64,000 nt of DNA. Source: a virus (Duplodnaviria; Caudoviricetes). A model generated the notes under the pieces. It ran no database searches. It was not told the DNA's origin and saw nothing but the letters and a program-made list of their open reading frames with translations. Below are positions 1 to 64,000 of this stretch, in pieces. The stretch lies in the IMG/VR virus record IMGVR_UViG_3300022660_000043; one strand, 5' to 3'. The stretch's first letter is position 1. Every line of letters begins with the position of its first letter. Made by a program: the position numbers and the translations under genes.

Positions 1-1
1 T

Positions 2-2782
2 ACCGAGGGTAAACCGACTAATGACTGGTTTATAGAGGCTAGCGGTCCTGCTTTTGGTAGTATTGAGTGGTGTAAACGTAAGAGCTGGGAAGAGAAAGTT
101 AATTCAATGCCAGAATCCTTACTTTATAATATATGGACTACTAAGTCTACTACTGCTGGTGCGTATTCTGAGGCAACCGAACAACAGAACTATCTTGATT
201 ATACTAATAAATATGGTGGAGTTTTTGTAAAAGATGACTCTGGAAGATATAATTTATTTGAAATACCAGATAATACAGACAAAACAAAAGGCATTCCACC
301 TGGACTTGCATTTTATGTAGTTTACATTACTGAGTCAAACTTCGGAGATTTTATACAATGGCTACAAGGCAATAAGGGCAGTGCCTCAGGAAGAATAACT
401 TATCGTACTGCAAATGAGGCAGCTGCTTTAGACGGTGTTGCATTAATTACTGGAGTATATTCTCAGGCTAGACCAAATTTGTCTAGAAAACTTGGTCATT
501 TAATAGATATCTCTAAGTTCAAGTATGCACCAATAGATAGCTATGGTGTGCAGCCTACTACAGTACTAGATACATTTTTTGTGCCACAGCTTTGGGCATC
601 TGATACTTCGAATTATACTAAAGATGGTCTTGGTAAAGATGCAAAAACAGCAGGTATTTCAGCAAATGCTGAGTATATGCTAAAAGCTGGTGAATATGTT
701 CTTATTACATATACCACCTCAGAGGGCAGAGAAGACGGCTCTACAATAGTTAAAAATATTGCCTATGGCCCAGGCCAAATTATTAAAACAAACTTTGAGT
801 TGACAGATAGTATTGAAAAGTCTGCCATAAATAAATATCCAAAAACATCTAATTATGGCCCTTGGGAGCTTAAGGAAGGTAACTCAGTACGAATAATTAT
901 GCCGACAGAGGTGCCTGGTATGTATTCCTTTGGTGCAACTGAGCAACTTGAGGTACGTGAACCAATTATTGTAGATTTAAACGAAAAACAAACCTACCTG
1001 TATTGGGAAATTAATCCAAGTAATCAAAAAACAAAAGAGATAAATGGGGTAACCTGGGAGTATTTCCCATTTGATGCTGATGGTAAGTATATTCTTCAAC
1101 ATGGTGAATACTTATTCTATACAAATGAGGCAAAAGAAGGCATTGCTTATTACGGTGCAGGTTCTCAGATTTCTTTAAAGACTAAGGGTAATTCTACGAC
1201 AACTCCAGTTGTAGGTAGAGTCTATTCAGAGGAGCCAATAAATGTAGATGAAGCTGCAGACCTAGGTCTAGCTGCTGTAATACCTTGGACCAAAGTTACG
1301 CTCTCTAGAGATAAATATATAGAGATAGCAGAATATCAATTAATAAATCTAGCAGAGGGAGATGAACTCCAGAGTATTAGTTTCCATAAGGATGCAGATA
1401 GCACGATATTGCACGAAAAGTTTGCCAGAGTGACCGGAGCAAAATACAAATGTAACGGAAAGACCGGTGAGCTTCCTTCATTTGACTTGGTAGATTCTAA
1501 GGGAGATTCTATCTACTGGGAAGTGCGTGGCAAATTGGAGCTTAATTTAAATTCTACTATTCCCCAGACATTAACTGTCCATAAGACCCCATCTGGCGCA
1601 GAACAAGCTAGATCTATGATTAAGATACTTGGTAAGACCGGTACTGACGAAGAAAAAACGGAGGTACTGTATACAATAACACCACAAATGACAGCTGCAG
1701 GTCAAGCTCCAGCAGAGTTATCAATATATTCTAATATTGTGTCTCTAGGTCCTGATGGTAAATTTGCTTATTCTGAGGATGATATTCCTGAGTTTAAGTT
1801 GTGTGAGTATGTTGAGCTTACAGAGACTGCAGTAGGCGCTGAGCCTCAAAGCTATATACCAGATTTTGAAAATGGATTTTCAACTTATTCATTAGCACCT
1901 CTTCATAAAGAGGCTACAGAAAAAACACTGTCCTTAAATGCTCTGATAGAAGATAACCATTTTGGATTATTAGCTCTCTATTTAGTATTGCCTAAGGCAG
2001 ATGATTCAGCTAATAGAAAAGTTTATATAACTGCAAAGGCTAATGATACAGTAGTAGACCTTAAATATTTTAATAGACTAGATCCAGACCGAGACCAGAA
2101 GATAACAACTCTTACAGATATACCTGAGGGTGATTTAATAAAGTATTTTGAGCCTTTTAAGCCTTTTTATATCAACTGTGAGCTAGTTAACGGGGAGCTA
2201 ATTAACGGTGAGTTAGTTAACGGCGAGTTAAGTAATGGTATGAACTTAATTGTTATTCCAGAGAGCTGCACCTTAACTATTAAGGCACAAGGGACCTTAG
2301 CAGGTGATGTACTTATGATTGGTGAACTAAAGACGGTTCCATTGGTTAACCAATTAAATCCTCAGCTTGCTTTTGCGAGCAATGCTAATCTACCTGGATT
2401 AACTACTACTTTGAGGTTTAAGTACCATATTACTAAAGATACTTCTACTGATGATACCACTAGTGGAGAACCTGCAGTAGCGAGTACAATGGAATCTACA
2501 ACTAATGCAACTACTGAAACAGATATTGAGTTTATTGAAGTTTCTACTGCTGAAGTTTACGACTGGCTACGAGATAAAGCAGGGGATAGTGATTTCTACT
2601 ACACAAATGAGCCAGACAATGTATCTGGTTTAGACCTTAACCCAAATGACCCAACTGATACACTAGCACAAGCTAAAAACTGGTTCGACACACAAAATAT
2701 CGTTAATAAGTTTGTAGTATCTCAACTTGATCCAGGCTATCTAAGCGACTATATTGGTGTATCTAAGTTCTCTAAGATTTAA
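2..2782 (+). CDS. Large baseplate/tail structural protein (5'-truncated by window edge)
   Basis: The frame is open from base 2 through the ATG at 107. It lies directly upstream of baseplate-like and tail-fibre genes, and no catalytic motifs were seen. Confidence 0.5.
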   Translation, partial: TEGKPTNDWFIEASGPAFGSIEWCKRKSWEEKVNSMPESLLYNIWTTKSTTAGAYSEATEQQNYLDYTNKYGGVFVKDDSGRYNLFEIPDNTDKTKGIPPGLAFYVVYITESNFGDFIQWLQGNKGSASGRITYRTANEAAALDGVALITGVYSQARPNLSRKLGHLIDISKFKYAPIDSYGVQPTTVLDTFFVPQLWASDTSNYTKDGLGKDAKTAGISANAEYMLKAGEYVLITYTTSEGREDGSTIVKNIAYGPGQIIKTNFELTDSIEKSAINKYPKTSNYGPWELKEGNSVRIIMPTEVPGMYSFGATEQLEVREPIIVDLNEKQTYLYWEINPSNQKTKEINGVTWEYFPFDADGKYILQHGEYLFYTNEAKEGIAYYGAGSQISLKTKGNSTTTPVVGRVYSEEPINVDEAADLGLAAVIPWTKVTLSRDKYIEIAEYQLINLAEGDELQSISFHKDADSTILHEKFARVTGAKYKCNGKTGELPSFDLVDSKGDSIYWEVRGKLELNLNSTIPQTLTVHKTPSGAEQARSMIKILGKTGTDEEKTEVLYTITPQMTAAGQAPAELSIYSNIVSLGPDGKFAYSEDDIPEFKLCEYVELTETAVGAEPQSYIPDFENGFSTYSLAPLHKEATEKTLSLNALIEDNHFGLLALYLVLPKADDSANRKVYITAKANDTVVDLKYFNRLDPDRDQKITTLTDIPEGDLIKYFEPFKPFYINCELVNGELINGELVNGELSNGMNLIVIPESCTLTIKAQGTLAGDVLMIGELKTVPLVNQLNPQLAFASNANLPGLTTTLRFKYHITKDTSTDDTTSGEPAVASTMESTTNATTETDIEFIEVSTAEVYDWLRDKAGDSDFYYTNEPDNVSGLDLNPNDPTDTLAQAKNWFDTQNIVNKFVVSQLDPGYLSDYIGVSKFSKI

Positions 2783-2793
2783 GGAGGCTACTA

Positions 2794-3489
2794 ATGATTA
2801 GTGTACAGCATTCAGTACCAAATATTTATTATGACTCCTCTAGAGATTTTCAGTTAATAGGACATCTGTTTGATCTAGTACTTAATGCTACTAAAACAGA
2901 TGCAGACCTGCTATTTAATTTACCATTTAGTACAAATTCAGATGATCAGCTCTTAGACCTAATGGCTTATACATTAGGTCTAAGACTAAGTAAAGAGAAA
3001 TATACCTCTGCACAGCTTAGATCTATTTGTAGTATTGCTTTTAAAATGATGCGTGCTAAAGGAAGTCTAGAGGCTGTAAATCTTTTGTGTACTGCCTTAA
3101 TTCGAGCAGACTCTGTAACTGGTAGTTTTGAGGCTGATTTTAGCCACGATAATACTGAATTAGTAGTTTATATCACCAACTTAGCCACATGTAAAGAAAT
3201 TTTGCGAGAAATTTTGCCATATATTGTGCCAGCTGGAATAACTTTTAATATAAAAGAGATGTCGGTGCATGAAGTAAAGTCAGTTACAGAAACAGCAGTA
3301 AGTTCTAATAATGTACATTATGGCATAGCTACTTATACTAATGAGCTTACTCCAGCGGAGTCTATTGAGCTACCGAGATACAAGCTTGATGGAGATGCAG
3401 ATAAGTATACTCCAAGCTATAAGGGAGATTTGGCTAACTTGATTATTAGCGCTGAGAACTTAATTATTAGTGCTGAGGAGGATAATTAA
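2794..3489 (+). CDS. Baseplate wedge / tail protein (P2 gpI-like)
   Basis: LLDLMAYTLG...KGSLEAV...YIVPAGI pattern typical of gpI-like wedge proteins; AGGAGG RBS. Confidence 0.6.
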   Translation: MISVQHSVPNIYYDSSRDFQLIGHLFDLVLNATKTDADLLFNLPFSTNSDDQLLDLMAYTLGLRLSKEKYTSAQLRSICSIAFKMMRAKGSLEAVNLLCTALIRADSVTGSFEADFSHDNTELVVYITNLATCKEILREILPYIVPAGITFNIKEMSVHEVKSVTETAVSSNNVHYGIATYTNELTPAESIELPRYKLDGDADKYTPSYKGDLANLIISAENLIISAEEDN

Positions 3490-3491
3490 TA

Positions 3492-4073
3492 ATGAAAATT
3501 AAAGATAAATGCCTTGGTAACTTTTGTTACCAAGGCCAAGTGAGAACCAGAGTTGTAGATAAAACCAATAGAGTACTAGCTTCCTACGCCTCACATAATG
3601 GAGGTACAACTAAATTTTTCTCAGGTCTGGCTGCGCTTTTGGCAGGTGCGTCTACAGATGTCAGAGCAATTCGTCCAAAGTTTATTGCTTTATATCAATT
3701 AGCCAAGGATGAGACTGACCCAGCTGACACGTTTGATAAGCTTGTAAATAATAAAGCACTTCGTAATGTTACCTCATTAATTCCATTAAGCTCAGCAGTC
3801 TTTAATGGATCACAATCAGCAGATTTACAATTACAAATACCTTTTGTAAATATTACAGGGAATTCAATTTATATGTTTGCTCTTTTTCCTGAAAGTATTG
3901 CAGACGTAAATAATTCTACTGAAGATGTAGCAGAAACACGTTTAGGAGAGGCTATAGCTTACTATAAGCTAATAGACGCAGGTAAGTGGAGTCCAATTAG
4001 CATTGATAGTTCAGCTATTCAGAATAGCTTAATCATCGATTGGTCATTGGCATTTTCAGACAAAGGAGATTAA
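3492..4073 (+). CDS. Putative baseplate / tail-fibre attachment protein
   Basis: Lies between the wedge and fibre genes; SHNGGT near the N-terminus and IIDWSL at the C-terminus. Confidence 0.4.
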   Translation: MKIKDKCLGNFCYQGQVRTRVVDKTNRVLASYASHNGGTTKFFSGLAALLAGASTDVRAIRPKFIALYQLAKDETDPADTFDKLVNNKALRNVTSLIPLSSAVFNGSQSADLQLQIPFVNITGNSIYMFALFPESIADVNNSTEDVAETRLGEAIAYYKLIDAGKWSPISIDSSAIQNSLIIDWSLAFSDKGD

Positions 4074-4074
4074 A

Positions 4075-5637
4075 ATGTTTTTTAAGAGTAATAACGTAAA
4101 AATTTTTCCTTGCTTTCATAGAGGTCAGTATACAGAGAATAATAAAACGCTCTACTATAACCCAGAATCTAGGTTAGCCACAGAATATAATTTTACTCAT
4201 ATTCCTGGTCTTTTGCTAGGTTATGATAGCTTTGTAATAGAGCATACTAATGCTTGTGTTAGATGCGTAATACATGGGTATTATTTTGAGTTTACCGGAG
4301 ATGCCGCTGGCAAACTACAAGACCCTGATGGTAACCTTAAGGGTAAACTAATAATACGTGAAGGTAAGTTAGCCTCACAAAGTGAGAACGGCTCTAATTA
4401 TTTATTAACGATGGCAGCTGGTGATCAACCTTTTCTAGATACTGGGAATGATGATGAATCATATTGTACTGCTGTTTGGTATGATTTCGAAACTAGTAAT
4501 GACCTTAATATGCCTGCAAAGTTCTCAGGTACAGAAGGTATAATACATACCTTAGATTTGGAAGATAAATATCGTAGAATAATTATTAAAGATGATGTTC
4601 ACTCTTTACAAGTAATAGCCGATCTACAGACAGGGGTTGAAGAACACAAGGCTGATAAAAACAATCCTCATGAAGTAACAAAAGCTCAAGTCGGTTTAGA
4701 TAAGGTAGAAAACAAATCTACTGCAACTATCAAGTCTGATTTTACTGGTGCTGTTGCTAGGGGCAATACAAAATTTGTAAAGGGCGGAGATGTTTATACT
4801 GCCATTGAGGCTATTAAGAAAACTGATAGCGAGGCTAGGTCTGACGACGAGACTATAGCAGGAGCTAAAAAGTACGCAGAAGAGCAAGCAAGTAATGCTG
4901 TAGAGACACTTGCTAATGGTCAAGTAAAGACTAACAAAGAAGCAATTGAAGGCCTTCAGAAAGCTCTTGGTACTGATACTACAGTAGGGCCTGAAGATAC
5001 GTCTATTAAGTCTAGGGTTGATAACCTTGAAAAAGAGTTTGATGATCCTACCGGCCGTGTAAAGGTTGCTGAGGATAAAATTGACGTTCTCATAGGAGAT
5101 ACTGGTACTATTGCCGCAGGCGATGCTGCTACTCTTGATTTAGCTAAGAGCTACACTGATGATGAGATCGATAAGCTTAAGGCTAGAGATACCGAAATTG
5201 CTGGTAACGTTACTGCTCTTCAGAGTATCGTTGAGAATGGCAGTAATTCTAATGCTAACTTAAGACAGGCTATTACTGAGCTTCAGACTCTTACTGGCGA
5301 GGTCGGTGCGATTGAGCGCGCTATTGAGGCTGTCGATGAAAATCTTCAAACTAATTATTTGTCAAAAACAGATGTCGAGGGCACAAAGCTTGGTATTTAT
5401 GCAGTAGCTTTTGATCTAAGCAAGTATTCTGGAAATCCTGAAAGCTTGAGTCCTGAATTTAAAGAGGCTACCTCACGTCCGATAGTATTCATCTCAGGAT
5501 GCTCTATGCTACCAAGTCCTCCAGACGGTTATGCTTGGTTTGACAGTGCAAATGAGGATGCTCTTAAGGTTGAAGCTATAACTACAAATATAATTTTATA
5601 TTTAAAGGAAAGTAATACTTCAGAAGAAACCATCTGA
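4075..5637 (+). CDS. Tail fibre protein
   Basis: HKADKNNPHEVTKAQVGLDKVEN fibre motif, AKKYAE/AKSYTD repeats and coiled-coil segments. Confidence 0.7.
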   Translation: MFFKSNNVKIFPCFHRGQYTENNKTLYYNPESRLATEYNFTHIPGLLLGYDSFVIEHTNACVRCVIHGYYFEFTGDAAGKLQDPDGNLKGKLIIREGKLASQSENGSNYLLTMAAGDQPFLDTGNDDESYCTAVWYDFETSNDLNMPAKFSGTEGIIHTLDLEDKYRRIIIKDDVHSLQVIADLQTGVEEHKADKNNPHEVTKAQVGLDKVENKSTATIKSDFTGAVARGNTKFVKGGDVYTAIEAIKKTDSEARSDDETIAGAKKYAEEQASNAVETLANGQVKTNKEAIEGLQKALGTDTTVGPEDTSIKSRVDNLEKEFDDPTGRVKVAEDKIDVLIGDTGTIAAGDAATLDLAKSYTDDEIDKLKARDTEIAGNVTALQSIVENGSNSNANLRQAITELQTLTGEVGAIERAIEAVDENLQTNYLSKTDVEGTKLGIYAVAFDLSKYSGNPESLSPEFKEATSRPIVFISGCSMLPSPPDGYAWFDSANEDALKVEAITTNIILYLKESNTSEETI

Positions 5638-5653
5638 GATTATTGATTAAATG

Positions 5654-5695
5654 ATAAAAATAAGTCCTGGTCAATTGACCAGGACTTATTTTTAT
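5654..5695. terminator. Bidirectional terminator (perfect 42-bp palindrome)
   Basis: ATAAAAATAAGTCCTGGTCAA-TTGACCAGGACTTATTTTTAT between convergent genes. Confidence 0.85.
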
Positions 5696-5706
5696 ATCAG
5701 GTTTTA

Positions 5707-6330
5707 TTATTTAAAGTAATCACCGTAAGATACGTCAGTAAGTACTGCCATATCATATTCAAACTCAACAGAGAGTTTACGTTTGCCGTCATTTTCACGG
5801 TCAAACTCAGAATCGCCGACCTTCTTTACGAAGATACCACGAATTTCCCACTCACGGATAAGAACGTAGTCCTGAGTATACTCACGAAGGTAAGCAGTCT
5901 TCTTGTAGTCTTTCATACGTCCACCCATACGAGTATATGGATTATACGCGAGGTATAGCCAGGAGATCATGATATCCTTGGTATTAACTCCGACGATATC
6001 ATCAACTTCAAGGGTACCGCTATCCCAAGTAGGTACGCCAGCGAACTTAACTACATCATTACCACGACGGTATTCATGAGTCTCAACACTAAACTGAGGC
6101 ACAGAAGTCTTAGTAACATTGAGTCTTAAAATATCAGACGCATTAGCATCGTTAAGCTTAAGTGCGGTTTTATCATCGTCACCAGACTCAGTAGGTTTAC
6201 GTAGGTTAGATAACTGAGCAGTAGGAACGTCTAGAACGAAGAACGCTGTTCTAGCTGCTTCATAATTCTGGAGCTCTGTGGCAATATGGTAAGAGCCTAG
6301 AGCTTTATCAACATTAATATAATTTGGCAT
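5707..6330 (-). CDS. Tail tube protein (T4 gp19-like)
   Basis: VPQFSVE..EYRRGN..VKFAG.PTW and KDYKK..L.EY...IREW motifs; directly downstream of the sheath gene. Confidence 0.85.
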   Translation of the reverse strand: MPNYINVDKALGSYHIATELQNYEAARTAFFVLDVPTAQLSNLRKPTESGDDDKTALKLNDANASDILRLNVTKTSVPQFSVETHEYRRGNDVVKFAGVPTWDSGTLEVDDIVGVNTKDIMISWLYLAYNPYTRMGGRMKDYKKTAYLREYTQDYVLIREWEIRGIFVKKVGDSEFDRENDGKRKLSVEFEYDMAVLTDVSYGDYFK

Positions 6331-6353
6331 AAGTTAGTTTCTCCTTTCTAAGA

Positions 6354-8291
6354 TTAGGACTCAGTAACAACCGCGCCCTCAAGGCTATCTTCGAGGTATA
6401 GACCAATATCAAAGTCTTCAACTGCCTCAATAGGAACGATACGAATTCTAGCTTTAAGAAGAGCTTTGCGATCCGTTGGATCTTTTACAAACTTATAGTC
6501 TTTAATTCCCTGATCTGCTTTCATAGCTTCTAGGGTAGGAGTAAGTAGGCTACGGAAATCAGTCCAGAGCTTGTCGCTGTTAGGATCGAAAGTTAAACGA
6601 CGGCAGGTAGTATAAACCTGTTTCTTAATAGTAGTGCAGAGCTGACGAATATTTAGGAAGTGCTGTGCAACAAGGTCGCCATCAGAAGCACCTCTAGTGC
6701 CAAGCTTCTTACCGGTTCTGTTGCCCCAGAGATAATATGCACTCTTAATCTTGATGATTAAGTTAATAGCAACAGTGGTATTAACATCAATATATTCCTT
6801 AGGAGTAACTTCGTTACCTTCCTCATCAACTTTCAATTCCTTATCAACCTTAAGCATGAATCTAGGCTCAAGAGACTGAACAGCAATTTCACCAAGCTTA
6901 CAGCCAGTAGTCTGAATAGTGTACTTAGAAACGCCACGAGTATAACCTGCATTTGCATACCACTCAGCATAATTATTGTTATCAGAATTTGCTGCACAAG
7001 CGAGATAGTGGAAAGATGCTGGGAATGTACTGTTATTATAAATAGTGTCCTCAGGCATGATATAAGTTACATAAGGAGCAAATACTGCTGCATAGGTACT
7101 AGCCCATTTAGCTGCTTCTTTTGCAAGAGGTGTGATAGCCTGAGACTGAGTTTTATCCTCATATGCTGCACAGTCAAGGTCAATAAGAGCGATACAGTCA
7201 CCACGTCCATCCTTGATGCTTGCGTCATCAAGTAGAACTTCTGCACTATGATCAGCGATACTTAGAATACAAGAGTTTGCACCATCATTGTTGGTAAGAA
7301 GACCGGTAACAAGATAACGGAAATCATAAGTAGACTTATCTCTTAAGCACTCCCAGAAGTTAGGGTCAGCAAGTTCACTAATAGCTGCAGAATGCTCTGG
7401 CTTGAGATAATTAACTTCTTTAGACTCATCCCAATTATCAAATATATCATATTTTATGACGCAGTTTTCAGCATTGTTAGCATCATAAGCTTCATATACA
7501 TACTTAATGAAAGCGTCAGCATTATTTTCTGACATTCTCTTAAATAAGACTGTATAGCCGAGTCCAAGTAGCTCGTAAGCCATTTGGTTACCATAATGAG
7601 TAACTTTATCCTCTAGCCAAAGGCCGTTAGTACCTTCCTTATTAGTCTCAATGACATAATAAGTATCATATTCTGCTGCAACTACAGGCTGAATATCTAG
7701 GATAGTCCCATCAACAGTAGGGTATTGTGCTAAAACAGACTGGCCATCAAGATTAATAACTACCTGCTGATAAATGTAGTTAGTGTCCTTAAGCTTACCA
7801 ATTCTACCGGTAGTATTAGCAATAGAATGGTAAATACCATAAGAAGTAGTAGATGCCTGATTTTCATCTTCTGGTTCATCTTCAGGCTCCTCAGTAGACT
7901 CATCTGCGATTGCAGCGGGAGCCCATGCATATTCACCTTTGAGTAAGGCATTATACGCAGCTAAAAAAGCTTCTCTTGATTTAAACTGTGTGCCATTACC
8001 GTCAACGATTGGAGCAGAATCATCAACAAGGTTTGGGTTATACTTAATTATATAGGAAATAGTTGGAGCAACTGCATCTCTTTGTACTTTGCTTGTAATT
8101 ACCTCAGCAGCTCTCTTACCTACATAATTTACAAAGTCGGTCTGACTGCTACACTCGTAAATACCGTTCTCGTCAAAGACACTCTCGTCATAAGTGTCAC
8201 CGACAAAACCAGGCACGACAACAGAAAAGTTCTCGTATTCACCAGTGCCAGCTTTAGTTAGATCATACTCATTAATATTAATCTTAGGCAT
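6354..8291 (-). CDS. Tail sheath protein (T4 gp18-like)
   Basis: N-terminal MPKININEYDLT; RGDCIALID, WYANAGYTRG, LWGNRT, FLNIRQL and FDPNS sheath motifs. Confidence 0.9.
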   Translation of the reverse strand: MPKININEYDLTKAGTGEYENFSVVVPGFVGDTYDESVFDENGIYECSSQTDFVNYVGKRAAEVITSKVQRDAVAPTISYIIKYNPNLVDDSAPIVDGNGTQFKSREAFLAAYNALLKGEYAWAPAAIADESTEEPEDEPEDENQASTTSYGIYHSIANTTGRIGKLKDTNYIYQQVVINLDGQSVLAQYPTVDGTILDIQPVVAAEYDTYYVIETNKEGTNGLWLEDKVTHYGNQMAYELLGLGYTVLFKRMSENNADAFIKYVYEAYDANNAENCVIKYDIFDNWDESKEVNYLKPEHSAAISELADPNFWECLRDKSTYDFRYLVTGLLTNNDGANSCILSIADHSAEVLLDDASIKDGRGDCIALIDLDCAAYEDKTQSQAITPLAKEAAKWASTYAAVFAPYVTYIMPEDTIYNNSTFPASFHYLACAANSDNNNYAEWYANAGYTRGVSKYTIQTTGCKLGEIAVQSLEPRFMLKVDKELKVDEEGNEVTPKEYIDVNTTVAINLIIKIKSAYYLWGNRTGKKLGTRGASDGDLVAQHFLNIRQLCTTIKKQVYTTCRRLTFDPNSDKLWTDFRSLLTPTLEAMKADQGIKDYKFVKDPTDRKALLKARIRIVPIEAVEDFDIGLYLEDSLEGAVVTES

Positions 8292-8355
8292 TTGGATTTG
8301 TCTCTCCTTTTAATAGTTTTAATATTTCAAGTTTAAATTTTAATCCTTTGAAATC

Positions 8356-8369
8356 TCAATTAATTTAGC
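8356..8369 (-). promoter_or_regulatory. Putative late promoter GCTAAATTAATTGA
   Basis: Recurring intergenic motif, here upstream of the sheath gene. Confidence 0.7.
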
Positions 8370-8394
8370 ATATTTTTTTAATAGAATCCATAAT

Positions 8395-9084
8395 CTATAT
8401 GCTCTCTCTCTCCATCGGTATTGACGTTTTAGAGAGCTCAAGATCTTGACCGTCTAGTCTCCAGTTCTTTCTATAAGGAATGCTAAATAAGAATGCATCA
8501 TGAAGTTCAAACTGGATTGTCCATCTTGTAAATTGACCACTGAATACTCGTTCGCTTATCGAGCTAGTGTTGGCTATATTACTTAAGATTCTTATATAGG
8601 CTGTATGTTCTATCTTAAATTCTCTATAAGGAATTTCTATCTGTAACAATGGATTATTTATTAACTTAAATAAAAATTCTCTTACATACTCTTCACACTC
8701 TTCTGCAGTTTTTGCATAAATATCCAACTGGTATTCTGGCCGTATGGGAATCACATTCAGGTGGTATGTACCCTCCGGTATGTTAGCCATAGCTTCTTGA
8801 AATGCTTTACCTTTTAGCTGTGAAAAATCGCTTTTCTGATTTTCAGGCACTAGTCTAATGCCTTCATAGGATTTTGGATTTTTAACCGTCATTAACAATT
8901 CTAGTTCGTCTTTTCTAGATACTGCGATAAGTGGCATTTGAAATGCAGCTTCTTTGTTGTCCTCTGCAGTTAGCTCAAAAAACTTTTTAGTCTCATCTGG
9001 ATGTAATATATGTAAAGGAGATGCTTCAGGCAGCCAACGTCTTAGCTTTGTTACAATTAAATCATCGTAATAATGAATAGCCAT
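8395..9084 (-). CDS. Tail terminator / sheath-stabilising protein (gp15-like)
   Basis: MPLIAVSR and IPIRPEYQLDIYAK..EC.E..RE motifs; position upstream of the sheath gene. Confidence 0.6.
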   Translation of the reverse strand: MAIHYYDDLIVTKLRRWLPEASPLHILHPDETKKFFELTAEDNKEAAFQMPLIAVSRKDELELLMTVKNPKSYEGIRLVPENQKSDFSQLKGKAFQEAMANIPEGTYHLNVIPIRPEYQLDIYAKTAEECEEYVREFLFKLINNPLLQIEIPYREFKIEHTAYIRILSNIANTSSISERVFSGQFTRWTIQFELHDAFLFSIPYRKNWRLDGQDLELSKTSIPMERESI

Positions 9085-9095
9085 ATTTTACCTCC

Positions 9096-9422
9096 TTATT
9101 CTAAATTTAACATATCTTTTAATATTCGGCTACCGGCAATACGTCCGGTACCATAGGTTATAATTTTAGCAATAGTATTTAGAGTAGGATCTGGGATCTT
9201 TACTATAATTTCTTGCTTCATATTAAGATTATAGCTGGTATTTTGCAATATATCTAGACATGCTTGACGCAAAGAAATCCCATAATTTTCTTGCAAATAT
9301 CTTGATAATAACAGCTCACTTGGGCCAAATGAATGCAAAATAAGCTGTAAGCGGGCTTTTTTCTTTGCCCTATGTATTAGTAAGTCTTTGTTTGGGCAAG
9401 AGCTTTTTATTATAAAAAACAT
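9096..9422 (-). CDS. Hypothetical protein
   Basis: ORF translationally coupled within the structural operon. Confidence 0.6.
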   Translation of the reverse strand: MFFIIKSSCPNKDLLIHRAKKKARLQLILHSFGPSELLLSRYLQENYGISLRQACLDILQNTSYNLNMKQEIIVKIPDPTLNTIAKIITYGTGRIAGSRILKDMLNLE

Positions 9423-10549
9423 TAAGATTTTCCTGTAGTAGCAGGCATTTTAGCTGATGGGTCTTTTGCTGCAATAGCACAAAGTAGCTCATCTACCTGT
9501 TTTGCTGAATAAGTTATTTTGCCTAGTTTTAGTAGTTCCTTTGCGGTATTAAACTGCTTACTTGTTACACCTTCAAGTGTATCACGATAAGTCATTAATG
9601 CTTTTTTCTCAGCGTCTTGTAATGAACCTAAGCATTTATCATTTAAGATTGGCAATACATCATAAGCAACAGTAAAAGTTTGTCTAACTGACTTAATATC
9701 TTTAAGTGCATCTACTATAGCTTTAATTAGCTTATCATCTGCTTCCGGCTTAGCTGAAAGATCTTTTCCGGTAAAGCTGGAAAATCTAGTTTTTGCCTTA
9801 GCAATATCTACTAAAGGACCTTTGGCTTTTACTTTTGATAACAACAAGTTTATTCTTTCAGGAGATATTTTATTTATATCCTGACCATCAACTGCTTCCT
9901 TTTCTTTAAGGAGATCTTCTGCTCTTGCTTGTAATAAACTAGAATACGCAAAAATTAACTTACAGTTTTGTTCTTTTTTTACTGTAGAACGGAACTTTAG
10001 CCACTCAGCTTGGTTACCACTAGATAAGTCAATAAAGTCTGGATGGAATAAGATATCATATGACCCAAATTTTTCAGAGACACCATTTCCAATCTGAGCT
10101 AGCTCGCCTGTGCCCAACCAGCTATTAGCCAAAGCTTTATCTAGCAGCATAAGGAAATTGGAATCATAACCACTATTGGCTATTGTAAATAATTCTGGAT
10201 TGTTTGCAAGTCCTTTTACAAGCCAATTTAAAATTGCATTCTCTGCAGTTGTCCAGCCATATTTTGGCAGATATACTGCTAAAGCTACATGAAATTTATC
10301 GCGAATGACTTTTTCATGCTCTTTAAACACTGTTTTATAAAACTTATCCCATACCTTAGTTAAAGCTTCAGGAGTTTTTGCATTGGCAAATTCCATCTCA
10401 AAATTTATAGCAGCAGTAGTATCTGTCGCATCAGCAACAGAACTTGTAGCTGCCCCTTCAGTTTCAGGAGTGCTCTCGCTAGAGAGATCACCCACATCAT
10501 CTCCTGAATCTTCTTCTAACAGAAGACGCTCATCTAAAATATATTTCAT
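9422..10549 (-). CDS. Hypothetical protein, probable internal head protein
   Basis: N-terminus MKYILDERLLLEED resembles a prohead-protease-cleaved leader, followed by an acidic linker. Confidence 0.5.
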   Translation of the reverse strand: MKYILDERLLLEEDSGDDVGDLSSESTPETEGAATSSVADATDTTAAINFEMEFANAKTPEALTKVWDKFYKTVFKEHEKVIRDKFHVALAVYLPKYGWTTAENAILNWLVKGLANNPELFTIANSGYDSNFLMLLDKALANSWLGTGELAQIGNGVSEKFGSYDILFHPDFIDLSSGNQAEWLKFRSTVKKEQNCKLIFAYSSLLQARAEDLLKEKEAVDGQDINKISPERINLLLSKVKAKGPLVDIAKAKTRFSSFTGKDLSAKPEADDKLIKAIVDALKDIKSVRQTFTVAYDVLPILNDKCLGSLQDAEKKALMTYRDTLEGVTSKQFNTAKELLKLGKITYSAKQVDELLCAIAAKDPSAKMPATTGKS

Positions 10550-11055
10550 TAATCGTCCTCCTCGTGGTCGACAAGGACCGTAAAGTTATTTTTAGAAAAA
10601 TCTTGGGTTAAGGTTGCTTCATCAGAAGTTGCATATTCAACAGCGATCTCACAGGCAATAGATGCAGGATATACCATAATATTTTGCATACTAATCACAC
10701 GAAATAGCCTAGGCTCTGCAGTATCCAAACCACTCGGGATGGAGAATAAGGCACCAGTTTGAAGGCCATTCAAGTCATAGGGTACGTGAATAATTGATGA
10801 ACCCTCCTGAAGCTCAGCTACCCAGCCCATCTTTTTTAATGTTTTCTGGTCAGGATGATCTTGGAAGATGCAGCCTACCGTTTTAGCTGGTGCATAATCA
10901 GTTTTAAGATCTCCTAAACCATCGAAATGTTTATTAGCTAAAGGAGCATAATACTGACAGTTAATGCCAAGTAATTTAACCATTTGTTTAAAGTACAAAC
11001 GATGTAACTTTATGTCTTTATTAATTAATAAGCCATAATTTGCATTATGTTCCAT
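10549..11055 (-). CDS. Neck / head-closure protein (gp14-like)
   Basis: FKQMVKLLGINCQYYAP and LKKMGW pattern; position in the head-tail joining region. Confidence 0.55.
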   Translation of the reverse strand: MEHNANYGLLINKDIKLHRLYFKQMVKLLGINCQYYAPLANKHFDGLGDLKTDYAPAKTVGCIFQDHPDQKTLKKMGWVAELQEGSSIIHVPYDLNGLQTGALFSIPSGLDTAEPRLFRVISMQNIMVYPASIACEIAVEYATSDEATLTQDFSKNNFTVLVDHEEDD

Positions 11056-11078
11056 ATTATACTCCTTTCTTTAAATTA

Positions 11079-12818
11079 TTATTTAGACTTAGAGCCTCTA
11101 ACAAGAGATTCATTAATCTTGTAGCTGTATTTAAAGCTCTCAGTAACAAGCTTAGTGCCTTCAGCTTTACAAATCAGCCTAAAAGCTTTAGTAGAGCCTG
11201 CAAGACTTTCATTTATGCCGCGGTATACAAGCTTATTACCAATACGCTTTGTGTTCTCAAACATAAACTTAGTTGTCTTAGTCTTACCAGATTTGAAAGT
11301 AATCTTACCTTCAACAATAAGTTTATTATCTGCATCAGCAGAACAGCTTGTAGATTCATATTTTTCTACATTAGAATAAACCTCTTCAAGGTAATCAGAG
11401 ACCTGATTATCAAAGCTATCATCAAACTCATCAAAAGCTTTATCTACTTGTGCCATTGCAGCGAGGTCAGCTTCTACTTCTGCTTCTGTAGGCTGTGGTC
11501 CATCCCAGAGCTCATCAAGTAGCTCGTCTAGTTCTGCGTCTTCAGTTAAAGCCTCTTCAGAAGGTAGATCCTCAACTAAATCTTCTGCAAAAGTTTCCTC
11601 TTCTGCCGCCGGAGCAGCTACATTATCAGTTGTAGTTGCTTCATCCGCCAATGCTGCATTGACATTTTTAACAGTAGCAAGTTTGCAAAGCTGAGGACAA
11701 TTTGCTTCACAGTCCTCATTTGTATATACTACTACATTCTGACCTGCTTCTGCCGCAGCTAAAGGCCCTGCAAAGGTAGCATCTTCAAAAAATTCTACAT
11801 GAGATTCAGAATTAGGATATTCTGATGCAACCTGAGCTAGTATTTCATCTTTGCGCCCACTCAGAGACCCAGACTGATCAATGAAAATTCTAAGATCCTC
11901 TGCTGCTTCATGAAGAGTTAAATGATCAGACTCAACTTCTGTTTTTAGATCACTCTTCTTCTCAGCATCTTTGAGAGTTTCTGAGTTATGCATAGATTCT
12001 TCTACATGCTCCTCTGGCATATCTTGAACTTCCTCGTTAAGAGTTAGGTGTTCAGACTCAATATCGGTCTTAAGTTCATTCTTATCTTCAATTTTATCTA
12101 GGAGCTCTGAATTGTGTAGAGATTCATTTGCTTCTTCTGGTTCCTCTTCAGGTTCCTCTTCACCTTCAAGATCTAGATCAAGGTCAAGTTCATCATCTTC
12201 CATTGCAGCGCCAGCTTCACCGGTGCCTTCGGCATCAACTTCCTCTGTACCTTCTTCTGGGAAGTCAAGGTTAAGTTCATCCTCACTGCCTTCTTCTGCA
12301 GCAAGTTCATCTCCACCCTCGAAGTTACTCATCTCAGCTTCATCAACGCCGCCAACTTTACCAATTAGCGTATATCCGCTGGAATTACCACAATGTTGGC
12401 AAATTTCATTAATATTTACTACATCTGGCGTTTCCTCAGATTTTTCAATATCTTCCTCATTCTTATAGAATAGAGTCATACATTGAGGACACTGCATAAT
12501 TACCTTACCTACATAAGAAGGTAGGATGTCATCTTCAGTCTCCGCATCAAGATCTACAATTTTTTCGATTCTTGCAAGTTTAGCTTTTGCTACCTCAGCC
12601 TCACGTTGCTCTTGTGCTTCACCAAGATCCTCTTCAATACTAACATCAAAATAATCTTCTACAAGAACTTCATGTGCATGTTTTGCACTAAGTCTTTCAT
12701 GAAGATTAATTCTGTTAGGAGTAAAGCGACCACAACCAGAAACATCAGGAAGTGCAATTTCGTCTAGAGCCTTGAAAGCAGCTTCAAGGTCAAACTTTGT
12801 TACAGTTTCTCTTTCCAT
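11079..12818 (-). CDS. Acidic putative prohead-core/internal protein with Zn ribbon, internal repeat and vWA-like fragment
   Basis: CPQC...CQHC; duplicated ~32-aa repeat; IFIDQSGS; many L-x-E motifs. Confidence 0.5.
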   Translation of the reverse strand: MERETVTKFDLEAAFKALDEIALPDVSGCGRFTPNRINLHERLSAKHAHEVLVEDYFDVSIEEDLGEAQEQREAEVAKAKLARIEKIVDLDAETEDDILPSYVGKVIMQCPQCMTLFYKNEEDIEKSEETPDVVNINEICQHCGNSSGYTLIGKVGGVDEAEMSNFEGGDELAAEEGSEDELNLDFPEEGTEEVDAEGTGEAGAAMEDDELDLDLDLEGEEEPEEEPEEANESLHNSELLDKIEDKNELKTDIESEHLTLNEEVQDMPEEHVEESMHNSETLKDAEKKSDLKTEVESDHLTLHEAAEDLRIFIDQSGSLSGRKDEILAQVASEYPNSESHVEFFEDATFAGPLAAAEAGQNVVVYTNEDCEANCPQLCKLATVKNVNAALADEATTTDNVAAPAAEEETFAEDLVEDLPSEEALTEDAELDELLDELWDGPQPTEAEVEADLAAMAQVDKAFDEFDDSFDNQVSDYLEEVYSNVEKYESTSCSADADNKLIVEGKITFKSGKTKTTKFMFENTKRIGNKLVYRGINESLAGSTKAFRLICKAEGTKLVTESFKYSYKINESLVRGSKSK

Positions 12819-12863
12819 ATTATCTATTTACTCTCCTTAATAAATTACATATATATAGTCTAA

Positions 12864-13577
12864 TCAATCCATTGGAAAGATTAGATTATTATTAGCTCTT
12901 AGAAGCTCTCTTAGCTCCTTGAGGTCGGTATTACCTTCCTCCAATAGTTTCTCACCGTCTTGCGTCCAAAGAGCATTAGACTGGCTGAAACGCGTTCTAA
13001 TACGACCGAGTGTAACTTTAGTTAGTGCAGTGCTAAGTCTGATTAGAATATCTTGCCAATAATCACTTTGAATCTCCTCGACAGAACTTAGTTTAGGAAT
13101 AAATTCAATAGTGATGTGGCTAGGAGCTGAGGCACAGCTGATATATAATTTGTTATTATGCTTGTCTTCTCTAAAGGTTAGGTCAGTAGAAATAGTATTT
13201 CTAACTTGTCCAAGAGTAGTCCAAGCAGCATAATTCATTACATAGTCTTGTAAATTAAACATAGTGCCTGCGTTGCTAAAAATCATAAACTGCTGGGTAT
13301 ATAAAGGGTCAGACATTGCATTGATTTCATTACCGCCTTCGCCCATACCTGTGAATCTATAAACTTTAACAATAGCACTTGAATCCAGCTGATAGTATTT
13401 AAGATCTATGCAGGATTCATAAGGGATTGTAACAAAAGAAGATTCGTCCCAATATCTTTGCATTTCACGCATAGCTTTCTTAACTACCATTTCAAGCTGA
13501 GCATCCTCTAATTCAAGCTCAAGCACGCCGCCAGTTAACTCGAGTTTAATCTCTTCAATAACATCTACTAGTTGCAT
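12864..13577 (-). CDS. Neck / head-tail adaptor (gp13-like)
   Basis: IKLELTGGVLELEL at the N-terminus and TKVTLGRIRTRF...DGEKLLEEG at the C-terminus, as in gp13-like proteins. Confidence 0.7.
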   Translation of the reverse strand: MQLVDVIEEIKLELTGGVLELELEDAQLEMVVKKAMREMQRYWDESSFVTIPYESCIDLKYYQLDSSAIVKVYRFTGMGEGGNEINAMSDPLYTQQFMIFSNAGTMFNLQDYVMNYAAWTTLGQVRNTISTDLTFREDKHNNKLYISCASAPSHITIEFIPKLSSVEEIQSDYWQDILIRLSTALTKVTLGRIRTRFSQSNALWTQDGEKLLEEGNTDLKELRELLRANNNLIFPMD

Positions 13578-13612
13578 ATTATTTACTGATTACCTCCTTG
13601 CCGGCAAACTTA

Positions 13613-13626
13613 TCAATTAATTTAGC
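13613..13626 (-). promoter_or_regulatory. Putative late promoter GCTAAATTAATTGA
   Basis: Motif copy upstream of the neck gene. Confidence 0.7.
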
Positions 13627-13641
13627 AAATAAAACTGCATG

Positions 13642-13681
13642 AATAAGAAAGAAGAGACCCGAAGGTCTCTTCTTTCTTATT
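13642..13681 (-). terminator. Terminator after major capsid gene
   Basis: 18-bp perfect stem with a C(UUCG)G tetraloop on the minus strand. Confidence 0.85.
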
Positions 13682-13700
13682 ATATATTGGTCGGTTTATC

Positions 13701-15017
13701 TTACTTAGTAATTCTACCAGCAACAAGGAGGTTCTTGTTGAGAAGAGCCTTAGCATACCAGGTGCTGAAGCCCTGTGCCATGCCGCCATCAGGAGTGCTG
13801 AGAAGAGCGGTAGGAACAATAGCCATGTAAGGAGCGTATACACCAGCAGAAGACATCATATCAGAACCGTTAAGACCGAGGAAGAATTCGCCGGACTTAA
13901 TGAGAGGAGATACGTAAACGTCCATGCCATCGATCTCGCCAACCTTGTAAGGACCATTCATCTTAGCATTCTTAACTGCATTGAAGCCGTTAACGAACTT
14001 AAGAACAGGAAGAACATCAGCTGCGATTACCATATAGTTGGGGTGGAACTTACGAGTTCTGTTGTAGATGATCATCTTAGCCTCTTCAACAACCTCAAGG
14101 AAGCCGTTGTAGTGCTCGAACTTAGATACACCTACAGGGAGGGTCTTAGACCACTCAAGGCACTCTTCATGATCGAATGCAGCCTTGTAAAGCATGTCAA
14201 CGATCTCAGTGTCAATTTCAAATGCGAGCTCACCACAAGCCTGCTCAGCGATCTGCTTGTCAAGAGAGAAGCCATAGTCAGTCTTAGCCTGGAAAGCAGT
14301 GATCTGGTCGTAACGAACAGCGATTCTGCGAGGCTCAGCAACAAGAGGAATTCTCTTCATACGAGGACCGATAGTAGGAATTCTATCAGCAGGGATAGTG
14401 CTCATCTGCCACCGCTTAGCAACGTAAGCAATTTTTACAGCATCCTCAGCAACGGTGTCACCGTATACGAAGGAACCATCTTCCATAACAGACTTGTATG
14501 TAGCAGTCTTAACATCAACACCATCTTCAGCGATGTATGTGAGGCCACCCTCAACAACGTCCATAGTAGCAGTAGTACCATTTTCAACAACGATCTGGCT
14601 GGTGTAGTTGATACGAGCTTCGTCGTTAGCACCGAAACCGAATACGCTGTTAAGAACGTCACCCTCATTTACGCCGCCCTTGGTGTCCTTAGCAACATAC
14701 TCAAGGTATGCAACGGAACCAGAGTAGCTGGTCATAGGATGAACGATAACGAGGTCGTTAGCGATAAGGGAAGGAACAGCGATATTGGTGAGGTTCAAGC
14801 AGAACTTCTTCCAAGCGCCAAGGTCGGATCTCTGAGTAGCAACGATAGAGTTGTCAAGGCTCATAGACTCGGTAAGGAAACGGTTAGTGTTGTCCAAAAG
14901 AACAGCAGTGGTAAGCTGAGTATTAGCGGAAACAGTCTTACCATCAAAGTTCTTAGCTACATAAGCTTCAGCAACTTTGAGCTGACGAGAATAAGTTTCA
15001 AGTAAATTCTGTCTCAT
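13701..15017 (-). CDS. Major capsid protein (T4 gp23-like)
   Basis: IANDLVIVHPMT, LVAEPRRIA, LAFEIDTEI and AGVYAPY motifs; strong codon bias; putative maturation site FLTE/S. Confidence 0.92.
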   Translation of the reverse strand: MRQNLLETYSRQLKVAEAYVAKNFDGKTVSANTQLTTAVLLDNTNRFLTESMSLDNSIVATQRSDLGAWKKFCLNLTNIAVPSLIANDLVIVHPMTSYSGSVAYLEYVAKDTKGGVNEGDVLNSVFGFGANDEARINYTSQIVVENGTTATMDVVEGGLTYIAEDGVDVKTATYKSVMEDGSFVYGDTVAEDAVKIAYVAKRWQMSTIPADRIPTIGPRMKRIPLVAEPRRIAVRYDQITAFQAKTDYGFSLDKQIAEQACGELAFEIDTEIVDMLYKAAFDHEECLEWSKTLPVGVSKFEHYNGFLEVVEEAKMIIYNRTRKFHPNYMVIAADVLPVLKFVNGFNAVKNAKMNGPYKVGEIDGMDVYVSPLIKSGEFFLGLNGSDMMSSAGVYAPYMAIVPTALLSTPDGGMAQGFSTWYAKALLNKNLLVAGRITK

Positions 15018-15049
15018 TGTAATTTCTCCTATAAAATTTAATTAATGAA

Positions 15050-16957
15050 TTATTTTAGGCCGGCAAGCTCAAGAAGATCATCATCAATGTCATAGCCACC
15101 GGAGTACTGAGTTTTCTTTACAGACTCTTTTAGCTTAACTTGGGGTGTTCTCTGTGCTCCCATGCCAAGATTGAATGCCGGTCTTCCGGCGTCGAGGAGT
15201 TTTTCGCAGACACGATCAACATCCTCAAGGGTATAACCCTCATTGAGTTTACTGGTTATATCATGCGTGCTAACTCCGAGCATTGTTGCTTTTGAGGCAA
15301 TGTAGTGTTCTACTACGGCAACATACTTTTGCTTATATGCCTTAGCCGCAGTTGTAGCTTTACGTGCATTTTCACGTGCTGTATCTACCTGCTCTCTAAG
15401 CGCTTGCTCAGTAGCTTCCGCCTCATTTTGCGATGTAATTAGTTTTTCTTGAAGTTCAGTTAGCTTACGATTAGAAGCTTCTGTACTTTCGACTAATCTA
15501 GATTTGGCTTTCGCCTGAAGATCTTGAATAGTAGCATCTTTTGCACTAAGCTGCTCATTAAGAGATTTAACTTTCTTTTGCAACTTATTAGACTTAGAAG
15601 CAAGTTCGCTCACTCTTATGAAGCCAGTCTTGTATTTGGAAAGCTCTTCTTCCAGTTTCTTAACCTCAGCATCGCTAACTGTCTTTTCCTGCTTGAGAGC
15701 TAAGACTTCTTCTTCAAGTGCATCCTTCTGTCGAACAATTTCCTTCAAGCTTTCGACAACTTCCTCATCTCCATCATCGGTGGCTTCCTCAGAATCGTCT
15801 TCTTCTTTAGGCTGTTCATCTTCGGTTGCTGGCTCTTCTTCGTCTGCGTCAGATTCTTCGTCTTCTACATCTTCTGTATTATCACTTGTTTCCAAGTTAT
15901 AATTAAAACTAACTTTAAGCTTACCTTCTTCAGCTTCATCATCGAATACTAATTCAGTAATCTTAACTGTATTGCCGTCTAATTCAATAGGATCGAATGA
16001 AAGTTCAAGTTCTTTATCATACTCTCCCATAACGTCGAGTAAGTCACCAAGAGCTACGGCATCAAGCTCTTTGTTTTCATCATCAGTTTCAGGGGTGTCT
16101 GCCTCTTCAGCATCTTCACCTTCGAGCTCATTTGCTGCTTCTTCCGCTTCAACTTTTGCAACATCTACCTCTTCAGAAGATTCTTCTGCATCTTCCTGTA
16201 TAGGTTCTTTAACATCAGCACCTTCATTGTCATGAGTGTCTAGCACAGGTGTGATTTCTTCAGTAGTTTCTACAAGCGGTGCTTCACCAGGAGCCCAAGG
16301 AATATCTGGGTATGGATCATCTTCCTCCATAGTAACATCAAGTCTTTCAAGAGTTGCCTCTGCTTCAGCTCTATCTGCCTCAGTCATGGAATCAAGAGAC
16401 TCACGAAGTGCCTTAGAAAGGGTTTTATGATTTTTTAATGATTCACACATAGTCAATCTAGCTTTCTTAACAGCAGGAAGCTGTACAATATCCCAAGTCT
16501 CAAGGAAAAAGGTTTCAGGGTCTACCTCATCATTAGCCATGATATCACCGGAACCTCTAGAACTAATACCAGGCACAAAGCCATAATCGCAGAGGGTTTT
16601 GAGCAGTTGACCTTGCTTGGTATCAAGTATGTCAACGTAGGCATAAAGATCTCCGTCGATTACCTTAGGTAACTCAGGAATACATGCACATACTACACTC
16701 ATATCGGTTTCTTCACGGTCTACTGGGTGTCCGAGCTCAAGGAATAAACTCTTATTAGCTACTTTCTCACGGAAAATCTCATCCTTAAGAGCTTTGTCCC
16801 AAAGCTGAGCATTATAGCCTCTACCGTTACGAGTTTTTTCTTTTGAAGTCGCAATAGGTCCCCAGAGTCGGCCGAGAATATGTCGACGCGCTTTTTCTTC
16901 TTCAGACAGGGGCTGCATCTGTAGAGCTTCTAAAACTTTTGTATTTTTAGAATCCAT
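15050..16957 (-). CDS. Prohead protease (gp21-like) fused to acidic linker and coiled-coil scaffold
   Basis: TRNGRGY, LELGHP, GISSRGSG and WDIVQLPA protease motifs; C-terminal coiled coil. Start placed at MDSKN from the RBS (the ORF track starts at 16972). Confidence 0.88.
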   Translation of the reverse strand: MDSKNTKVLEALQMQPLSEEEKARRHILGRLWGPIATSKEKTRNGRGYNAQLWDKALKDEIFREKVANKSLFLELGHPVDREETDMSVVCACIPELPKVIDGDLYAYVDILDTKQGQLLKTLCDYGFVPGISSRGSGDIMANDEVDPETFFLETWDIVQLPAVKKARLTMCESLKNHKTLSKALRESLDSMTEADRAEAEATLERLDVTMEEDDPYPDIPWAPGEAPLVETTEEITPVLDTHDNEGADVKEPIQEDAEESSEEVDVAKVEAEEAANELEGEDAEEADTPETDDENKELDAVALGDLLDVMGEYDKELELSFDPIELDGNTVKITELVFDDEAEEGKLKVSFNYNLETSDNTEDVEDEESDADEEEPATEDEQPKEEDDSEEATDDGDEEVVESLKEIVRQKDALEEEVLALKQEKTVSDAEVKKLEEELSKYKTGFIRVSELASKSNKLQKKVKSLNEQLSAKDATIQDLQAKAKSRLVESTEASNRKLTELQEKLITSQNEAEATEQALREQVDTARENARKATTAAKAYKQKYVAVVEHYIASKATMLGVSTHDITSKLNEGYTLEDVDRVCEKLLDAGRPAFNLGMGAQRTPQVKLKESVKKTQYSGGYDIDDDLLELAGLK

Positions 16958-16996
16958 CTGTATGTCTCCCATTAGTCTTACGTGATATTTTGTTTA

Positions 16997-17010
16997 TCAA
17001 ATAATTTAGC
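16997..17010 (-). promoter_or_regulatory. Putative late promoter GCTAAATTATTTGA
   Basis: Motif copy upstream of the protease/capsid genes. Confidence 0.7.
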
Positions 17011-17035
17011 GAATAATTTTTACTCAAAAAGCAAA

Positions 17036-17356
17036 TTATTCAGCATCGTCCTCAACAGTTACTTCCTCTTCAGCGGCTAGCTCTTCAGCAGGTTCCTCAG
17101 TATTTTCAGTAGGAGCTACGGGGGTCTCAGTAGTCTCAGTGACCTCAGTGGTTTCTTCAGTAGCTACAGGATAAAGAACAATGTCATCCTCTGCAGGAAT
17201 ACCAGTCTCAGAAGCTCTGATCTCACCATCTGCTTCATAGACAAGTGCATAGCCCTCAACTTGCTCACGGGTAAGGCCCACTTCTACGCCGTCCTTCTCA
17301 GGAATACCAGACTCGCTCTTAAAGAACTTACCGTCTTTTTCGTAAATTAGTCTCAT
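17036..17356 (-). CDS. Small acidic protein with duplicated motif, possible virion protein
   Basis: LIYEKDG..KSESGIP / LVYEADG..ASETGIP repeat; own late motif and RBS. Confidence 0.55.
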   Translation of the reverse strand: MRLIYEKDGKFFKSESGIPEKDGVEVGLTREQVEGYALVYEADGEIRASETGIPAEDDIVLYPVATEETTEVTETTETPVAPTENTEEPAEELAAEEEVTVEDDAE

Positions 17357-17407
17357 TATTAAGTCTCCTTATTAATCTAAGTTCTCGGCTTTGTACTCCT
17401 AGCCGAA

Positions 17408-17421
17408 TCAATTAATTTAGC
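17408..17421 (-). promoter_or_regulatory. Putative late promoter GCTAAATTAATTGA
   Basis: Motif copy immediately downstream of a terminator. Confidence 0.7.
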
Positions 17422-17446
17422 TAATTTATTTTAGTATATATAAAAG

Positions 17447-17483
17447 AAATGCACTAGAGAGTTTGAAGCTCTCTAGTGCATTT
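17447..17483 (-). terminator. Rho-independent terminator
   Basis: 15-bp stem AAATGCACTAGAGAG/CTCTCTAGTGCATTT with a T-rich tail on the minus strand. Confidence 0.8.
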
Positions 17484-17492
17484 GCATAGACT

Positions 17493-17966
17493 TTAAATTT
17501 GTAAATCTCTACGTCCCATAATGTGTTCCATTACTAGTAGATCTGCTTTAATAACTTTTAACATTGCTAGGCATGTATCGAGATTACCAGTAGCAAAGAA
17601 AGTGTTAAGTACTCTAGATATTTCTTCTGCTCTTACCTCTCTGTAGAAGGTAGTTGGATTACTTAGCTTTTTACCATACAGTAATACCTGTGTTAGTAGA
17701 CAAGAAAGAGTAGTAACAATTTCATTAGGGTCGTCAATCTCTTTTAATATATTAATATATAGTGGGGATTTACGTTGGTTGTGACTTTTACGTAGCATCT
17801 CATAAAAACGACCTACTTCGAAGCCGCGCTGCTGAGCAATAAATTTTAATACCTCAATTGATGGCTCACGTGTAACCATAAGTTTTCTGATATAATGTCT
17901 TGCTTCAAGAACTCCGCTATCCTCAAGCTTAACGAGAATAGAGAGACAATCATTCTTATAAATCAT
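17493..17966 (-). CDS. Hypothetical protein
   Basis: ORF with RBS downstream of the portal gene. Confidence 0.6.
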   Translation of the reverse strand: MIYKNDCLSILVKLEDSGVLEARHYIRKLMVTREPSIEVLKFIAQQRGFEVGRFYEMLRKSHNQRKSPLYINILKEIDDPNEIVTTLSCLLTQVLLYGKKLSNPTTFYREVRAEEISRVLNTFFATGNLDTCLAMLKVIKADLLVMEHIMGRRDLQI

Positions 17967-17994
17967 ATATTTTTCCTTTACTTTTTAGCTTTAA

Positions 17995-19953
17995 TTAGTG
18001 ATTCTCAGTGAAATCTCTATCCGAGTCTGCTTCTTCCGGAGTGGGTAGATCATTATCCTCTTCAAATAATATATCCTCTGCTAGCAGAGTTCCACCACCG
18101 TTAGATGTGAATCCTTCAGCTGCGATAGCATCATCTGGCATAGCTGCTAAATCATCAGCAGCTTCGTCTCCTTCAGCAGCTGCTAGTTCGGCTGCCATAT
18201 CCTCATCTCCGCCGGCTTCAGCTTCCTCAGCTGCCTTAGCAGCTTCTTCTTCTGCGGCTTCAATTTCTTTTTGAATAACTTCCGAAATGTCACCGCCAAG
18301 CTCTAGAGTTGCAAGCAAAGATTTAAGAATTGTAAGACGTCTAGCCTTATTTTCAATATCTGTGAACAAGCCGTTAACATTGCTAATAGCAGACACTCTA
18401 TTGGTAAAGTTTTCTCTATAGCTAACTTCTTCCTGAGTAACTGGTGCTCTCATTTTTAGTACAAAATTGTTAAGATATGCTTTGCAACCTCTATCTAGCA
18501 GGAAAAGATTTATTGCATCAGTTAACATTTGAAGAGTAATGTTTTGAATTCTCTTTACACCTTTTGCATAAACACTGGATAATACTGTTAAAGCAGTTCC
18601 ACCATTAAATCCTGCCCCATCATCTGTCCAACCAAAGTACTGCTTAGGAATTCCAAATGAAGAATAGAATTTATTATTCCACCAATCAAGGTCTGTAAGC
18701 TGCTTAGGGTCAAAGTCACCACCAACAGATTCTACAGTGATAGCTCCCTTACCATCTCTAGTAGCATAGTATATAAAGTTTTCAACAGAACCTGGATTAT
18801 TATACTCGGCAAAAGACCTATCTGTATTGTAGGCGGCCTTTTGCTCAAACATTTCTTTTACCTTACGAAGAGTAGCCGCAACTTGTTCTTTACCCATGTC
18901 ACCGACTTCTACGCCAACTTTACGTACTATACCAGATTTTGTAATACGGCTTAAAAGTACAGCAGATTCGAGTAAAGCCTTTTCTCTCCAGATTTTATAA
19001 GCATCATAAAGTAATGATTTACCACGCTTTACAGAGTATGTAAAAGTTTCTCCGCCTTTATTATCAAGTTCTTTATTCTGTTCTTCGTAGAACAAGTCAA
19101 CAGTTTCTGGGAACCTAGAAATACCGTCTTCTAAGCAGGCATGTACAAAATCATCAGCTTGCCAAATATTTACGTCACTAGTTCCATATTTAAAATTAAA
19201 GGCATTAAGGCCTTGACCATTTCCACTACCACCCATTAAACCAGTAGTGGCACCTAGATAAGCAGCCGAGTCAATAGCATTTTCTTGATTAGGGACTTCA
19301 ATGTAGCCTTGGGTCTGACCAAATTTTGTAAGCTCAAACATTGTACCTGGATCTGCAACCATCTCAACATAATAGCTATAACGGTCGCCTGCAGGTCTAA
19401 CATTAAGTCTTACTGCCTCATCTAATTCTTTACTTTCATTAAGTTTAGTTTTAGTTTTAGCTTTAAAGATTGGATCTTTATAATCTGAATCTCTATATAG
19501 ACGTAGATATACATCTCCGTATTTAATTAGGCTGTATACCCAGCCAAAGATTTTTTTATCTACATTCATAATGTTAAGAAGGTAGTTTACAAATCTTGCA
19601 ATATCTGGATTATTTGATTCACACCATACGATGTGACCATTATCTGCAGCCTCACATACATCTTCTGCATAAGTTCTTACAATAGAACTTACAGCTGAAT
19701 CTTGACACATTGTATCTATAAGCTGATATATTTGGTCTCTAGCATTAGATATGGAAGTAAAGCTTTCAATAGCTGATACATCTAGTGTATGACTTAGGCC
19801 AGCTTCAATAATATTGTCGACTAAAGATTTAGCGGTATCAATATCTAGTTTAGTCGTGGAATCCAACACTGTTGGTTTTGCCTGATGACCTATCAGGGGA
19901 CTGTTTGTAGGAGTCTTTAAAATATCGACTTCCTTGGTCTCTTCATTTGCCAT
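17995..19953 (-). CDS. Portal protein (T4 gp20-like)
   Basis: LIKYGDVYL, RGKSLLYDAYKIWR..LLESAVLLSRI, VEVGDM, DLDWW.NK and GIPKQY motifs. Confidence 0.88.
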   Translation of the reverse strand: MANEETKEVDILKTPTNSPLIGHQAKPTVLDSTTKLDIDTAKSLVDNIIEAGLSHTLDVSAIESFTSISNARDQIYQLIDTMCQDSAVSSIVRTYAEDVCEAADNGHIVWCESNNPDIARFVNYLLNIMNVDKKIFGWVYSLIKYGDVYLRLYRDSDYKDPIFKAKTKTKLNESKELDEAVRLNVRPAGDRYSYYVEMVADPGTMFELTKFGQTQGYIEVPNQENAIDSAAYLGATTGLMGGSGNGQGLNAFNFKYGTSDVNIWQADDFVHACLEDGISRFPETVDLFYEEQNKELDNKGGETFTYSVKRGKSLLYDAYKIWREKALLESAVLLSRITKSGIVRKVGVEVGDMGKEQVAATLRKVKEMFEQKAAYNTDRSFAEYNNPGSVENFIYYATRDGKGAITVESVGGDFDPKQLTDLDWWNNKFYSSFGIPKQYFGWTDDGAGFNGGTALTVLSSVYAKGVKRIQNITLQMLTDAINLFLLDRGCKAYLNNFVLKMRAPVTQEEVSYRENFTNRVSAISNVNGLFTDIENKARRLTILKSLLATLELGGDISEVIQKEIEAAEEEAAKAAEEAEAGGDEDMAAELAAAEGDEAADDLAAMPDDAIAAEGFTSNGGGTLLAEDILFEEDNDLPTPEEADSDRDFTENH

Positions 19954-19966
19954 TATATAATCTCCT

Positions 19967-22042
19967 TTATAAAACTATGATACCGTCAGAGATATCACGA
20001 TAATATTCATATTCCTCACGTTCTTGCTGTGAACGTAAATTATCTGCTGCCCAAATTTCTTGTTGAGTTTCAAAATATAATCTTGAAAGCTCATTTTCGA
20101 AAGCAGCGATCATTTGTGACTTAAGTGCAGTTTCGGATTGTAATAAGCTTACGTCAAGCCCTGCTTCAAGGTTTTCACCGTAGCTATAAGCAAACTCTTC
20201 TGCAAATTTACTTGCTAAGTAAAGCGCTCCACAAAAAGCGTCGGCTTGGTCTTTTGAGTTAATACCATCAGCAGTATGATCAATCTTACCATTAGACAGT
20301 CTTTCAAGACCAACAAGCTCGTCTGTGAGCAGATCACATTTTTTATAAATCTCTACTCTTCTTTCATAAATAGCTGTTTTTAGATAGTGATAAGGTAAAC
20401 ATGTTCTGCTTGTCTGATCAACACGGTCTACAGAAATTAGCTCTGTTCTAAAACCATCACTCTTAAGATCTTGCTGAATCTGGGCAGATTGGAATGTATC
20501 GCTTGATACTCCTTTTATTGCAAAGCCTCTATCACGCAGCCATCTAATAAAGTTTCTATTCTTTTCAAAACTTACTTGGTAGCCCTTCGGCGCTTTAACT
20601 GATACAGAGAAGGCAAGTTTATACTGCAACTCTCTTGAAGCGTCTGCATTTTCACCAACTTGTGTAGGACGTTTGCCTGTAATCCAAACACCAGAAATAC
20701 CAGTTTTGTCTCCAGAAATAGACATATCAAGATGGATAAATAGTGGTCTTGTTAAATCCATTGGATTTACCACACTTAAATCGAAGAAGTTAGCATATTG
20801 CAATTTATCATCTGGGCTATTACCAACTTCAATAATATCTTTCATGAATGGATTTCTATAAGTATCCACTTTGGCTTGGTTAAGTCGGACACCAGAAATA
20901 TATTTAGTGTTGCTGGAGGTGGAAATACCTGCAATGTCCATAAGTGCTTGGTCAAGGTTAGTCTCAAAATCTTCTCTATATCCAGGTGGAATTTTAATTA
21001 GAGAATAACCTTTTTCTCTGTATTTATCTACCTGATCTTCAGGTAAGTTTGCAGGGAGTAGTTCATGTGCTAAGAACTTATTACCTACAGCTACATAAAA
21101 AGCGCCAACGTCTTCAGGTGATCCTTTTCTAGGGTCAACTACCCATTGAGCCTCATCAATAATTAAAGTAGTTTTACTTTCGTTTTGTCGTTTAATATTT
21201 ATGTACGAATCGAGGAACGCTTGCTCGGTATCTTTGGACGAAATAATAATATTAAGTGTTGGTAGATAGGTACCGCGTAAAAAACGAGAACGCATACGTG
21301 CATCGATCTGTGCGATAAGTTTCTTTTGTTTAGCTTTTTTCTTTTCTACATCGTTTCCAATACCGAAGTTAACTTCATCTGTTAGATTGCAGAACAAAGC
21401 ACGACCAACGACGTGTCTATTTTGTGAACCAAAAATAAGCTCTATGTGTTTTCCAGGCTGCCAAACAGGATTAGACCTACTCGCATTTACGGCGCCATGA
21501 TCCATAAACCAGGAAGAGCTCTGAATAAGCTGTTGTGCCTTGTCCCAAGCAACGCCTTGTGCTGCATCCAATGTGATATTAAGCATTGAGAACGTAATTT
21601 TATCAATAGGCTGCATCCCAAAGTACGCATAAGGGTCTTTTAAACAAAGCATTCTATATAAAAGGTAAAGCTGTGCAATAACTGCTGCAAAAGATTTACC
21701 AATACCAATAGCACCCGTTAAAATTAAGGTATTATAAGCGGTAGTAAGGTTATCTGGGAAAAGTTTTTTTAAAGTTTCACGCCAGTATGGGAAGATAGTG
21801 CAACGTCTAGAACCGGACATTTGATCTACTTCCCATAGGCCTTTACCTAAATATCTATCATCATCAAGAAAGGTATCTATATCAACAGGGACTTCCTCAA
21901 AGTCACCAAACTGGAGCTGCTCTAATAGCTCAGATTGACCTTCTTGTGATATTTGTTTTAATATTTCAAGTGCTAGTTGGCGCTCTTCTTCATTCAAGCT
22001 ATTTAAGACATCAAGATCTATTGGATTTTCATTAGAAATCAT
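19967..22042 (-). CDS. terL: Terminase large subunit
   Basis: Walker A GAIGIGKS, Walker B LTDEVN, RNase H-like HLDMS..GD and KDQADA; adjacent to the portal gene. Confidence 0.9.
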   Translation of the reverse strand: MISNENPIDLDVLNSLNEEERQLALEILKQISQEGQSELLEQLQFGDFEEVPVDIDTFLDDDRYLGKGLWEVDQMSGSRRCTIFPYWRETLKKLFPDNLTTAYNTLILTGAIGIGKSFAAVIAQLYLLYRMLCLKDPYAYFGMQPIDKITFSMLNITLDAAQGVAWDKAQQLIQSSSWFMDHGAVNASRSNPVWQPGKHIELIFGSQNRHVVGRALFCNLTDEVNFGIGNDVEKKKAKQKKLIAQIDARMRSRFLRGTYLPTLNIIISSKDTEQAFLDSYINIKRQNESKTTLIIDEAQWVVDPRKGSPEDVGAFYVAVGNKFLAHELLPANLPEDQVDKYREKGYSLIKIPPGYREDFETNLDQALMDIAGISTSSNTKYISGVRLNQAKVDTYRNPFMKDIIEVGNSPDDKLQYANFFDLSVVNPMDLTRPLFIHLDMSISGDKTGISGVWITGKRPTQVGENADASRELQYKLAFSVSVKAPKGYQVSFEKNRNFIRWLRDRGFAIKGVSSDTFQSAQIQQDLKSDGFRTELISVDRVDQTSRTCLPYHYLKTAIYERRVEIYKKCDLLTDELVGLERLSNGKIDHTADGINSKDQADAFCGALYLASKFAEEFAYSYGENLEAGLDVSLLQSETALKSQMIAAFENELSRLYFETQQEIWAADNLRSQQEREEYEYYRDISDGIIVL

Positions 22043-22078
22043 CTACTTGAGAGCACCTCCTTCTGATGCCTATATTTT

Positions 22079-22088
22079 ATTATACGAT
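22079..22088 (-). promoter_or_regulatory. Putative early/middle promoter ATCGTATAAT
   Basis: Member of the recurring ATYGTATWAT motif, upstream of terL. Confidence 0.55.
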
Positions 22089-22101
22089 ATTTTGTATTAA
22101 T

Positions 22102-23448
22102 TTACTTTTTTGCATCTTCTTCGTCGGAATTGTCGGTCTGCTTCTTAGCCTTTTCATCAGTTGCTTTATCTTCAGCCTCAGGCTTTTTATCAGAATTATC
22201 AGAAGCTTGCTGTGGCTCAGTTTTTTTAGCTTCTGGGGCTTGTTCCTTAGTCTCAGGCTTCGTAGCCTTCTGTTTACCTCCAGTGCCCGTAACGGGGTTT
22301 TTATTGGTACCAGGCTTATATTTACCTCTATTACGACCGTAATCATTGATAGCATCAATAATAGATTCAGACGTAGCAAGCTCTGTATCTTCTGGTAAGA
22401 GATTGTTTTCTTCAGCTTCGTCAAATGTCACTCCATAGAGCTTAGGAAAAATAAGCTTCAAAAACGCAGGTCTAAGCTTCTCTTCCGCATAGTGTACATA
22501 GTTATTTATAACACTAGCTACTTTAATTACCCAGTCACCATTTGCTAAACATAGAAGTACATGCTTACAACCTCTACCAAGCTGATCATTCGGGTTTCTA
22601 ATACCTTTTCCAGGTCCTGGGTCTTTAGATGTGTCATCTACTGACACCCTATTTATGATATTCCAATGAGCAAAACGATATTTATAGTCTGGACAGGAGC
22701 ATTTTACAAAAATATTAGCAGTATTAAAGACTTTGGTCAATGACTGCACGATAGTTTTGAATTCCAGAGTATTTTTATTGTTCTTAATGTTGCGTGCTAT
22801 CTCTTTTACTACACCATCCATACGAATACTAACAGTATAATTGTCAGTTTCACCAGTAACTGGGATAGAAACCTCCAAAATATCCTCTTTAAAAAGTTTA
22901 TTCATGTCAATTTTATTATACTGCTTTACTGTTTTTGCGATTTGAGAGTGTTTTTTACGCTCAAAGCGATTTTTTCCGCGCATTTGATTTTTATATGGTC
23001 CAACAGATCTAGATTTTGATACTAAAAGTGTTCTGGAGTCTTCATGGAGAGCTTCATTTAAGATTTTATACTCCCATTGAGGCACCATAACCATATCTCT
23101 ACCTAATTCGTACAGCTTTTCTCCGGATTTTCCAGTAATTTCAATATCATACAGATAATCTGGTTCAACTGCAAATTGTACCCAAACCTCATCTGTAATA
23201 TGTTGGTCTTGAACTTCACTGCTGGTTGGGATATAATAATTATCTGTTTCAATACTATATACTTTAAAACGCTGTCCCGTAATATCTTTATTTTCGTTTA
23301 TGCCAATAAGACAACCTTGAATAGTTGTACTAAAACAAATACGTGGAACTGTCTGGTCTTCATAATCACTTACCGGTACTCTTGGTACTAAAAGCTCTAA
23401 TTCAGATTGGCTTAGGTGATAAAGCGTCTTTAAGGCAGGCATAGGCAT
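22102..23448 (-). CDS. Two-domain protein: ADP-ribosyltransferase-like N-terminus + SWIM Zn-finger domain
   Basis: LYHLS...PRICFST...DEVW (ART-like strand pattern, tentative); CSCPD...CKH (SWIM); domains joined by ILNEALHED. Confidence 0.55.
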   Translation of the reverse strand: MPMPALKTLYHLSQSELELLVPRVPVSDYEDQTVPRICFSTTIQGCLIGINENKDITGQRFKVYSIETDNYYIPTSSEVQDQHITDEVWVQFAVEPDYLYDIEITGKSGEKLYELGRDMVMVPQWEYKILNEALHEDSRTLLVSKSRSVGPYKNQMRGKNRFERKKHSQIAKTVKQYNKIDMNKLFKEDILEVSIPVTGETDNYTVSIRMDGVVKEIARNIKNNKNTLEFKTIVQSLTKVFNTANIFVKCSCPDYKYRFAHWNIINRVSVDDTSKDPGPGKGIRNPNDQLGRGCKHVLLCLANGDWVIKVASVINNYVHYAEEKLRPAFLKLIFPKLYGVTFDEAEENNLLPEDTELATSESIIDAINDYGRNRGKYKPGTNKNPVTGTGGKQKATKPETKEQAPEAKKTEPQQASDNSDKKPEAEDKATDEKAKKQTDNSDEEDAKK

Positions 23449-23479
23449 ATCCTTTCAATTAAAATTTTAATTCATCGTA

Positions 23480-23488
23480 TAATTTAGC
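23480..23488 (-). promoter_or_regulatory. Putative late promoter GCTAAATTA
   Basis: Motif copy upstream of the ART/SWIM gene. Confidence 0.65.
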
Positions 23489-23520
23489 ACATTATAATGC
23501 TATTTATACATTATAAAAGG

Positions 23521-23547
23521 AAAAGAGCGCCAAAATAGCGCTCTTTT
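23521..23547 (-). terminator. Rho-independent terminator
   Basis: AAAAGAGCGC/GCGCTCTTTT stem. Confidence 0.75.
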
Positions 23548-23549
23548 AT

Positions 23550-25334
23550 TTAAATACCCGCAAAATTTAATAGCTCAATAAAATCTTTGTCTTCTTGAGT
23601 AGTTAGTGACTCTCCAAGTAATACTGGGATAGGCTGTCTGTCATATTTATTTTGAATAACCTGTACTGGGAATTTAGTATTCCAGCCGTACTTTAGTCCA
23701 AGAAGATACATACGATGTCGGCCTTCCTGGCCATAAAGCTCACTACTTCTATCAAAACAGATATAGGGCATTGGAAATTGTTTATTATATACATCTAATA
23801 CTTGTTCAAGATGCTTAAGTTTAATTTGATCAGCTGCCATCCAAGACTTTATTTGGTCTGCGCTAACTCCTTGAATTTTAGCACAGAGCTTAAAATACTG
23901 ATCAGCTGTCATTGGAACAATATCATACACTAATTCCGGGTAATTAGTATTACCAGCTAATAGGTCTTTTGCTCCAAAATTACTTCCAACGGTAGTATCT
24001 ATTTTATCTGTATCAGTTAGCTCCTTAGTACCATAATCCCAGAACTTTTGGTCATTATCTAAGTAAGCTTCAGAAAGATCCGTTAACGATAGACGAGCTG
24101 CTACCACTTTGGCTCTAAGCTCTTTTAGTTTATCAAGATAGCCTTTATTACGCATCTCTTTGAAGACTAAATTTTCTGTAGAATATTCTCCGTCACCTTG
24201 TAAACCTTTTGCCCTAAGTTCATAAAGATCCTCAACAAATTCATCAATTGGAGTTTCATCTATGCTACCCGGGCCCTCTAAAGTTTTTAAGAGTTCTTTG
24301 TAGCGTTTTTCCCAAGGTTTTAAAATATCATTGATTTCTGCTATATCAATATCTGGAATAGCTTTATTTTCTGGTTCCTTAATCCAGGTATCATTTAAAA
24401 CAGAATATATGCCATTACTCACTACTGGAGTATCATCGCTTTCAATATATACTTCTACAGGGACACCATAGAAACTAATATCATACTTCTTATTAAACGC
24501 ACTTTTATAAGCATTAAATAGAGCAGGATATAAACCATCTGGATCTTCTATTCCTGACATATCAGCAACAAGATGAATATCTGCATCACTATCTTTTGTA
24601 TAGTTATAACTTGCATTTGAACCAGTTAAAACAATGTCTTTTAGCTTAAACTTAATGTCAGCCTCTTCCATTGCATTAATTAACTCTTCAGCTACTTCAA
24701 TAGCTTTTTCTCTAACATCTTTTTTTAGCTTTGTACCATCAAAAAGCTTAGGATTAAGCTCATCATGCTTCTCTATGTCTTCGTCTACATCAAGTCCTTC
24801 AGTTATTCTAGTATGCTGTACTATTTTGTAAAGTTCAACAAGTCGGTCTAAAATATCTGGCATATTTTGGACAAGATCTAAAAATTGAGGGACCATTGCT
24901 TCTAAAGTAGTAATATTCTTAAGTCCTTTTTTAAGCTGCGCCGCAACAACATCTTTACTAAAAGTTAAAGCCTCTACATAGGCAATAAGTAATCCAAAAG
25001 AAGGTGGAAAATAATCAAAGCAATCTAAAACAAGATTTCCCACGGTAGCTGGTGTAGTTTGCCAAACTTTCTGTGCAAATGGAACACCAAACATGCTTGG
25101 GCCTAGCTGAGTGAATAATTCATGTGGAATAATAAAAACTTCCTTGCCCATGATCTCAAATTCTTTTTCCATTTTAGCTCGCACATTTTTAAAGCCAAGA
25201 CTACACGCGCAAAGATAGTAATTACAAAAGGTATCAAAATTTAAGCTATCAAAATCATATTTTGACAAGTCTTGATCGACACCTTTGATGAGATCAATAG
25301 TTCTAGGATGCCATTTCATTTGTCTAATATCCAT
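23550..25334 (-). CDS. Multidomain protein: unknown domain + Pol-beta nucleotidyltransferase + ParB-like domain
   Basis: LTGSNASYNY..DSDADIH and PVEVY (GS, DxD, third acid); MPYI...QEGRHR (ParB/Srx-like). Confidence 0.7.
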   Translation of the reverse strand: MDIRQMKWHPRTIDLIKGVDQDLSKYDFDSLNFDTFCNYYLCACSLGFKNVRAKMEKEFEIMGKEVFIIPHELFTQLGPSMFGVPFAQKVWQTTPATVGNLVLDCFDYFPPSFGLLIAYVEALTFSKDVVAAQLKKGLKNITTLEAMVPQFLDLVQNMPDILDRLVELYKIVQHTRITEGLDVDEDIEKHDELNPKLFDGTKLKKDVREKAIEVAEELINAMEEADIKFKLKDIVLTGSNASYNYTKDSDADIHLVADMSGIEDPDGLYPALFNAYKSAFNKKYDISFYGVPVEVYIESDDTPVVSNGIYSVLNDTWIKEPENKAIPDIDIAEINDILKPWEKRYKELLKTLEGPGSIDETPIDEFVEDLYELRAKGLQGDGEYSTENLVFKEMRNKGYLDKLKELRAKVVAARLSLTDLSEAYLDNDQKFWDYGTKELTDTDKIDTTVGSNFGAKDLLAGNTNYPELVYDIVPMTADQYFKLCAKIQGVSADQIKSWMAADQIKLKHLEQVLDVYNKQFPMPYICFDRSSELYGQEGRHRMYLLGLKYGWNTKFPVQVIQNKYDRQPIPVLLGESLTTQEDKDFIELLNFAGI

Positions 25335-25344
25335 AACATCCTCC

Positions 25345-25878
25345 TTATAGTTTTTTAGTAATATCTGATATTATATCTGCGGTGCCAGAACCATTAATGA
25401 TATCATTAAGCATTTGTGGAATTTTAGCATAGTAAAGCTGTTTGTTAAAGTATTGTTTAATTTGCTGTACGAATTTAGGTAAATCAAGTACAATTGCCCA
25501 AACCAAATAAACCAGTAGTGTTTCAGCTGATGTTAAATTTGGAAAAGGATGAAGATATAAATTCGTAACTACGGGAGCAACATCTAAATCTGTCTTATGT
25601 TTAAGTAATAATTGAGCTTCATAGGGAGTAAATTGTGTTGAATCAATTTTATCAATATCTGGCCAGATATATAAATCTAAACCACCTCTATTGAGCATTT
25701 CAGCTTTAATTTGTTGCTCAGCATTTTTAAATCCGTTACTTATACAAATGTTATAATAAGTAACTAGCTTAATAGAACTGCATGCTTTTAAATTTTCTCG
25801 TCTTTGACCTTGGTTGAAAAGACGCATTTTATCATAGCCGCTAAGTGACGACGCTTCATAAAGTTTTATAGTTTTCAT
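25345..25878 (-). CDS. Hypothetical protein, probable internal head protein
   Basis: N-terminal MKTIKLYEA leader. Confidence 0.55.
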   Translation of the reverse strand: MKTIKLYEASSLSGYDKMRLFNQGQRRENLKACSSIKLVTYYNICISNGFKNAEQQIKAEMLNRGGLDLYIWPDIDKIDSTQFTPYEAQLLLKHKTDLDVAPVVTNLYLHPFPNLTSAETLLVYLVWAIVLDLPKFVQQIKQYFNKQLYYAKIPQMLNDIINGSGTADIISDITKKL

Positions 25879-26966
25879 TAAAACTTACCTGCCTCTAACC
25901 TTGCTGGAATTACAAATTTGGCATTGCATGCGTCACAACAAACACCAGTTTCAGACACAGGAGCCGGATCATTACCGTATCCCTCAATTTCTTCTCCGCA
26001 GATTACACAAATTTTTTCTACTGCTTCGGTAAGTTTTTCGGTAAGACGATCATCATAGGCATTATCAAATTTTTCATCGGATGCAGTATCTGGGTTAAAT
26101 CTCGGACGATCTTCTTCATGTTTTACGTTAAGATCATAGTCCATGACTTTAACATGGTTTTTATCATATAAGATACCATCATCATAATAATAAATAATAT
26201 CACTTGGTTGTAAGAGGTGCACATCATCATGATCTGCAAGTGATTTCAAGGAGTATACAGAGCAATTTGCTTCGCCTACTTCTTGTACAAGTGCTTTAAG
26301 AATATCAGATTTTTTAGAACAGAAAATATTTTGAGGTCTAATATAATAACGCTTAATATATCTTTTAGGCTTTGGCTCTCTATCTTCGTCCTTGTCCTCA
26401 TGCAAGCTTTCAATACAGCTGCTGCTAGCCTCACTGCTACAGGCTGTATCTGCGCCTGCACTATTACTTCCAAGGTCTGAGGTTCCCATACGATCATTAA
26501 AGCATTTATCATCAAACTCTGGGTAACCAGTGGTAAAGGTAAGGTAAGTACCATCATCACCAAAGCGACTCTTGCGACGCTTTCTTTTATGTTTCTTTTC
26601 TGTAAGAGGTTCTTTAGTCCAGCTTTCTAGAAATTCACAGTCGGCTCTATTAAGCATATTATTAATTGCCTCGATAGCTTCTTCTGTAGATCCTTTGTGC
26701 TCACTATCAGCACAAGTCATTTGTGAGCATACCTGAGGAGTATTAGGCACTTTAATCAAATGAATTCTTACTTGACCGTCTACTTCTGCTTCTTTAAACT
26801 GATTTACAAAGCTAGCATAATCTGGTTGTATAGTTTCAGGCGATGTATCGCATTTATAAATGTAACTGCAAGTAGGAAGGCTTTGTTCTATTACTAAGGC
26901 AAAGAGATCTGATGTATCATCAAACTCTTCTAACTCCCAGTTTTCATTAACAAAATATTTTTTCAT
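25878..26966 (-). CDS. Multi-segment protein with C-terminal Zn finger, probable internal head protein
   Basis: CVICG..IEGYGNDP.P....CCDACN; multiple L/F-x-E motifs. Confidence 0.6.
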   Translation of the reverse strand: MKKYFVNENWELEEFDDTSDLFALVIEQSLPTCSYIYKCDTSPETIQPDYASFVNQFKEAEVDGQVRIHLIKVPNTPQVCSQMTCADSEHKGSTEEAIEAINNMLNRADCEFLESWTKEPLTEKKHKRKRRKSRFGDDGTYLTFTTGYPEFDDKCFNDRMGTSDLGSNSAGADTACSSEASSSCIESLHEDKDEDREPKPKRYIKRYYIRPQNIFCSKKSDILKALVQEVGEANCSVYSLKSLADHDDVHLLQPSDIIYYYDDGILYDKNHVKVMDYDLNVKHEEDRPRFNPDTASDEKFDNAYDDRLTEKLTEAVEKICVICGEEIEGYGNDPAPVSETGVCCDACNAKFVIPARLEAGKF

Positions 26967-26992
26967 TATTTTGCCCCTTTCTTGTGGATGAA

Positions 26993-27043
26993 GATGCCCA
27001 AGGACGCGCGGTGAAAGGATAAGCCCACACGCCCCCGAACATC
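26993..27043 (-). promoter_or_regulatory. Structured 5' leader RNA (19-bp G-U-rich hairpin, possible pseudoknot with RBS)
   Basis: 19 contiguous pairs including 7 G-U, possible only on the minus strand; loop UCCUUUC is complementary to the downstream GAAAGGG RBS. Confidence 0.6.
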
Positions 27044-27046
27044 ATA

Positions 27047-27055
27047 TAATTTAGC
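27047..27055 (-). promoter_or_regulatory. Putative late promoter GCTAAATTA
   Basis: Motif copy just after a terminator. Confidence 0.65.
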
Positions 27056-27064
27056 AAATATAAA

Positions 27065-27096
27065 AAGCGGAGTAGCCATTTAAGCTTACTCCGCTT
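27065..27096 (-). terminator. Rho-independent terminator
   Basis: AAGCGGAGTA/TACTCCGCTT stem with a T tail on the minus strand. Confidence 0.75.
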
Positions 27097-27107
27097 GAAT
27101 TTTTTAA

Positions 27108-27671
27108 TTAGCCATTTAGGCGTCTTGTTTTAGGTGCGCCCTCATCATCATAAAGCTCAGCATCTGTAACAGGTGCTTGAGTCATATCAGGCTCATCAAA
27201 GTCTACAAAAAAATCAAAGTCATCATCAATGATGGGTGCTGGAGCAGGTGTACGAGACACAGGCGCTTTCATAGGCTCTACATCAAACTCTGCTTCAGGA
27301 AGAGCAGGTGCAGGCGCAGGTTCTTCTGCAGCTTCATCTTCTTCATCCTTATCATCATCTTTAGACTCGGACTCAGACTTGTCATCCTCTGTATCTTCTG
27401 CTTCATCATCATCTTCTGGCTTTTCTGTAGAAATGTCAGCCTTATCATTAAGATAAAACTCAAGCTGACCAATAAATACTAGATACGCGTCCATAAGGTC
27501 TTGCATTAGTTCTTCAACTTTTTCAGTGCCTGCGTAAGTTTCTCGAATAGCAGCAGCGGCTTCTTTTAGATAGCCTACCTCGTCCCAGCCCTTACTCATC
27601 ATATCTGTAATAAAAGATACAGGAAGTTCTTCCATAGTAGGCTTATCATTATCTTCTCTTAAAATTCGCAT
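27108..27671 (-). CDS. Acidic hypothetical protein, probable internal head protein
   Basis: MRILRED leader; acidic/Pro-rich C-terminal half. Confidence 0.55.
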   Translation of the reverse strand: MRILREDNDKPTMEELPVSFITDMMSKGWDEVGYLKEAAAAIRETYAGTEKVEELMQDLMDAYLVFIGQLEFYLNDKADISTEKPEDDDEAEDTEDDKSESESKDDDKDEEDEAAEEPAPAPALPEAEFDVEPMKAPVSRTPAPAPIIDDDFDFFVDFDEPDMTQAPVTDAELYDDEGAPKTRRLNG

Positions 27672-27685
27672 AGTATATCCTTTCC

Positions 27686-28567
27686 TCAGATTAAATTATA
27701 TTCAATAGTGCCTAAACGGCCTTTAAGTTCTTTAGGTAAATTAGATGCACGAATACCATTTTTCCATAGATACCATACACAGCCATCCACAAGAACTTTC
27801 TTGGAATGATCACCCCAAGTATCCATATCGCTGTCTGTAAGAATCATTACATTAGTACAGCCACTCGCAAGAATTTGATTTACAATATGAGGCCAAGCAC
27901 CGGTTCCACCACCTTTGCTTCTTGCACCTTCTGGAGTTGTTGCAATATCATCTGTAAAGTAGAAAATATTAAGTTCTAACTTACCATCATCAACAAATTC
28001 AGAAAGGTCTTCGACAACTGCACGACCTCTTATTAAATCGCTTTCACTCCAAGAGCCTGAATAATCTAAAAATACTTCAATCTTAGGTACTGTAGGTCTA
28101 GTTACATCTGTAGTTCTTTTGCCTCGTACTACCATATCGGGGTCATCTTCATAGCGTCTATTAAGCACTAGCCAAGTTTCTTCTTCCTCTTCATAAGCTC
28201 TAACTTGTTCAGAAATTGTTTCAAAAATATCATCTCTAAGCTTATTCTGGTTGTTATTGGCCATGCGTTTCTTATAACGCTCAGCTTCTCTTTGTTTAGC
28301 ACGAAGAGCTTTTCTTTCATCTCTTTCTGGCTTTAAATAAACTTCATCTTCATCAAAGAGTTCTTTATTCTTTGTAGCATCGCTGGCATCTGCTTTAATT
28401 TTTGCAATTCGAGCCGGCAGATCCGTAGAATAGTCAACAGGCTTAACTGTACTTACTAGATCAAGAATGTCATCAATCATACTATCATATTCTTCTTGTG
28501 ACATTTCACCTAGAGTTTTAGCTTCAAGTAATTTTTTAGCTTCAGTAAGAGAAATTCTTTTAATCAT
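27686..28567 (-). CDS. vWA domain protein (DUF2201 C-terminal type)
   Basis: MIDAS VFLDYSGS, GGGT and ILTD; start at MIKRISLTEA overlaps the upstream stop codon. Confidence 0.8.
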   Translation of the reverse strand: MIKRISLTEAKKLLEAKTLGEMSQEEYDSMIDDILDLVSTVKPVDYSTDLPARIAKIKADASDATKNKELFDEDEVYLKPERDERKALRAKQREAERYKKRMANNNQNKLRDDIFETISEQVRAYEEEEETWLVLNRRYEDDPDMVVRGKRTTDVTRPTVPKIEVFLDYSGSWSESDLIRGRAVVEDLSEFVDDGKLELNIFYFTDDIATTPEGARSKGGGTGAWPHIVNQILASGCTNVMILTDSDMDTWGDHSKKVLVDGCVWYLWKNGIRASNLPKELKGRLGTIEYNLI

Positions 28568-29321
28568 CGATATCCCCCGTTCCGCCAAGCTCATCGAATA
28601 GTTTTCTTAGAGCTCTATCTGCGCCTGTTTTTGCGTTACCGCCTAGCCCCTTAAGTCTTTTAATAACTGCGGCTAAAATTTCTTCTGGGGTAGGCTGTTT
28701 ACCATTACCCATGCCGCCTTGTCTCATCCTAAACGGGTCTAATTCTTTTGAGCTTGAGCTGCTTTTGCCTTTTCCGCTGGCTTCACGGCTCTCACCTTTA
28801 TCTCCAGTATCAGCTTCACCACTACCAGCGCCACCACTACCTTTTGGACCAATAGACTTAGTGCCTGCTGCATGATTACCATTATGTTTATTTAAATCAG
28901 CGATATCTTCAGGAGTTTTTTCTTCTTGCTCATTCTCACTCTCACCTGAATTACTTTTACTAGAGCCTTGGTCTTCAGTATCACTAGCACTATTATCGTC
29001 ACTATTTACTGTGGTACCATCCACAGTTCCATTATCACTGTCGTCAGGTTCCTCTTCAGTTTGAGTGCCTTTATTGTCATCGCCGGTATCACTAACTGAA
29101 GGTGGATCTTCTTCATCCTCATAATCCGGTTGTTGAGTAGCTAATAATATTTTTTCAAGGGCATCTGCTTTAGCATTAAGCATATCTGCTACATCTTGTT
29201 TACCTGCAGCTACAGCTTCCGCAGCAGCCTCTCGAGCAAGTTTGATAGTACGATCAGCATCTACTATTCTGTCAAAGACTACGTGGTCTGATACTATATT
29301 TTTTGGAATTTCAATTGCCAT
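28560..29321 (-). CDS. Low-complexity linker-like protein of the MoxR-vWA cluster
   Basis: Helical ends flanking a D/E/S/G-rich disordered core. Confidence 0.6.
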   Translation of the reverse strand: MAIEIPKNIVSDHVVFDRIVDADRTIKLAREAAAEAVAAGKQDVADMLNAKADALEKILLATQQPDYEDEEDPPSVSDTGDDNKGTQTEEEPDDSDNGTVDGTTVNSDDNSASDTEDQGSSKSNSGESENEQEEKTPEDIADLNKHNGNHAAGTKSIGPKGSGGAGSGEADTGDKGESREASGKGKSSSSSKELDPFRMRQGGMGNGKQPTPEEILAAVIKRLKGLGGNAKTGADRALRKLFDELGGTGDIDD

Positions 29322-29322
29322 A

Positions 29323-30399
29323 TTACACACCTCTTGTCTTATCCCAGATATCTTTTATTGTATTGCTGTCATACCCGAAATTTTTCAAGGTAATATAGAC
29401 AGTTCTATACCAATCTTCTTCTTCTGATCTAAATTTCTTAATAACCTCTACTGCAAAACCTTTTTGCTCTGGAGTGTGTAAATCTACAACTTTTTTGGCT
29501 GTCACAGGATGAATTATTGGAGTAGTATGTGTTGGATTAGACTTTTTAATTGTAAGCAATAAACTATCTACTTGCTTGTCATTGATAGGTGTTGTGGTAA
29601 AAGCTTCATAGATAGATTTAATAATATTATAATAATCTTCAGGTAAGTTACGTCCTTTAAACTTAAAGTCATTAGCTGCCATGTCAGCCAGTAAGTCATC
29701 AATTTCCGAAGTACGATCAATTTCTCCATATTTATCCATAGAAGCTCTAATTCTTGGAGCAAGGTCATCCTCTGGATTACTATGATGAGCGATAGCTGAC
29801 TTGATTCCATTAGCAATCTCATTATGTATTGCATCAATTTCTGCTTGCAATCTATGGTACATCTGCTCTATCGGAAGATCTACCCATTCAAGTCTAATAT
29901 CATCCGTGATAAGACCACCGATAGTTCTACCATTAAGGAACATATTTCTTACAACTTCCTTATCTTCCGCAGAGTAAATCCTATCAGAAATCTCAAGATC
30001 TTCAATATAATTTAAAAATCCATGCAGGGTCATACTATTACCCCACTTGATATCAAACTCTTCACCAAATTTTCTCATCATACGAATCTGGTGCATAAGA
30101 AGATTGTGTGCTAGCTCGTGTCTCATAAGCACATTAAGTTGGTAAAATAAAGACTCATCTAATAAAAAGCCTTCACTAATATAGATAACGCCAAGATCAA
30201 AAGAAATTGCAGCAGTACAGGTAGGGTCTGCTTTCAATGAAACAATTTTAATATTAAAATCTTTGAGGCGCATTGCATACTTTTTGTGGTGGTGACCTTT
30301 ACCATCGTCGAGAAGCAGCTTAATAAGTTTTCTATGTAGCTGCTTCTCTTGCTTAGTCATATGCTGCTTAGCCTCAGTTAAGCGTAAGCTAGATTTCAT
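29323..30399 (-). CDS. Zincin metallopeptidase-like protein (DUF2201 N-terminal type)
   Basis: TAAISF, HELAH (HExxH) and NYIEDLEIS. Confidence 0.75.
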   Translation of the reverse strand: MKSSLRLTEAKQHMTKQEKQLHRKLIKLLLDDGKGHHHKKYAMRLKDFNIKIVSLKADPTCTAAISFDLGVIYISEGFLLDESLFYQLNVLMRHELAHNLLMHQIRMMRKFGEEFDIKWGNSMTLHGFLNYIEDLEISDRIYSAEDKEVVRNMFLNGRTIGGLITDDIRLEWVDLPIEQMYHRLQAEIDAIHNEIANGIKSAIAHHSNPEDDLAPRIRASMDKYGEIDRTSEIDDLLADMAANDFKFKGRNLPEDYYNIIKSIYEAFTTTPINDKQVDSLLLTIKKSNPTHTTPIIHPVTAKKVVDLHTPEQKGFAVEVIKKFRSEEEDWYRTVYITLKNFGYDSNTIKDIWDKTRGV

Positions 30400-30414
30400 A
30401 TGCCCTCCAATTAG

Positions 30415-31797
30415 TTACCATGCCTTAGCAGCGTTTCTGATTTTATCTTGAACTACTGATGGAGACACTGCATAGGTAGTACCAGCAGAGTTACCATTTG
30501 CAAACAAGTCATCATCATCCTCGCCGTAGTCATCAAAATTAATTTCATCCTCTTCTGATTCACCTTCATTTTCCTCAGCTTCAGGTTCTTCAGTCTGTAT
30601 ATCTACATTTGCGCCAAGTGCCTTAAGGTCAATGCCTTTTGTGGAGCAAAGATCTTCAAATGTTGGCTCATAATAATCATTAATAATGGTCCTTAACATA
30701 TCCATATTGTCTTCAAGGAAGTCAGAAGAATTAAGTAGCGTAAGGAAACCATCTTTTGTACCTCTACTTGCCTTAAGAAGCTCAAACAGCATTCTCTGGT
30801 TAAGCATATCTGCATCTTCCATCTCTAACGCCTGTAACATACTCTGAAGCTCATCTTTGGAAGCTGCACCCTCACCATCATATTTAAAGTCTCTATGATT
30901 TACAATAAATCTGCCTAGGTGCTGAATTCTTAAAAATGTTTCAAGATTACGTAAAAAATTAGGATGTTTCGGATTAAGCTTTTTAATAAGCCTGTCATAA
31001 TACTTGAGAAGGAAGTCATCTGTCGTTCTGGAATCAGAATGAGCATTTTTATTCTTAAACAGATATCTGGTTTTCTCTGCCTGGAAGAGCTTAGCTGCAC
31101 CGGGGTCAGACTTTAAACTTGGGTTGATACAAGCTACTGTAAAGAGTAGGTTTTTAAAGTAGTACTTGCCACCGGGAACATCAGCCTGAATAGTTTTATT
31201 GTTTACCAAGGTAAGTAGAGAACCACGAATCTGGTCTTTAGTCTGTCTATTAAGCTCATCAAGGAAGATAATAGAATTCTTACTCTCATCCTTAAGAGCA
31301 TCAAGTGTATTTGAGAAGGCCTTAGTAACTTTCTTACGGTCTGTATCATCTCTAACCGTAAAGCCGTTAATGAAAGCTTCTAGGTCATTATCTTTTGCAT
31401 TAATTTCGACACAGTTAAGACCTCTAGCCCTTGCCCAGTTTTCTACAATGGCTGTCTTACCAGAGCCAGGTAAACCAGAAATAAGAACATTACCCATACT
31501 ATGCTGACCTAGTTGCTGTTGCTCTAGAGCATATTCAAGAGCTCTGTCAAGAAGGTCAGTAATTACATTTTTAGTTTCAATAGCACCAGTATCACCTTCC
31601 TCATCTGGGAGGAATATAGCTTCTTCAGCCTGAATAGCTTGGCCTACCTCTTTAATTTCAGCAGCTGCATCTGTTGCTGCTTCCGCAGATACCTCACCGT
31701 CTGTAGAGTCTTCAATCTCATCCGCAATCTCTGCTACGGAGTCAGAAGTATTAATATCTGCTGCTTCAATGTCTTCTTGTAGTCTTTTAATTTTCAT
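30415..31797 (-). CDS. MoxR-family AAA+ ATPase
   Basis: GLPGSGKT, IIFLDELNR and ACINP; adjacent to the peptidase and vWA genes. Confidence 0.85.
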   Translation of the reverse strand: MKIKRLQEDIEAADINTSDSVAEIADEIEDSTDGEVSAEAATDAAAEIKEVGQAIQAEEAIFLPDEEGDTGAIETKNVITDLLDRALEYALEQQQLGQHSMGNVLISGLPGSGKTAIVENWARARGLNCVEINAKDNDLEAFINGFTVRDDTDRKKVTKAFSNTLDALKDESKNSIIFLDELNRQTKDQIRGSLLTLVNNKTIQADVPGGKYYFKNLLFTVACINPSLKSDPGAAKLFQAEKTRYLFKNKNAHSDSRTTDDFLLKYYDRLIKKLNPKHPNFLRNLETFLRIQHLGRFIVNHRDFKYDGEGAASKDELQSMLQALEMEDADMLNQRMLFELLKASRGTKDGFLTLLNSSDFLEDNMDMLRTIINDYYEPTFEDLCSTKGIDLKALGANVDIQTEEPEAEENEGESEEDEINFDDYGEDDDDLFANGNSAGTTYAVSPSVVQDKIRNAAKAW

Positions 31798-31808
31798 AAT
31801 TATCCTCC

Positions 31809-32879
31809 TTATTCTCTAATGAATGCCTCAGCATAAGCTTCTACATCGCCAATCTTGTAGCTATTGTACTCAATGTTAGCTGCTGCCTCATTCATACGTC
31901 TAGCAGAGATGGCACAATCTCCAAATTCAGTTTCAACAAGAAAATAGCCATTTCTCTCAGAAGCCTTCTTAACAATTCTAAGGTTAGAAATGTCAGATCC
32001 CCAATTCTTTGCCATACACTGAGCAAGGAAAGCATTAGCATCATTGATATCATCAAAATAACAAGTACAGTCAGCATAACCATGAGAACTGCTAATAAAT
32101 ACCTTATTGATACCATTGCCGTTATCACCCTGCTTACTAAGAGGTTTAACTAACGCGTATGCAGGAGAAGCAGACTTAGCATTATCTGCTACAATACAAA
32201 AGCTGATATTAGTATTTGCATATACCTTCTGTCCAGGCTGACCCTTAAGGGCTCTTGCATTACCAGACTGTGGGCCAGAACTTTTATAAGGATTAGCTGG
32301 GCCCTGACCTGGAGCTTTTGGAGCGCTAGGAGTTCTAGGAGTTCTAGGAGCTCTTGTCGCAGTTGAGGCACCAGTTGTTGTAGCAGCAGAGGCGGAGGTT
32401 GTACTACCTTTTGCAAGTTGCTGAGAAAGGAAGCATTCAAAATCCCAGAGTTTACCTCCAATAAGAGTCTGTCTATACTGATCCATTTCCTGAGTAGTTT
32501 TATTTGTATTTACATCATCCCAGTAAATACAGTTTTCAGCACAGAAATCTGCAATATAGCCACTGAGAGTGTCAGGTGCACGTTTTACCATTCTTGAACC
32601 TTTTACTCTGCCAAATGCTGTAGGATCTACAAAGAATTTGCATTCAGCTACTGAGGCGATTGCTTTATCTACATTAAAAAAATCAAAGCCTCTATGCACA
32701 ATTTCATCGCATATAGTTTTAATATCTGCCTTTTTACTATAATTCGAAAGACCAGTCCATCTTCTGCCTAAGGAGCTACCAATTGAGGTGTCGCCAGGCT
32801 GAATAATACCGCCTTGCCAAAATAAGTCGAGTAGAAAGCCTTTTGACTCTAACTTGTCTTTAGCCGAAAGTTTTGCCAT
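31809..32879 (-). CDS. Hypothetical two-domain protein with Thr/Pro/Ala linker
   Basis: First gene after a late promoter motif; C-terminal MNEA and FIRE motifs. Confidence 0.6.
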   Translation of the reverse strand: MAKLSAKDKLESKGFLLDLFWQGGIIQPGDTSIGSSLGRRWTGLSNYSKKADIKTICDEIVHRGFDFFNVDKAIASVAECKFFVDPTAFGRVKGSRMVKRAPDTLSGYIADFCAENCIYWDDVNTNKTTQEMDQYRQTLIGGKLWDFECFLSQQLAKGSTTSASAATTTGASTATRAPRTPRTPSAPKAPGQGPANPYKSSGPQSGNARALKGQPGQKVYANTNISFCIVADNAKSASPAYALVKPLSKQGDNGNGINKVFISSSHGYADCTCYFDDINDANAFLAQCMAKNWGSDISNLRIVKKASERNGYFLVETEFGDCAISARRMNEAAANIEYNSYKIGDVEAYAEAFIRE

Positions 32880-32921
32880 TATATATCTCCTTTTACCTAA
32901 AATAAAGTTTTTGATTTCAAA

Positions 32922-32935
32922 TCAATTAATTTAGC
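32922..32935 (-). promoter_or_regulatory. Putative late promoter GCTAAATTAATTGA
   Basis: Motif copy heading the MoxR cluster. Confidence 0.7.
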
Positions 32936-32982
32936 GCATATTATTTGTTAATCTTAGCTACTTTAGTCGATATAGACTATTT

Positions 32983-34836
32983 TTAATCAATTCCGATGAG
33001 CCCATGACACTGTGGGTATCTAGTGCAACCATAGAATAACTTACCAAAACGACTTCTTCTTACTACCATGAGAGACCCACACTGTGGACATTGCTTTTCT
33101 GCTACTTGTGTAGTTTCTCCAACCGTTTCCTTATTTGCCTTTAAAGCAGTTTCAAGATTTAAATAAAAAGTCTTTAAAAAGTCTAACTTAGTAAGCTTAC
33201 CATTTGCAATTTTATCAAGGGACTCTTCAAGCTGTTTTGTATAATCAAGGCTAATAATGTCGGAAAAAGACCTATCCAAGAAGCTAGCTAATTGAATTCC
33301 TTTTTCAGTTGGGATAATATATTTATCTTCAAGAGTGCAATAATTTCTAGTAGGGCTTAAAACAGTTTCTACAATAGTTACATAAGTTGACGGCCTGCCT
33401 ATCTCTCTTTTTTGCAGCTCTTTAATCAAAGTTGCCTCTTTATATCTAGAAGGCGGTTGGGTTTCCTTTAGTTGCTCTTGTAATGTAGTTTGCGTTAAAA
33501 CTTCATTTTGAACAAAAGTCTCTTTAACCAACTCTGATATATCCTCTGTAACCCCATAAAGACTACGATATCCAGGATTTAAAAGCTCTTTTGAAGTAAG
33601 TTTAAATAAATGGTTATTATTCTCAATTATATAAGTTGTCTCAGAAATAACTGCAGCTGGTAAAGCAGAGGCAATAGTTCTTTGCCAAATCAGTTTATAT
33701 ACCTTAACCAGTAAATCATTACTAAGATGTGTAGCTAAAATGTCTGGAGTCAGAGCTGGGTTAATTACTCTTAAAGCTTCGTGACCCTCCTGGGCGTTAT
33801 CTAACTTTTTACCAATTCTTGGTTTTGTGTAGGCACCTGATCCAAAAGTTGTCGTAATATAATTCTCGAGCTCCGGTAAAAATTCTGAAGAAAGGTCTGT
33901 AGCATCAGTTCTCATATAAGTAATTAAGCCTACATGTTCACCGTTTATAGAAATTCCCTCAAATAGTTTCTGTGCGCAAGACATTGCATCCTTAACCTTT
34001 AGCCCGATCTGATTAGCAGCATCTTGCTGGAAAGTTGCAGTACAATAAGGTGGTTTTGGATTTTCAAGTTTTTGTTTTGTGTTAATAGCTTTGATAATAT
34101 AATCTTTAGAGCAACCAAACTTGATTAATTTTAAAAGATCTGTTGATTTAATTCGATCTATAGGATTATCTTCTGTACCAATATATTTTGCTTTAAACTC
34201 AGTATTATTTTTTACAAACTGAAGCCAGAGATCATAATACTGCTCAGGCTTAAAATCTTGAATTTCTTTTTCACGATCTACAATAAGTTTAAGACCTGCA
34301 CTTTGACAGCGACCAACACTTTTTGCACCAACATAAGCCTTTGCCACAGGGCTTAGAGTGAAGCCAATCATCTTATCAATAGTAAGACGGGCCAATGCAG
34401 CATCTACTAATTCATTAGATAAAGTAGTAGGATTCTCTATAGCATTTACAACGGCCTTGGGGGTAATTTCATGTGTAATAGATCTACGAATCTTCTCTGC
34501 AGGAATATTAAGAAACTTAATTAAGCTCCAAGAAATTGCTTCTCCTTCACGGTCGCCATCAGACATTAGGTATACAACATCTGCTGCTTTTACTTGAAGC
34601 TTAAGTTTTTTTACAATATCTTGTTTGTCCGAGGAAATTTTAAGGCTTAATGCAAAATCTGCTAGCGGCTCAATACCTGAGTTATAATACGTACCACCAT
34701 TAGCAAGTTCCATAATATGTCCATAGCTAGCCACAACAGTTGCATTAGAGTAGCCAGCTTTTTTAAGAATATTAGCTATTGTTGAGCATTTGTTGGGAGA
34801 TTCTACAATGACTAATATTTTGTTGTCTTTAAGCAT
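32983..34836 (-). CDS. topA: DNA topoisomerase IA
   Basis: IVESPNK, ASYGHI, DGDREGE, catalytic GLITYMRTD, GRPSTY and one C-terminal Zn ribbon. Confidence 0.93.
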   Translation of the reverse strand: MLKDNKILVIVESPNKCSTIANILKKAGYSNATVVASYGHIMELANGGTYYNSGIEPLADFALSLKISSDKQDIVKKLKLQVKAADVVYLMSDGDREGEAISWSLIKFLNIPAEKIRRSITHEITPKAVVNAIENPTTLSNELVDAALARLTIDKMIGFTLSPVAKAYVGAKSVGRCQSAGLKLIVDREKEIQDFKPEQYYDLWLQFVKNNTEFKAKYIGTEDNPIDRIKSTDLLKLIKFGCSKDYIIKAINTKQKLENPKPPYCTATFQQDAANQIGLKVKDAMSCAQKLFEGISINGEHVGLITYMRTDATDLSSEFLPELENYITTTFGSGAYTKPRIGKKLDNAQEGHEALRVINPALTPDILATHLSNDLLVKVYKLIWQRTIASALPAAVISETTYIIENNNHLFKLTSKELLNPGYRSLYGVTEDISELVKETFVQNEVLTQTTLQEQLKETQPPSRYKEATLIKELQKREIGRPSTYVTIVETVLSPTRNYCTLEDKYIIPTEKGIQLASFLDRSFSDIISLDYTKQLEESLDKIANGKLTKLDFLKTFYLNLETALKANKETVGETTQVAEKQCPQCGSLMVVRRSRFGKLFYGCTRYPQCHGLIGID

Positions 34837-34988
34837 TATTCGTCCCTCCAAGCAGATTTATGCAAAACCTCCCGTTCAAGAAGCTGACGAACATAAGCAG
34901 AAACGGAAATACCTTCATGAAAAGCTGCTACCCTTAAAGCTTCCTTTATCTCAACAGGAACCTCAAAGCTGATAATTTTCTTTTCCAT
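34836..34988 (-). CDS. Ribbon-helix-helix (CopG/Arc-like) protein, 50 aa, not in ORF track
   Basis: MEKKIISFEVPVEIKEALRVAAFHEGISVSAYVRQLLEREV; TAATG coupling to topA. Confidence 0.7.
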   Translation of the reverse strand: MEKKIISFEVPVEIKEALRVAAFHEGISVSAYVRQLLEREVLHKSAWRDE

Positions 34989-34990
34989 GA

Positions 34991-35236
34991 TTAACCTCTA
35001 TTTACTTTTTTATTATTAAAGTAGTCATAAATAAATCCAACTACACAATTTCCTTTGCCAACCATGTGGCCATAAAAATCAGTAGTAATATCTTTCTTTT
35101 TTCTATAGAACCCAAGAATACGTCTGCTGCTAAACTCTCGTGCTTCGACATCTCCATTTGCATAAGTACGAACAATACCAATAATCTTACGAGAGTTAAA
35201 CTCTCTAACATATTCCTGCTTTACCCAGCGTGCCAT
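34991..35236 (-). CDS. Hypothetical protein with duplicated REF.SR.I.G motif
   Basis: Coupled ORF; internal repeat. Confidence 0.6.
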   Translation of the reverse strand: MARWVKQEYVREFNSRKIIGIVRTYANGDVEAREFSSRRILGFYRKKKDITTDFYGHMVGKGNCVVGFIYDYFNNKKVNRG

Positions 35237-36024
35237 TATCTCTTACCCTTTCTATTTAAAAATTGCTTAAGCTGATTTTTATTGTTAGTCCTCTCAATAT
35301 TGTCAATATGTTTGATTTTCAAAGCGGCCTTAGCTCTGGCTCTCTGTTTCATGTCTTTAATGTTTGAATCCTCTGCTACCAAAGCTGCCTGTCCATTTAC
35401 AACTTTTTCTGCAAAAGCCAACTTTTTATAGCTATCTTGCAGCTCAGTATCTTCTTTAAGCGCTTTCTGGGCAGCTTCAGTCTTTACTTTTACGTATTCT
35501 TTATAAAAATCAACCAGTTCATTGATTTCTTCCTCTGAAAGATCTGCTAAAGAACCATCCAGTTCTACATCAGAAACTAATCCTAGATCATCTGGAAGAA
35601 CACCATCAAGAAGCTGAACTTGCTGATCAAAAAGTCTAGCTGCTGCACCAAGCAGTTTATTTTCCTCATATTTAAATTCAGCAGTATGATAAACTACTGT
35701 TATATTTTCCGGACGGCTGATTAGAATCTCTTTGCCAGGCATAGAAACACAAGTTTCAGGTGCAATCTTATAATCTGCCTTCTTAGTAATAATAGGATCA
35801 ATAAATGTTTTAATGGTATTCTCAAAACGGATACAAAAAACACGCTTGTTAATACCAATCTGGGGTGCAGACAAAACAAGGATAGTTTTATCAGCTTCCA
35901 TTACTTCATGAAGCTGCTTAATAATATCTTCACCCTCAGTTTTATCAATACCTTCAGTAGAAAGAAACTTAAGAGGCTCAGAAGCCTGACGCAATAAATC
36001 AAGGTTTGTAATAATTTCAGTCAT
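35236..36024 (-). CDS. Peptide deformylase-like protein, catalytic motifs degenerate
   Basis: LSAPQIGINKR, ETCVSMPG and ISRP; the HExxH motif is replaced by QQVQL. Confidence 0.75.
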   Translation of the reverse strand: MTEIITNLDLLRQASEPLKFLSTEGIDKTEGEDIIKQLHEVMEADKTILVLSAPQIGINKRVFCIRFENTIKTFIDPIITKKADYKIAPETCVSMPGKEILISRPENITVVYHTAEFKYEENKLLGAAARLFDQQVQLLDGVLPDDLGLVSDVELDGSLADLSEEEINELVDFYKEYVKVKTEAAQKALKEDTELQDSYKKLAFAEKVVNGQAALVAEDSNIKDMKQRARAKAALKIKHIDNIERTNNKNQLKQFLNRKGKR

Positions 36025-36089
36025 ATAAACTCCTATTAATTTAATAGATTATTAATTTAATAATTTAATAGCTTAAAGTAAGCAGGCAA

Positions 36090-36455
36090 TTATTTGCCTG
36101 CATCCTTTAACTTGCTAAGTTCAATTCTTAAGTTGTCGAGAGCACTTTTGTTTTCAATACTTACGGATTCTTGTGTTGAACCGGACTCCGTAAAATATTG
36201 CTCGAGTGCTTTATTTGATTTCTTATATCTATCTTTTTTCTTTGAACGATTAGGCATTTCAAGAAGGTACATGATGTAAGAAATTCTGTCAAAATTAGTT
36301 TCAATAGTAAAAACTTCATTTTGCGCAGCAACCAGCTGATCCTCAGTAATATGCCCGTCAGCTAACGCTTGCTCAAAGTCTGTCAAGTCAGCTTTCATTT
36401 CAAGGTACTGATTTAACATTGTGTAATAATACTGTTTTACATCTTTAATTGCCAT
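36090..36455 (-). CDS. Hypothetical protein
   Basis: ORF with RBS. Confidence 0.6.
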   Translation of the reverse strand: MAIKDVKQYYYTMLNQYLEMKADLTDFEQALADGHITEDQLVAAQNEVFTIETNFDRISYIMYLLEMPNRSKKKDRYKKSNKALEQYFTESGSTQESVSIENKSALDNLRIELSKLKDAGK

Positions 36456-36462
36456 AATATCC

Positions 36463-36822
36463 TCACAAACTATTAATAAAACTTTCTGCCGTTGGCATCA
36501 TTGCGAGTGCCGCATACTCTGGGATAATTTCAACTTTACTTATTCCGTTTCTGCCATCATTTAAAAACTTATCCGTCTCTCGCTCTATGGTCATCTCTTT
36601 GAAATCAAATTTCTTAAAAGAAAGCTCCATATTTTCTAGTAAAGCTGTGATATCTGGATAAACCGGTCCAAACTTTAACATCGCAACTTTTCCAAGATAA
36701 GTTTTAACAATAATATACCACTCTTTTCCTTTGTCATTAGAACAACGTAATGCAAAGTTTCCAATATCATCTACTTGAATATTTTGCATGAAGACTGGCT
36801 GCTGGTCAAATTCAAAAATCAT
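36463..36822 (-). CDS. Hypothetical protein
   Basis: Coupled ORF. Confidence 0.6.
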   Translation of the reverse strand: MIFEFDQQPVFMQNIQVDDIGNFALRCSNDKGKEWYIIVKTYLGKVAMLKFGPVYPDITALLENMELSFKKFDFKEMTIERETDKFLNDGRNGISKVEIIPEYAALAMMPTAESFINSL

Positions 36823-37124
36823 ACCCCTAGCTTTTCTCCAATCTTTACGAAATACTTATCATTGTCGAAATCTGCAAAAAGAAAAATATTATAAGTAGTA
36901 TTATCTTCATCTAGCTCAAAGTAATTAATAATCTTAGTGGTATTATCACTAGAATTCTTTGTAAACTCTGGATACTCTGTATTAATCGCATTTTTATCCA
37001 GCTTAGTATACATTCTTGCATACTCATTACTATCCGCAAGAGGAATTACATAGAAATGATTATCATAAGCGCCAGTTTCCTCAATCTGTAGTCTATGTAA
37101 TACTGTTTTAATATCAGATATCAT
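36819..37124 (-). CDS. Hypothetical protein
   Basis: Coupled ORF. Confidence 0.6.
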   Translation of the reverse strand: MISDIKTVLHRLQIEETGAYDNHFYVIPLADSNEYARMYTKLDKNAINTEYPEFTKNSSDNTTKIINYFELDEDNTTYNIFLFADFDNDKYFVKIGEKLGV

Positions 37125-37654
37125 TATGGTTTATCCTCCTCAGTTTTATCTTCAAAAGTAGCTTCTTGCACTTGAGGTTGCTGAATCTTTTGTAAAAGAC
37201 CTAATACTGCATTTTTAACTTTATCTCTAGACTCTCTAGGAAGCTCAGTAGCACCAACGTTAATAGAATTATCCTGTGAATTAATTTGAATAAAAGGCTG
37301 CTGTTCGTCAGCTCCACTTACTTGACGCTGACCTCTCTCAATAATATCTTGAACAATTTTAAGACCGTCCATAAGCTCTTTATTAGAAATCTCATCTGGG
37401 CGTTCCGCTATTCGCTTTACAAATTGATCAACTAAGTTATCTTGTAATCCGCTTAGCTTATCCATACGAACCATGGTCTTCTTATTTTGGTTTAGATTAA
37501 ATAAATAAGTAAGATCTCTGGTCTTGGCCTCATCAGATTCACTAATAATTTGACTTAAAAGTTTAAGAGATTCTTCATTGAGAGCAGAAGAGTCATAAGG
37601 AACTACTGCAGCTTGACTATCAGTCTCAAGTGGAGTAAGTTCATTATGATCCAT
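37124..37654 (-). CDS. Possible terminase small subunit
   Basis: Helical core, Q/N-rich beta strand (IQINSQDNSINV) and C-terminal helix, as in gp16-type TerS; weak evidence. Confidence 0.35.
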   Translation of the reverse strand: MDHNELTPLETDSQAAVVPYDSSALNEESLKLLSQIISESDEAKTRDLTYLFNLNQNKKTMVRMDKLSGLQDNLVDQFVKRIAERPDEISNKELMDGLKIVQDIIERGQRQVSGADEQQPFIQINSQDNSINVGATELPRESRDKVKNAVLGLLQKIQQPQVQEATFEDKTEEDKP

Positions 37655-37983
37655 TACAGCACCTCGTTACAGAAGTTAACTAATTTCTCAGCAAGTATCT
37701 GTTCTAGAGTACACTCAAGTGGATCAATGCCAGAAGTAACTCCTTGCTTAATTGTGGCTTTTAAATCTTTACTTGGTACAAATTTACTCTGCATGTTAAT
37801 CAAATCAATACTGAGTGTACCAATACCAATATTAATAATGACTGCCTGTTCTCCATTATTTTTTGCATCTGCAATAATACTGCCGATACAAAGATTAATC
37901 TTATGCACTAACTCATTTAAAGTCTTATTAGGGATTTTCGTGAGAGTGCTAATATCATTTACAATATTCTGTTGTGTTGACAT
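37654..37983 (-). CDS. HU/IHF-like protein lacking the beta-arm
   Basis: Two N-terminal helices, GIGTLSI (cf. GFGTF) and KFVPSKDLK (cf. KFKPSKALK) separated by only ~7 aa. Confidence 0.5.
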   Translation of the reverse strand: MSTQQNIVNDISTLTKIPNKTLNELVHKINLCIGSIIADAKNNGEQAVIINIGIGTLSIDLINMQSKFVPSKDLKATIKQGVTSGIDPLECTLEQILAEKLVNFCNEVL

Positions 37984-37992
37984 ATTATCTCC

Positions 37993-38220
37993 TTATCCGT
38001 CAATTCGACGTAATATAGCCATAGGGTCTTTCCCTGACAGCTTCCATAAGCTTTTGTGAATATCTTTTATATAAGCCTCAAAAGATTTATTTAATTTATA
38101 CTGAATACAGCTTGCCATAATCTGATCACTAGAATAAGTATCAGAAAAAATTTCATTAATAAACTTTAGACGAGATTCAAATGTTCGTTCAGACTCAGGC
38201 GGACGTACCTTATTTTCCAA
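37993..38220 (-). CDS. Hypothetical protein
   Basis: Coupled ORF. Confidence 0.55.
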   Translation of the reverse strand: MENKVRPPESERTFESRLKFINEIFSDTYSSDQIMASCIQYKLNKSFEAYIKDIHKSLWKLSGKDPMAILRRIDG

Positions 38221-38614
38221 TTTGAATCTGCCCCCTATCTATATTATACTGTTTCATAATAGGAATTATCTTCAGATAAAGCTCAGTAATTTTATCTTTT
38301 TGTTTAGGAGTTACCCCATCAAGCTTAGACTGTGCCTCAGATAGTGAGTTACCGTCTAAGTTAATATACTGATATAATAGTAAAGCTTTAGACATAGTTG
38401 CAAATTCCTCTGCTGTTGGGATCGTAATTGTCTTGCCTGCAAAATAAGTAAGCAGACGAGTCAAATTTGCGCCATCTAATAAATAACATAATTCAGACAG
38501 TACGGCACAGTCAGGAAGATCCTGAAGCTTATAAGTAATGAACAGCATCAGAGAATAAATATCTGATAGATGAAGGTTATTAAGATTTTGTTTAATACTG
38601 GTCCTCGTAGACAT
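38210..38614 (-). CDS. Mor/C-like transcription regulator
   Basis: LLTYFAGKTITIP resembles the Mor/C motif LxxxFGGxxIYIP. Confidence 0.45.
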   Translation of the reverse strand: MSTRTSIKQNLNNLHLSDIYSLMLFITYKLQDLPDCAVLSELCYLLDGANLTRLLTYFAGKTITIPTAEEFATMSKALLLYQYINLDGNSLSEAQSKLDGVTPKQKDKITELYLKIIPIMKQYNIDRGQIQIGK

Positions 38615-39416
38615 CTCTTTCCTCCATGGGTACCTGAAGAAGCTTATCTACTAGGTCATCATCCATAGAACTTAGACGATGGCACTCCATAATCTCCTTC
38701 TTAATTTCGGTATATAGCTCTTTAAGTAATATTCTAACGTAATTAGCCATTGATCTTGGCAACTTCCATAAGATAACTGTGGGCAATTCTGAATTAAGTT
38801 TATTTTTTACATTGATTGAATTTATAGTATTAAGAAGCAAGGAAATCTTTAGATTTTTATAATCTGCAGAGCTTGGAGCAAAAGGTGATTTTTGTACTAC
38901 TTTATCAACAAGAGCTCCAATACTTTGAAACGTATCTGTTACATAAGCTTTAAATTGCTCATTGCAACCTTGTCGGTCTCTGGCATCATCTCTCATTTTT
39001 TCTTGAAACGCCAGAGCATCAAATTTCTTCGATACAAATTCTTCTGAAATAACTTCCTTAAAAGTCTCGTTTTGATACTCAATCTTCATTGGGTATAAGA
39101 GAGCTTTTGTATAATTAAGACAAGATTTAATTGGTCTAATCTGCTTGCCTTTAATTGTTTTACCTTGATTCCAATAATTCTTACGTATCGCTAAGTATAA
39201 ACGATTTGCTGCGTAAAATGAAAATGGGTCGTAGTCTTGGAAGTTAGTAAACATACACTTCTTTATAGCAAGTGCCTTAACTAGTAGCCATAGATAGTTA
39301 TATAATTTATCTTCAATTTCTGGGTTTTCCCCAGGGTTTACAATATCTGTTATATGCGAGTCTATCCAGATGCACATATCAGTATATTTCATGTTTGGGT
39401 CTTTTTTCCATTGCAT
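38592..39416 (-). CDS. Putative phage sigma factor (gp55-like late sigma)
   Basis: Helical sigma-2-like pattern; synteny next to SbcC/SbcD as for gp55-gp47-gp46 in T4; weak evidence. Confidence 0.35.
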   Translation of the reverse strand: MQWKKDPNMKYTDMCIWIDSHITDIVNPGENPEIEDKLYNYLWLLVKALAIKKCMFTNFQDYDPFSFYAANRLYLAIRKNYWNQGKTIKGKQIRPIKSCLNYTKALLYPMKIEYQNETFKEVISEEFVSKKFDALAFQEKMRDDARDRQGCNEQFKAYVTDTFQSIGALVDKVVQKSPFAPSSADYKNLKISLLLNTINSINVKNKLNSELPTVILWKLPRSMANYVRILLKELYTEIKKEIMECHRLSSMDDDLVDKLLQVPMEERDVYEDQY

Positions 39417-39422
39417 AATAAA

Positions 39423-41297
39423 TTAAGCTCCTACTAAAATTTCACTGATGCCGATTTCATTCTTTTGAATAACTAACTCAGAGTCAATCGGCAGCTCGAG
39501 CTCTGAAGCATGGTGAGATACAATGAATACTGATTCGATAGTGTTGAGTTCTTTTGTAATAAGTTCAAGAATTGCGGTGCAGCTCTTCTTGTCAAGAAAG
39601 TCTGTTATTTCATCAAGGACTAAAATGTTAGAATTAAAGTTTAGATACGCAGTAAGCATATTACGTATAGTAAACTGCAGAATCAAGTCAACTCTTTGCT
39701 TTTCTCCACCAGAAAGGTTATCAAACATTTTGCCGCAGTAAGAAATATTAAGGTCATTTCCGTCAAGAGCTACTTCAAGATCTCTTGTATTAAATACTAC
39801 CTCACAGTAATCTTTTGCCTTCTTATTAATATACGATATTATGTTAGAAAGTAGGAAACCTCTAAAATCACGTTTTGAAAGACCGTCCATCTTCTTAACT
39901 AATTTACAATGCTCCGATAATTCCTCTCTTGCAGCATCTGCTTCAGCTATTGTTGTAGTAGCTTTCTCAATAGCTGCTTTATTATCTAGAACAGCTCGAT
40001 AAAGTTGCTGATATCTTGCATCCCAAGTATCTCGTTCATAGACCAGCCTATTACAAGCCTCTTGTTCCTGTGTAATATGAGCCTCAAGATCTCTACGTTC
40101 TCTAGCAAAATCTGCAATTAAACTTTTAAGCTGTGAGTTTCGTGTATTAAGTGTCGTCAATAGCGCACTGTGCTCTGAATTAACTCGTTTCTGATCTTCT
40201 CTCTCAGCGTCCTGCAAATTATGTAAATCTGATTTTGCTTTAGCTAATTGGTCAGTCAAGGTTTGTAACTGTACTTCTTGCTCTAAGGTGTCAGGCTTTA
40301 CAGTACCAGGAATCTTTTGGCCACAAGTAGGACAAGTATCTTTAATAGCTTTTATTCTATTAATCTCACGTCTAAGGGAATCAGTTTCTGCTTGAAGCTG
40401 TGCCTGTCTTTGTACAAGATCATGGCTGGTTTGATCATATTTTGCATGTACCTCAGCCAAAGCTGCAGCTAAACTTTGATTGGCAGTTAGCAATGCGGTA
40501 TCAACTTCAGCCTGTTCTTTTTGAATACCAGCTAAAGTTTCTACTTGTGCATTAATAATCTGCTTAGTCTGCTCAATGGTATCAGTATGTGCTTTGATCT
40601 GTGCTTCAAAATCAGGCTTTTGCATTCCTGCAAGGTTTGCCTCATTTGTTCTCAGATTAGACTCAAAGACTGAAAGCTGAGATCTATTAATGAGCAACTG
40701 ATCCTCAATAGCCCTAATCTGCTGTGACAAAGTACCTTGTCTCTCAGATACGCGTCTTTTGATATCCTCAATCATAAAATCTGCCTTAGTAAGCTTTTCA
40801 AGTAGCTCTTTACGTCCGCTTGGGCTGAAAGAAGAAAACTTGTTAGGCATTCCTTGACCGATAATTATAGTAGAAGTAATAAGATTCTTGGTGAGTTCTG
40901 GAAGAAGCTCAGTAAGTTTCTTTTCAGACTCTCTAATACCCTTACCACTAAGATCTATACTATTTTTAATAATTTTCAAATCAGACTTGGGAGTAACATA
41001 TCTAGTTATTACATAATGATCTGCATCATTTTGAAAACTAAGCTCCACAAAACAGTCAGGATCATCTACAACATTAATATTTTTAAGGTTAGTGTGTAAA
41101 CCGTTAATTGTCTCACCCACAAGAGCAAAACAAATAGCATTCCATAAAAAGCTTTTTCCAGAGCCATTAGAAAGCGCATTATCCTTCTTAAAATGGTTCT
41201 GACCTGTTACTAAACAAAAACCTTTATTTTGTAGATTAATCTCTGTATGTTGATAGCTTCCAAAATTATGCAGGATTAGTTTTTCAAAATTAAGCAC
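39423..41297 (-). CDS. SbcC/Rad50/gp46 SMC-like ATPase
   Basis: NGSGKS, Zn hook CPTC, LSGGEKQR and LVLDE; GTG start inferred from the RBS. Confidence 0.92.
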   Translation of the reverse strand: MLNFEKLILHNFGSYQHTEINLQNKGFCLVTGQNHFKKDNALSNGSGKSFLWNAICFALVGETINGLHTNLKNINVVDDPDCFVELSFQNDADHYVITRYVTPKSDLKIIKNSIDLSGKGIRESEKKLTELLPELTKNLITSTIIIGQGMPNKFSSFSPSGRKELLEKLTKADFMIEDIKRRVSERQGTLSQQIRAIEDQLLINRSQLSVFESNLRTNEANLAGMQKPDFEAQIKAHTDTIEQTKQIINAQVETLAGIQKEQAEVDTALLTANQSLAAALAEVHAKYDQTSHDLVQRQAQLQAETDSLRREINRIKAIKDTCPTCGQKIPGTVKPDTLEQEVQLQTLTDQLAKAKSDLHNLQDAEREDQKRVNSEHSALLTTLNTRNSQLKSLIADFARERRDLEAHITQEQEACNRLVYERDTWDARYQQLYRAVLDNKAAIEKATTTIAEADAAREELSEHCKLVKKMDGLSKRDFRGFLLSNIISYINKKAKDYCEVVFNTRDLEVALDGNDLNISYCGKMFDNLSGGEKQRVDLILQFTIRNMLTAYLNFNSNILVLDEITDFLDKKSCTAILELITKELNTIESVFIVSHHASELELPIDSELVIQKNEIGISEILVGA

Positions 41298-41694
41298 TTG
41301 GCGACCAATCCTCCACACACATTTTTACTAAATTCCAAAAAGCTTCCCAGTGATAAAGTTTTTCTTTTGTATACTTTTCCTGTACCTCCTGCTCAGTACC
41401 TTCAGCGATTCTTTTTACAACACCATTTTCAATAGCATAATAATCATAAATACAATTTTTGTATTTGTCATATTCCTTGAGAGCTGTAATAATTGAAGCA
41501 AGCTCGACGTTTTTCGAATCAAGCTCCTCATTAAAAGGCACATCAAGTAACTGCTTATCCCTAAGCATCATTAGGTAGGTTACAAAATACTCTACTGGGG
41601 CTGCTGTTCCTTGCAGAAGCTTTTCATGTAAATCAGTTAATCTTTTCTTATAGCTTTTATACAAAGCTTTCTGTTCTTTTCTAAATACTTTCAT
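41290..41694 (-). CDS. Hypothetical protein
   Basis: ORF between sbcD-like and sbcC-like genes. Confidence 0.6.
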   Translation of the reverse strand: MKVFRKEQKALYKSYKKRLTDLHEKLLQGTAAPVEYFVTYLMMLRDKQLLDVPFNEELDSKNVELASIITALKEYDKYKNCIYDYYAIENGVVKRIAEGTEQEVQEKYTKEKLYHWEAFWNLVKMCVEDWSPSA

Positions 41695-41699
41695 ATAAT

Positions 41700-41709
41700 A
41701 TTATACAAT
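41700..41709 (-). promoter_or_regulatory. Putative early/middle promoter ATTGTATAAT
   Basis: Motif copy 5 nt before the ATG. Confidence 0.5.
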
Positions 41710-41725
41710 ATTTCCAAATCTATTG

Positions 41726-42757
41726 TTATTTTAGAATTTCGGCCAATTCAGCCTCTAGAATATCACTATTACCGAGTTTAGCTCTGCAGCATTCTGCAAA
41801 CTTCGCACACTGGTCTACACAAAGAGAAGCAATATCGAAGTCATCAGTTTCGCTTTCTGTAGGATCTTTTATAGCAATAATTCTGGATTCTACAATATTA
41901 GTTAGCGTTGCAAGTTTATCTCTTACTTGTTGAATGCACTTATCCTTGCACTTGATAGACAAAACAGCATTCTGTTTCAAATTATCAAACTGTACTAAAT
42001 CATCTACTGAGTTAACTTCAAGTTTATAAAAATTAAAAGCATAAGGATTCTCAATAAAATCACAACTCATTTTCTCAGTATCAATAATCAGTACCCTGTG
42101 CATATACTTATTTGCATCCTCACTGAAATCCTTGCCAGTTAAATTACCGAGATTCATTACAGCTGGAGCAATAGGCATACCATTATGTAAATGACCATTA
42201 ACGCATAAGTGGCTAATCTTAGAAAACTCATCAATAGAAAAACCTGTTCTCGATATTACAGGCCCCATTTGAATACCTATAATATCATTATGAGAAAACA
42301 GAATTCTGAGCTTATCTTTAATAGGTGGAAAGTATTCAGTAATTGGCTTTCTGTTGCTTTCAACAACATAAGGTAAAAAAGCAAGTTCTACATTTTGTCC
42401 AACATAGCGGATAATAGGCTCATTAATAACATAACGAGAAAAACCACTTAAAGCCATAGTAGAACTATATTGCAGATCATTCTCTTCACTTTCATGATTG
42501 CCTACTAAAAAGTAATGAGGAATATCAGACCACTGAATATCATTCAAAGCTGTAAGCTCCTGATCAGTAAGCTGTGGATGGTCAAAAAAATCGCCTAAAC
42601 AGACTATATGCTCGCAGCCTTGCTGTTTTGCTATATCCTCGACCCAATTAAGCGATTGAAGCTGATTTTCAAGTCGTAGTGTGTATCTAGTTCCATATTT
42701 AGTAACTATTGAAGACTTTTCACTGAAGTGATTGTCTGTGTAACATAAAATTTTCAT
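41726..42757 (-). CDS. SbcD/Mre11/gp47 nuclease
   Basis: DNH, GDFFD, GNHE, SH and GHLH phosphoesterase motifs. Confidence 0.9.
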   Translation of the reverse strand: MKILCYTDNHFSEKSSIVTKYGTRYTLRLENQLQSLNWVEDIAKQQGCEHIVCLGDFFDHPQLTDQELTALNDIQWSDIPHYFLVGNHESEENDLQYSSTMALSGFSRYVINEPIIRYVGQNVELAFLPYVVESNRKPITEYFPPIKDKLRILFSHNDIIGIQMGPVISRTGFSIDEFSKISHLCVNGHLHNGMPIAPAVMNLGNLTGKDFSEDANKYMHRVLIIDTEKMSCDFIENPYAFNFYKLEVNSVDDLVQFDNLKQNAVLSIKCKDKCIQQVRDKLATLTNIVESRIIAIKDPTESETDDFDIASLCVDQCAKFAECCRAKLGNSDILEAELAEILK

Positions 42758-42770
42758 ATATCTCCTAAAA

Positions 42771-42802
42771 AAGGTAACGCAGACAAAAGACCACGTTACC
42801 TT
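42771..42802 (-). terminator. Possible terminator
   Basis: AAGGTAACG/CGTTACCTT stem followed by a T run on the minus strand. Confidence 0.5.
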
Positions 42803-42828
42803 GGTTTAATTTAACGGGTGGGATTAGA

Positions 42829-43398
42829 TTAATCGATATAGGTAGCTGCAAGATCAGCCATCTTAGTGAGAACTACAAGAGGATATTCTCTGTAAATAGT
42901 ATGAATATCTCCGGCATAATCACTCTTAGCTGAAGACTGAATGATAGCTTCTATTTGTTCGTCAGTAAAATCTACAAAGCGCTTTGCTATCATATAAGAA
43001 CCAAAACTTACATCTCCAAAAGTAGGTCTTTGATCTTTATACTTGTAGGCGGGCACAGATTCCCACATCCCGGTATTATCATTTTTAACACTCTTGAGAT
43101 ATTTCTCAAAGAGTTCAGTTTTGTACAAGTCCTTGAATAGTGCCACCTTAATTACATCTGCTTCTGTGTAACGCCCAGGAAAGTAAGCATTTACTAACTG
43201 AGCAAGTTCATAATATAGGTCTAGGGCATAATGACAAAGTCCTCCGTCATAAGCCTTAAAGGCATTGGTAGTAGCAGGCTTATTAAAATAATCCTTCTCT
43301 TCTAGGTACTTTACTAGTTCGGTAATATCAATGCCAAGCCTAGTCAAGAGCTGAGTAAATTGAAGTTTATTCTGATAAATCTGATTTTCGTCTAACAT
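42829..43398 (-). CDS. HD-domain-like protein with degenerate metal ligands
   Basis: PATTNAFKAYDGGLCHYAL / VALFKDLYK / MADL versus family PASxxYHxxxxGGLxxHSL / LLHDxxK / AD. Confidence 0.65.
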   Translation of the reverse strand: MLDENQIYQNKLQFTQLLTRLGIDITELVKYLEEKDYFNKPATTNAFKAYDGGLCHYALDLYYELAQLVNAYFPGRYTEADVIKVALFKDLYKTELFEKYLKSVKNDNTGMWESVPAYKYKDQRPTFGDVSFGSYMIAKRFVDFTDEQIEAIIQSSAKSDYAGDIHTIYREYPLVVLTKMADLAATYID

Positions 43399-43408
43399 AA
43401 TTTCCTCC

Positions 43409-44215
43409 TCAATTAAACTTTGTTAGAAGTGTTGTTGCTAGCTTTTTAATATCTTTTTTAGCAGACTTATCTGACAGTGCGCCAATCGCATATACCCCAG
43501 GTACCAAGGTGCTCTCGCAATTTACAGTAACATCTGCTATGCCATTTGGTAACACAGAAAGATAGCGTTTTGTCCAAGACGGAATATCTGGGCTTCTGTC
43601 AAGTGCTACAACAAGAGCTTTAGTTGTAATATTTGTGTATGTGTCCAAAGAAACCTCAACAAGCTTGCCTTCCTTATCATTTTTACAACCAGTAATATTA
43701 CAACCTTGTAAATGTACAATATTAGCAGTCTCATTAATTTTCTTGGCTAGTCTCTTATTATTACCTAATTCAAAATCAGGAGTACAAAGATACACGTAAC
43801 AATATCTTTTTGCAAGATCAAGAGCATAAGAAACTGCAGTATCATTATTTCCATAAATAACTACCGGCTCAGACTTGTGTTTGCCTATTAGATCAATAGC
43901 TTTGTACACGATATTTGAATTTTTTAATGAAGATTTAATAGGTTTAGTACCGGTTGCAAAAACTACATTACAACCAAAGACGGCACCTTTGGAAGTGGTT
44001 GTTTCAACATTTACACCAAAAAGGCCGTGAGAAAAAGATAAAAATACGGCAGTAGCTTCAAGTTGCTCCACACCTTCAAGTTTATGTTTTGATGTACGAT
44101 ACCTAAAGTGTGAACTTATAATAATTGTTTTACGGCCTTCGCCTGAAAGCTGCTCTGCCAAATCAAGGCCTTCAGGTGTAGCACCTATGATGATTGTTTC
44201 GTAAATATGAGCCAT
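43409..44215 (-). CDS. Thioredoxin reductase-like protein, degenerate
   Basis: IIIGATPEG, VVFATG, VVIYGNNDTA and STLVPGVYAIGA give a TrxB layout without the CxxC. Confidence 0.7.
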   Translation of the reverse strand: MAHIYETIIIGATPEGLDLAEQLSGEGRKTIIISSHFRYRTSKHKLEGVEQLEATAVFLSFSHGLFGVNVETTTSKGAVFGCNVVFATGTKPIKSSLKNSNIVYKAIDLIGKHKSEPVVIYGNNDTAVSYALDLAKRYCYVYLCTPDFELGNNKRLAKKINETANIVHLQGCNITGCKNDKEGKLVEVSLDTYTNITTKALVVALDRSPDIPSWTKRYLSVLPNGIADVTVNCESTLVPGVYAIGALSDKSAKKDIKKLATTLLTKFN

Positions 44216-44236
44216 AAAATTCTCCTTTTATATTAT

Positions 44237-44246
44237 ATAATACAAC
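44237..44246 (-). promoter_or_regulatory. Putative early/middle promoter GTTGTATTAT
   Basis: Motif variant upstream of the TrxB-like gene. Confidence 0.45.
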
Positions 44247-45161
44247 TTATTGAGAAGAATTCTGACATTTAATATATTCAAATAGCACTAGCTCATGGTT
44301 TTCTAAACCAGCCCAATGAGATGCTACTTGCTGTGTCTTGTTCTCTCTAGTCCATAAAGAATGATAAGGACAAAGATTTTTAGCTTCTGGCGACTGATTA
44401 GGATTTGTAGGACAAAACTCACACCAATGACAAAGAGGTGTAGGCTTAGGGGCAAAATCCTGCTCGTTAATAGCTGTCAAAAGATTTTGAAGCTTTTGTG
44501 TGCCCTCGTGCATAAAGCCTTCGGCTCCTGCGTCTTGCGTGAGATTACAAAAAGGCAGGTCATACTGACACTCTATATTATCTATTTCAACTCCATACAG
44601 CTCTTTCATTGCATGAGTATAGACTACGAACTGGAGTGGCACAGCAAGATTTTTCTTTTCTACTGGAACTGCATAGGTTTTAATATCCTGTACGATATAT
44701 TTATCAGTTCTAATATTATACAAAATACGGTCAATAAAACCATGAAAAGTAACATCTGTTCCAGGTAGAATAAACTCGAACTCTTTCTCTGTATCAACTA
44801 CCTTGAGATGCCCATTAGCCATTAAGAAATTATCCAGTCTATAAATACCGGAAGTAAGGTACTCATAAATTTTTTCTTTACAAGTGCGACCGGATTTATC
44901 TTCTTGACCAAAAGATTCTTTATATTTGTACTCGAGTTCCATAGCCTTCAAAATAAGATTATTCTTAAGAGCTATGTAGTTTATAGGCTCGCCAGCTTTA
45001 ATAGCATTTGCGATCGTTTCTTCAGTCTCATGGATAGCTGTACCAAGCTCTGTAGCAAGTCCACCAGTATCGACGAAGTGCTTATCTACATATCTTAGCT
45101 TATATCTAAAACCACATTGTGAATAAGTGTCAATTTTAGAATAAGAAAATCTTTCTCCCAT
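44247..45161 (-). CDS. PD-(D/E)xK exonuclease (RecB/AddB/Cas4-like, Cys cluster)
   Basis: SYSK...QC, GFIDRI, DIKT, QFVVY and CHWCEFC. Confidence 0.85.
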   Translation of the reverse strand: MGERFSYSKIDTYSQCGFRYKLRYVDKHFVDTGGLATELGTAIHETEETIANAIKAGEPINYIALKNNLILKAMELEYKYKESFGQEDKSGRTCKEKIYEYLTSGIYRLDNFLMANGHLKVVDTEKEFEFILPGTDVTFHGFIDRILYNIRTDKYIVQDIKTYAVPVEKKNLAVPLQFVVYTHAMKELYGVEIDNIECQYDLPFCNLTQDAGAEGFMHEGTQKLQNLLTAINEQDFAPKPTPLCHWCEFCPTNPNQSPEAKNLCPYHSLWTRENKTQQVASHWAGLENHELVLFEYIKCQNSSQ

Positions 45162-46060
45162 TAACCCACCATCCTTAAAATAAGATACTCTAACTGTCTC
45201 TGATTAGACATGTCAAGTAATCCAGACTTTAGTTTAAGGTCAATAGATGAAAGAATATCCAATTTATGTTGAAGTACTGGTAGAGGCAAGCCGAGAGGAT
45301 AACGTTTACCATTGTTATATTGCTTAGGCGTAATACCAAGATCCTCAGCTGACATATTACTAAACTCTACTAGTAAACTAATCTTAACCTTATTAAGCGC
45401 AAGACCCACAATACCAAGTAGCTCAGCCTTAGTAGCCGAAGAATACTGTAAAAACTGTCTTAGAAGCTGAATATCTGATTTTACCAAAGCATCAGCAAGT
45501 GCAAAATTTGAAACTTCATATAAAGGTGACTCAGGAGTATGAGTTAAATAAAAGTGCACGGTGCTCTGCTCTTCTGGATCAAAAAGATTAATCTTATCTA
45601 ACTCATTTACAATTCTATAGATATTACCTTTTGTTGCTGCATAAAGTTCTTCAATCTCCTGCGCTGTGATATTAGGTCTAAGCTTTTTCATATAAGACTT
45701 TACCTGCCAAGCTTCAAGAACTGGAATATCAATAATATAATCAGCAACAACCTTAGAAAGCTTCTTATCTACTTTTTCGCAGACTACAACAGTATTTGTA
45801 AATCTAGAGTAATCAGTAGCTGCTTCATCAAAAGTCTCCGTATAAATCACTCTGAGATTATTCTCAAAGCCCATGACTAAAGATAGTGCAGAGTCTTGCT
45901 CAAAAATACTATCAGCCAGAGTTTTTTCAAGCTGCTTAATTTCACAGATAGCGTCAATATAAGTATTAGCAATAAAGTTGTTCTCTTCACATACAAAAAT
46001 AATGAAGTTATCAGGAACTTCTCTATTCTGAATGCATTGCTTAAGCTCTTGCAGGTTCAT
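45161..46060 (-). CDS. Clamp loader delta subunit-like (HolA)
   Basis: GNIYRIVNELDKI, FALADAL and DLKLKSG; follows the dnaX- and holB-like genes. Confidence 0.7.
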   Translation of the reverse strand: MNLQELKQCIQNREVPDNFIIFVCEENNFIANTYIDAICEIKQLEKTLADSIFEQDSALSLVMGFENNLRVIYTETFDEAATDYSRFTNTVVVCEKVDKKLSKVVADYIIDIPVLEAWQVKSYMKKLRPNITAQEIEELYAATKGNIYRIVNELDKINLFDPEEQSTVHFYLTHTPESPLYEVSNFALADALVKSDIQLLRQFLQYSSATKAELLGIVGLALNKVKISLLVEFSNMSAEDLGITPKQYNNGKRYPLGLPLPVLQHKLDILSSIDLKLKSGLLDMSNQRQLEYLILRMVG

Positions 46061-46871
46061 GTGCTACCTCCCATAAATGATTAATAAAATTAAGCATGAA
46101 AGCTTCTTTGTTGATAAACTTGTTAATAATCTTTTGACGCTGTTCTATCGTATAACGATAAACTTCAAAGCTAAACTCATCTCCTGTTGCTTTAAACTTT
46201 TCAAAAGCTGAGTAGGCCAAGATCTCAAGGAATAGATTGAAATCATACTTAGTGTTTTCTTCTTTCTTAGTGCTGATCTTATTTACTACACAAAGAGCAT
46301 CTGAGTAGTCAAAAGTTCTCAATCTCGGAAACTGCTTAAGCATATTCTCGCACAGCTGTAAGATATTTACAAAAGTATCAGAATTGCCAAGATCATTTAG
46401 CTTACCAGGTGTATTACAAAATCTATAGACAAGTGGGTCTGCATTCTGAGGCGCCCAAGAAAAACACTTCAGCTCTTCCTCGGTATAAGCTTCAAAAGTA
46501 AGCTTCAAGCATCTATTAAGAATAGTAGGAAGAATTCCAACCTCTGACTCAGCACCAAGAACAACTTTCATAGTAGAAGAAGGCTCTTCAATAAACTTAA
46601 GAAATTTATTCTGGCCTTTTTCAGTTATCTGTGTCAGATCAATCCAATATAGTCTAGTAATTGGATATTGTGCATAGTCAATAAGATCCTCTGCAGTAGT
46701 CTTATCATCAACAGCTACGATATCAATACCAAGACTATTAGCAAGTTTATTAGCTATGGTAGTTTTACCGCAACCTTTTTCACCGAGTAGAAGGATAGTA
46801 CTAGGCATAGAAGAGAGTGTATAATTAGACAAAATAGATACAAGCTTTTTCTGCCCAATAATAGTATTCAT
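46041..46871 (-). CDS. Clamp loader delta-prime subunit-like (HolB)
   Basis: IIGQ, GEKGCGKT, QNKFLKFIEEP and ILPTILNRC. Confidence 0.75.
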   Translation of the reverse strand: MNTIIGQKKLVSILSNYTLSSMPSTILLLGEKGCGKTTIANKLANSLGIDIVAVDDKTTAEDLIDYAQYPITRLYWIDLTQITEKGQNKFLKFIEEPSSTMKVVLGAESEVGILPTILNRCLKLTFEAYTEEELKCFSWAPQNADPLVYRFCNTPGKLNDLGNSDTFVNILQLCENMLKQFPRLRTFDYSDALCVVNKISTKKEENTKYDFNLFLEILAYSAFEKFKATGDEFSFEVYRYTIEQRQKIINKFINKEAFMLNFINHLWEVAHEPARA

Positions 46872-46883
46872 AGCCTTACCTCC

Positions 46884-47897
46884 TTACTTACAAAATTTCA
46901 ACAAAAAGGCCTCAATAGTAGATTTATAAAAAGAATCATAACGAATCTCCAGCTTGACCTGAAGCAGAGTATCAATAAGATTAATCAGCCAATTATAATC
47001 ATGAATAAATCCAATTACGTTCTGAACGTTGGGCTCAAGATAAACAGGAATGTTGGTAGCATTGATATCCTTAAACATGTAGTATTTAGAAAAATCAAGA
47101 ACGAATTCAATAAATACTTCGATAAAGCTCTTAAGATCCGCACCAGAGTTGTAAAGCTGATCTGTAGTATAAAGCACTCCTGCGCTATTTTTTTCAGCAA
47201 GAGAGTAGATCAGATAGAGCATAGCATCATATGACGAAGTATTAAGTACCTGCTGAGCATTTGCAAGAATAAGATCAGTATCAAAGTCTGCACACTGCTC
47301 AAGCTTCATAATAGCATCTCTCATGCAACCATGAGTTGTCTTGCTGATAAGATCGCAAGTCTTCTCAAAATTAGTAAAGCCTTCAGCTAAGCAAATATTC
47401 ATAAGTCTTGTCTTAATTTCATCTGCACTAATTTTGGTAATATTATATCTCTGCATACGATTAAGTACGGCCTCTGGAATCTTATTAGGCTCGGTGGTGC
47501 AGAAAATATAAATAGTAAAAGGCGGTGCCTCTTCAAGACCCTTAAGATAAGCCTGCCAGCCTTGAGTAGTAATAGCATGACACTCATCAATAATGAAAAT
47601 CTTGTATTCACTATCAAGAGCCCTCTGCTTACCTGCTTCCATAATGGCTCGTACATCATCTACACCGTTATGGCTGGCTGCATCAATCTCTTCAAGAGTG
47701 CCTTTTCCTTGATTAATGGCATATCCAAAAATTCTAGCAAGGGTCGTTTTTCCGCAGCCAGAATCCCCTGCAAAAAGGTAGCAGTTCTTAAAATTACGGT
47801 TTTCAACTACTTTCTTAAGAATCTTAGTGGTAATACTCTGTCCACAAACTTCTTCAAAAGTCTTAGGACGGTACTTTACGGCTAATGTCTGTTTCAT
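46884..47897 (-). CDS. dnaX: Clamp loader gamma/tau ATPase subunit
   Basis: LAVKYRPKTFEEVCGQ, GDSGCGKTT, EIDAAS, IIDECH and GCMRDA. Confidence 0.9.
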   Translation of the reverse strand: MKQTLAVKYRPKTFEEVCGQSITTKILKKVVENRNFKNCYLFAGDSGCGKTTLARIFGYAINQGKGTLEEIDAASHNGVDDVRAIMEAGKQRALDSEYKIFIIDECHAITTQGWQAYLKGLEEAPPFTIYIFCTTEPNKIPEAVLNRMQRYNITKISADEIKTRLMNICLAEGFTNFEKTCDLISKTTHGCMRDAIMKLEQCADFDTDLILANAQQVLNTSSYDAMLYLIYSLAEKNSAGVLYTTDQLYNSGADLKSFIEVFIEFVLDFSKYYMFKDINATNIPVYLEPNVQNVIGFIHDYNWLINLIDTLLQVKLEIRYDSFYKSTIEAFLLKFCK

Positions 47898-47906
47898 AAT
47901 TCCTCC

Positions 47907-48275
47907 TTACATTACTACTGTACTTAACATAGTTAATTCTTCTGTCGGAAGCCAACCAGACCACAAAACGTTAATATCCTGTCTTGTATTAGGATCAAAT
48001 CCAAGGCTATCCACATAAATCATTTTACCTAAAGACTTTGATACAAAAATCTTTAAATATGGAAAACTAGGAGCGGTACCGTTATTATAATTTGCTGCTA
48101 TTACGGAAGAACAATTATTTACAAGCGCTCCAGAAAGCTGAACAAGGTACATTTTACCCAGTTCATAATGAGGCTTGCTATATCGCGGGATACGAAAAGT
48201 GCAAGTCTCAGGATCATAATTTGTTAGATTGGCATAACTACATTTTTCTAATTGCTGTTTTATTAAATCTCTCAT
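47907..48275 (-). CDS. Hypothetical protein
   Basis: ORF with RBS and upstream promoter motif. Confidence 0.6.
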   Translation of the reverse strand: MRDLIKQQLEKCSYANLTNYDPETCTFRIPRYSKPHYELGKMYLVQLSGALVNNCSSVIAANYNNGTAPSFPYLKIFVSKSLGKMIYVDSLGFDPNTRQDINVLWSGWLPTEELTMLSTVVM

Positions 48276-48293
48276 AAAAATACCTCTCTAAAT

Positions 48294-48330
48294 ATAATAC
48301 AATAAAAGGGCCAGCAATTTGGCCCCTTTA
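48294..48330 (-). promoter_or_regulatory. Terminator hairpin followed by ATTGTATTAT promoter motif
   Basis: AAAGGGCCA/TGGCCCCTTT hairpin at about 48305-48329; motif at 48294-48303. Confidence 0.5.
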
Positions 48331-48336
48331 CTTATA

Positions 48337-48483
48337 TTAGAACTCAAATAAATTTTCATCCAAAGACCAGATATAATCTGTAGGTTCAGTTAACCGCATA
48401 CTAACCAAAGTATCAATATCCTGTTCAGTAGCATTATCTGGCACCTCAAACTTTTGTACAACAGCATAATAAACAGTTTTCAT
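48337..48483 (-). CDS. Small hypothetical protein, 48 aa, not in ORF track
   Basis: MKTVYYAVVQKFEVPDNATEQDID...; ATGA overlap with the upstream gene. Confidence 0.55.
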   Translation of the reverse strand: MKTVYYAVVQKFEVPDNATEQDIDTLVSMRLTEPTDYIWSLDENLFEF

Positions 48484-48872
48484 ATAGTTTCCTCTAACTC
48501 CATTAGTTTTTCTTGTAAAAACTGAAATAAGTATTCGTCAATAATATAATGATTTTCTTCGTCAGGCCCAAAGTTAAATACTATTGCTTGATGAGGTGTT
48601 CCAGTAAGAAGGCATTCCTGTTTATTCTTTTCAAACCAATCCTTTTTAATGGAGATTGAATCTGAATGAGAAGTCTTTGTTTTACATTCTAATAAAAAAC
48701 CATTTGCCCCCTTAGTGAGCACATCCCCCTTTGCAAAGGGGGTTGCGCCACTATTAGGGGTTTGTCTTCCGCCAACAGCTTTAGCAACTGTCCTTTCTTG
48801 GCGAGAAGAAAAATGACGGGTAGGTTTAGTGTTTTCGCCTTCTTTATTTCTAGTTCTAAGTCCTGCTGCCAT
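48480..48872 (-). CDS. Holliday junction resolvase-like PD-(D/E)xK nuclease
   Basis: QERTVA, NSGA, KGDV and LLECKT. Confidence 0.7.
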   Translation of the reverse strand: MAAGLRTRNKEGENTKPTRHFSSRQERTVAKAVGGRQTPNSGATPFAKGDVLTKGANGFLLECKTKTSHSDSISIKKDWFEKNKQECLLTGTPHQAIVFNFGPDEENHYIIDEYLFQFLQEKLMELEETI

Positions 48873-50041
48873 TACGCGTCTGCAATATCAGCTGCTTTTG
48901 CTTCCTCAGAAACAGCTCTTTCCTGAGCATCTATCTCTGCTGTAGCTCTAGCATCAAGAAGCGAACCATAAGAAGCATCTTCATTTGCAATAGCTCTGTT
49001 AAGCATTGCAAGATACTGGGCCTGGAAAGGAATATTAGTCTTGATATACTCAATCAAGTCATTCTTTTTACCCTTAAGCTCTCTGCCTTCTTCATCATAA
49101 AAAGGCTCACCGGTATCAAGATTTACAAGCTGATAGGTAACATTATTCAAACGAGGAATAAAATTAAATCCAATAGCAATCTCAAGAAGGTCATGTAGCC
49201 AATCCATACCAGTCGCATAACGGAAGGTCATAAAACCACCGCCACGATTACAAGGAGCAGTCTTATTCTTCATAATCTTAAACTGAAGTCTGAAACCATC
49301 AGCGCCTTCACCGTTTTGAGCTCCACAGGCATCCATATCATCACCCTTAGTAAACTTACGAGTACCGAATCTTACAGACACTGAAGAATAGAACTGAGGA
49401 GCACCACCACAAGGCTCTTTCCACTTTTGAATACCAGTAAAGGTCTTGCCATCATCGCGCACCTGATTAATACAGATAAGCATATTATTCTTTTCTGTTA
49501 CCGCAGACTGCATAATAGAAAGGAAAGGATAAAGCTTCTTTGCCATAGTACCTCTCATGCCTGCATCCTTAGTAAGATCATTTTCCAGAACAGCCTGAGG
49601 AACCATCGCAGGAAGTGAGTCTACAACAATTAGGCCAATATTATCGCCCTTCTGAATTTCTACAATCATGTCACAAATCTGCTCACCAGACAGACCAATA
49701 GGATCTACATACATCAGTCTATTAGGATCAATACCACACATTGCAATCTGGAACTTGAGGTCCAAAGAATGCTCAATATCTACATAAACACAAATCTGAT
49801 CAGGAAATCTACGTTGATAAGCAGCAAGAACTGCACAAGCTGCAGTACTTTTGCCAGAGTGCTGTAGACCAGAGAACACACAGATTCGTCCAAGAGGAAG
49901 TCCTCCAAACAAAGGATAATCCAAACCAAGAGCACCAGTTGACAATCTTTCATATGTAGGCTTGATATTTGCTAACATACCAAGTTTATCCATCTTATAC
50001 TCTTTACCAAATTTCTTAATAATTTCTTCTACACTAGCCAT
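48872..50041 (-). CDS. recA: RecA/UvsX recombinase
   Basis: GGLPLGRI, GLQHSGKST, VDIEH, IVVDS, INQVR and KNKTAP; start placed at MASVEE. Confidence 0.92.
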   Translation of the reverse strand: MASVEEIIKKFGKEYKMDKLGMLANIKPTYERLSTGALGLDYPLFGGLPLGRICVFSGLQHSGKSTAACAVLAAYQRRFPDQICVYVDIEHSLDLKFQIAMCGIDPNRLMYVDPIGLSGEQICDMIVEIQKGDNIGLIVVDSLPAMVPQAVLENDLTKDAGMRGTMAKKLYPFLSIMQSAVTEKNNMLICINQVRDDGKTFTGIQKWKEPCGGAPQFYSSVSVRFGTRKFTKGDDMDACGAQNGEGADGFRLQFKIMKNKTAPCNRGGGFMTFRYATGMDWLHDLLEIAIGFNFIPRLNNVTYQLVNLDTGEPFYDEEGRELKGKKNDLIEYIKTNIPFQAQYLAMLNRAIANEDASYGSLLDARATAEIDAQERAVSEEAKAADIADA

Positions 50042-50055
50042 TAATAATTCCTTTC

Positions 50056-50196
50056 TTAAAATCCCCAAGTTTTTTTACGAAGTTTCTTTCGGGCAGCTTC
50101 TTGTTTTTTATGAGTTTTACGTACAGTATTTTGCATTGCTTTACGAGCTTTCTTAGCCCCTTCATTGCATTTTACTTTATGTAATGTTTGCCTCAT
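50056..50196 (-). CDS. Small highly basic protein, 46 aa, not in ORF track
   Basis: MRQTLHKVKCNEGAKKARKAMQNTVRKTHKKQEAARKKLRKKTWGF; AGGAGA RBS. Confidence 0.55.
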   Translation of the reverse strand: MRQTLHKVKCNEGAKKARKAMQNTVRKTHKKQEAARKKLRKKTWGF

Positions 50197-50207
50197 AAAA
50201 ATTCTCC

Positions 50208-50738
50208 TTATTCGTTTAGAGTAATTCTACCGTTTGTAGTTGGAGCAATATCATTACTTGCTCCGATATTCATAAACTTAGCTTCTTGCATACGGCTCAT
50301 AAGAATGCTCTTAAGAACATCTACCAAACGATGAATAGCATCAAGTTTAGTTTTCAAAAGGCTAGCTACCAAGGTATAAAGAGCCTCAGTGGCAGTCTCA
50401 GCAGAAGTAGCAACAGTAGCTAATTTATCTTTGACAGCCGCGCTGCCATCAGCACCATTAAAACTTACTGCAAAATGCTCTTTTTGAGTAATTTCTGCAA
50501 GCTCCGCTTTAAGAGCTGCACGTTCTTTCATTTCACTAATACCATAAGCTTTAAGCTGAAGCATTAGCAAATACTCTCTAAGCTGATCTACTGATAAGGA
50601 GTTGACTCTTGTATCAATTTGATTAACTAGCTCATCAATAGGTGCAAAGGTAGGTGCAAGAAAATCATCTGCAATATTCACCAACTCCCTATATTGGGTT
50701 TCCACAGTCGTAAGAGCAGTCTCTAATTTCTGATTCAT
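50208..50738 (-). CDS. Helical protein, possible UvsY-like recombination mediator
   Basis: Coiled-coil pattern, upstream of recA; weak evidence. Confidence 0.35.
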   Translation of the reverse strand: MNQKLETALTTVETQYRELVNIADDFLAPTFAPIDELVNQIDTRVNSLSVDQLREYLLMLQLKAYGISEMKERAALKAELAEITQKEHFAVSFNGADGSAAVKDKLATVATSAETATEALYTLVASLLKTKLDAIHRLVDVLKSILMSRMQEAKFMNIGASNDIAPTTNGRITLNE

Positions 50739-50768
50739 ATATCCTCCTCAATAAAAATATCTCTATAT

Positions 50769-50778
50769 ATTATACGAT
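50769..50778 (-). promoter_or_regulatory. Putative early/middle promoter ATCGTATAAT
   Basis: Motif copy heading the recA operon. Confidence 0.55.
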
Positions 50779-50796
50779 TATTCCAGTATTATTTTT

Positions 50797-53013
50797 TTAA
50801 TGGAATGTTCTAGCAATAACCTCATCCTGATGCAGCTTATCAAGAGAATTAAATCTTACTGCATAACCACTTACTCGAATTGTTAAATTTGGATAGTTCT
50901 CTGGATGCTTTTGTGCATCGATAAGATCTTCACGGTTGATGACATTTACATTGAGGTGATGAGCATTCTGACCAAAATAAGCATCCAAGATCGTTACAAG
51001 ATTATTATGTCTGACAGTTTCGTCTCGACCAAGAGAACCTGGAGTAATGGAAAAGGTATTACTGATACCGTCACGACAACAATCATAGTCAAGCTTAGAT
51101 ACAGAGTTCAAGGAGGCAATAGGTCCAAAAGCTTCTCTATTGTGCATTGGGTTAGCACCTGGGGCAAAAGCCTCACCTGCTTTACGCCCATCTGGAGTAG
51201 CACCGGTTGCGCTTCCATAAACTACATTTGAAGTAATAGTTAATAAGCTAAGGGTATGTTTTGCATTTCTAAGAGCAGGAGTTTTACAGAGTTCGTTGTA
51301 GAAGTAAGTAACTACTTCATTCGCAATGTTATCTACTGAGTCGATATCATTACCAAACTTAGGAAATTCTCTCTTACACTTAAAGTCTACAGCGATGCCA
51401 TTTTCATTAGTAATTGCTTCACAGCCACCAAATTTGATAGCCGAGAGGGAGTCAGCCACTACGCTAAGACCTGCAATGCCAAAAGCCATAAGTCTTTCTA
51501 CATCGGTATCATGAAGTGCCATTTGAACCTTCTCGTAACAGTACTTATCGTGCATGAAATGAATTACATTCATGGTGTTTACATACTGCTCAGCAACCCA
51601 GTCCATATAATATTTGAATCTACTCATTACCTCATCGTAATCAAGTTCACCCTTAAGCGGGCCTAGCATTGGACCAAGCTGCTCGCCAGTAATTTCATCT
51701 TTACCTCCATTGATTGCCATAAGCAGAATTTTTGGAAGATTACAACGAGCACCAAAATACTGCATTTGTTCTCCAAGCTTCATAGCTGAGACACAACAAG
51801 CTATAGCATAATCACTACCAAAACGCTCTCTCATAAGGTCATCATTTTCATACTGAATAGATGAAGTATCTGTACTTACTTTTGCACAGAACTGTTTAAA
51901 AGCATGAGGAAGCTTTCTAGACCAAAGAACAGTCATATTAGGCTCAGGAGAAGATCCAAGATTGTAAAGAGTATTAAGAAATCTAAAGCTGTTTTTAGTT
52001 ACTAAATGCTCCCCTTCTTCACTAACTCCACCTATAGCCTCAGTTACCCAAGTAGGGTCTCCTGCAAAAAGTTCATTATATTCGGGTGTTCTAAGCTGTC
52101 TTGCTGCTCTGAGTTTAATTACAAACTGATCAATAATTTCTTGAATTTCAGCTTCAGTAAAGGTACCTTCCTTAAGGTCTCGCTCTGCATAGATATCAAT
52201 AAAAGTCGAAGTTCTGCCTAAGCTTTCTGCAGCACCATTTTGCTCCTTAATAGCTGCTAAATAGCCAAAATAAATCCATTGAACCGCTTCTTTGGTATTT
52301 GTAGCTGGCTTAGAAATATCAATACCATAAAGCAATGCCATCTCTTTAAGCTGCTTCAAAAAGCTAATTTGCTTGTACAGCTCTTCGATCAGCTGAATAT
52401 TTGCAGCATTAAAGTTTTTATGCTCAAATCGATCATAATCATACTGTTTCCAAGTAATAAGTTGATCAACTCCATAGAGAGCAATTCTACGGTAGTCGCC
52501 AATAATACGACCTCTACCATAAGCATCAGGAAGACCAGTTAAAATGTGAGCATGTCTAAGCTTTCTCATAGTTTTAGTATAAGCTCTAAATACTCCATCA
52601 TTATGGGTAGACTTATATCTAAACTGTTCTTTAATAGTATCACTAATTTTATAACCGTAAGCTTTACAAGCTTGCTCAGCCATTCTCATGCCACCAAAAG
52701 GATTAATAGCTCTTTTAAGAGGCTCATCAGTTTGCAAGCCAACGATAACTTCATTGTCCTTATCAATATAGCCCGCAGGAAAAGTAAGAAGTGACGAAAT
52801 ACGTTCTTCATCTACCTTATATACACCGCCGCGTTCCTGCTCAAGTTTGCAGTATTCTTTATACTTGTCAAGCACTTTTTGAGTTCTTGTTGAAATAGTC
52901 TGAAGAAAGCTCTCATCTCCATTATAAGGAGTATAATTAAGTTGAATAAATTGTTTTACATCTGGATAACTAGTCCATCTGCCAGTGTTAAAATAACGCC
53001 AAGGATTTTGCAT
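50797..53013 (-). CDS. pflB: Pyruvate formate-lyase
   Basis: [24 protein letters not shown], active-site IACCVS and glycyl-radical IRVSGYAV. Confidence 0.95.
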
Positions 53014-53079
53014 ATGTTACCTCCAAGTGAGAATTAAATCCCAAGGAAAAAACCCTGGGATTTAGTTTAGCAAATTTTC

Positions 53080-53553
53080 TCACTCGCCATCTTGTAGCTG
53101 CATGAGAACAGAATAATCACCTTCAAGAAACACACGCTTCTTTTCGGTGGGTATCTTTAAAATTCTATAAGTATCTTCAGACAACATTTTAATATTAACT
53201 GACTTCTTGCCATCTTCCTTCATTTTTGTAATACTACTAATAGGAACATAACAAATGGTATCATGGTCAATAAACCATAAAATTACCCCCGCTCTAACTC
53301 CTTTAATTCCAACCTTACCAAGAAGCTTTTCATATTGAGTAAGATTAGCAAGAGGGAACGTATTTCCCTGATGACTTTTACACTCTAGATAAAACATTAT
53401 TGGATAGTTATATCCAATAAAGTCTGAAATGTTTGCGATAGCTTTATAGCCATTAGTAGTGTCATAGATACGATCAATTGTGCCATCAGGGAAAGACTTT
53501 ATAAAATCGTCTTTAAATTTTGTCTCAAAGATTTTGCCTTTATTGTTTGCCAT
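53080..53553 (-). CDS. RecU-like Holliday junction resolvase
   Basis: NKGKIFE, SDFIG, LECKS and downstream Q motifs. Confidence 0.75.
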   Translation of the reverse strand: MANNKGKIFETKFKDDFIKSFPDGTIDRIYDTTNGYKAIANISDFIGYNYPIMFYLECKSHQGNTFPLANLTQYEKLLGKVGIKGVRAGVILWFIDHDTICYVPISSITKMKEDGKKSVNIKMLSEDTYRILKIPTEKKRVFLEGDYSVLMQLQDGE

Positions 53554-54692
53554 TAGAATGTGAGTTTAACTTCAGGAATAAGGTTACTGATAGCACCACG
53601 AGAGATAATAATAGATCTCTGGTTGCCACAATTAAACGTAATATGCTCATTCTTACAAGAATCAAGTACAAGCTTTAGGTCAATAAGATTTACACCAAAC
53701 TCATACTCACCTGCAACATAGCTACCATTCTCAATAGTAACAAATTCGGTATTATCAAAGCGGTCACGGATCATCATAGAATCACCACTAATATTTACCT
53801 TGACAGGCATATAAGAAGAAACAGATTTATCTGTTGCAGACTTATTATTCTTAGTAAACATCTGAAGTCTAGAAATAGCACTTGCAAATTCATTTACAGA
53901 GAATACCATTCTATAGTCATAAGACTGTGCAATAAAATTCTTTGTAGCAGTGCAAGGTCCCTGGATCTTCTGAATAAGTACATCATCACAGGTAATAATA
54001 GCTGCAAGATATGTATCATCAGTTTCGAGTACCATCTTTGTCTGTACGCCGCCAGCAATAGGATCAATGCCGAGAGAGAACTTAACATCAGTCTTAAAAA
54101 GCTTGAAGAGCTTTACAATACGATCATTGAGAAGCAGCTTCACAGGCTTTTCAAGAGTAAATGCATTAAGACAAGCACCAGTAGTGAAAGTAAAGCAACC
54201 AGTCTCATCAATAAAATAAAGTCTCTGAAGCTCATTTACTACAGAAGCACCCTTAAGCTTAAGAAGCTCCTTACTATTAACATTAAGAATACTGGTAAGA
54301 ATCTCATTAGAAATTCCCATTTCAACTGTCTTATTACCAATACTGATAACAGGAAGAGTCATCAAAGAGCTATTCTCAAAAATCATAGCCAACTTATAGT
54401 TACTCTTACCAGCAGTTACGGTAATATAGTTAGTCTGCTCGGTAATAGTAAAAGTCTCAGTAGTAATGCCAGAAATAAGATTAAGAAAGAGCGAAGCATC
54501 TACTACTGCATGGAAATTAGTAGGCTCAGAAAGAGGAAACTTAACGGACACATAAAACTCTCTATTTGTCACATTAAGATACAAAGTAGACTCCTTTGTG
54601 ACAAGTTCAAGATTGGCAGCATTATCATCGAGACCGGCTGCAAGCAGAATTTTATTAGCTGTCTCTTGAAAATCTTTAGTTGTAATAATCAT
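53553..54692 (-). CDS. DNA sliding clamp, beta (DnaN-like)
   Basis: 379 aa with a three-domain beta-clamp pattern (VTNREF, VVDASLF.NLI, GVN..DL..VL, LIPEV); next to the polymerase. Confidence 0.75.
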   Translation of the reverse strand: MIITTKDFQETANKILLAAGLDDNAANLELVTKESTLYLNVTNREFYVSVKFPLSEPTNFHAVVDASLFLNLISGITTETFTITEQTNYITVTAGKSNYKLAMIFENSSLMTLPVISIGNKTVEMGISNEILTSILNVNSKELLKLKGASVVNELQRLYFIDETGCFTFTTGACLNAFTLEKPVKLLLNDRIVKLFKLFKTDVKFSLGIDPIAGGVQTKMVLETDDTYLAAIITCDDVLIQKIQGPCTATKNFIAQSYDYRMVFSVNEFASAISRLQMFTKNNKSATDKSVSSYMPVKVNISGDSMMIRDRFDNTEFVTIENGSYVAGEYEFGVNLIDLKLVLDSCKNEHITFNCGNQRSIIISRGAISNLIPEVKLTF

Positions 54693-54710
54693 AGTATTTT
54701 GTCCTTTCTA

Positions 54711-55964
54711 TCATTCAAATAAATTTATATAAGCTGTATCTTCATCTTCTGTTTCTTCAACAGTGTCATCATTTATAATAATCTCTTCAATGTCTTCTAC
54801 AATATGAGCAAAAGCATCAGAATCAATCTCTTCGCCTGTTTCAATAGTAGCTCTAATTGCATCAGGAAACATCTCTGGATGATTTTCAATTACTTTGGCA
54901 AGAGCAGTTTCTTTATCCAATCCTTTTTCTTCTAACTTTTTAAATTCAGATTGAATAGAAACTGAGTACTCACCGATATACCACTGTCTTTCCGCATAAG
55001 GGTCACAGGCCATAGGTACATTAATAAAAGGCTTTGCAGTATCAATCATAACTTGAGGCAACCTTTTCTCTACCTTTTCAGCATAAGCCATAGGGCATTC
55101 AACAAGGACCTCATCGTGAACTGTGATAACAAGATGAGCATCAAGTTCTCTAAGCTCTGGATCATTGTCAACATTAACCATAGCTAACTTAGTAAGAGAC
55201 GCTGCTCCACCTTGGATACGTGCATTCAAACACTGTCTTTCTGCCTGAGCTCTTCTACCTGTATTAGCTGAAATTAAGATACCTTCAGCAAGAGCTTCCT
55301 TTGCAAGCTTTTCATGAGCCGTATTACTCATCTCATCATTTTCTTTATAATTGGGATCTTTTTCTCGCTGAAAACGCTGACTTGCTCTTACATTTTCTCT
55401 TACTCGGCCTTCCCAATAAGCTACTCTTTCTGGAGAAACCGTAGGTCTATCCTCACAACCGAGAAAAGGATTAAAATCAGCTGCACTCGGCTTTTTAATT
55501 ACCTTTACTTCATAAGCAGGCAGGCTAAAGTCAGGAAGGTGTCTTCGTCTTCCAGCCCAGTCCTCTACATAGCCTTTTTCAGAAAGCATGGCTTTTGAAG
55601 CATCTATAAGCTTTTTTACGTCAGGGAACTGCCCAAAGAAATTATCCATGAGCTCTTGGCCTTCCTCTGCTGATTTACCCATTCTGGCACCAGCAGTTTT
55701 TGCACTCATTCCATACAAAATTGCCAAAAGCATAGTTTTTGCTGCAGAACGTCTTTCCTTACCTGCTTTATGTAGGTGAGTCTTTTTGCCGCAAATAATC
55801 TTTTTGCCATCAAGTTCTATCTCTGTACCTTCAGGATAAAACTCTAGATTTTCCCAATACTCATTATTAAACATTGATTGAGCGATAACGGCATAAAGAT
55901 CTTTGCCCTCGAAGTAAGCCTGCATCATCTGAGGCGACTGGCTCATAAAAGCTGTCAATCGAGG
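54711..55964 (-). CDS. Family A DNA polymerase, C-terminal part (from PRL of motif A through motifs B and C)
   Basis: PRLTAF, DLY, RSAAKTMLLAILYG, GRRRHLP, NARIQGGAA and VHDE; no RBS-supported start of its own seen. Confidence 0.9.
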   Translation of the reverse strand, partial: PRLTAFMSQSPQMMQAYFEGKDLYAVIAQSMFNNEYWENLEFYPEGTEIELDGKKIICGKKTHLHKAGKERRSAAKTMLLAILYGMSAKTAGARMGKSAEEGQELMDNFFGQFPDVKKLIDASKAMLSEKGYVEDWAGRRRHLPDFSLPAYEVKVIKKPSAADFNPFLGCEDRPTVSPERVAYWEGRVRENVRASQRFQREKDPNYKENDEMSNTAHEKLAKEALAEGILISANTGRRAQAERQCLNARIQGGAASLTKLAMVNVDNDPELRELDAHLVITVHDEVLVECPMAYAEKVEKRLPQVMIDTAKPFINVPMACDPYAERQWYIGEYSVSIQSEFKKLEEKGLDKETALAKVIENHPEMFPDAIRATIETGEEIDSDAFAHIVEDIEEIIINDDTVEETEDEDTAYINLFE

Positions 55965-55966
55965 AT

Positions 55967-56038
55967 CTATTCCTGAGCACTGAAGTCAGACCCGACTAAC
56001 ATATATCTAGTTCTAGTTCTTAAACATTTAGTACTCAT
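55967..56038 (-). CDS. 23-aa polymerase segment carrying the catalytic Asp of motif A
   Basis: MSTKCLRTRTRYMLVGSDFSAQE then TAG; AGAAAGGATGGTGG RBS; out of frame with the downstream part by 5 nt (TAGAT). Confidence 0.85.
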   Translation of the reverse strand: MSTKCLRTRTRYMLVGSDFSAQE

Positions 56039-56075
56039 AATAATAACCACCATCCTTTCTTCCTTTTCAATAATT

Positions 56076-56942
56076 TTATTTATAAAACCATTGAATATTA
56101 GTAATTTTAATGTTTTTATATTTGTTATTTTCGCAAATGCGTCCAGTAATTTCACCTTTGTGAATAGACATTTTGATCTTTCGCTGATAAGTAGCTTCTG
56201 AATAGTTGTTTCCAAAAGGTTTTTCTGTTTGATACCACCACAGACCAGCATCTAAAATCGACTCAAAGTCAAAGCGCTCTCCTGTATTTAATATACAATA
56301 TACAGGGACTGATCTAGTTGCAAAAATATTAGTTGTATTAATTGTTCTGGTCGATACTTTCTTGTCTTTAGAAACTAAAAGCCAGCCTTCCTCAAGCAGT
56401 TGATTGATTTTTTCAGTATTAGCTCCAGCTGTATAGGTACGTTTACCATCTTTAACAAAACATTTTCTATCTCGCTGTGCTTCTGATATTTTTCTACGAT
56501 ATGCTTCTGATCGCCCATTCTTTTTAAGGGTATTAGACAAAGTTTTAGAAATTTTAGCTTTAACTTCATCTGACTGCATGATTAAATCGTGCTTAGCTTT
56601 TACTACAGTAGAATCCATAGGATTGGCTTTTGTACTACCTTCTAGCATATTATATCCTGAAGTTACAGCATCAAAATAATGGATCCAAAACTTCTCCTTC
56701 TCATCTAACTCTTCTTGTGAATCAGCATAATCAATAGTTTCTACACTAAAATTGTCTTTACCATATTTAACCATAGCAAGATACAGGTGCATATATTTAT
56801 ATGCTGCATTACCATAACGTTTACAGTAATAATCTGCCCTAGTCAAATGCTCTTGAAAACGTTTACTAACCGTTCGACGGGTCTGACCAATATAAAGTTT
56901 TAAATTTACCTTGTTAGTAATTTTATAAACATAACCGTACAT
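56076..56942 (-). CDS. GIY-YIG homing endonuclease with NUMOD3-like repeats
   Basis: GYVYKITN...YIGQT, R..EH, ELDEKE..WI, GYN and RSEAYRRKISEA. Confidence 0.9.
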   Translation of the reverse strand: MYGYVYKITNKVNLKLYIGQTRRTVSKRFQEHLTRADYYCKRYGNAAYKYMHLYLAMVKYGKDNFSVETIDYADSQEELDEKEKFWIHYFDAVTSGYNMLEGSTKANPMDSTVVKAKHDLIMQSDEVKAKISKTLSNTLKKNGRSEAYRRKISEAQRDRKCFVKDGKRTYTAGANTEKINQLLEEGWLLVSKDKKVSTRTINTTNIFATRSVPVYCILNTGERFDFESILDAGLWWYQTEKPFGNNYSEATYQRKIKMSIHKGEITGRICENNKYKNIKITNIQWFYK

Positions 56943-56975
56943 AAAAGTCTCCTAAATTAAGTTTTATTTTACACT

Positions 56976-56984
56976 TAATTTAGC
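56976..56984 (-). promoter_or_regulatory. Putative late promoter GCTAAATTA for the endonuclease
   Basis: Exact motif copy about 35 nt upstream of the GIY-YIG start. Confidence 0.65.
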
Positions 56985-56997
56985 ATATAAATTGTCA

Positions 56998-57168
56998 TCA
57001 AATGTCATCGTTTTTCACTGTTTTGCCAAGTAAGGCATAAACAGAATCTGCATTATATCGATGCTGACCGTTAACAGTTATATCAATTTTGATTAACCCT
57101 GACTTAACATATCGTGCTAGAGTTCTACGACAAATACCTAGGGTTTTCATAACTTCTTTTGCTCTCAT
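56998..57168 (-). CDS. MerR-type/IS607-like HTH protein, 56 aa, not in ORF track
   Basis: MRAKEVMKTLGICRRTLARYVKSGLIKIDITVNGQHRYNADSVYALL; AGGAGA RBS. Confidence 0.75.
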   Translation of the reverse strand: MRAKEVMKTLGICRRTLARYVKSGLIKIDITVNGQHRYNADSVYALLGKTVKNDDI

Positions 57169-57177
57169 AAAGTCTCC

Positions 57178-58983
57178 TTAAAACCTAATTCTATAGATTT
57201 TATCTATTTTCTGGATTTCCTGGATATGCCAAGTCCCCGTGCCAGATTCATCTTTTAAGTTGATTTCATCACCAACTTCAAGTTCTGCTATGAATTTCCA
57301 CATTAACTTGCCCTCAGGACTAAGAACTTCAACTTCATCAGTTTCAGGAATTTCAAACCAATTATCAACTGACTCAATTTCATGTTGTTTAGTGTCGCCT
57401 TGGAACAACATTCTAATTTCCTTATTATGAGAAGGGATATTCTGAATGTTAATGCCAGAAACTACGACAGGCTCATCGTTCTCGAAGAACTTAAGCTTGC
57501 CACCTGAGGAATAACGACCAGTGTCGGTACCAAGAGCATTAAGATGAAAACGAATACGACCATCAGGCCAATGCTTTACAAGACTCGGAATGACGTCAAT
57601 ATAAGTAGTAATAAGTTTTACAATACCTCGACGCTTCAAAATAAGCTCACAAATCTTAAGATCTGGGTGCTCTTCAAAAATTGCCTCAAGCTCATCTTCT
57701 CCAGTGCCTCTTGGTGCTTTCTTACTAACTGACTTACAGCCTAAAATATCATAAAATAGAATTGCAAGCTGGGCAGGAGATGCAAGATTAATAGGATCAC
57801 TTAACATATCACAGAGTCTCTTACCAAGCTTATATCTCTTGCCTGCATTAGGATTCTTTTTCTTAGAAGGCTGTCCATCTTTACCGGGCAGATAATCAGG
57901 TTCGATAAGAGTATAAGTACGTTCAAGCTCATCCTGAGATTTCTTAGACTTTTTAGGCATATAGATATGAGCAACCTGTCCACCTTTTTCTGGGTCAAGA
58001 CGCCACTTCATGATTTTATCTCTAAGACCTTCAAGTTCAGCTGCAATTTCTACATCAATCTCGTCAAGAAGCTGCTTATACTTAAGCTTAAGCTTCTTAC
58101 CAAACTTAGTATTAATACTAACACCACGAAGCTCCATCTCAGCAGTTACTATAACAATAGGCATCTCAATATTAAGGAATACCCAATAAACTCTTGTCAT
58201 ATCTTCAGCAGTCATAAGAGGCAGCTGATATTCATAGAGCTTATAAGTCATCATAGAGTCAGTAGCTGCATACAGAGCAAAGATCTCTGGTTCTACAAGA
58301 GCATACTGAATGTTCTCAAACAAACTCTCAATATCATACTTAGCCTGAGAAGGATCAATTTTTGTTGTGTACTGAGCCTTCAAACCAGCAAGCTCATTCT
58401 CATCGAGAAGACGCGCTGCTACCTGAGTATCCCAGTGTGGGGGCAATTCAATACCACAAGTAGTTTTAATAACCTCGTAGTCGAATTTGCCATTATGCAT
58501 GATAATAAATACGTTATTATCTTTAAGTCTTTGGAATTGCTGTCTACAATCCTCTTCCGTAAGCTGATTAGGTAACAGCTCTCTTGTAATAGGATCTACA
58601 TGATTAATAGGAATATAAGCTTGTTTTTCACCAGGAACATACAAACAGGGACCCATTAACTTACAAGTTACAGGATCCAAGCTGTTATTGGTCTCGGTGT
58701 CAACTGCAATAATACCTTTAGCAATAGCCTTATCAATATAGGCAGAGAAGTCATCAAGAGTTCGGATAACAACAGTATTTTGAATCTGCTTTCCGAGAAT
58801 CTTGATGACTTTATCTCTAATAACACCAAGGCGCTCCTGGATAGACAGTTTTTTAGACTTAAGGATTTTTTCAGTGTCTGCACCAACTGCTGCAGATTTA
58901 GGAGTAGATTTCTTTACAAGTTCCTTTGTGTCTTTCTTAGGAATCTCAATATTGAATTCTTCACCGAAAAGATTTCCATCCAT
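57178..58983 (-). CDS. Family A DNA polymerase, N-terminal part (3'-5' exonuclease + thumb) with Hint-like C-terminal extension
   Basis: VDTET, HNGKFD and YAATD exonuclease motifs; TDTGRYSS and NIQNIP; stops before motif A. Confidence 0.9.
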   Translation of the reverse strand: MDGNLFGEEFNIEIPKKDTKELVKKSTPKSAAVGADTEKILKSKKLSIQERLGVIRDKVIKILGKQIQNTVVIRTLDDFSAYIDKAIAKGIIAVDTETNNSLDPVTCKLMGPCLYVPGEKQAYIPINHVDPITRELLPNQLTEEDCRQQFQRLKDNNVFIIMHNGKFDYEVIKTTCGIELPPHWDTQVAARLLDENELAGLKAQYTTKIDPSQAKYDIESLFENIQYALVEPEIFALYAATDSMMTYKLYEYQLPLMTAEDMTRVYWVFLNIEMPIVIVTAEMELRGVSINTKFGKKLKLKYKQLLDEIDVEIAAELEGLRDKIMKWRLDPEKGGQVAHIYMPKKSKKSQDELERTYTLIEPDYLPGKDGQPSKKKNPNAGKRYKLGKRLCDMLSDPINLASPAQLAILFYDILGCKSVSKKAPRGTGEDELEAIFEEHPDLKICELILKRRGIVKLITTYIDVIPSLVKHWPDGRIRFHLNALGTDTGRYSSGGKLKFFENDEPVVVSGINIQNIPSHNKEIRMLFQGDTKQHEIESVDNWFEIPETDEVEVLSPEGKLMWKFIAELEVGDEINLKDESGTGTWHIQEIQKIDKIYRIRF

Positions 58984-59005
58984 GAGTATACCTCTTTAAT
59001 TTTAA

Positions 59006-60055
59006 TTAAGGAGCAATCTTAAATGCACCGGGATTAAAAGTTCTAGGAGCACGGTCAAATCCATTAGGCTGACCTTCTGCCTGCGCAGGAGCCGGAGCGG
59101 TAGGAATTGCAAAACCAGGCATAGCAGGTGCCTGGGGTGCAGTAGGAGCTGCAGGTGCTACAGGTGCTACAGGAGCTGCAGGCACCTCAGCAGGAGTAGT
59201 GGTAATACCAGGTACAAAAGTAGGTGCTACAGGCTGAGGTGCAGGCTGTACAGGAGGCTGATAAGCAGGAGTTACAGGTGCCTGATAAGCAGGAGCTACG
59301 GGAGTAGCAGGTGCGTAGCTTTCAGTTGCTACAGGAGGCTGATATACAGGCTTAGTATAAGCAGGAGCATCGGCATCAGTAGGCATAGGAGCCTGAGGGG
59401 CTCTTGCCACTTCAGGGAAAGAACCAGTGTTGAGGAACACATTAATATCCCCAGGAGTCTTCTCCCAATAACTGTGCTTAGCAATATTAAAGTTATTAAA
59501 AGCACTAAGGTCTTCAGTTACACTCTCAGGCTTATCATACAGAGGAATATAGGAAATGCTATATGTAGTCTGCATGCTATTAGCTACGCCGTTACGAGTA
59601 ACCTTAAATACACGAGTCTTAAGATCACCATAATCATTGAGAAGGTTTGCAATTTCACGAGAGAAACCAGCAGGACGTTCCCAAATTACGGGAATAGCTG
59701 CAGCAAACTGACCAGTAGTAGCATCCTTATAAGATACCATCATCTGAACATAGACCTTCTTTGTTGCCTTACCAATATCCTTGGCACCACCAGCAACTGC
59801 TGCACAAAGAGGGCAGGTATCCTGATAAGAGCCCACTGGATTAAGGCAACTTACCTTCATCCAACGCTGAGCTGCACCGAGCTGATGGACGGTAGCAAAC
59901 TGAAGATCGTTCAGAGAGCTAATATTAAAACGGACAAGGGCTTCATCTTTATCATTCTTCATCTTGAAGAAGCCGACTTTTACTGAATTGCCTTCGGAGC
60001 CACTCTGTGCTCTTGCAATTACTTCCTGATACTGCGAATAGTTGAAATTACTCAT
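59006..60055 (-). CDS. Single-stranded DNA-binding protein (gp32-like) with Pro/Ala-rich tail
   Basis: FFKMKNDKDEALVRF, H...C...CPLC Zn site and FKVTRNG...TTY. Confidence 0.75.
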   Translation of the reverse strand: MSNFNYSQYQEVIARAQSGSEGNSVKVGFFKMKNDKDEALVRFNISSLNDLQFATVHQLGAAQRWMKVSCLNPVGSYQDTCPLCAAVAGGAKDIGKATKKVYVQMMVSYKDATTGQFAAAIPVIWERPAGFSREIANLLNDYGDLKTRVFKVTRNGVANSMQTTYSISYIPLYDKPESVTEDLSAFNNFNIAKHSYWEKTPGDINVFLNTGSFPEVARAPQAPMPTDADAPAYTKPVYQPPVATESYAPATPVAPAYQAPVTPAYQPPVQPAPQPVAPTFVPGITTTPAEVPAAPVAPVAPAAPTAPQAPAMPGFAIPTAPAPAQAEGQPNGFDRAPRTFNPGAFKIAP

Positions 60056-60083
60056 TTTGTTTGTTCTCCTTTTTTAATATGTT

Positions 60084-61106
60084 TTAGTGAGTATCGCGTG
60101 GCAATTTAGCCACAAGGTTCTTTATATTATACGATACCTCAATTGAAGAATTTGCAGCTTGCTGAATGCTTCTATCGAATTCTTCTTTTGAGCATTCGTT
60201 CATATCTTTTCTTCCGCGAGGTAAGGTTACCTCAGAAATAATAATATGTTTGTCTAGTTTAGATCTCAAAACTCTAGTAAATATCCGACCAGCTTCATCA
60301 TTATCAAAAGCTGTATACAGAGTTGTGATACCAGATTTATTTAACTGTTCAATTTGATAGTCAGAAATTCTACCAAAAGTAGCACAAGTCGGATAACCAT
60401 ATTCCCAACCAGTTAAAGCATCAAAAGGGCCCTCAGTAATAACTGCAGTTTTATAACCCTGTTTAACAATGTAATCAAGGCAATAAACGGGCTTTTCAGT
60501 TTCTTTATCAAGATAAAAGCTTTTTGTATCTATCGATCTTTTTGGGATCATTACTAAATTTCCTTGAAGATCATAAGTTGGGAACATAACTTGTCTATAA
60601 ATAGGATCATATTTAACCTTAAAGAGCTCACAAATATTTCTAGATAGTTTACGTTGGCCTAAATAAGGGTGCCAAGGCAGATAATTATTTAAAATACTTT
60701 CATTAAGCTTTTTGACTACTCTCTTTGGCTTTTCAATCTGAATATCATCACCCATGTGAAAAGCTGCTGCCACCATATAGCCTTCAAAATGTTTCAAAAG
60801 CCAATTCTTAGCAAACTCTTCAGAGGAGTCAAAGCAGTGAGCTACAAATTTTAAAAACGAGCCGCTTGAGCCACAGACGAAGCAATTAAAATAGCCGTAT
60901 GGAATTTTAGAGTTGGGCCCTACATAAATGTTACAAGCAGGATGAGACTCTCGTCCTCCGCCATGATCAGGACAGGTAACGACAATATTTTCAGTACCGT
61001 CCTTAATGTCTCTTAATTTACCGTTAGTTAAAGCAATTCTAAGATGTTGCAACACATCCATTACTGATGCCTTAATAACATAATTGTCAATTAAAAGTTC
61101 TCTCAA
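60084..61106 (-). CDS. DNA primase (DnaG-like)
   Basis: CPDH...CFVC Zn finger; TOPRIM ITEGPFD and FDNDEAG. Confidence 0.88.
   Translation of the reverse strand: MRELLIDNYVIKASVMDVLQHLRIALTNGKLRDIKDGTENIVVTCPDHGGGRESHPACNIYVGPNSKIPYGYFNCFVCGSSGSFLKFVAHCFDSSEEFAKNWLLKHFEGYMVAAAFHMGDDIQIEKPKRVVKKLNESILNNYLPWHPYLGQRKLSRNICELFKVKYDPIYRQVMFPTYDLQGNLVMIPKRSIDTKSFYLDKETEKPVYCLDYIVKQGYKTAVITEGPFDALTGWEYGYPTCATFGRISDYQIEQLNKSGITTLYTAFDNDEAGRIFTRVLRSKLDKHIIISEVTLPRGRKDMNECSKEEFDRSIQQAANSSIEVSYNIKNLVAKLPRDTH
60126..60135 (-). promoter_or_regulatory. Putative early/middle promoter ATCGTATAAT for SSB
   Basis: Motif copy embedded in the 3' end of the primase gene. Confidence 0.5.
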
Positions 61107-62413
61107 TTAGCTCCACCTTCCTCATATTCGCCCTCATAGTAATTCTTAAGGTCTTCAGACTCTTCAGCACTAAGATTAGGATCGAGGAAAATAAAGTTAC
61201 CAAAATTAAAATCAGCCTTGTAAATCAGCTTGCCAGCACCACCGTCTCTGGACTTAACGATATTAATAATAAGTCTATCATCTGCAATCTGTCGTTTCTC
61301 TGGATCCTTAAAGGTAAGATCACGACTAAGCATTAAGATAGTTGTTGCGTCTTGACCAATACGGTCTGAAAGTCCAATCTGTGTAGTATCCTGTTCTCCA
61401 TCCTCATTTTTAGATCTATTCATCTGAGAAACGGAAATGATCGGGATACGAGACATGACCTGAAGATTTTTAACATCCTTAGAAATATTAGCTACTCTTT
61501 CATGAGCTACTTTTGCATGATGCTGATCTTCAAGCAAAGAATACTGGTCGATCAGGAGGATATTAAGCTTTTCTTTCTCTACAAAAGTTCTAAGGGCTCC
61601 GACAGTTGCTGGACCATTAATATCATTAGGAGTAAGAATCTTGATAGTTCCAGGACAGGTAGTCTTAATAGAATCAAGATACATCTTATATCTTACAGGC
61701 ACTGAACGATCGAAGTTATTACCTCTGGTAATTGCAGAGTTATCAATATGACCAAGAAGAGTATCCACACGGTAACCAACTTTATCTGGTGACATCTCAC
61801 CAGAGTAAATACCGACGATCAAACCTTGCTTAGCAGCTTCAACTGCAATTTTAAGCAAAGTCCAAGTCTTACCTTGGCCTGTACGTGCGGCAATAACCAT
61901 ATTCTCTTCTTTCATATCAATACCGCCGATAATCTTATCAAGCTCTGGAAAACCAGTACTGATGTAGTGATTCTTATGATTTTCAAGTCGATCCATATAA
62001 CGATCATATCTTGATGTATCAGAAAAAATATCAGTACAAGTCATAGCTGAACCTGTATGAAGGTCCTGTGCTGCTTGCGTCAGAAAAGCAGCTGCGCCAT
62101 CGACATCATCTCTCTCAATAAGCTGCTTAATTGTATTAAACTTAGAAGCAAGATAAGACTTATTATAATCAGCAAAAAGCTGTTCAATAAGATAGCTGTC
62201 AGGCTCAGTTACATCTACGATATCGAATTCAGTGAAAGTATCTACAAAAGTTAGTCTATCAGGAACTGTCTTATAGTGACTATAGTGCTCACAAATATAC
62301 TTAAACTCGGATCTATAATTAAAGAAATGATCTTCAGTTAAGTTATTAAAAGAAATTAAAGAATAATCCTTAGTCTGAAGAATTTTATTAATAATCTGAA
62401 ACTGTGAAGTCAT
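61103..62413 (-). CDS. Replicative helicase (DnaB-like)
   Basis: STGFPELD, ARTGQGKT, SGEM, IDQY, SQMNR, IGQDA and KSRDG. Confidence 0.92.
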   Translation of the reverse strand: MTSQFQIINKILQTKDYSLISFNNLTEDHFFNYRSEFKYICEHYSHYKTVPDRLTFVDTFTEFDIVDVTEPDSYLIEQLFADYNKSYLASKFNTIKQLIERDDVDGAAAFLTQAAQDLHTGSAMTCTDIFSDTSRYDRYMDRLENHKNHYISTGFPELDKIIGGIDMKEENMVIAARTGQGKTWTLLKIAVEAAKQGLIVGIYSGEMSPDKVGYRVDTLLGHIDNSAITRGNNFDRSVPVRYKMYLDSIKTTCPGTIKILTPNDINGPATVGALRTFVEKEKLNILLIDQYSLLEDQHHAKVAHERVANISKDVKNLQVMSRIPIISVSQMNRSKNEDGEQDTTQIGLSDRIGQDATTILMLSRDLTFKDPEKRQIADDRLIINIVKSRDGGAGKLIYKADFNFGNFIFLDPNLSAEESEDLKNYYEGEYEEGGAN

Positions 62414-62424
62414 TAGGCACCTCC

Positions 62425-63099
62425 TTAATTAAACAATCCGAGAGCTCTTTTATCTGAGCCTCTAAGCTCGATATCAATAGACTTGTTACAAATACGGCTT
62501 GCAAGTCTTTCTCCTAAAGCATTACTAAGTTCTCTAGGTCCAAGATTTGAAGTAAAAATATTACTCTTGCCCGCATCAATCCGATAATTGATAAGACTGA
62601 GCAAGTGGTTAAGTTCAAACTCAGAACCAGATTTTGCAGCAATATCATCCCAAACGACAATATCCGCCTCTCTTACATGCTGATTTATAAAGTCTGCATA
62701 GTCGCTATGGCCAGAAATATTTTCCTTCAAAGCGAGCAGATATCGAGGAACATTAATAAACAACGCTTGACAACCAAGATTTGACTTATGCCATATCTTA
62801 TAAATATAAGTAGTAATAAGTCTAATAGCCCAACTAGTCTTTCCATTACCACACCCATAAGAATGAAGGTACAAATTATAGCCGTCAGTCACAAAGCCCT
62901 CAATTTGTCTCTCAATTTCGGCAAGTCTACGGAATTCGTTTGAGTCCGTACCGTCTGCATCTGTTTTGAGAGCTACATGCTGTCTCTGTTTGCCTGTCAA
63001 AAGCGAGTTATTAAATAGAGTATCTAGACGGTACTGCTTGGGACAAAAGTCTTTATCACAGTCACGTCCATTACAATTATTTCGATAAATACATTCCAT
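62425..63099 (-). CDS. Helicase loader (DnaC/IstB-like AAA+)
   Basis: GCGNGKT, VWDDI, FTSN, GERLASRI and GSDKR. Confidence 0.85.
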   Translation of the reverse strand: MECIYRNNCNGRDCDKDFCPKQYRLDTLFNNSLLTGKQRQHVALKTDADGTDSNEFRRLAEIERQIEGFVTDGYNLYLHSYGCGNGKTSWAIRLITTYIYKIWHKSNLGCQALFINVPRYLLALKENISGHSDYADFINQHVREADIVVWDDIAAKSGSEFELNHLLSLINYRIDAGKSNIFTSNLGPRELSNALGERLASRICNKSIDIELRGSDKRALGLFN

Positions 63100-63120
63100 A
63101 GTTACACCTCCGAGCTTTTC

Positions 63121-63675
63121 TTACTTTGTGCCGGTACTTCCTTGCCAGCCTTCACCTCTACTGGTCTTCTCCGTGAAAAACTCTTCCTCGGTTGCCTCTA
63201 CCATTTCGATCTTGTCAGTAGAAATCATATGAGGAATAAACTGCATGATCTTCTGATCACACTCGATCTCCTGATACTTGTTAGAAGTATTGATCAAATG
63301 AAGATGCCACTCACCTTGATAGCTTGCATCAATAACAGAAGCTCCAAAAACTAGCTTCTTCTTAGTTGCAATACCAGACTTGTTGTTAGCAATCAAAGCA
63401 AGCTCGGGGCCAAACTTGCTCTTAATGCCAGAAGGAATAATAATATCCTTATGCGGCGCAATATAAATCTTGCCTCCACAGGTAATAAAAGTCTTTCTAC
63501 GAAGCTTTGCCAAAAATTTAGCAAAAGCTCTATAAGGGGTAGCAATACCGGGATTCTTAGTAATCAAATCGAATCTAAACTTGAGACTATAAGCAGGAAT
63601 ATAGAAATCAATACCTGCATTCTCATTAGGATTACGGATAGGATCCTTTACATCTCTTATCTTAATAAACTGCAT
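63121..63675 (-). CDS. dut: Trimeric dUTPase
   Basis: AGIDF, NKSG, VIDASYQGE, KIMQ and RGEGWQGSTG (five motifs). Confidence 0.9.
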   Translation of the reverse strand: MQFIKIRDVKDPIRNPNENAGIDFYIPAYSLKFRFDLITKNPGIATPYRAFAKFLAKLRRKTFITCGGKIYIAPHKDIIIPSGIKSKFGPELALIANNKSGIATKKKLVFGASVIDASYQGEWHLHLINTSNKYQEIECDQKIMQFIPHMISTDKIEMVEATEEEFFTEKTSRGEGWQGSTGTK

Positions 63676-63706
63676 ATCAATCTTCCTTTCAAAATATATT
63701 CATTTT

Positions 63707-63716
63707 ATTATACAAT
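63707..63716 (-). promoter_or_regulatory. Putative early/middle promoter ATTGTATAAT heading the replication operon
   Basis: Motif copy upstream of dut. Confidence 0.55.
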
Positions 63717-63744
63717 ACCTATTTTGGAAAATTGAATACAAATA

Positions 63745-63773
63745 GAAAAAGTCGCCTGAAAAATATCAGACGA
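63745..63773 (-). terminator. Rho-independent terminator
   Basis: GUCGUCUGA/UCAGGCGAC stem followed by UUUUU on the minus strand. Confidence 0.7.
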
Positions 63774-63801
63774 CAGTTAATCTACATATTAAATTTATAA
63801 G

Positions 63802-63870
63802 GTATCTTATAAGGTATCTTAAAATTATGTATCGTAAATTAACTATCTTTTCTGGTATCTTTTTCGTATC
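63802..63870. repeat. Array of six GTATC/CTATC (minus strand GATAC) motifs spaced 11-15 bp
   Basis: GTATC at 63802, 63814, 63829, 63855 and 63866; CTATC at 63843. Confidence 0.7.
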
Positions 63871-64000
63871 GTCGGCTTGCTGCCTACATTAAATTTAGCA
63901 GATAATATAGGCAACAATTTTTAAAATTTATTATAGTATACAATATAACTTATTGAATAATCAGTGCATTCCTAATTTTTTCATGACACTATAATACAAT

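Follow-up and report, generated by a model that had tools for sequence, protein, structure and literature searches.

A ten-gene late island beside the head genes of a large rumen phage carries conserved leaders and joints resembling prohead protease sites

RESULTS

Position of the island and late-type motifs

The window, i.e., the whole 64,000-nt stretch of DNA analysed, derives from an uncultured rumen phage of large size, which has a 221-kb genome and a head of the T4 type. The initial annotation proposed a run of ten genes over positions 22102–32879, which was borne out, as ten consecutive ORFs (g1–g10), all on the minus strand, occupy the whole span. The island is located upstream of the terminase, a T4-type portal, an S77 prohead protease with a scaffold-like tail, and a gp23-type capsid protein, directly adjoining these packaging and head genes, and its position upstream of terL is retained in relatives. 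By capsid protein, the nearest cultured relatives are SP-15-like Thornevirus phages at 27–29% identity.

13701..15017 (-), gp23-type major capsid protein with propeptide (PF07068)
15050..16957 (-), S77 (T4 gp21-type) prohead protease with an acidic coiled-coil scaffold-like tail (PF03420)
17995..19953 (-), T4 gp20-type portal (PF07230 at 6.8e-35), which served as leader control
19967..22042 (-), terminase large subunit (phrog_2)
23474..23488 (-), late-type motif GCTAAATTATACGAT, upstream of g10
23521..23547 (-), intrinsic-terminator-like hairpin of 12 pairs plus a T run, directly after g9
27041..27055 (-), late-type motif GCTAAATTATATGAT, upstream of g7
32921..32935 (-), GCTAAATTAATTGAT, promoter-like motif of the late type lying 42 nt before g1

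The whole genome (221 kb) contains eight copies of the 15-nt late-type motif GCTAAATTANNNGAT; six lie in the head region, where they precede g1, g7, g10, a 106-aa gene, and the genes of the protease and the adaptor. The three late motifs initially reported for the island are present as listed above, and the motif is common to the island and the head genes, including those of the protease and the adaptor.

The AAA+, zincin, and vWA genes

A probable MoxR/DUF2201-type module is formed by the genes of the AAA+, zincin, and vWA proteins, which lie among the first six of the island.

31809..32879 (-), g1, 356 aa, with a Ser/Thr/Ala/Pro-rich middle; leader motif in 0/4 orthologues
30415..31797 (-), g2, MoxR-like AAA+ ATPase, 460 aa, leader MKIKRLQE/D; Pfam AAA, AAA_5, and AAA_3
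29323..30399 (-), g3, HExxHxxxxH zincin-like protein, 358 aa, leader MKSSLRLTE/A; L7, E9, H94, E95, H98, and H103 invariant
28560..29321 (-), g4, acidic low-complexity protein, 253 aa, pI 4.4; fused in most relatives to the following vWA protein
27686..28567 (-), g5, DUF2201/VWA-like protein, 293 aa, leader MIKRISLTE/A; D168, S170, and S172 invariant (14 sequences)
27108..27671 (-), g6, very acidic protein, 187 aa, pI 4.05, leader MRILRE/D

The g2 protein, which has acidic tails at both its N- and C-terminus, matches PF00004 (2.8e-8) and PF07728 (3.5e-7) above the cut-offs and falls just short of the 27-bit cut-off of PF07726 at 26.5 bits; its homologues have precomputed matches to PF07726 and PF07728. 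It possesses the Walker A and the DE[IL]NR-type Walker B of a MoxR-type AAA+ protein. For the g3 family, weak Peptidase_M48 matches were found in 3/8 orthologues (best 2.6e-4) and none in g3 of this phage, which reached no Pfam threshold and had no PDB match. In each of three full-coverage relatives that were checked (L001, L004, and L011), g3 occurs together with the tagged genes. The g5 gene starts at an internal ATG at 28567 that overlaps the stop of g4. The vWA label of the initial annotation, applied here to g5, rests on the invariant DxSxS and on a language-model feature search (Atlas), in which 25 of 30 matches were DUF2201 with scores of 0.93–0.95 and VWA_CoxE also appeared, but not on profile searches, as the domain reached no Pfam threshold and was covered by no Pfam, NCBIfam, or PDB sequence match.

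Multi-module proteins

Three of the remaining four proteins are built of modules separated at an [L/I]-x-Glu-type motif.

25878..26966 (-), g7, 362 aa, three modules, leader MKKYFVNE/N; motif in 20/20 unique orthologues before the core and in 22/22 before the Zn-ribbon
25345..25878 (-), g8, 177 aa, leader MKTIKLYE/A
23550..25334 (-), g9, 594 aa, three modules (phrog_36119 at 2.4e-33)
22102..23442 (-), g10, 446 aa, variable N-domain (phrog_5043), joint LHE134/D135, and a CxC...CxH core

The g7 protein consists of an N-module, a conserved core after LHE/D, and a C-terminal Zn-ribbon after LTE/KLTE/A. In g9, an N-module (residues 1–186) is followed after VDE186/D by a putative minimal Pol-beta-type nucleotidyltransferase (NTase) and after LSE447/A by a C-module; the middle scored 17.8 bits against PF01909 (NTP_transf_2), below the 21-bit cut-off, with the GS-x-D-x-D pattern visible. 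The g10 core is SWIM-like with a charged tail, and its C248, C250, C292, and H294 are invariant. At the g10 joint, the Glu is invariant and P3 is Leu in at least 90% of 27 sequences, although the N-domains preceding it are not homologous. No Pfam family, PF04434 (SWIM) included, matched the core, and a core model of moderate quality (pLDDT 67) matched no PDB fold; its Atlas neighbours are viral clusters, in one of which SWIM is annotated on 10% of the members. The g10 core has a homologue in Bacillus phage SP-15 and in Listeria phage LIS04, a small protein encoded in their neck modules that starts MNLFE/ and MILFE/, respectively, and this makes the label "non-structural-looking", applied initially to all ten genes, doubtful for g10. 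Two further labels, "ParB-like" for the g9 C-module and "ART-like" for the g10 N-module, found no support: neither module matched any Pfam family at E-values up to 1, ParB/Srx and ADP-ribosyltransferase families included, or any NCBIfam or PADLOC profile, although a remote likeness may exist.

Leaders and joints

Short basic leaders ending in [L/I]-x-Glu, mostly of 5–9 residues, are carried by g2, g3, g5, g6, g7, and g8, exactly the six that the initial annotation had listed, and g1 and g4 are without one. Under a strict rule (a basic leader with [LIVMFY]xE ending at residues 6–10), the leader occurs in 6/10 island genes versus 27/295 other genes of the same genome (Fisher p=1.6e-4), and under a looser definition in 6/10 versus 62/295 (p=0.01). 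Because the strict rule was written after the data had been seen, the decisive test is that of conservation among relatives, which is strongly positive. The motif [LIVMF]xE is frequent in this AT-rich, Glu-rich proteome, at about 3% of positions, and single sites therefore mean little. Internal motifs in island proteins showed no significant depletion (observed/expected 1.01 versus 1.22 elsewhere; p of about 0.13, a rough Poisson estimate from motif counts).

Orthologues, which are not independent samples, have the motif at their N-termini in 5/5 cases for the AAA+ protein, 10/12 for the zincin, 15/15 unique sequences for g6, 5/6 for g7, and 7/8 for g8, compared with 0/24 for the portal, 9/32 for terL, and 6/19 for p157 as controls. 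Leaders of g6 orthologues span 5–11 residues through the P1 Glu. Among AAA+ homologues, MKIxK...[LIVF]xE is kept in 104 of 112 unique N-termini, down to 33% identity, frequently together with a tandem second site; three mis-called starts and five fragments account for the eight exceptions. Across 47 sites, P3 is Leu in 68% and Ile in 19% (together 87%), P1 is Glu, P1' is Ala (40%), Ser (21%), or Asp (15%), and the leader is net basic.

The same motif recurs where relatives join or separate modules. In relatives that fuse g8 or g5 to a module preceding it, LxE/A stands at the residue aligned with the cut of the island leader, read as LLE/A and LDE/A in the fused g8 relatives. The boundary motif is present in 27/27 sequences at the NTase and 27/27 at the SWIM core, in addition to the g7 boundaries listed above, and in 9/12 on the C-side of the NTase. 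Distant homologues of the NTase, from a T4-like cyanophage and Maribacter phage Molly, likewise start with MKRLLSE/ and MNLKTLVE/, respectively. The N-domains of g10, g7, and g9 are swapped among relatives. Some of the conserved sites lie immediately next to the start of a conserved domain and could belong to the fold.

The head protease and its sites in head proteins

The S77 protease matches PF03420 at 3e-9, above the cut-off, and is the sole copy in the genome. Its His77 and Ser132/133, the catalytic pair, are invariant in the alignment with T4-like gp21. Near its N-terminus lies KVLE10/A, whose VLE-10 aligns with the LIE of T4-like gp21 and is kept in 15/15 orthologues. In the capsid protein, FLTE50/S aligns column for column with FLTE/AEIGG of T4-like (Mosigvirus) gp23, the site at which T4 gp23 is cut. 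The T4 cleavage rule is L/I-X-E, with capsid targeting sequence (CTS) propeptides of 10–19 residues and gp21's own site at LIE-9 (PMC9026906).

DISCUSSION

On balance, we think it likely that the island proteins are built into the prohead and are trimmed or cut into modules there by the phage's own S77 protease after [L/I]-x-Glu. Judged from sequence, processing inside the prohead is well supported, and the proteins probably enter the capsid during assembly and undergo cleavage within it. The reading of the island as T4-style capsid cargo, advanced in the initial annotation, draws partial support from the S77 protease, the capsid FLTE site, and the conserved leaders and joints; the ParB-like and ART-like assignments found none in the profile searches. 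In the scheme we envisage, the short basic leaders of g2, g3, g5, g6, g7, and g8 would act like the T4 capsid targeting sequence, directing each protein to the scaffold core, and would be cut off after [L/I]-x-Glu by the S77 protease; the same motif would mark the joints of g7, g9, and g10 and separate their modules. The enzyme modules would then remain inside once the head is filled, pass into the cell along with the DNA, and act early, the candidate cargo comprising the MoxR-like AAA+ protein, the zincin, the DUF2201-type vWA protein, the minimal nucleotidyltransferase, and the Zn-ribbon and SWIM-like proteins. We infer these steps, i.e., actual cleavage at the motif, core targeting, retention in the virion, injection, and action before gene expression in host takeover or anti-defence; an anti-defence role of the island is pure conjecture.

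Eight of the ten island proteins are acidic, seven of them strongly (pI 4.05–4.9), and since acidity prevails in the island, some of its products (g4 and g6) may belong to a scaffold-like core and be broken down instead of being injected. We entertain only tentatively a wider possibility, in which a complete MoxR AAA+/zincin/vWA machine, a nucleotidyltransferase, and swappable effector domains would be addressed to the head by protease-cut leaders and delivered with the DNA as a pre-made, ATP-driven host-takeover or anti-defence kit, its modules being exchanged between phages as cassettes bounded by protease sites. If true, a virion would here for the first time be seen to carry AAA+ chaperone-type cargo, and T4-type heads would have a general grammar of "polyprotein cargo".

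The island proteins could instead serve assembly only, as S77-cut core, scaffold, or maturation factors of the prohead that are degraded or expelled before or during packaging and never injected, with the acidic proteins as scaffold and the AAA+, vWA, and zincin proteins as an internal remodelling or clean-up machine. The acidity of g2, g4, g6, g7, and g9 (pI 4.05–4.7) indeed resembles that of p106 and of the scaffold tail of the protease (pI 4.35), the tandem cut sites in many leaders fit removal, the packaging and head genes are immediate neighbours, and T4 core proteins are cut to fragments that exit the head (PMC9026906). However, processed enzymes are retained in the head by T4 and phiKZ-like phages (Alt and virion RNA polymerase), no known scaffold needs folded NTase, AAA+, or zincin domains, and the N-domain swapping on g10, g7, and g9 looks more like arms-race cargo. 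We regard a role confined to assembly as unlikely.

That the motif is no protease signal at all, arising instead from Lys-rich codons of an AT-rich genome that favour the start of translation or from helix-capping Glu residues where domains begin, in an ordinary cytoplasmic late operon (MoxR-vWA chaperone module, NTase, and others) beside head genes, appears distinctly improbable. MK-rich starts are frequent in AT-rich phage genomes, the loose rule is satisfied by chance in 21% of the other proteins, conserved blocks directly adjoin several of the sites, and the MoxR pairs of phage 0305phi8-36 are non-structural. Such bias nevertheless leaves unexplained an invariant Glu with Leu or Ile at P3 at a variable distance from the start, the recurrence of the motif at the aligned residue deep within fused proteins, its match to the capsid and protease sites aligned with T4-like gp23 and gp21, and its lack in all 24 portals, which are subject to the same genome-wide bias. 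It is also hardly credible that g3, rather than the S77 protease, cuts the motif, with the island as a polyprotein system that processes itself and does not depend on the capsid. The invariant HExxHxxxxH and the company that g3 keeps with the tagged genes in the three relatives speak for it; against it, g3 bears a leader too, the motif occurs at the capsid and protease positions aligned with T4-like proteins and agrees with the L/I-x-E specificity of the S77 lineage, the SWIM-core homologues of SP-15 and LIS04 keep the LFE start, and a tblastn search of the phage collection, with g2 as its only query, found no match to the AAA+ protein.

Several known systems bear comparison with the island. 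Phage P1 packages anti-restriction proteins of the Dar system (DarA, Hdf, DarB, and others) in its capsid (PMC9024508, PMC12810830). The likeness lies in a non-essential-looking protein set that is loaded at head assembly and delivered with the DNA against host defence, whereas the head lineage and loading hierarchy of P1 are different and the two systems are unrelated in sequence. The order of g2–g5 resembles a DUF2201 system (DUF2201 plus an N-terminal putative metallopeptidase) split into genes, within the wider group of MoxR-vWA pairs such as RavA-ViaA and CobS-CobT, with g3 as the HExxH protein and g4 plus g5 as the acidic linker and DxSxS vWA-like domain. Known pairs are cytoplasmic chaperone-like systems, and those of the large phage 0305phi8-36 have been described as non-structural (PMC2147016); here, in contrast, each enzyme has its own protease-type leader and lies within a late head operon. 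Ejection or inner-body proteins of phiKZ, 201phi2-1, and SPN3US are processed by gp175/gp245 at S/A-x-E (PMC9026906, PMC10052503). These giants are likewise large phages in which a diverged gp21 homologue cuts many head proteins after Glu, tandem sites give the propeptides redundancy, and enzymes are both packaged and ejected; they differ in lineage and in P3, which is Ser, Ala, or Gly there versus Leu or Ile (the T4 rule) here, and a virion RNA polymerase could not be recognised among the island proteins.

The closest counterpart is T4, in which the prohead protease gp21 removes the CTS from the internal proteins IPI–III and Alt (PMC9026906, PMC3012670). Both phages have a T4-type portal, an S77 protease, and a gp23-type capsid protein; a short N-terminal leader ends in L/I-x-Glu, after which Ala or Ser usually comes next; the motif also lies near the N-terminus of the protease and at the capsid propeptide; and unrelated proteins share the signal, among which an enzyme can be cargo, as Alt is in T4. 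The leaders described here, in contrast, are mostly 5–9 rather than 10–19 residues long and follow a pattern instead of one shared sequence, and the motif also joins polyprotein modules that relatives split or fuse. The internal proteins are basic in T4, whereas the candidate cargo of the island is mostly acidic and is encoded by ten clustered late genes beside terL that include an AAA+/zincin/vWA module. The island is probably a variant form of the T4 capsid-targeting system.

Island genes and their neighbourhood

The ten consecutive genes proposed in the initial annotation do fill 22102-32879 on the minus strand (g1 to g10 in order of transcription), and the six leaders quoted there, such as MKTIKLYE/A (the slash marking the predicted cut after Glu), are all present in the sequence with good ribosome-binding sites. 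The correct start of g5 is an internal ATG overlapping the g4 stop. Gene-calling artefacts can be ruled out as the source of the leaders, as ribosome-binding sites and start contexts are good and independent calls in public collections give identical starts. The window corresponds to bases 41234-105233, read on the reverse strand, of a single 221,361-bp virus record, whose completeness is rated about 95%, and the following genes lie downstream of the island on the same strand.

Packaging and head genes downstream of the island
19967-22042, minus strand: large terminase (terL)
minus strand: T4 gp20-type portal (PF07230, 6.8e-35)
17036-17356 and 17493-17966, minus strand: two small genes between portal and protease
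15050-16957, minus strand: prohead protease-scaffold-like fusion of 635 aa, its N-terminal third S77, T4 gp21-type (PF03420)
minus strand: gp23-type capsid protein (PF07068, 4.9e-28)
minus strand: adaptor gene

The 15-nt motif GCTAAATTANNNGAT occurs in eight copies genome-wide, six of them within 72-92 kb of the record, each ahead of one gene: g1, g7, g10, the 106-aa small gene, the protease gene and the adaptor gene. Because these copies precede island and head genes alike, the two share a promoter-like element, and from this shared motif we infer that the island would be expressed late. A strong terminator-like hairpin directly trails g9. The 141-nt spacer between g6 and g7 (26967-27107) has an unusually G+C-rich stretch downstream of the late motif and right before the g7 ribosome-binding site. 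Outside the window, at 131463-134831 of the record, a 1122-aa protein without a Pfam or PHROG match starts with MDKFEDMVE/D under the late-type motif GCTAAATTATATGAT and is possibly a further large virion protein.

Among cultured phages, the capsid protein is closest to those of Bacillus phages vB_BceM-HSE3 and SP-15 and of Listeria phage LIS04, with an identity of only 27-29%, and searches of 50,697 phage records with the island (megablast) and its AAA+ protein (tblastn) gave no match. Most of the related contigs are from rumen and gut metagenomes, and Shine-Dalgarno usage points to a Firmicute host. The two small genes after the portal hold the positions of T4 gp67 and gp68; the 106-aa small gene product is very acidic, starts with MRLIYE/K and has a late motif of its own. 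Downstream of the adaptor, a 579-aa protein (11079-12818, minus strand) combines a net charge of -101 and a pI of 4.1 with many L-x-E sites and has no family match. The terL and portal genes are intact in the window and split into three to five separate ORFs in many relatives (L006, L007, L010, L011, L013, L019, L033, L041, L052 and L055), a pattern suggesting that introns, inteins or homing-endonuclease insertions are frequent in this lineage's packaging genes.

A conserved N-terminal motif in island and head proteins

The leader motif proved commoner in the island than in the rest of the genome when this enrichment was checked over a simple gene call of 305 proteins (10 island proteins and 295 others). 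Under a strict rule (basic leader, [LIVMFY]xE ending at residues 6-10) it was found in 6/10 island proteins and 27/295 others (p=1.6e-4), and under a loose rule in 6/10 and 62/295 (p=0.01). Other matches fall on the adjacent head genes, namely the 106-aa protein, the protease, the capsid protein and a 375-aa protein. Since the data themselves had informed the strict rule, the relatives were taken as the real test.

In 72 related loci, counting unique, N-terminally intact orthologues with L/I/V/M/F at P3 and Glu at P1 within residues 5-16, the motif was present in all five AAA+ proteins (g2) and all 15 orthologues of g6, in 10/12 of the zincin-like g3, 5/6 of g7 and 7/8 of g8, and likewise in the protease (15/15) and the capsid protein (6/6). 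The controls gave 0/24 for the portal, 9/32 for terL, 6/19 for p157 and 0/4 for g1. Database searching with the AAA+ protein yielded 120 homologues, 33-100% identical to it; MKIxK followed by 0-8 residues and [LIVF]xE, often with a second site in tandem, opens 104 of the 112 unique N-termini. Of the eight exceptions, three have a start annotated too far upstream, the leader following shortly inside, and five are fragments truncated at the N-terminus. The pooled site logo (n=47) has Leu (68%) or Ile (19%) at P3, A, S, D or N at P1' and a net basic leader, the same rule as the L/I-X-E cleavage rule of T4 (PMC9026906).

Two otherwise unrelated proteins outside the window (record 39704-40387, 227 aa; 125841-126356, 171 aa) resemble each other in nothing but the first 14 residues (MKLYEEFK followed by x-[WY]-E; 10/14 identical) and are the sole such pair in the genome apart from homing-endonuclease starts. 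This common start, possibly an address tag of a second class, resembles the capsid targeting sequence (CTS) common to unrelated internal proteins of T4.

The motif at module joints

The motif also marks the apparent joints between modules, where evolution seems to cut and paste. In relatives whose g8 is attached downstream of another module, the fusion point (...SLLE/AS... or ...SLDE/AS...) falls exactly at the residue aligned with MKTIKLYE/AS of the window, and where g5 is fused behind an acidic g4-like part, LxE is kept at the aligned joint (e.g., ...ESLTE/AK...). [LIVMF]xE precedes the nucleotidyltransferase domain of g9 in 27/27 unique orthologues, with the domain starting anywhere from residue 3 (MNE/AIEKH) to residue 738 of a giant fusion, and the motif marks its C-side boundary in 9/12. 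It lies before the g7 core in 20/20 and before the g7 Zn-ribbon in 22/22. Across 27 sequences, the Glu ahead of the g10 core is invariant and P3 is Leu in at least 90%, and the N-domains ahead of it are mutually non-homologous. The internal sites named initially were thus mostly right; the exception is RITE in g9, where the conserved site is VDE186/D, six residues further on.

A proposed common protease and the probable place of the island proteins

Aligned with a T4-like phage, FLTE50/S of the capsid protein matches FLTE/AEIGG of gp23, the site at which gp23 is cut. The protease retains His77 and Ser132/133 in such an alignment, and its own KVLE10/A aligns with the T4-like LIE; T4 gp21 itself bears the motif at LIE-9 (PMC9026906). 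The genome encodes a single S77 protease. On the simplest reading, it would cut all predicted leader and joint sites, and since the T4 prohead protease works inside the prohead (PMC9026906), the island proteins would have to be there as well. The C-terminal part of the protease (~420 aa, pI 4.35) turns from a highly acidic stretch into a coiled-coil and probably represents a scaffold joined to its own protease, whereas gp21 and gp22 are encoded separately in T4.

The island had been proposed to encode enzymes that are packaged, matured and injected; its products may be retained in the head or injected. An assembly-only role for part or all of the set is a serious rival, because eight of the ten island proteins are acidic, seven strongly so (pI 4.05-4.9), g4 and g6 look like scaffold or core proteins, which in T4 are degraded and expelled (PMC9026906), and the MoxR pairs of phage 0305phi8-36 are described as non-structural (PMC2147016). 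Internal L/I-x-E sites tend to be depleted in the putative cargo, a trend that is not significant. A literature search found no virion proteomics of SP-15-like phages.

Identity of the island proteins

Pfam and PHROGs gave family names to full-length g2, g9 and the g10 N-domain only. By sequence, g2 is a MoxR-like AAA+ ATPase. HExxHxxxxH is invariant in g3, with weak M48-type matches in some orthologues only; g4 is acidic, linker-like and joined to g5 in most relatives; and the terminal domain of g5 has an invariant DxSxS and was grouped with DUF2201 and VWA_CoxE by a language-model search. As a set, g2-g5 resemble a MoxR/DUF2201-type (or CobS/CobT-like) system distributed over several genes. 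Within g9, the middle module is a predicted minimal Pol-beta-type nucleotidyltransferase (phrog_36119), whose distant homologues in a T4-like cyanophage and Maribacter phage Molly also start with basic ...L-x-E leaders. The earlier 'ParB-like' and 'ART-like' labels found no support in domain-wise Pfam scans of both parts, which were empty, or in PADLOC and NCBIfam, which added nothing useful. PDB sequence searches with the protease, g2, g3, g5, g9 and g10 matched low-complexity acidic stretches and gave nothing meaningful.

The g10 core carries CxC...CxH ligands, and the neck gene modules of SP-15 and LIS04 encode homologues of it that are 185 aa long and start with MNLFE/ and MILFE/, respectively, so g10 may itself be a virion component. 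Its position had suggested a small terminase, which is unsupported, the core mapping to the SP-15 neck module. AlphaFold reached a pLDDT of only 44 for whole g10 (6 sequences) and 67 for the core (27 sequences); with the core model, Foldseek found no PDB fold match and, in a viral library, uncharacterised viral proteins only (two at E <= 0.001) plus weak SWIM-type rows.

Implications and comparison with known systems

If this reading holds, capsid targeting as described for Alt and three small internal proteins of T4 would be a general address-and-cut grammar of uncultured large gut and rumen phages, in which sizeable enzymes are loaded into the head and cargo modules are fused, split and swapped by evolution at the protease site. 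It would provide a sequence rule to predict virion cargo from metagenomes, a first concrete hypothesis on what the MoxR/vWA/DUF2201 genes of phages do, and short natural leaders as candidates for packaging foreign proteins in laboratory phages. The proposed system would work like the CTS/gp21 system of T4 and like the ejection proteins that phiKZ-type phages process. Unlike either, it has shorter, pattern-like leaders, also uses the motif as a polyprotein joint, has its genes clustered beside terL, and includes an AAA+/zincin/vWA module in its putative cargo set.

Follow-up and report, generated by a model that had tools for sequence, protein, structure and literature searches.

A five-nucleotide gap in the catalytic motif of a phage DNA polymerase gene: a probable ribosome hop carried by a homing-endonuclease cassette

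The family A DNA polymerase (Pol A) gene of a large uncultured gut phage is interrupted within catalytic motif A by five nucleotides that begin with a stop codon. Comparison with related phages makes it quite probable that this gap is crossed by a short programmed ribosome hop (stop-hop) and that it is carried by a homing-endonuclease cassette. The locus lies in a 64,000-nt stretch of DNA (hereafter the window) from a 221-kb virus record that is 95% complete and uses the standard genetic code. Relatives stem from gut-type metagenomes, e.g. a water-deer caecum MAG, and the form of the Shine-Dalgarno (SD) sites suggests a host among the Bacillota. The nearest Pol A of cultured phages (Dp-1, phiCTP1) is less than 41% identical, and there is therefore no laboratory model with this locus.

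The split polymerase gene and its gap

The polymerase is encoded on the minus strand in two halves, and the C-terminal half is divided once more by the gap:

57178..58983, minus strand: N-terminal half of the split family A DNA polymerase (601 aa; 3'-5' exonuclease, thumb and first palm strands; Pfam PF01612, and PF00476 positions 17-158)
55970..56038, minus strand: first segment of the C-half, 23 codons, with the catalytic Asp (55987-55985, Klenow D705) and Glu (E710), from sequence and Klenow alignment
55970..55972, minus strand: putative take-off codon GAA (Glu), its role suggested by the allele series
55965..55969, minus strand: 5-nt coding gap TAGAT with the stop at 55969-55967 and the presumed near-cognate landing triplet GAT at 55967-55965, from sequence and allele comparison
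54711..55964, minus strand: resume frame, 417 codons, Pro-Arg-Leu through motifs B and C (Pfam PF00476, E 4e-44)

Direct reading of the minus strand gives GAA (55972-55970), TAG (55969-55967), AT (55966-55965) and then CCT CGA TTG. The initial annotation had proposed that excision of 55965-55969 repairs motif A, and the letters bear this out: the 23-codon ORF starting with ATG at 56038 is joined to the 417-codon frame and D-F-S-A-Q-E-P-R-L is restored. The restored motif aligns without gaps to Klenow D705...E710-L711-R712 by way of P0001, a gap-less relative that is 99% identical and served as alignment bridge, and motif A spacing in the joined product equals that of Klenow. The hop product would be 440 aa long. 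Profile search found no other family A polymerase gene in the record. Both the split polymerase and the GIY-YIG endonuclease gene, likewise claimed from the bare sequence, proved real by Pfam.

The same truncated C-half is encoded by seven JGI contigs of 0.2-1 Mb, and TAGAT is present in the one that was read (L078), which is 99.9% identical overall. The identical pentamer also occurs in the divergent phage L009, where downstream identity is 51-87%. Because a second assembly and a divergent phage share the pentamer, an assembly slip is unlikely and the insert is confirmed as real at the level of assembled sequence; with 16 further structured gap alleles in existence, the chance that an assembly or sequencing error created it is negligible.

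Several conventional explanations for an interrupted gene were rejected. A TAG-recoded phage is at odds with 79% coding under table 11 (ORFs of at least 100 aa) and with the lack of a tRNA with CUA anticodon, i.e. an amber suppressor, among the 31 tRNAs at default score; for the window allele recoding of TAG fails in any case, since readthrough would leave the frame unrestored. The 31 tRNA genes (G000 C1:196353-221095) include two tRNA-Ile(TAT) and both tRNA-Glu species; phage tRNAs might conceivably assist a near-cognate landing. No release factor gene was found in the genome. A group I intron had no Rfam match in 54500-59200, nor was there an RF00028 match genome-wide. A split intein in a fractured gene was discarded since there was no Hint Pfam match, and the N-terminal Cys/Ser and C-terminal His-Asn are missing at the junctions. 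The split itself passes through a beta-rich insert domain of ~75 aa (window 57181-57391 and 56038-56003) that is whole in continuous relatives; this domain loosely resembles an intein Hint half, but the splicing residues are absent and there is no Pfam match.

Allelic variation of the gap in related phages

Homologue searches yielded about 45 distinct loci. The polymerase is continuous in six of them, all with an intact motif; the remaining loci have the split immediately ahead of motif A, and a gap is found in 22 of them. Together the 22 loci hold 17 gap alleles that are 4, 5, 6, 7, 8, 9 or 12 nt long and follow Ser, Ala, Glu, Pro or Arg, i.e. five codon positions within a single nine-codon motif. 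All three frame classes are covered, and only hopping would lead from these 17 alleles to one common product. The first triplet of the gap is a stop codon in 15 of the 17 alleles, and the other two open with CGG and TCG, the rarest sense codons of the phage genome studied here (0.8 and 2.2 per 1000).

In 13 of 17 alleles, take-off codon and landing triplet agree at the first two bases (the nominal p of 1e-11 is overstated, since the alleles are not independent), while the third base is mostly different. Examples are Ser TCT-stop-TCT (L034), Arg CGA-stop-CGT (L026) and Glu GAA to GAG across 4, 8 and 9 nt (L033, L028 and L050, respectively). The pairing of the window, where the landing GAU is an Asp codon near-cognate to the take-off GAA (Glu), is found again at 8 nt in L044 and L074. 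Matches are poorer in four alleles (TCC>GCT twice, CCG>TCG and GAG>GGG). The differing third base points to re-pairing of a tRNA and against DNA or RNA repeats, although matched gap ends could stem from short duplications. The poorly matched TCC take-off with GCT landing recurs in two alleles of 5 and 9 nt (L001, L008, L047).

No sense insertion into motif A was found among 99 proteins. There are four apparent exceptions. In P0023 and P0101 the supposed insertion was verified to come from a gene call that took TAG for Gln, and P0135 and P0242 look to be of the same kind. Codon pairs with synonymous changes outnumber those with non-synonymous changes on either side of the gap (362:120 and 326:46), and by this measure both segments are shown to be under purifying selection, which extends to the codons directly after Ser-gaps, where no start codon precedes. 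The proposal that the insert is skipped in translation is thus well supported by comparison, through 17 alleles with a stop or hungry codon first, matched landings and a single predicted product.

Two peculiarities of locus organization were noted. In one clade (L031, L065, L104-L109) the C-half gene lies away from the N-half, behind a formate/nitrite transporter gene; the gap (4 nt, rare codon CGG) is present in some members and absent from others. In L033 (1285-1586), ~300 nt interrupt the N-half just after its NIP motif, possibly an intron or a remnant.

Translation initiation upstream of the gap

The 23-codon ORF is preceded by an unusually strong ribosome binding site:

56045..56060, minus strand: extended Shine-Dalgarno site, 15 bp with one bulge against the Bacillota-type 16S 3' end (duplex -20.1 kcal/mol)

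The initial annotation had called this site strong, which understated it: its duplex is stronger than those at the starts of all 210 long ORFs in the genome. An extended SD precedes the short ORF in 22 of 22 gapped polymerase loci, where 11-15 bp can pair with the 3' end of the 16S rRNA. The duplexes have a median of -19.4 kcal/mol in gapped loci (weakest -15.6) against -6.8 in 13 intact split loci (p 1e-6), a contrast that also holds with an E. coli-type anti-SD. Among 15 intact loci a strong SD is clear in one, L103, whose motif is intact with codons that match those of L025; this locus is probably a recombinant. Because of L103, the extended SD can be said to accompany the gap nearly always but to need none.

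Among Bacillota, extended pairing of the SD is in itself ordinary (PMC13009471); the strength seen here is exceptional for this genome. As for its role, we lean towards the view that it offsets a low hop yield by overdriving initiation. That it instead supplies a trailing ribosome which blocks back-slippage is conceivable, though rather unlikely.

An exchangeable endonuclease cassette

The exchangeable segment includes the following elements:

56076..56942, minus strand: free-standing GIY-YIG endonuclease (288 aa, NUMOD3) with the catalytic Y/R/E/N pattern (Pfam PF01541, E 6e-8)
56976..56985, minus strand: TGCTAAATTA, probable phage late-promoter element before the nuclease (repeat count; function putative)
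56998..57168, minus strand: MerR/HTH_17-type helix-turn-helix ORF, 56 aa, inside the cassette (Pfam)
57181..57391, minus strand: C-terminal tail of the N-half, a beta-rich insert domain of some 70 aa that forms the left part of the cassette (identity to L025 ends at 57392)

A comparison of the window with L025 gave 94% identity up to 57392 and 95-100% from about 55950, and the sequences differ in between, where L025 lacks both nuclease and gap and its SD is weaker. Conversely, L009 matches the window at 89-95% over the nuclease end, the SD, the short ORF and the gap, and at 51-87% beyond. The gap thus lies inside a mobile cassette, since the identity breaks with L025 and L009 flank it. These alignments show 57391-55956 to move as a unit, as expected from the T4-like cassette architecture that had been suggested for this locus, with the right edge placed near 55956, 7-9 nt past the gap. 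They further show that the cassette (N-half tail, helix-turn-helix ORF, GIY-YIG gene, extended SD, new start and a recoded motif A with the gap) has taken the place of the original junction in a Pol A gene that was split beforehand. An equivalent beta-rich insert is carried by the continuous homologues L003, L006 and L007.

The element TGCTAAATTA occurs five times in the window (8361, 13618, 23480, 27047 and 56976; 0.7 expected), always on the minus, coding strand, and its core precedes four other GIY-YIG genes of the genome; the repeats probably represent a late-promoter element. The 56-aa MerR/HTH_17 ORF resembles the N-terminus of an IS607-type resolvase and is absent from the other gapped loci that were read.

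A link between nuclease and gap had been predicted, and the relatives bear it out in part. Where a nuclease gene lies at the split, 10 of 10 loci are gapped (L008, a fragment, was assigned by similarity to the window nuclease), compared with 12 of 27 loci without one (Fisher p 0.002). On the other hand, an intact nuclease at the split is lacking from 12 of the 22 gapped loci, and after correction for the tree the association amounts to about 4 to 0 pairs (p 0.125, not significant). Gapped and intact states interleave in the C-half tree with 13 changes (a rapidly built ML tree in which several rows, namely L036, L044, L059, L060, L067 and L076, are long or partial), and three near-identical C-halves bear three different gaps. 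The nucleases found at the split belong to different families (GIY-YIG, LAGLIDADG and weak PD-(D/E)xK matches). Of the six GIY-YIG genes in this genome, four stand without a gap next to them; a GIY-YIG gene that follows the topoisomerase-like gene of this phage has none alongside. Decayed GIY-YIG genes (internal stops or a remnant) were seen in L076 and L042, which have kept gap and strong SD.

Regarding the origin of the insert, it seems rather likely, by analogy, that it exists because it breaks the nuclease target within the most conserved codons, where silent changes would be insufficient. The gap would then persist once the nuclease is lost or swapped.

Gaps in other genes and motifs

The genome was scanned for a strong SD followed by a short ORF and a long alternative frame. 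Besides the polymerase site, this brought up a HAD_SAK_2 gene at C1:182530; the scan candidates at C1:5511, 22697 and 73648 were rejected as lying inside long ORFs. The HAD_SAK_2 gene sits outside the window, directly behind another GIY-YIG gene (G000 C1:181665-183077; L079:1166-2578), and contains a second TAGAT gap. This gap comes after the second of the motif I Asp residues, take-off and landing triplets are identical (GAT/GAT), and an extended SD is present. Its counterpart P0222 is an intact protein, 98% identical. Relatives of the HAD gene comprise intact genes as well as 5- and 7-nt gaps, and protein starts suggest gaps of 4 and 6 nt too. The SD strength is -15 to -16 kcal/mol in gapped HAD genes and -5 to -13 kcal/mol in intact ones.

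A blind search with the SD pattern gave seven matches, four of them internal to ORFs. The three real starts were one known gap, one ordinary 74-aa gene and a locus in L110 (4762-6569, minus strand), where a NUMOD4-HNH gene, an extended SD and a 28-codon ORF are followed by a gapped SNF2 helicase gene. Its gap is 4 nt long, stop-initiated and located in motif I, with take-off at Asp GAC and landing at GAA; the resume codon is ATG, and re-initiation is a possible alternative at this site. Moreover, the polymerase of L044 is split a second time; there, an SD of the same type goes with a gap of 8 nt in motif B, from Leu to Leu. Such a second split upstream of motif B, with another beta-rich tail, was seen in L044, L036 and L059 and in the proteins P0039 and P0128; P0039 has an apparent 12-nt gap at motif B, and L059 a GIY-YIG gene at its second polymerase split.

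These cases invite a wider reading, which we put forward tentatively and hold to be less probable than not. Large gut phages of Bacillota might share a portable module in which an extended SD is followed, 11-28 codons on, by a stop-initiated gap of 4-12 nt. In this way, and with no need for introns or inteins, homing endonucleases of any family might invade catalytic motifs in several enzymes (Pol A motifs A and B, HAD, SNF2). The SD at the start site might itself stimulate the hop, e.g. through a trailing ribosome, a signal undescribed for bypassing.

How the gap may be crossed

For the window allele, the hop would begin with heavy ribosome loading at the very strong start, and 23 codons would be translated. 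Ribosomes would then pause with UAG in the A site, where most would terminate. In a fraction of them, the peptidyl-tRNA-Glu might leave GAA, slide 5 nt and re-pair at GAU in the unmonitored P site with two Watson-Crick pairs. Translation would resume at CCU and deliver the C-half with an intact motif A.

Two signals invoked in the initial annotation are unsupported for this allele. The hairpin AGGA-AUAGA-UCCU over the stop has 4 bp and folds no better than shuffled sequences (z +0.71; p 0.54-0.58), and the basic nascent peptide contains RTRY, which is also present in continuous and gap-less polymerases. Longer alleles do pair with their 5' flank above random gaps (combined p 4e-4), so the window allele, whose hairpin finds no support, may be a trimmed version.

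A -1 frameshift at the stop reaches the same frame and had been named as an alternative. The peptidyl-tRNA-Glu would slip from GAA to GGA, with an extra Ile-Asp tolerated in motif A. Slow stops favour slips, and on paper the pairing with GGA, which forms three pairs (one G-U) with the Glu anticodon, is as good as or better than that of a GAU landing; CAG precedes GAA in every Glu-take-off allele with GAA. As an explanation for the whole family it fails. Three mechanisms (-1, +1 and readthrough) would be required, inserting 1-4 different residues at five places of a catalytic strand-helix, while none of the 99 proteins has such a sense insertion and the spacing matches Klenow. At the TAGAT site of the HAD gene a -1 slip would set tRNA-Asp on UGA, which makes the pairing impossible there, and the matched landing triplets would be left unexplained. 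There is a slim chance that the -1 shift accounts for the gap, and at similarly long odds the slip to GGA is a credible side route for the window allele.

It is less probable still that the five bases are removed from the RNA, either as a micro-intron or by cutting and re-ligation through phage repair enzymes, or are skipped by RNA polymerase. The genome does hold two matches to the RNA/ATP-ligase family besides the HAD_SAK_2 gene, and the small hairpins into which several longer alleles fold have the stop in the loop. Against RNA removal stand the lack of a group I intron or other Rfam match and of RtcB in the genome, and insert ends without a shared splice consensus. Moreover, each gap begins precisely between two codons, its first triplet is a stop or rare codon, and the variation falls on the wobble base, a pattern that follows the logic of translation.

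Equally improbable is that no recoding takes place, with the gene either a pseudogene or in an off-state while the host polymerase is used, or with the 23-aa peptide and a re-initiated chain acting as separate subunits. A TTG two codons beyond the gap could serve such a re-initiation, and products of split genes can reassemble (T4 gp39/gp60, Aeh1 NrdA). Yet this is the sole Pol A of the genome, selection is purifying on both sides, initiation at TTG would drop the conserved Pro-Arg, and gaps recur across many lineages with a co-selected SD. Hence the stop-hop is retained as the preferred reading.

Comparison with other bypass systems and implications

The mode of the proposed hop resembles that of T4 gene 60 with a shared cassette logic, and differs in host gene, gap length and RNA signals. 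As in the gene 60/MobA system (Manning and Atkins, bioRxiv 10.1101/2022.08.31.505936), a free-standing nuclease lies between the split halves of an essential gene, with a new tail and a new N-terminal segment, and the gap sits at an invariant catalytic motif near the right edge of the cassette. Likewise, a stop (TAG here) or hungry codon directly follows take-off, the gap is retained after loss of the nuclease, and nuclease families are interchangeable. The T4 insert is reported to disrupt the nuclease target (Bonocora 2011, as cited in bioRxiv 10.1101/2022.08.31.505936). In contrast, the host gene there encodes the large topoisomerase subunit and here Pol A, also HAD and SNF2; polymerase is never mentioned in Manning and Atkins (bioRxiv 10.1101/2022.08.31.505936). 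T4-type gaps span 20-50 nt at two take-off positions compared with 4-12 nt at five positions, and they rely on a UUCG take-off stem-loop and a mini-SD 5-7 nt before landing, neither of which is found here, where an extended SD occurs instead at the start codon, 11-28 codons upstream. A 5-nt gap leaves no room for a mini-SD at T4 spacing. Take-off/landing pairs of T4 type are all wobble-matched, whereas GAA/GAT of the window is near-cognate only and the HAD site exact. Sequence homology between the two elements is not apparent.

Nearest in size are the 10-nt bypass in the terminase of Streptomyces phage Hau3 and synthetic stop-hops. Hau3 (Antonov 2023, PMC10732093) shares the very short gap, the essential gene and a Gram-positive host; mass spectrometry in E. 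coli confirmed bypassing with a stop in the A site, and an SD and a stem-loop were proposed as 5' signals (PMC10732093). It differs in using the regulated rare codon UUA inside a long gene with no nuclease described, compared with a stop near the gene start in a mobile cassette. In the synthetic E. coli stop-hops (Weiss 1987, as summarized in the review of Atkins 2016, PMC5009743), matched codons around a stop turn 9 nt into one residue, the geometry seen in L034 (Ser) and L026 (Arg). Those were engineered, while the gaps described here are natural, selected and placed at catalytic motifs; according to Atkins 2016 (PMC5009743) no natural in-frame stop-hop was then known. The byps of Magnusiomyces capitatus mitochondria are similar in that many inserts of mobile origin are skipped with tolerant landing, and unlike in their length (27-55 nt), GC-rich hairpins, unassigned codons and organelle ribosomes. 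Outside subscription papers, we found no description in the literature of polymerase bypassing or of short phage coding gaps.

Natural programmed bypassing has been documented in only three settings, i.e. T4-type topoisomerase elements, the Hau3 terminase and yeast mitochondria. With a natural series of 17 gaps and a gap-less sister gene of 99% identity, the minimal requirements for hopping become open to direct testing, namely gap length, landing match, stop versus hungry codon and initiation strength. Besides introns and inteins, such hops might offer homing nucleases a third route into active-site codons. There are also practical consequences for annotation, as gene callers either cut such polymerases short, so that the catalytic Asp is lost, or take the stop for Gln. 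The extended SD can serve as a search key for further cases. The strongest SD match genome-wide (-22 kcal/mol) is intergenic (G000 C1:144769-144790, minus strand; L081) and precedes ORFs of 26 and 31 codons, possibly a small-protein gene or a regulatory RNA.
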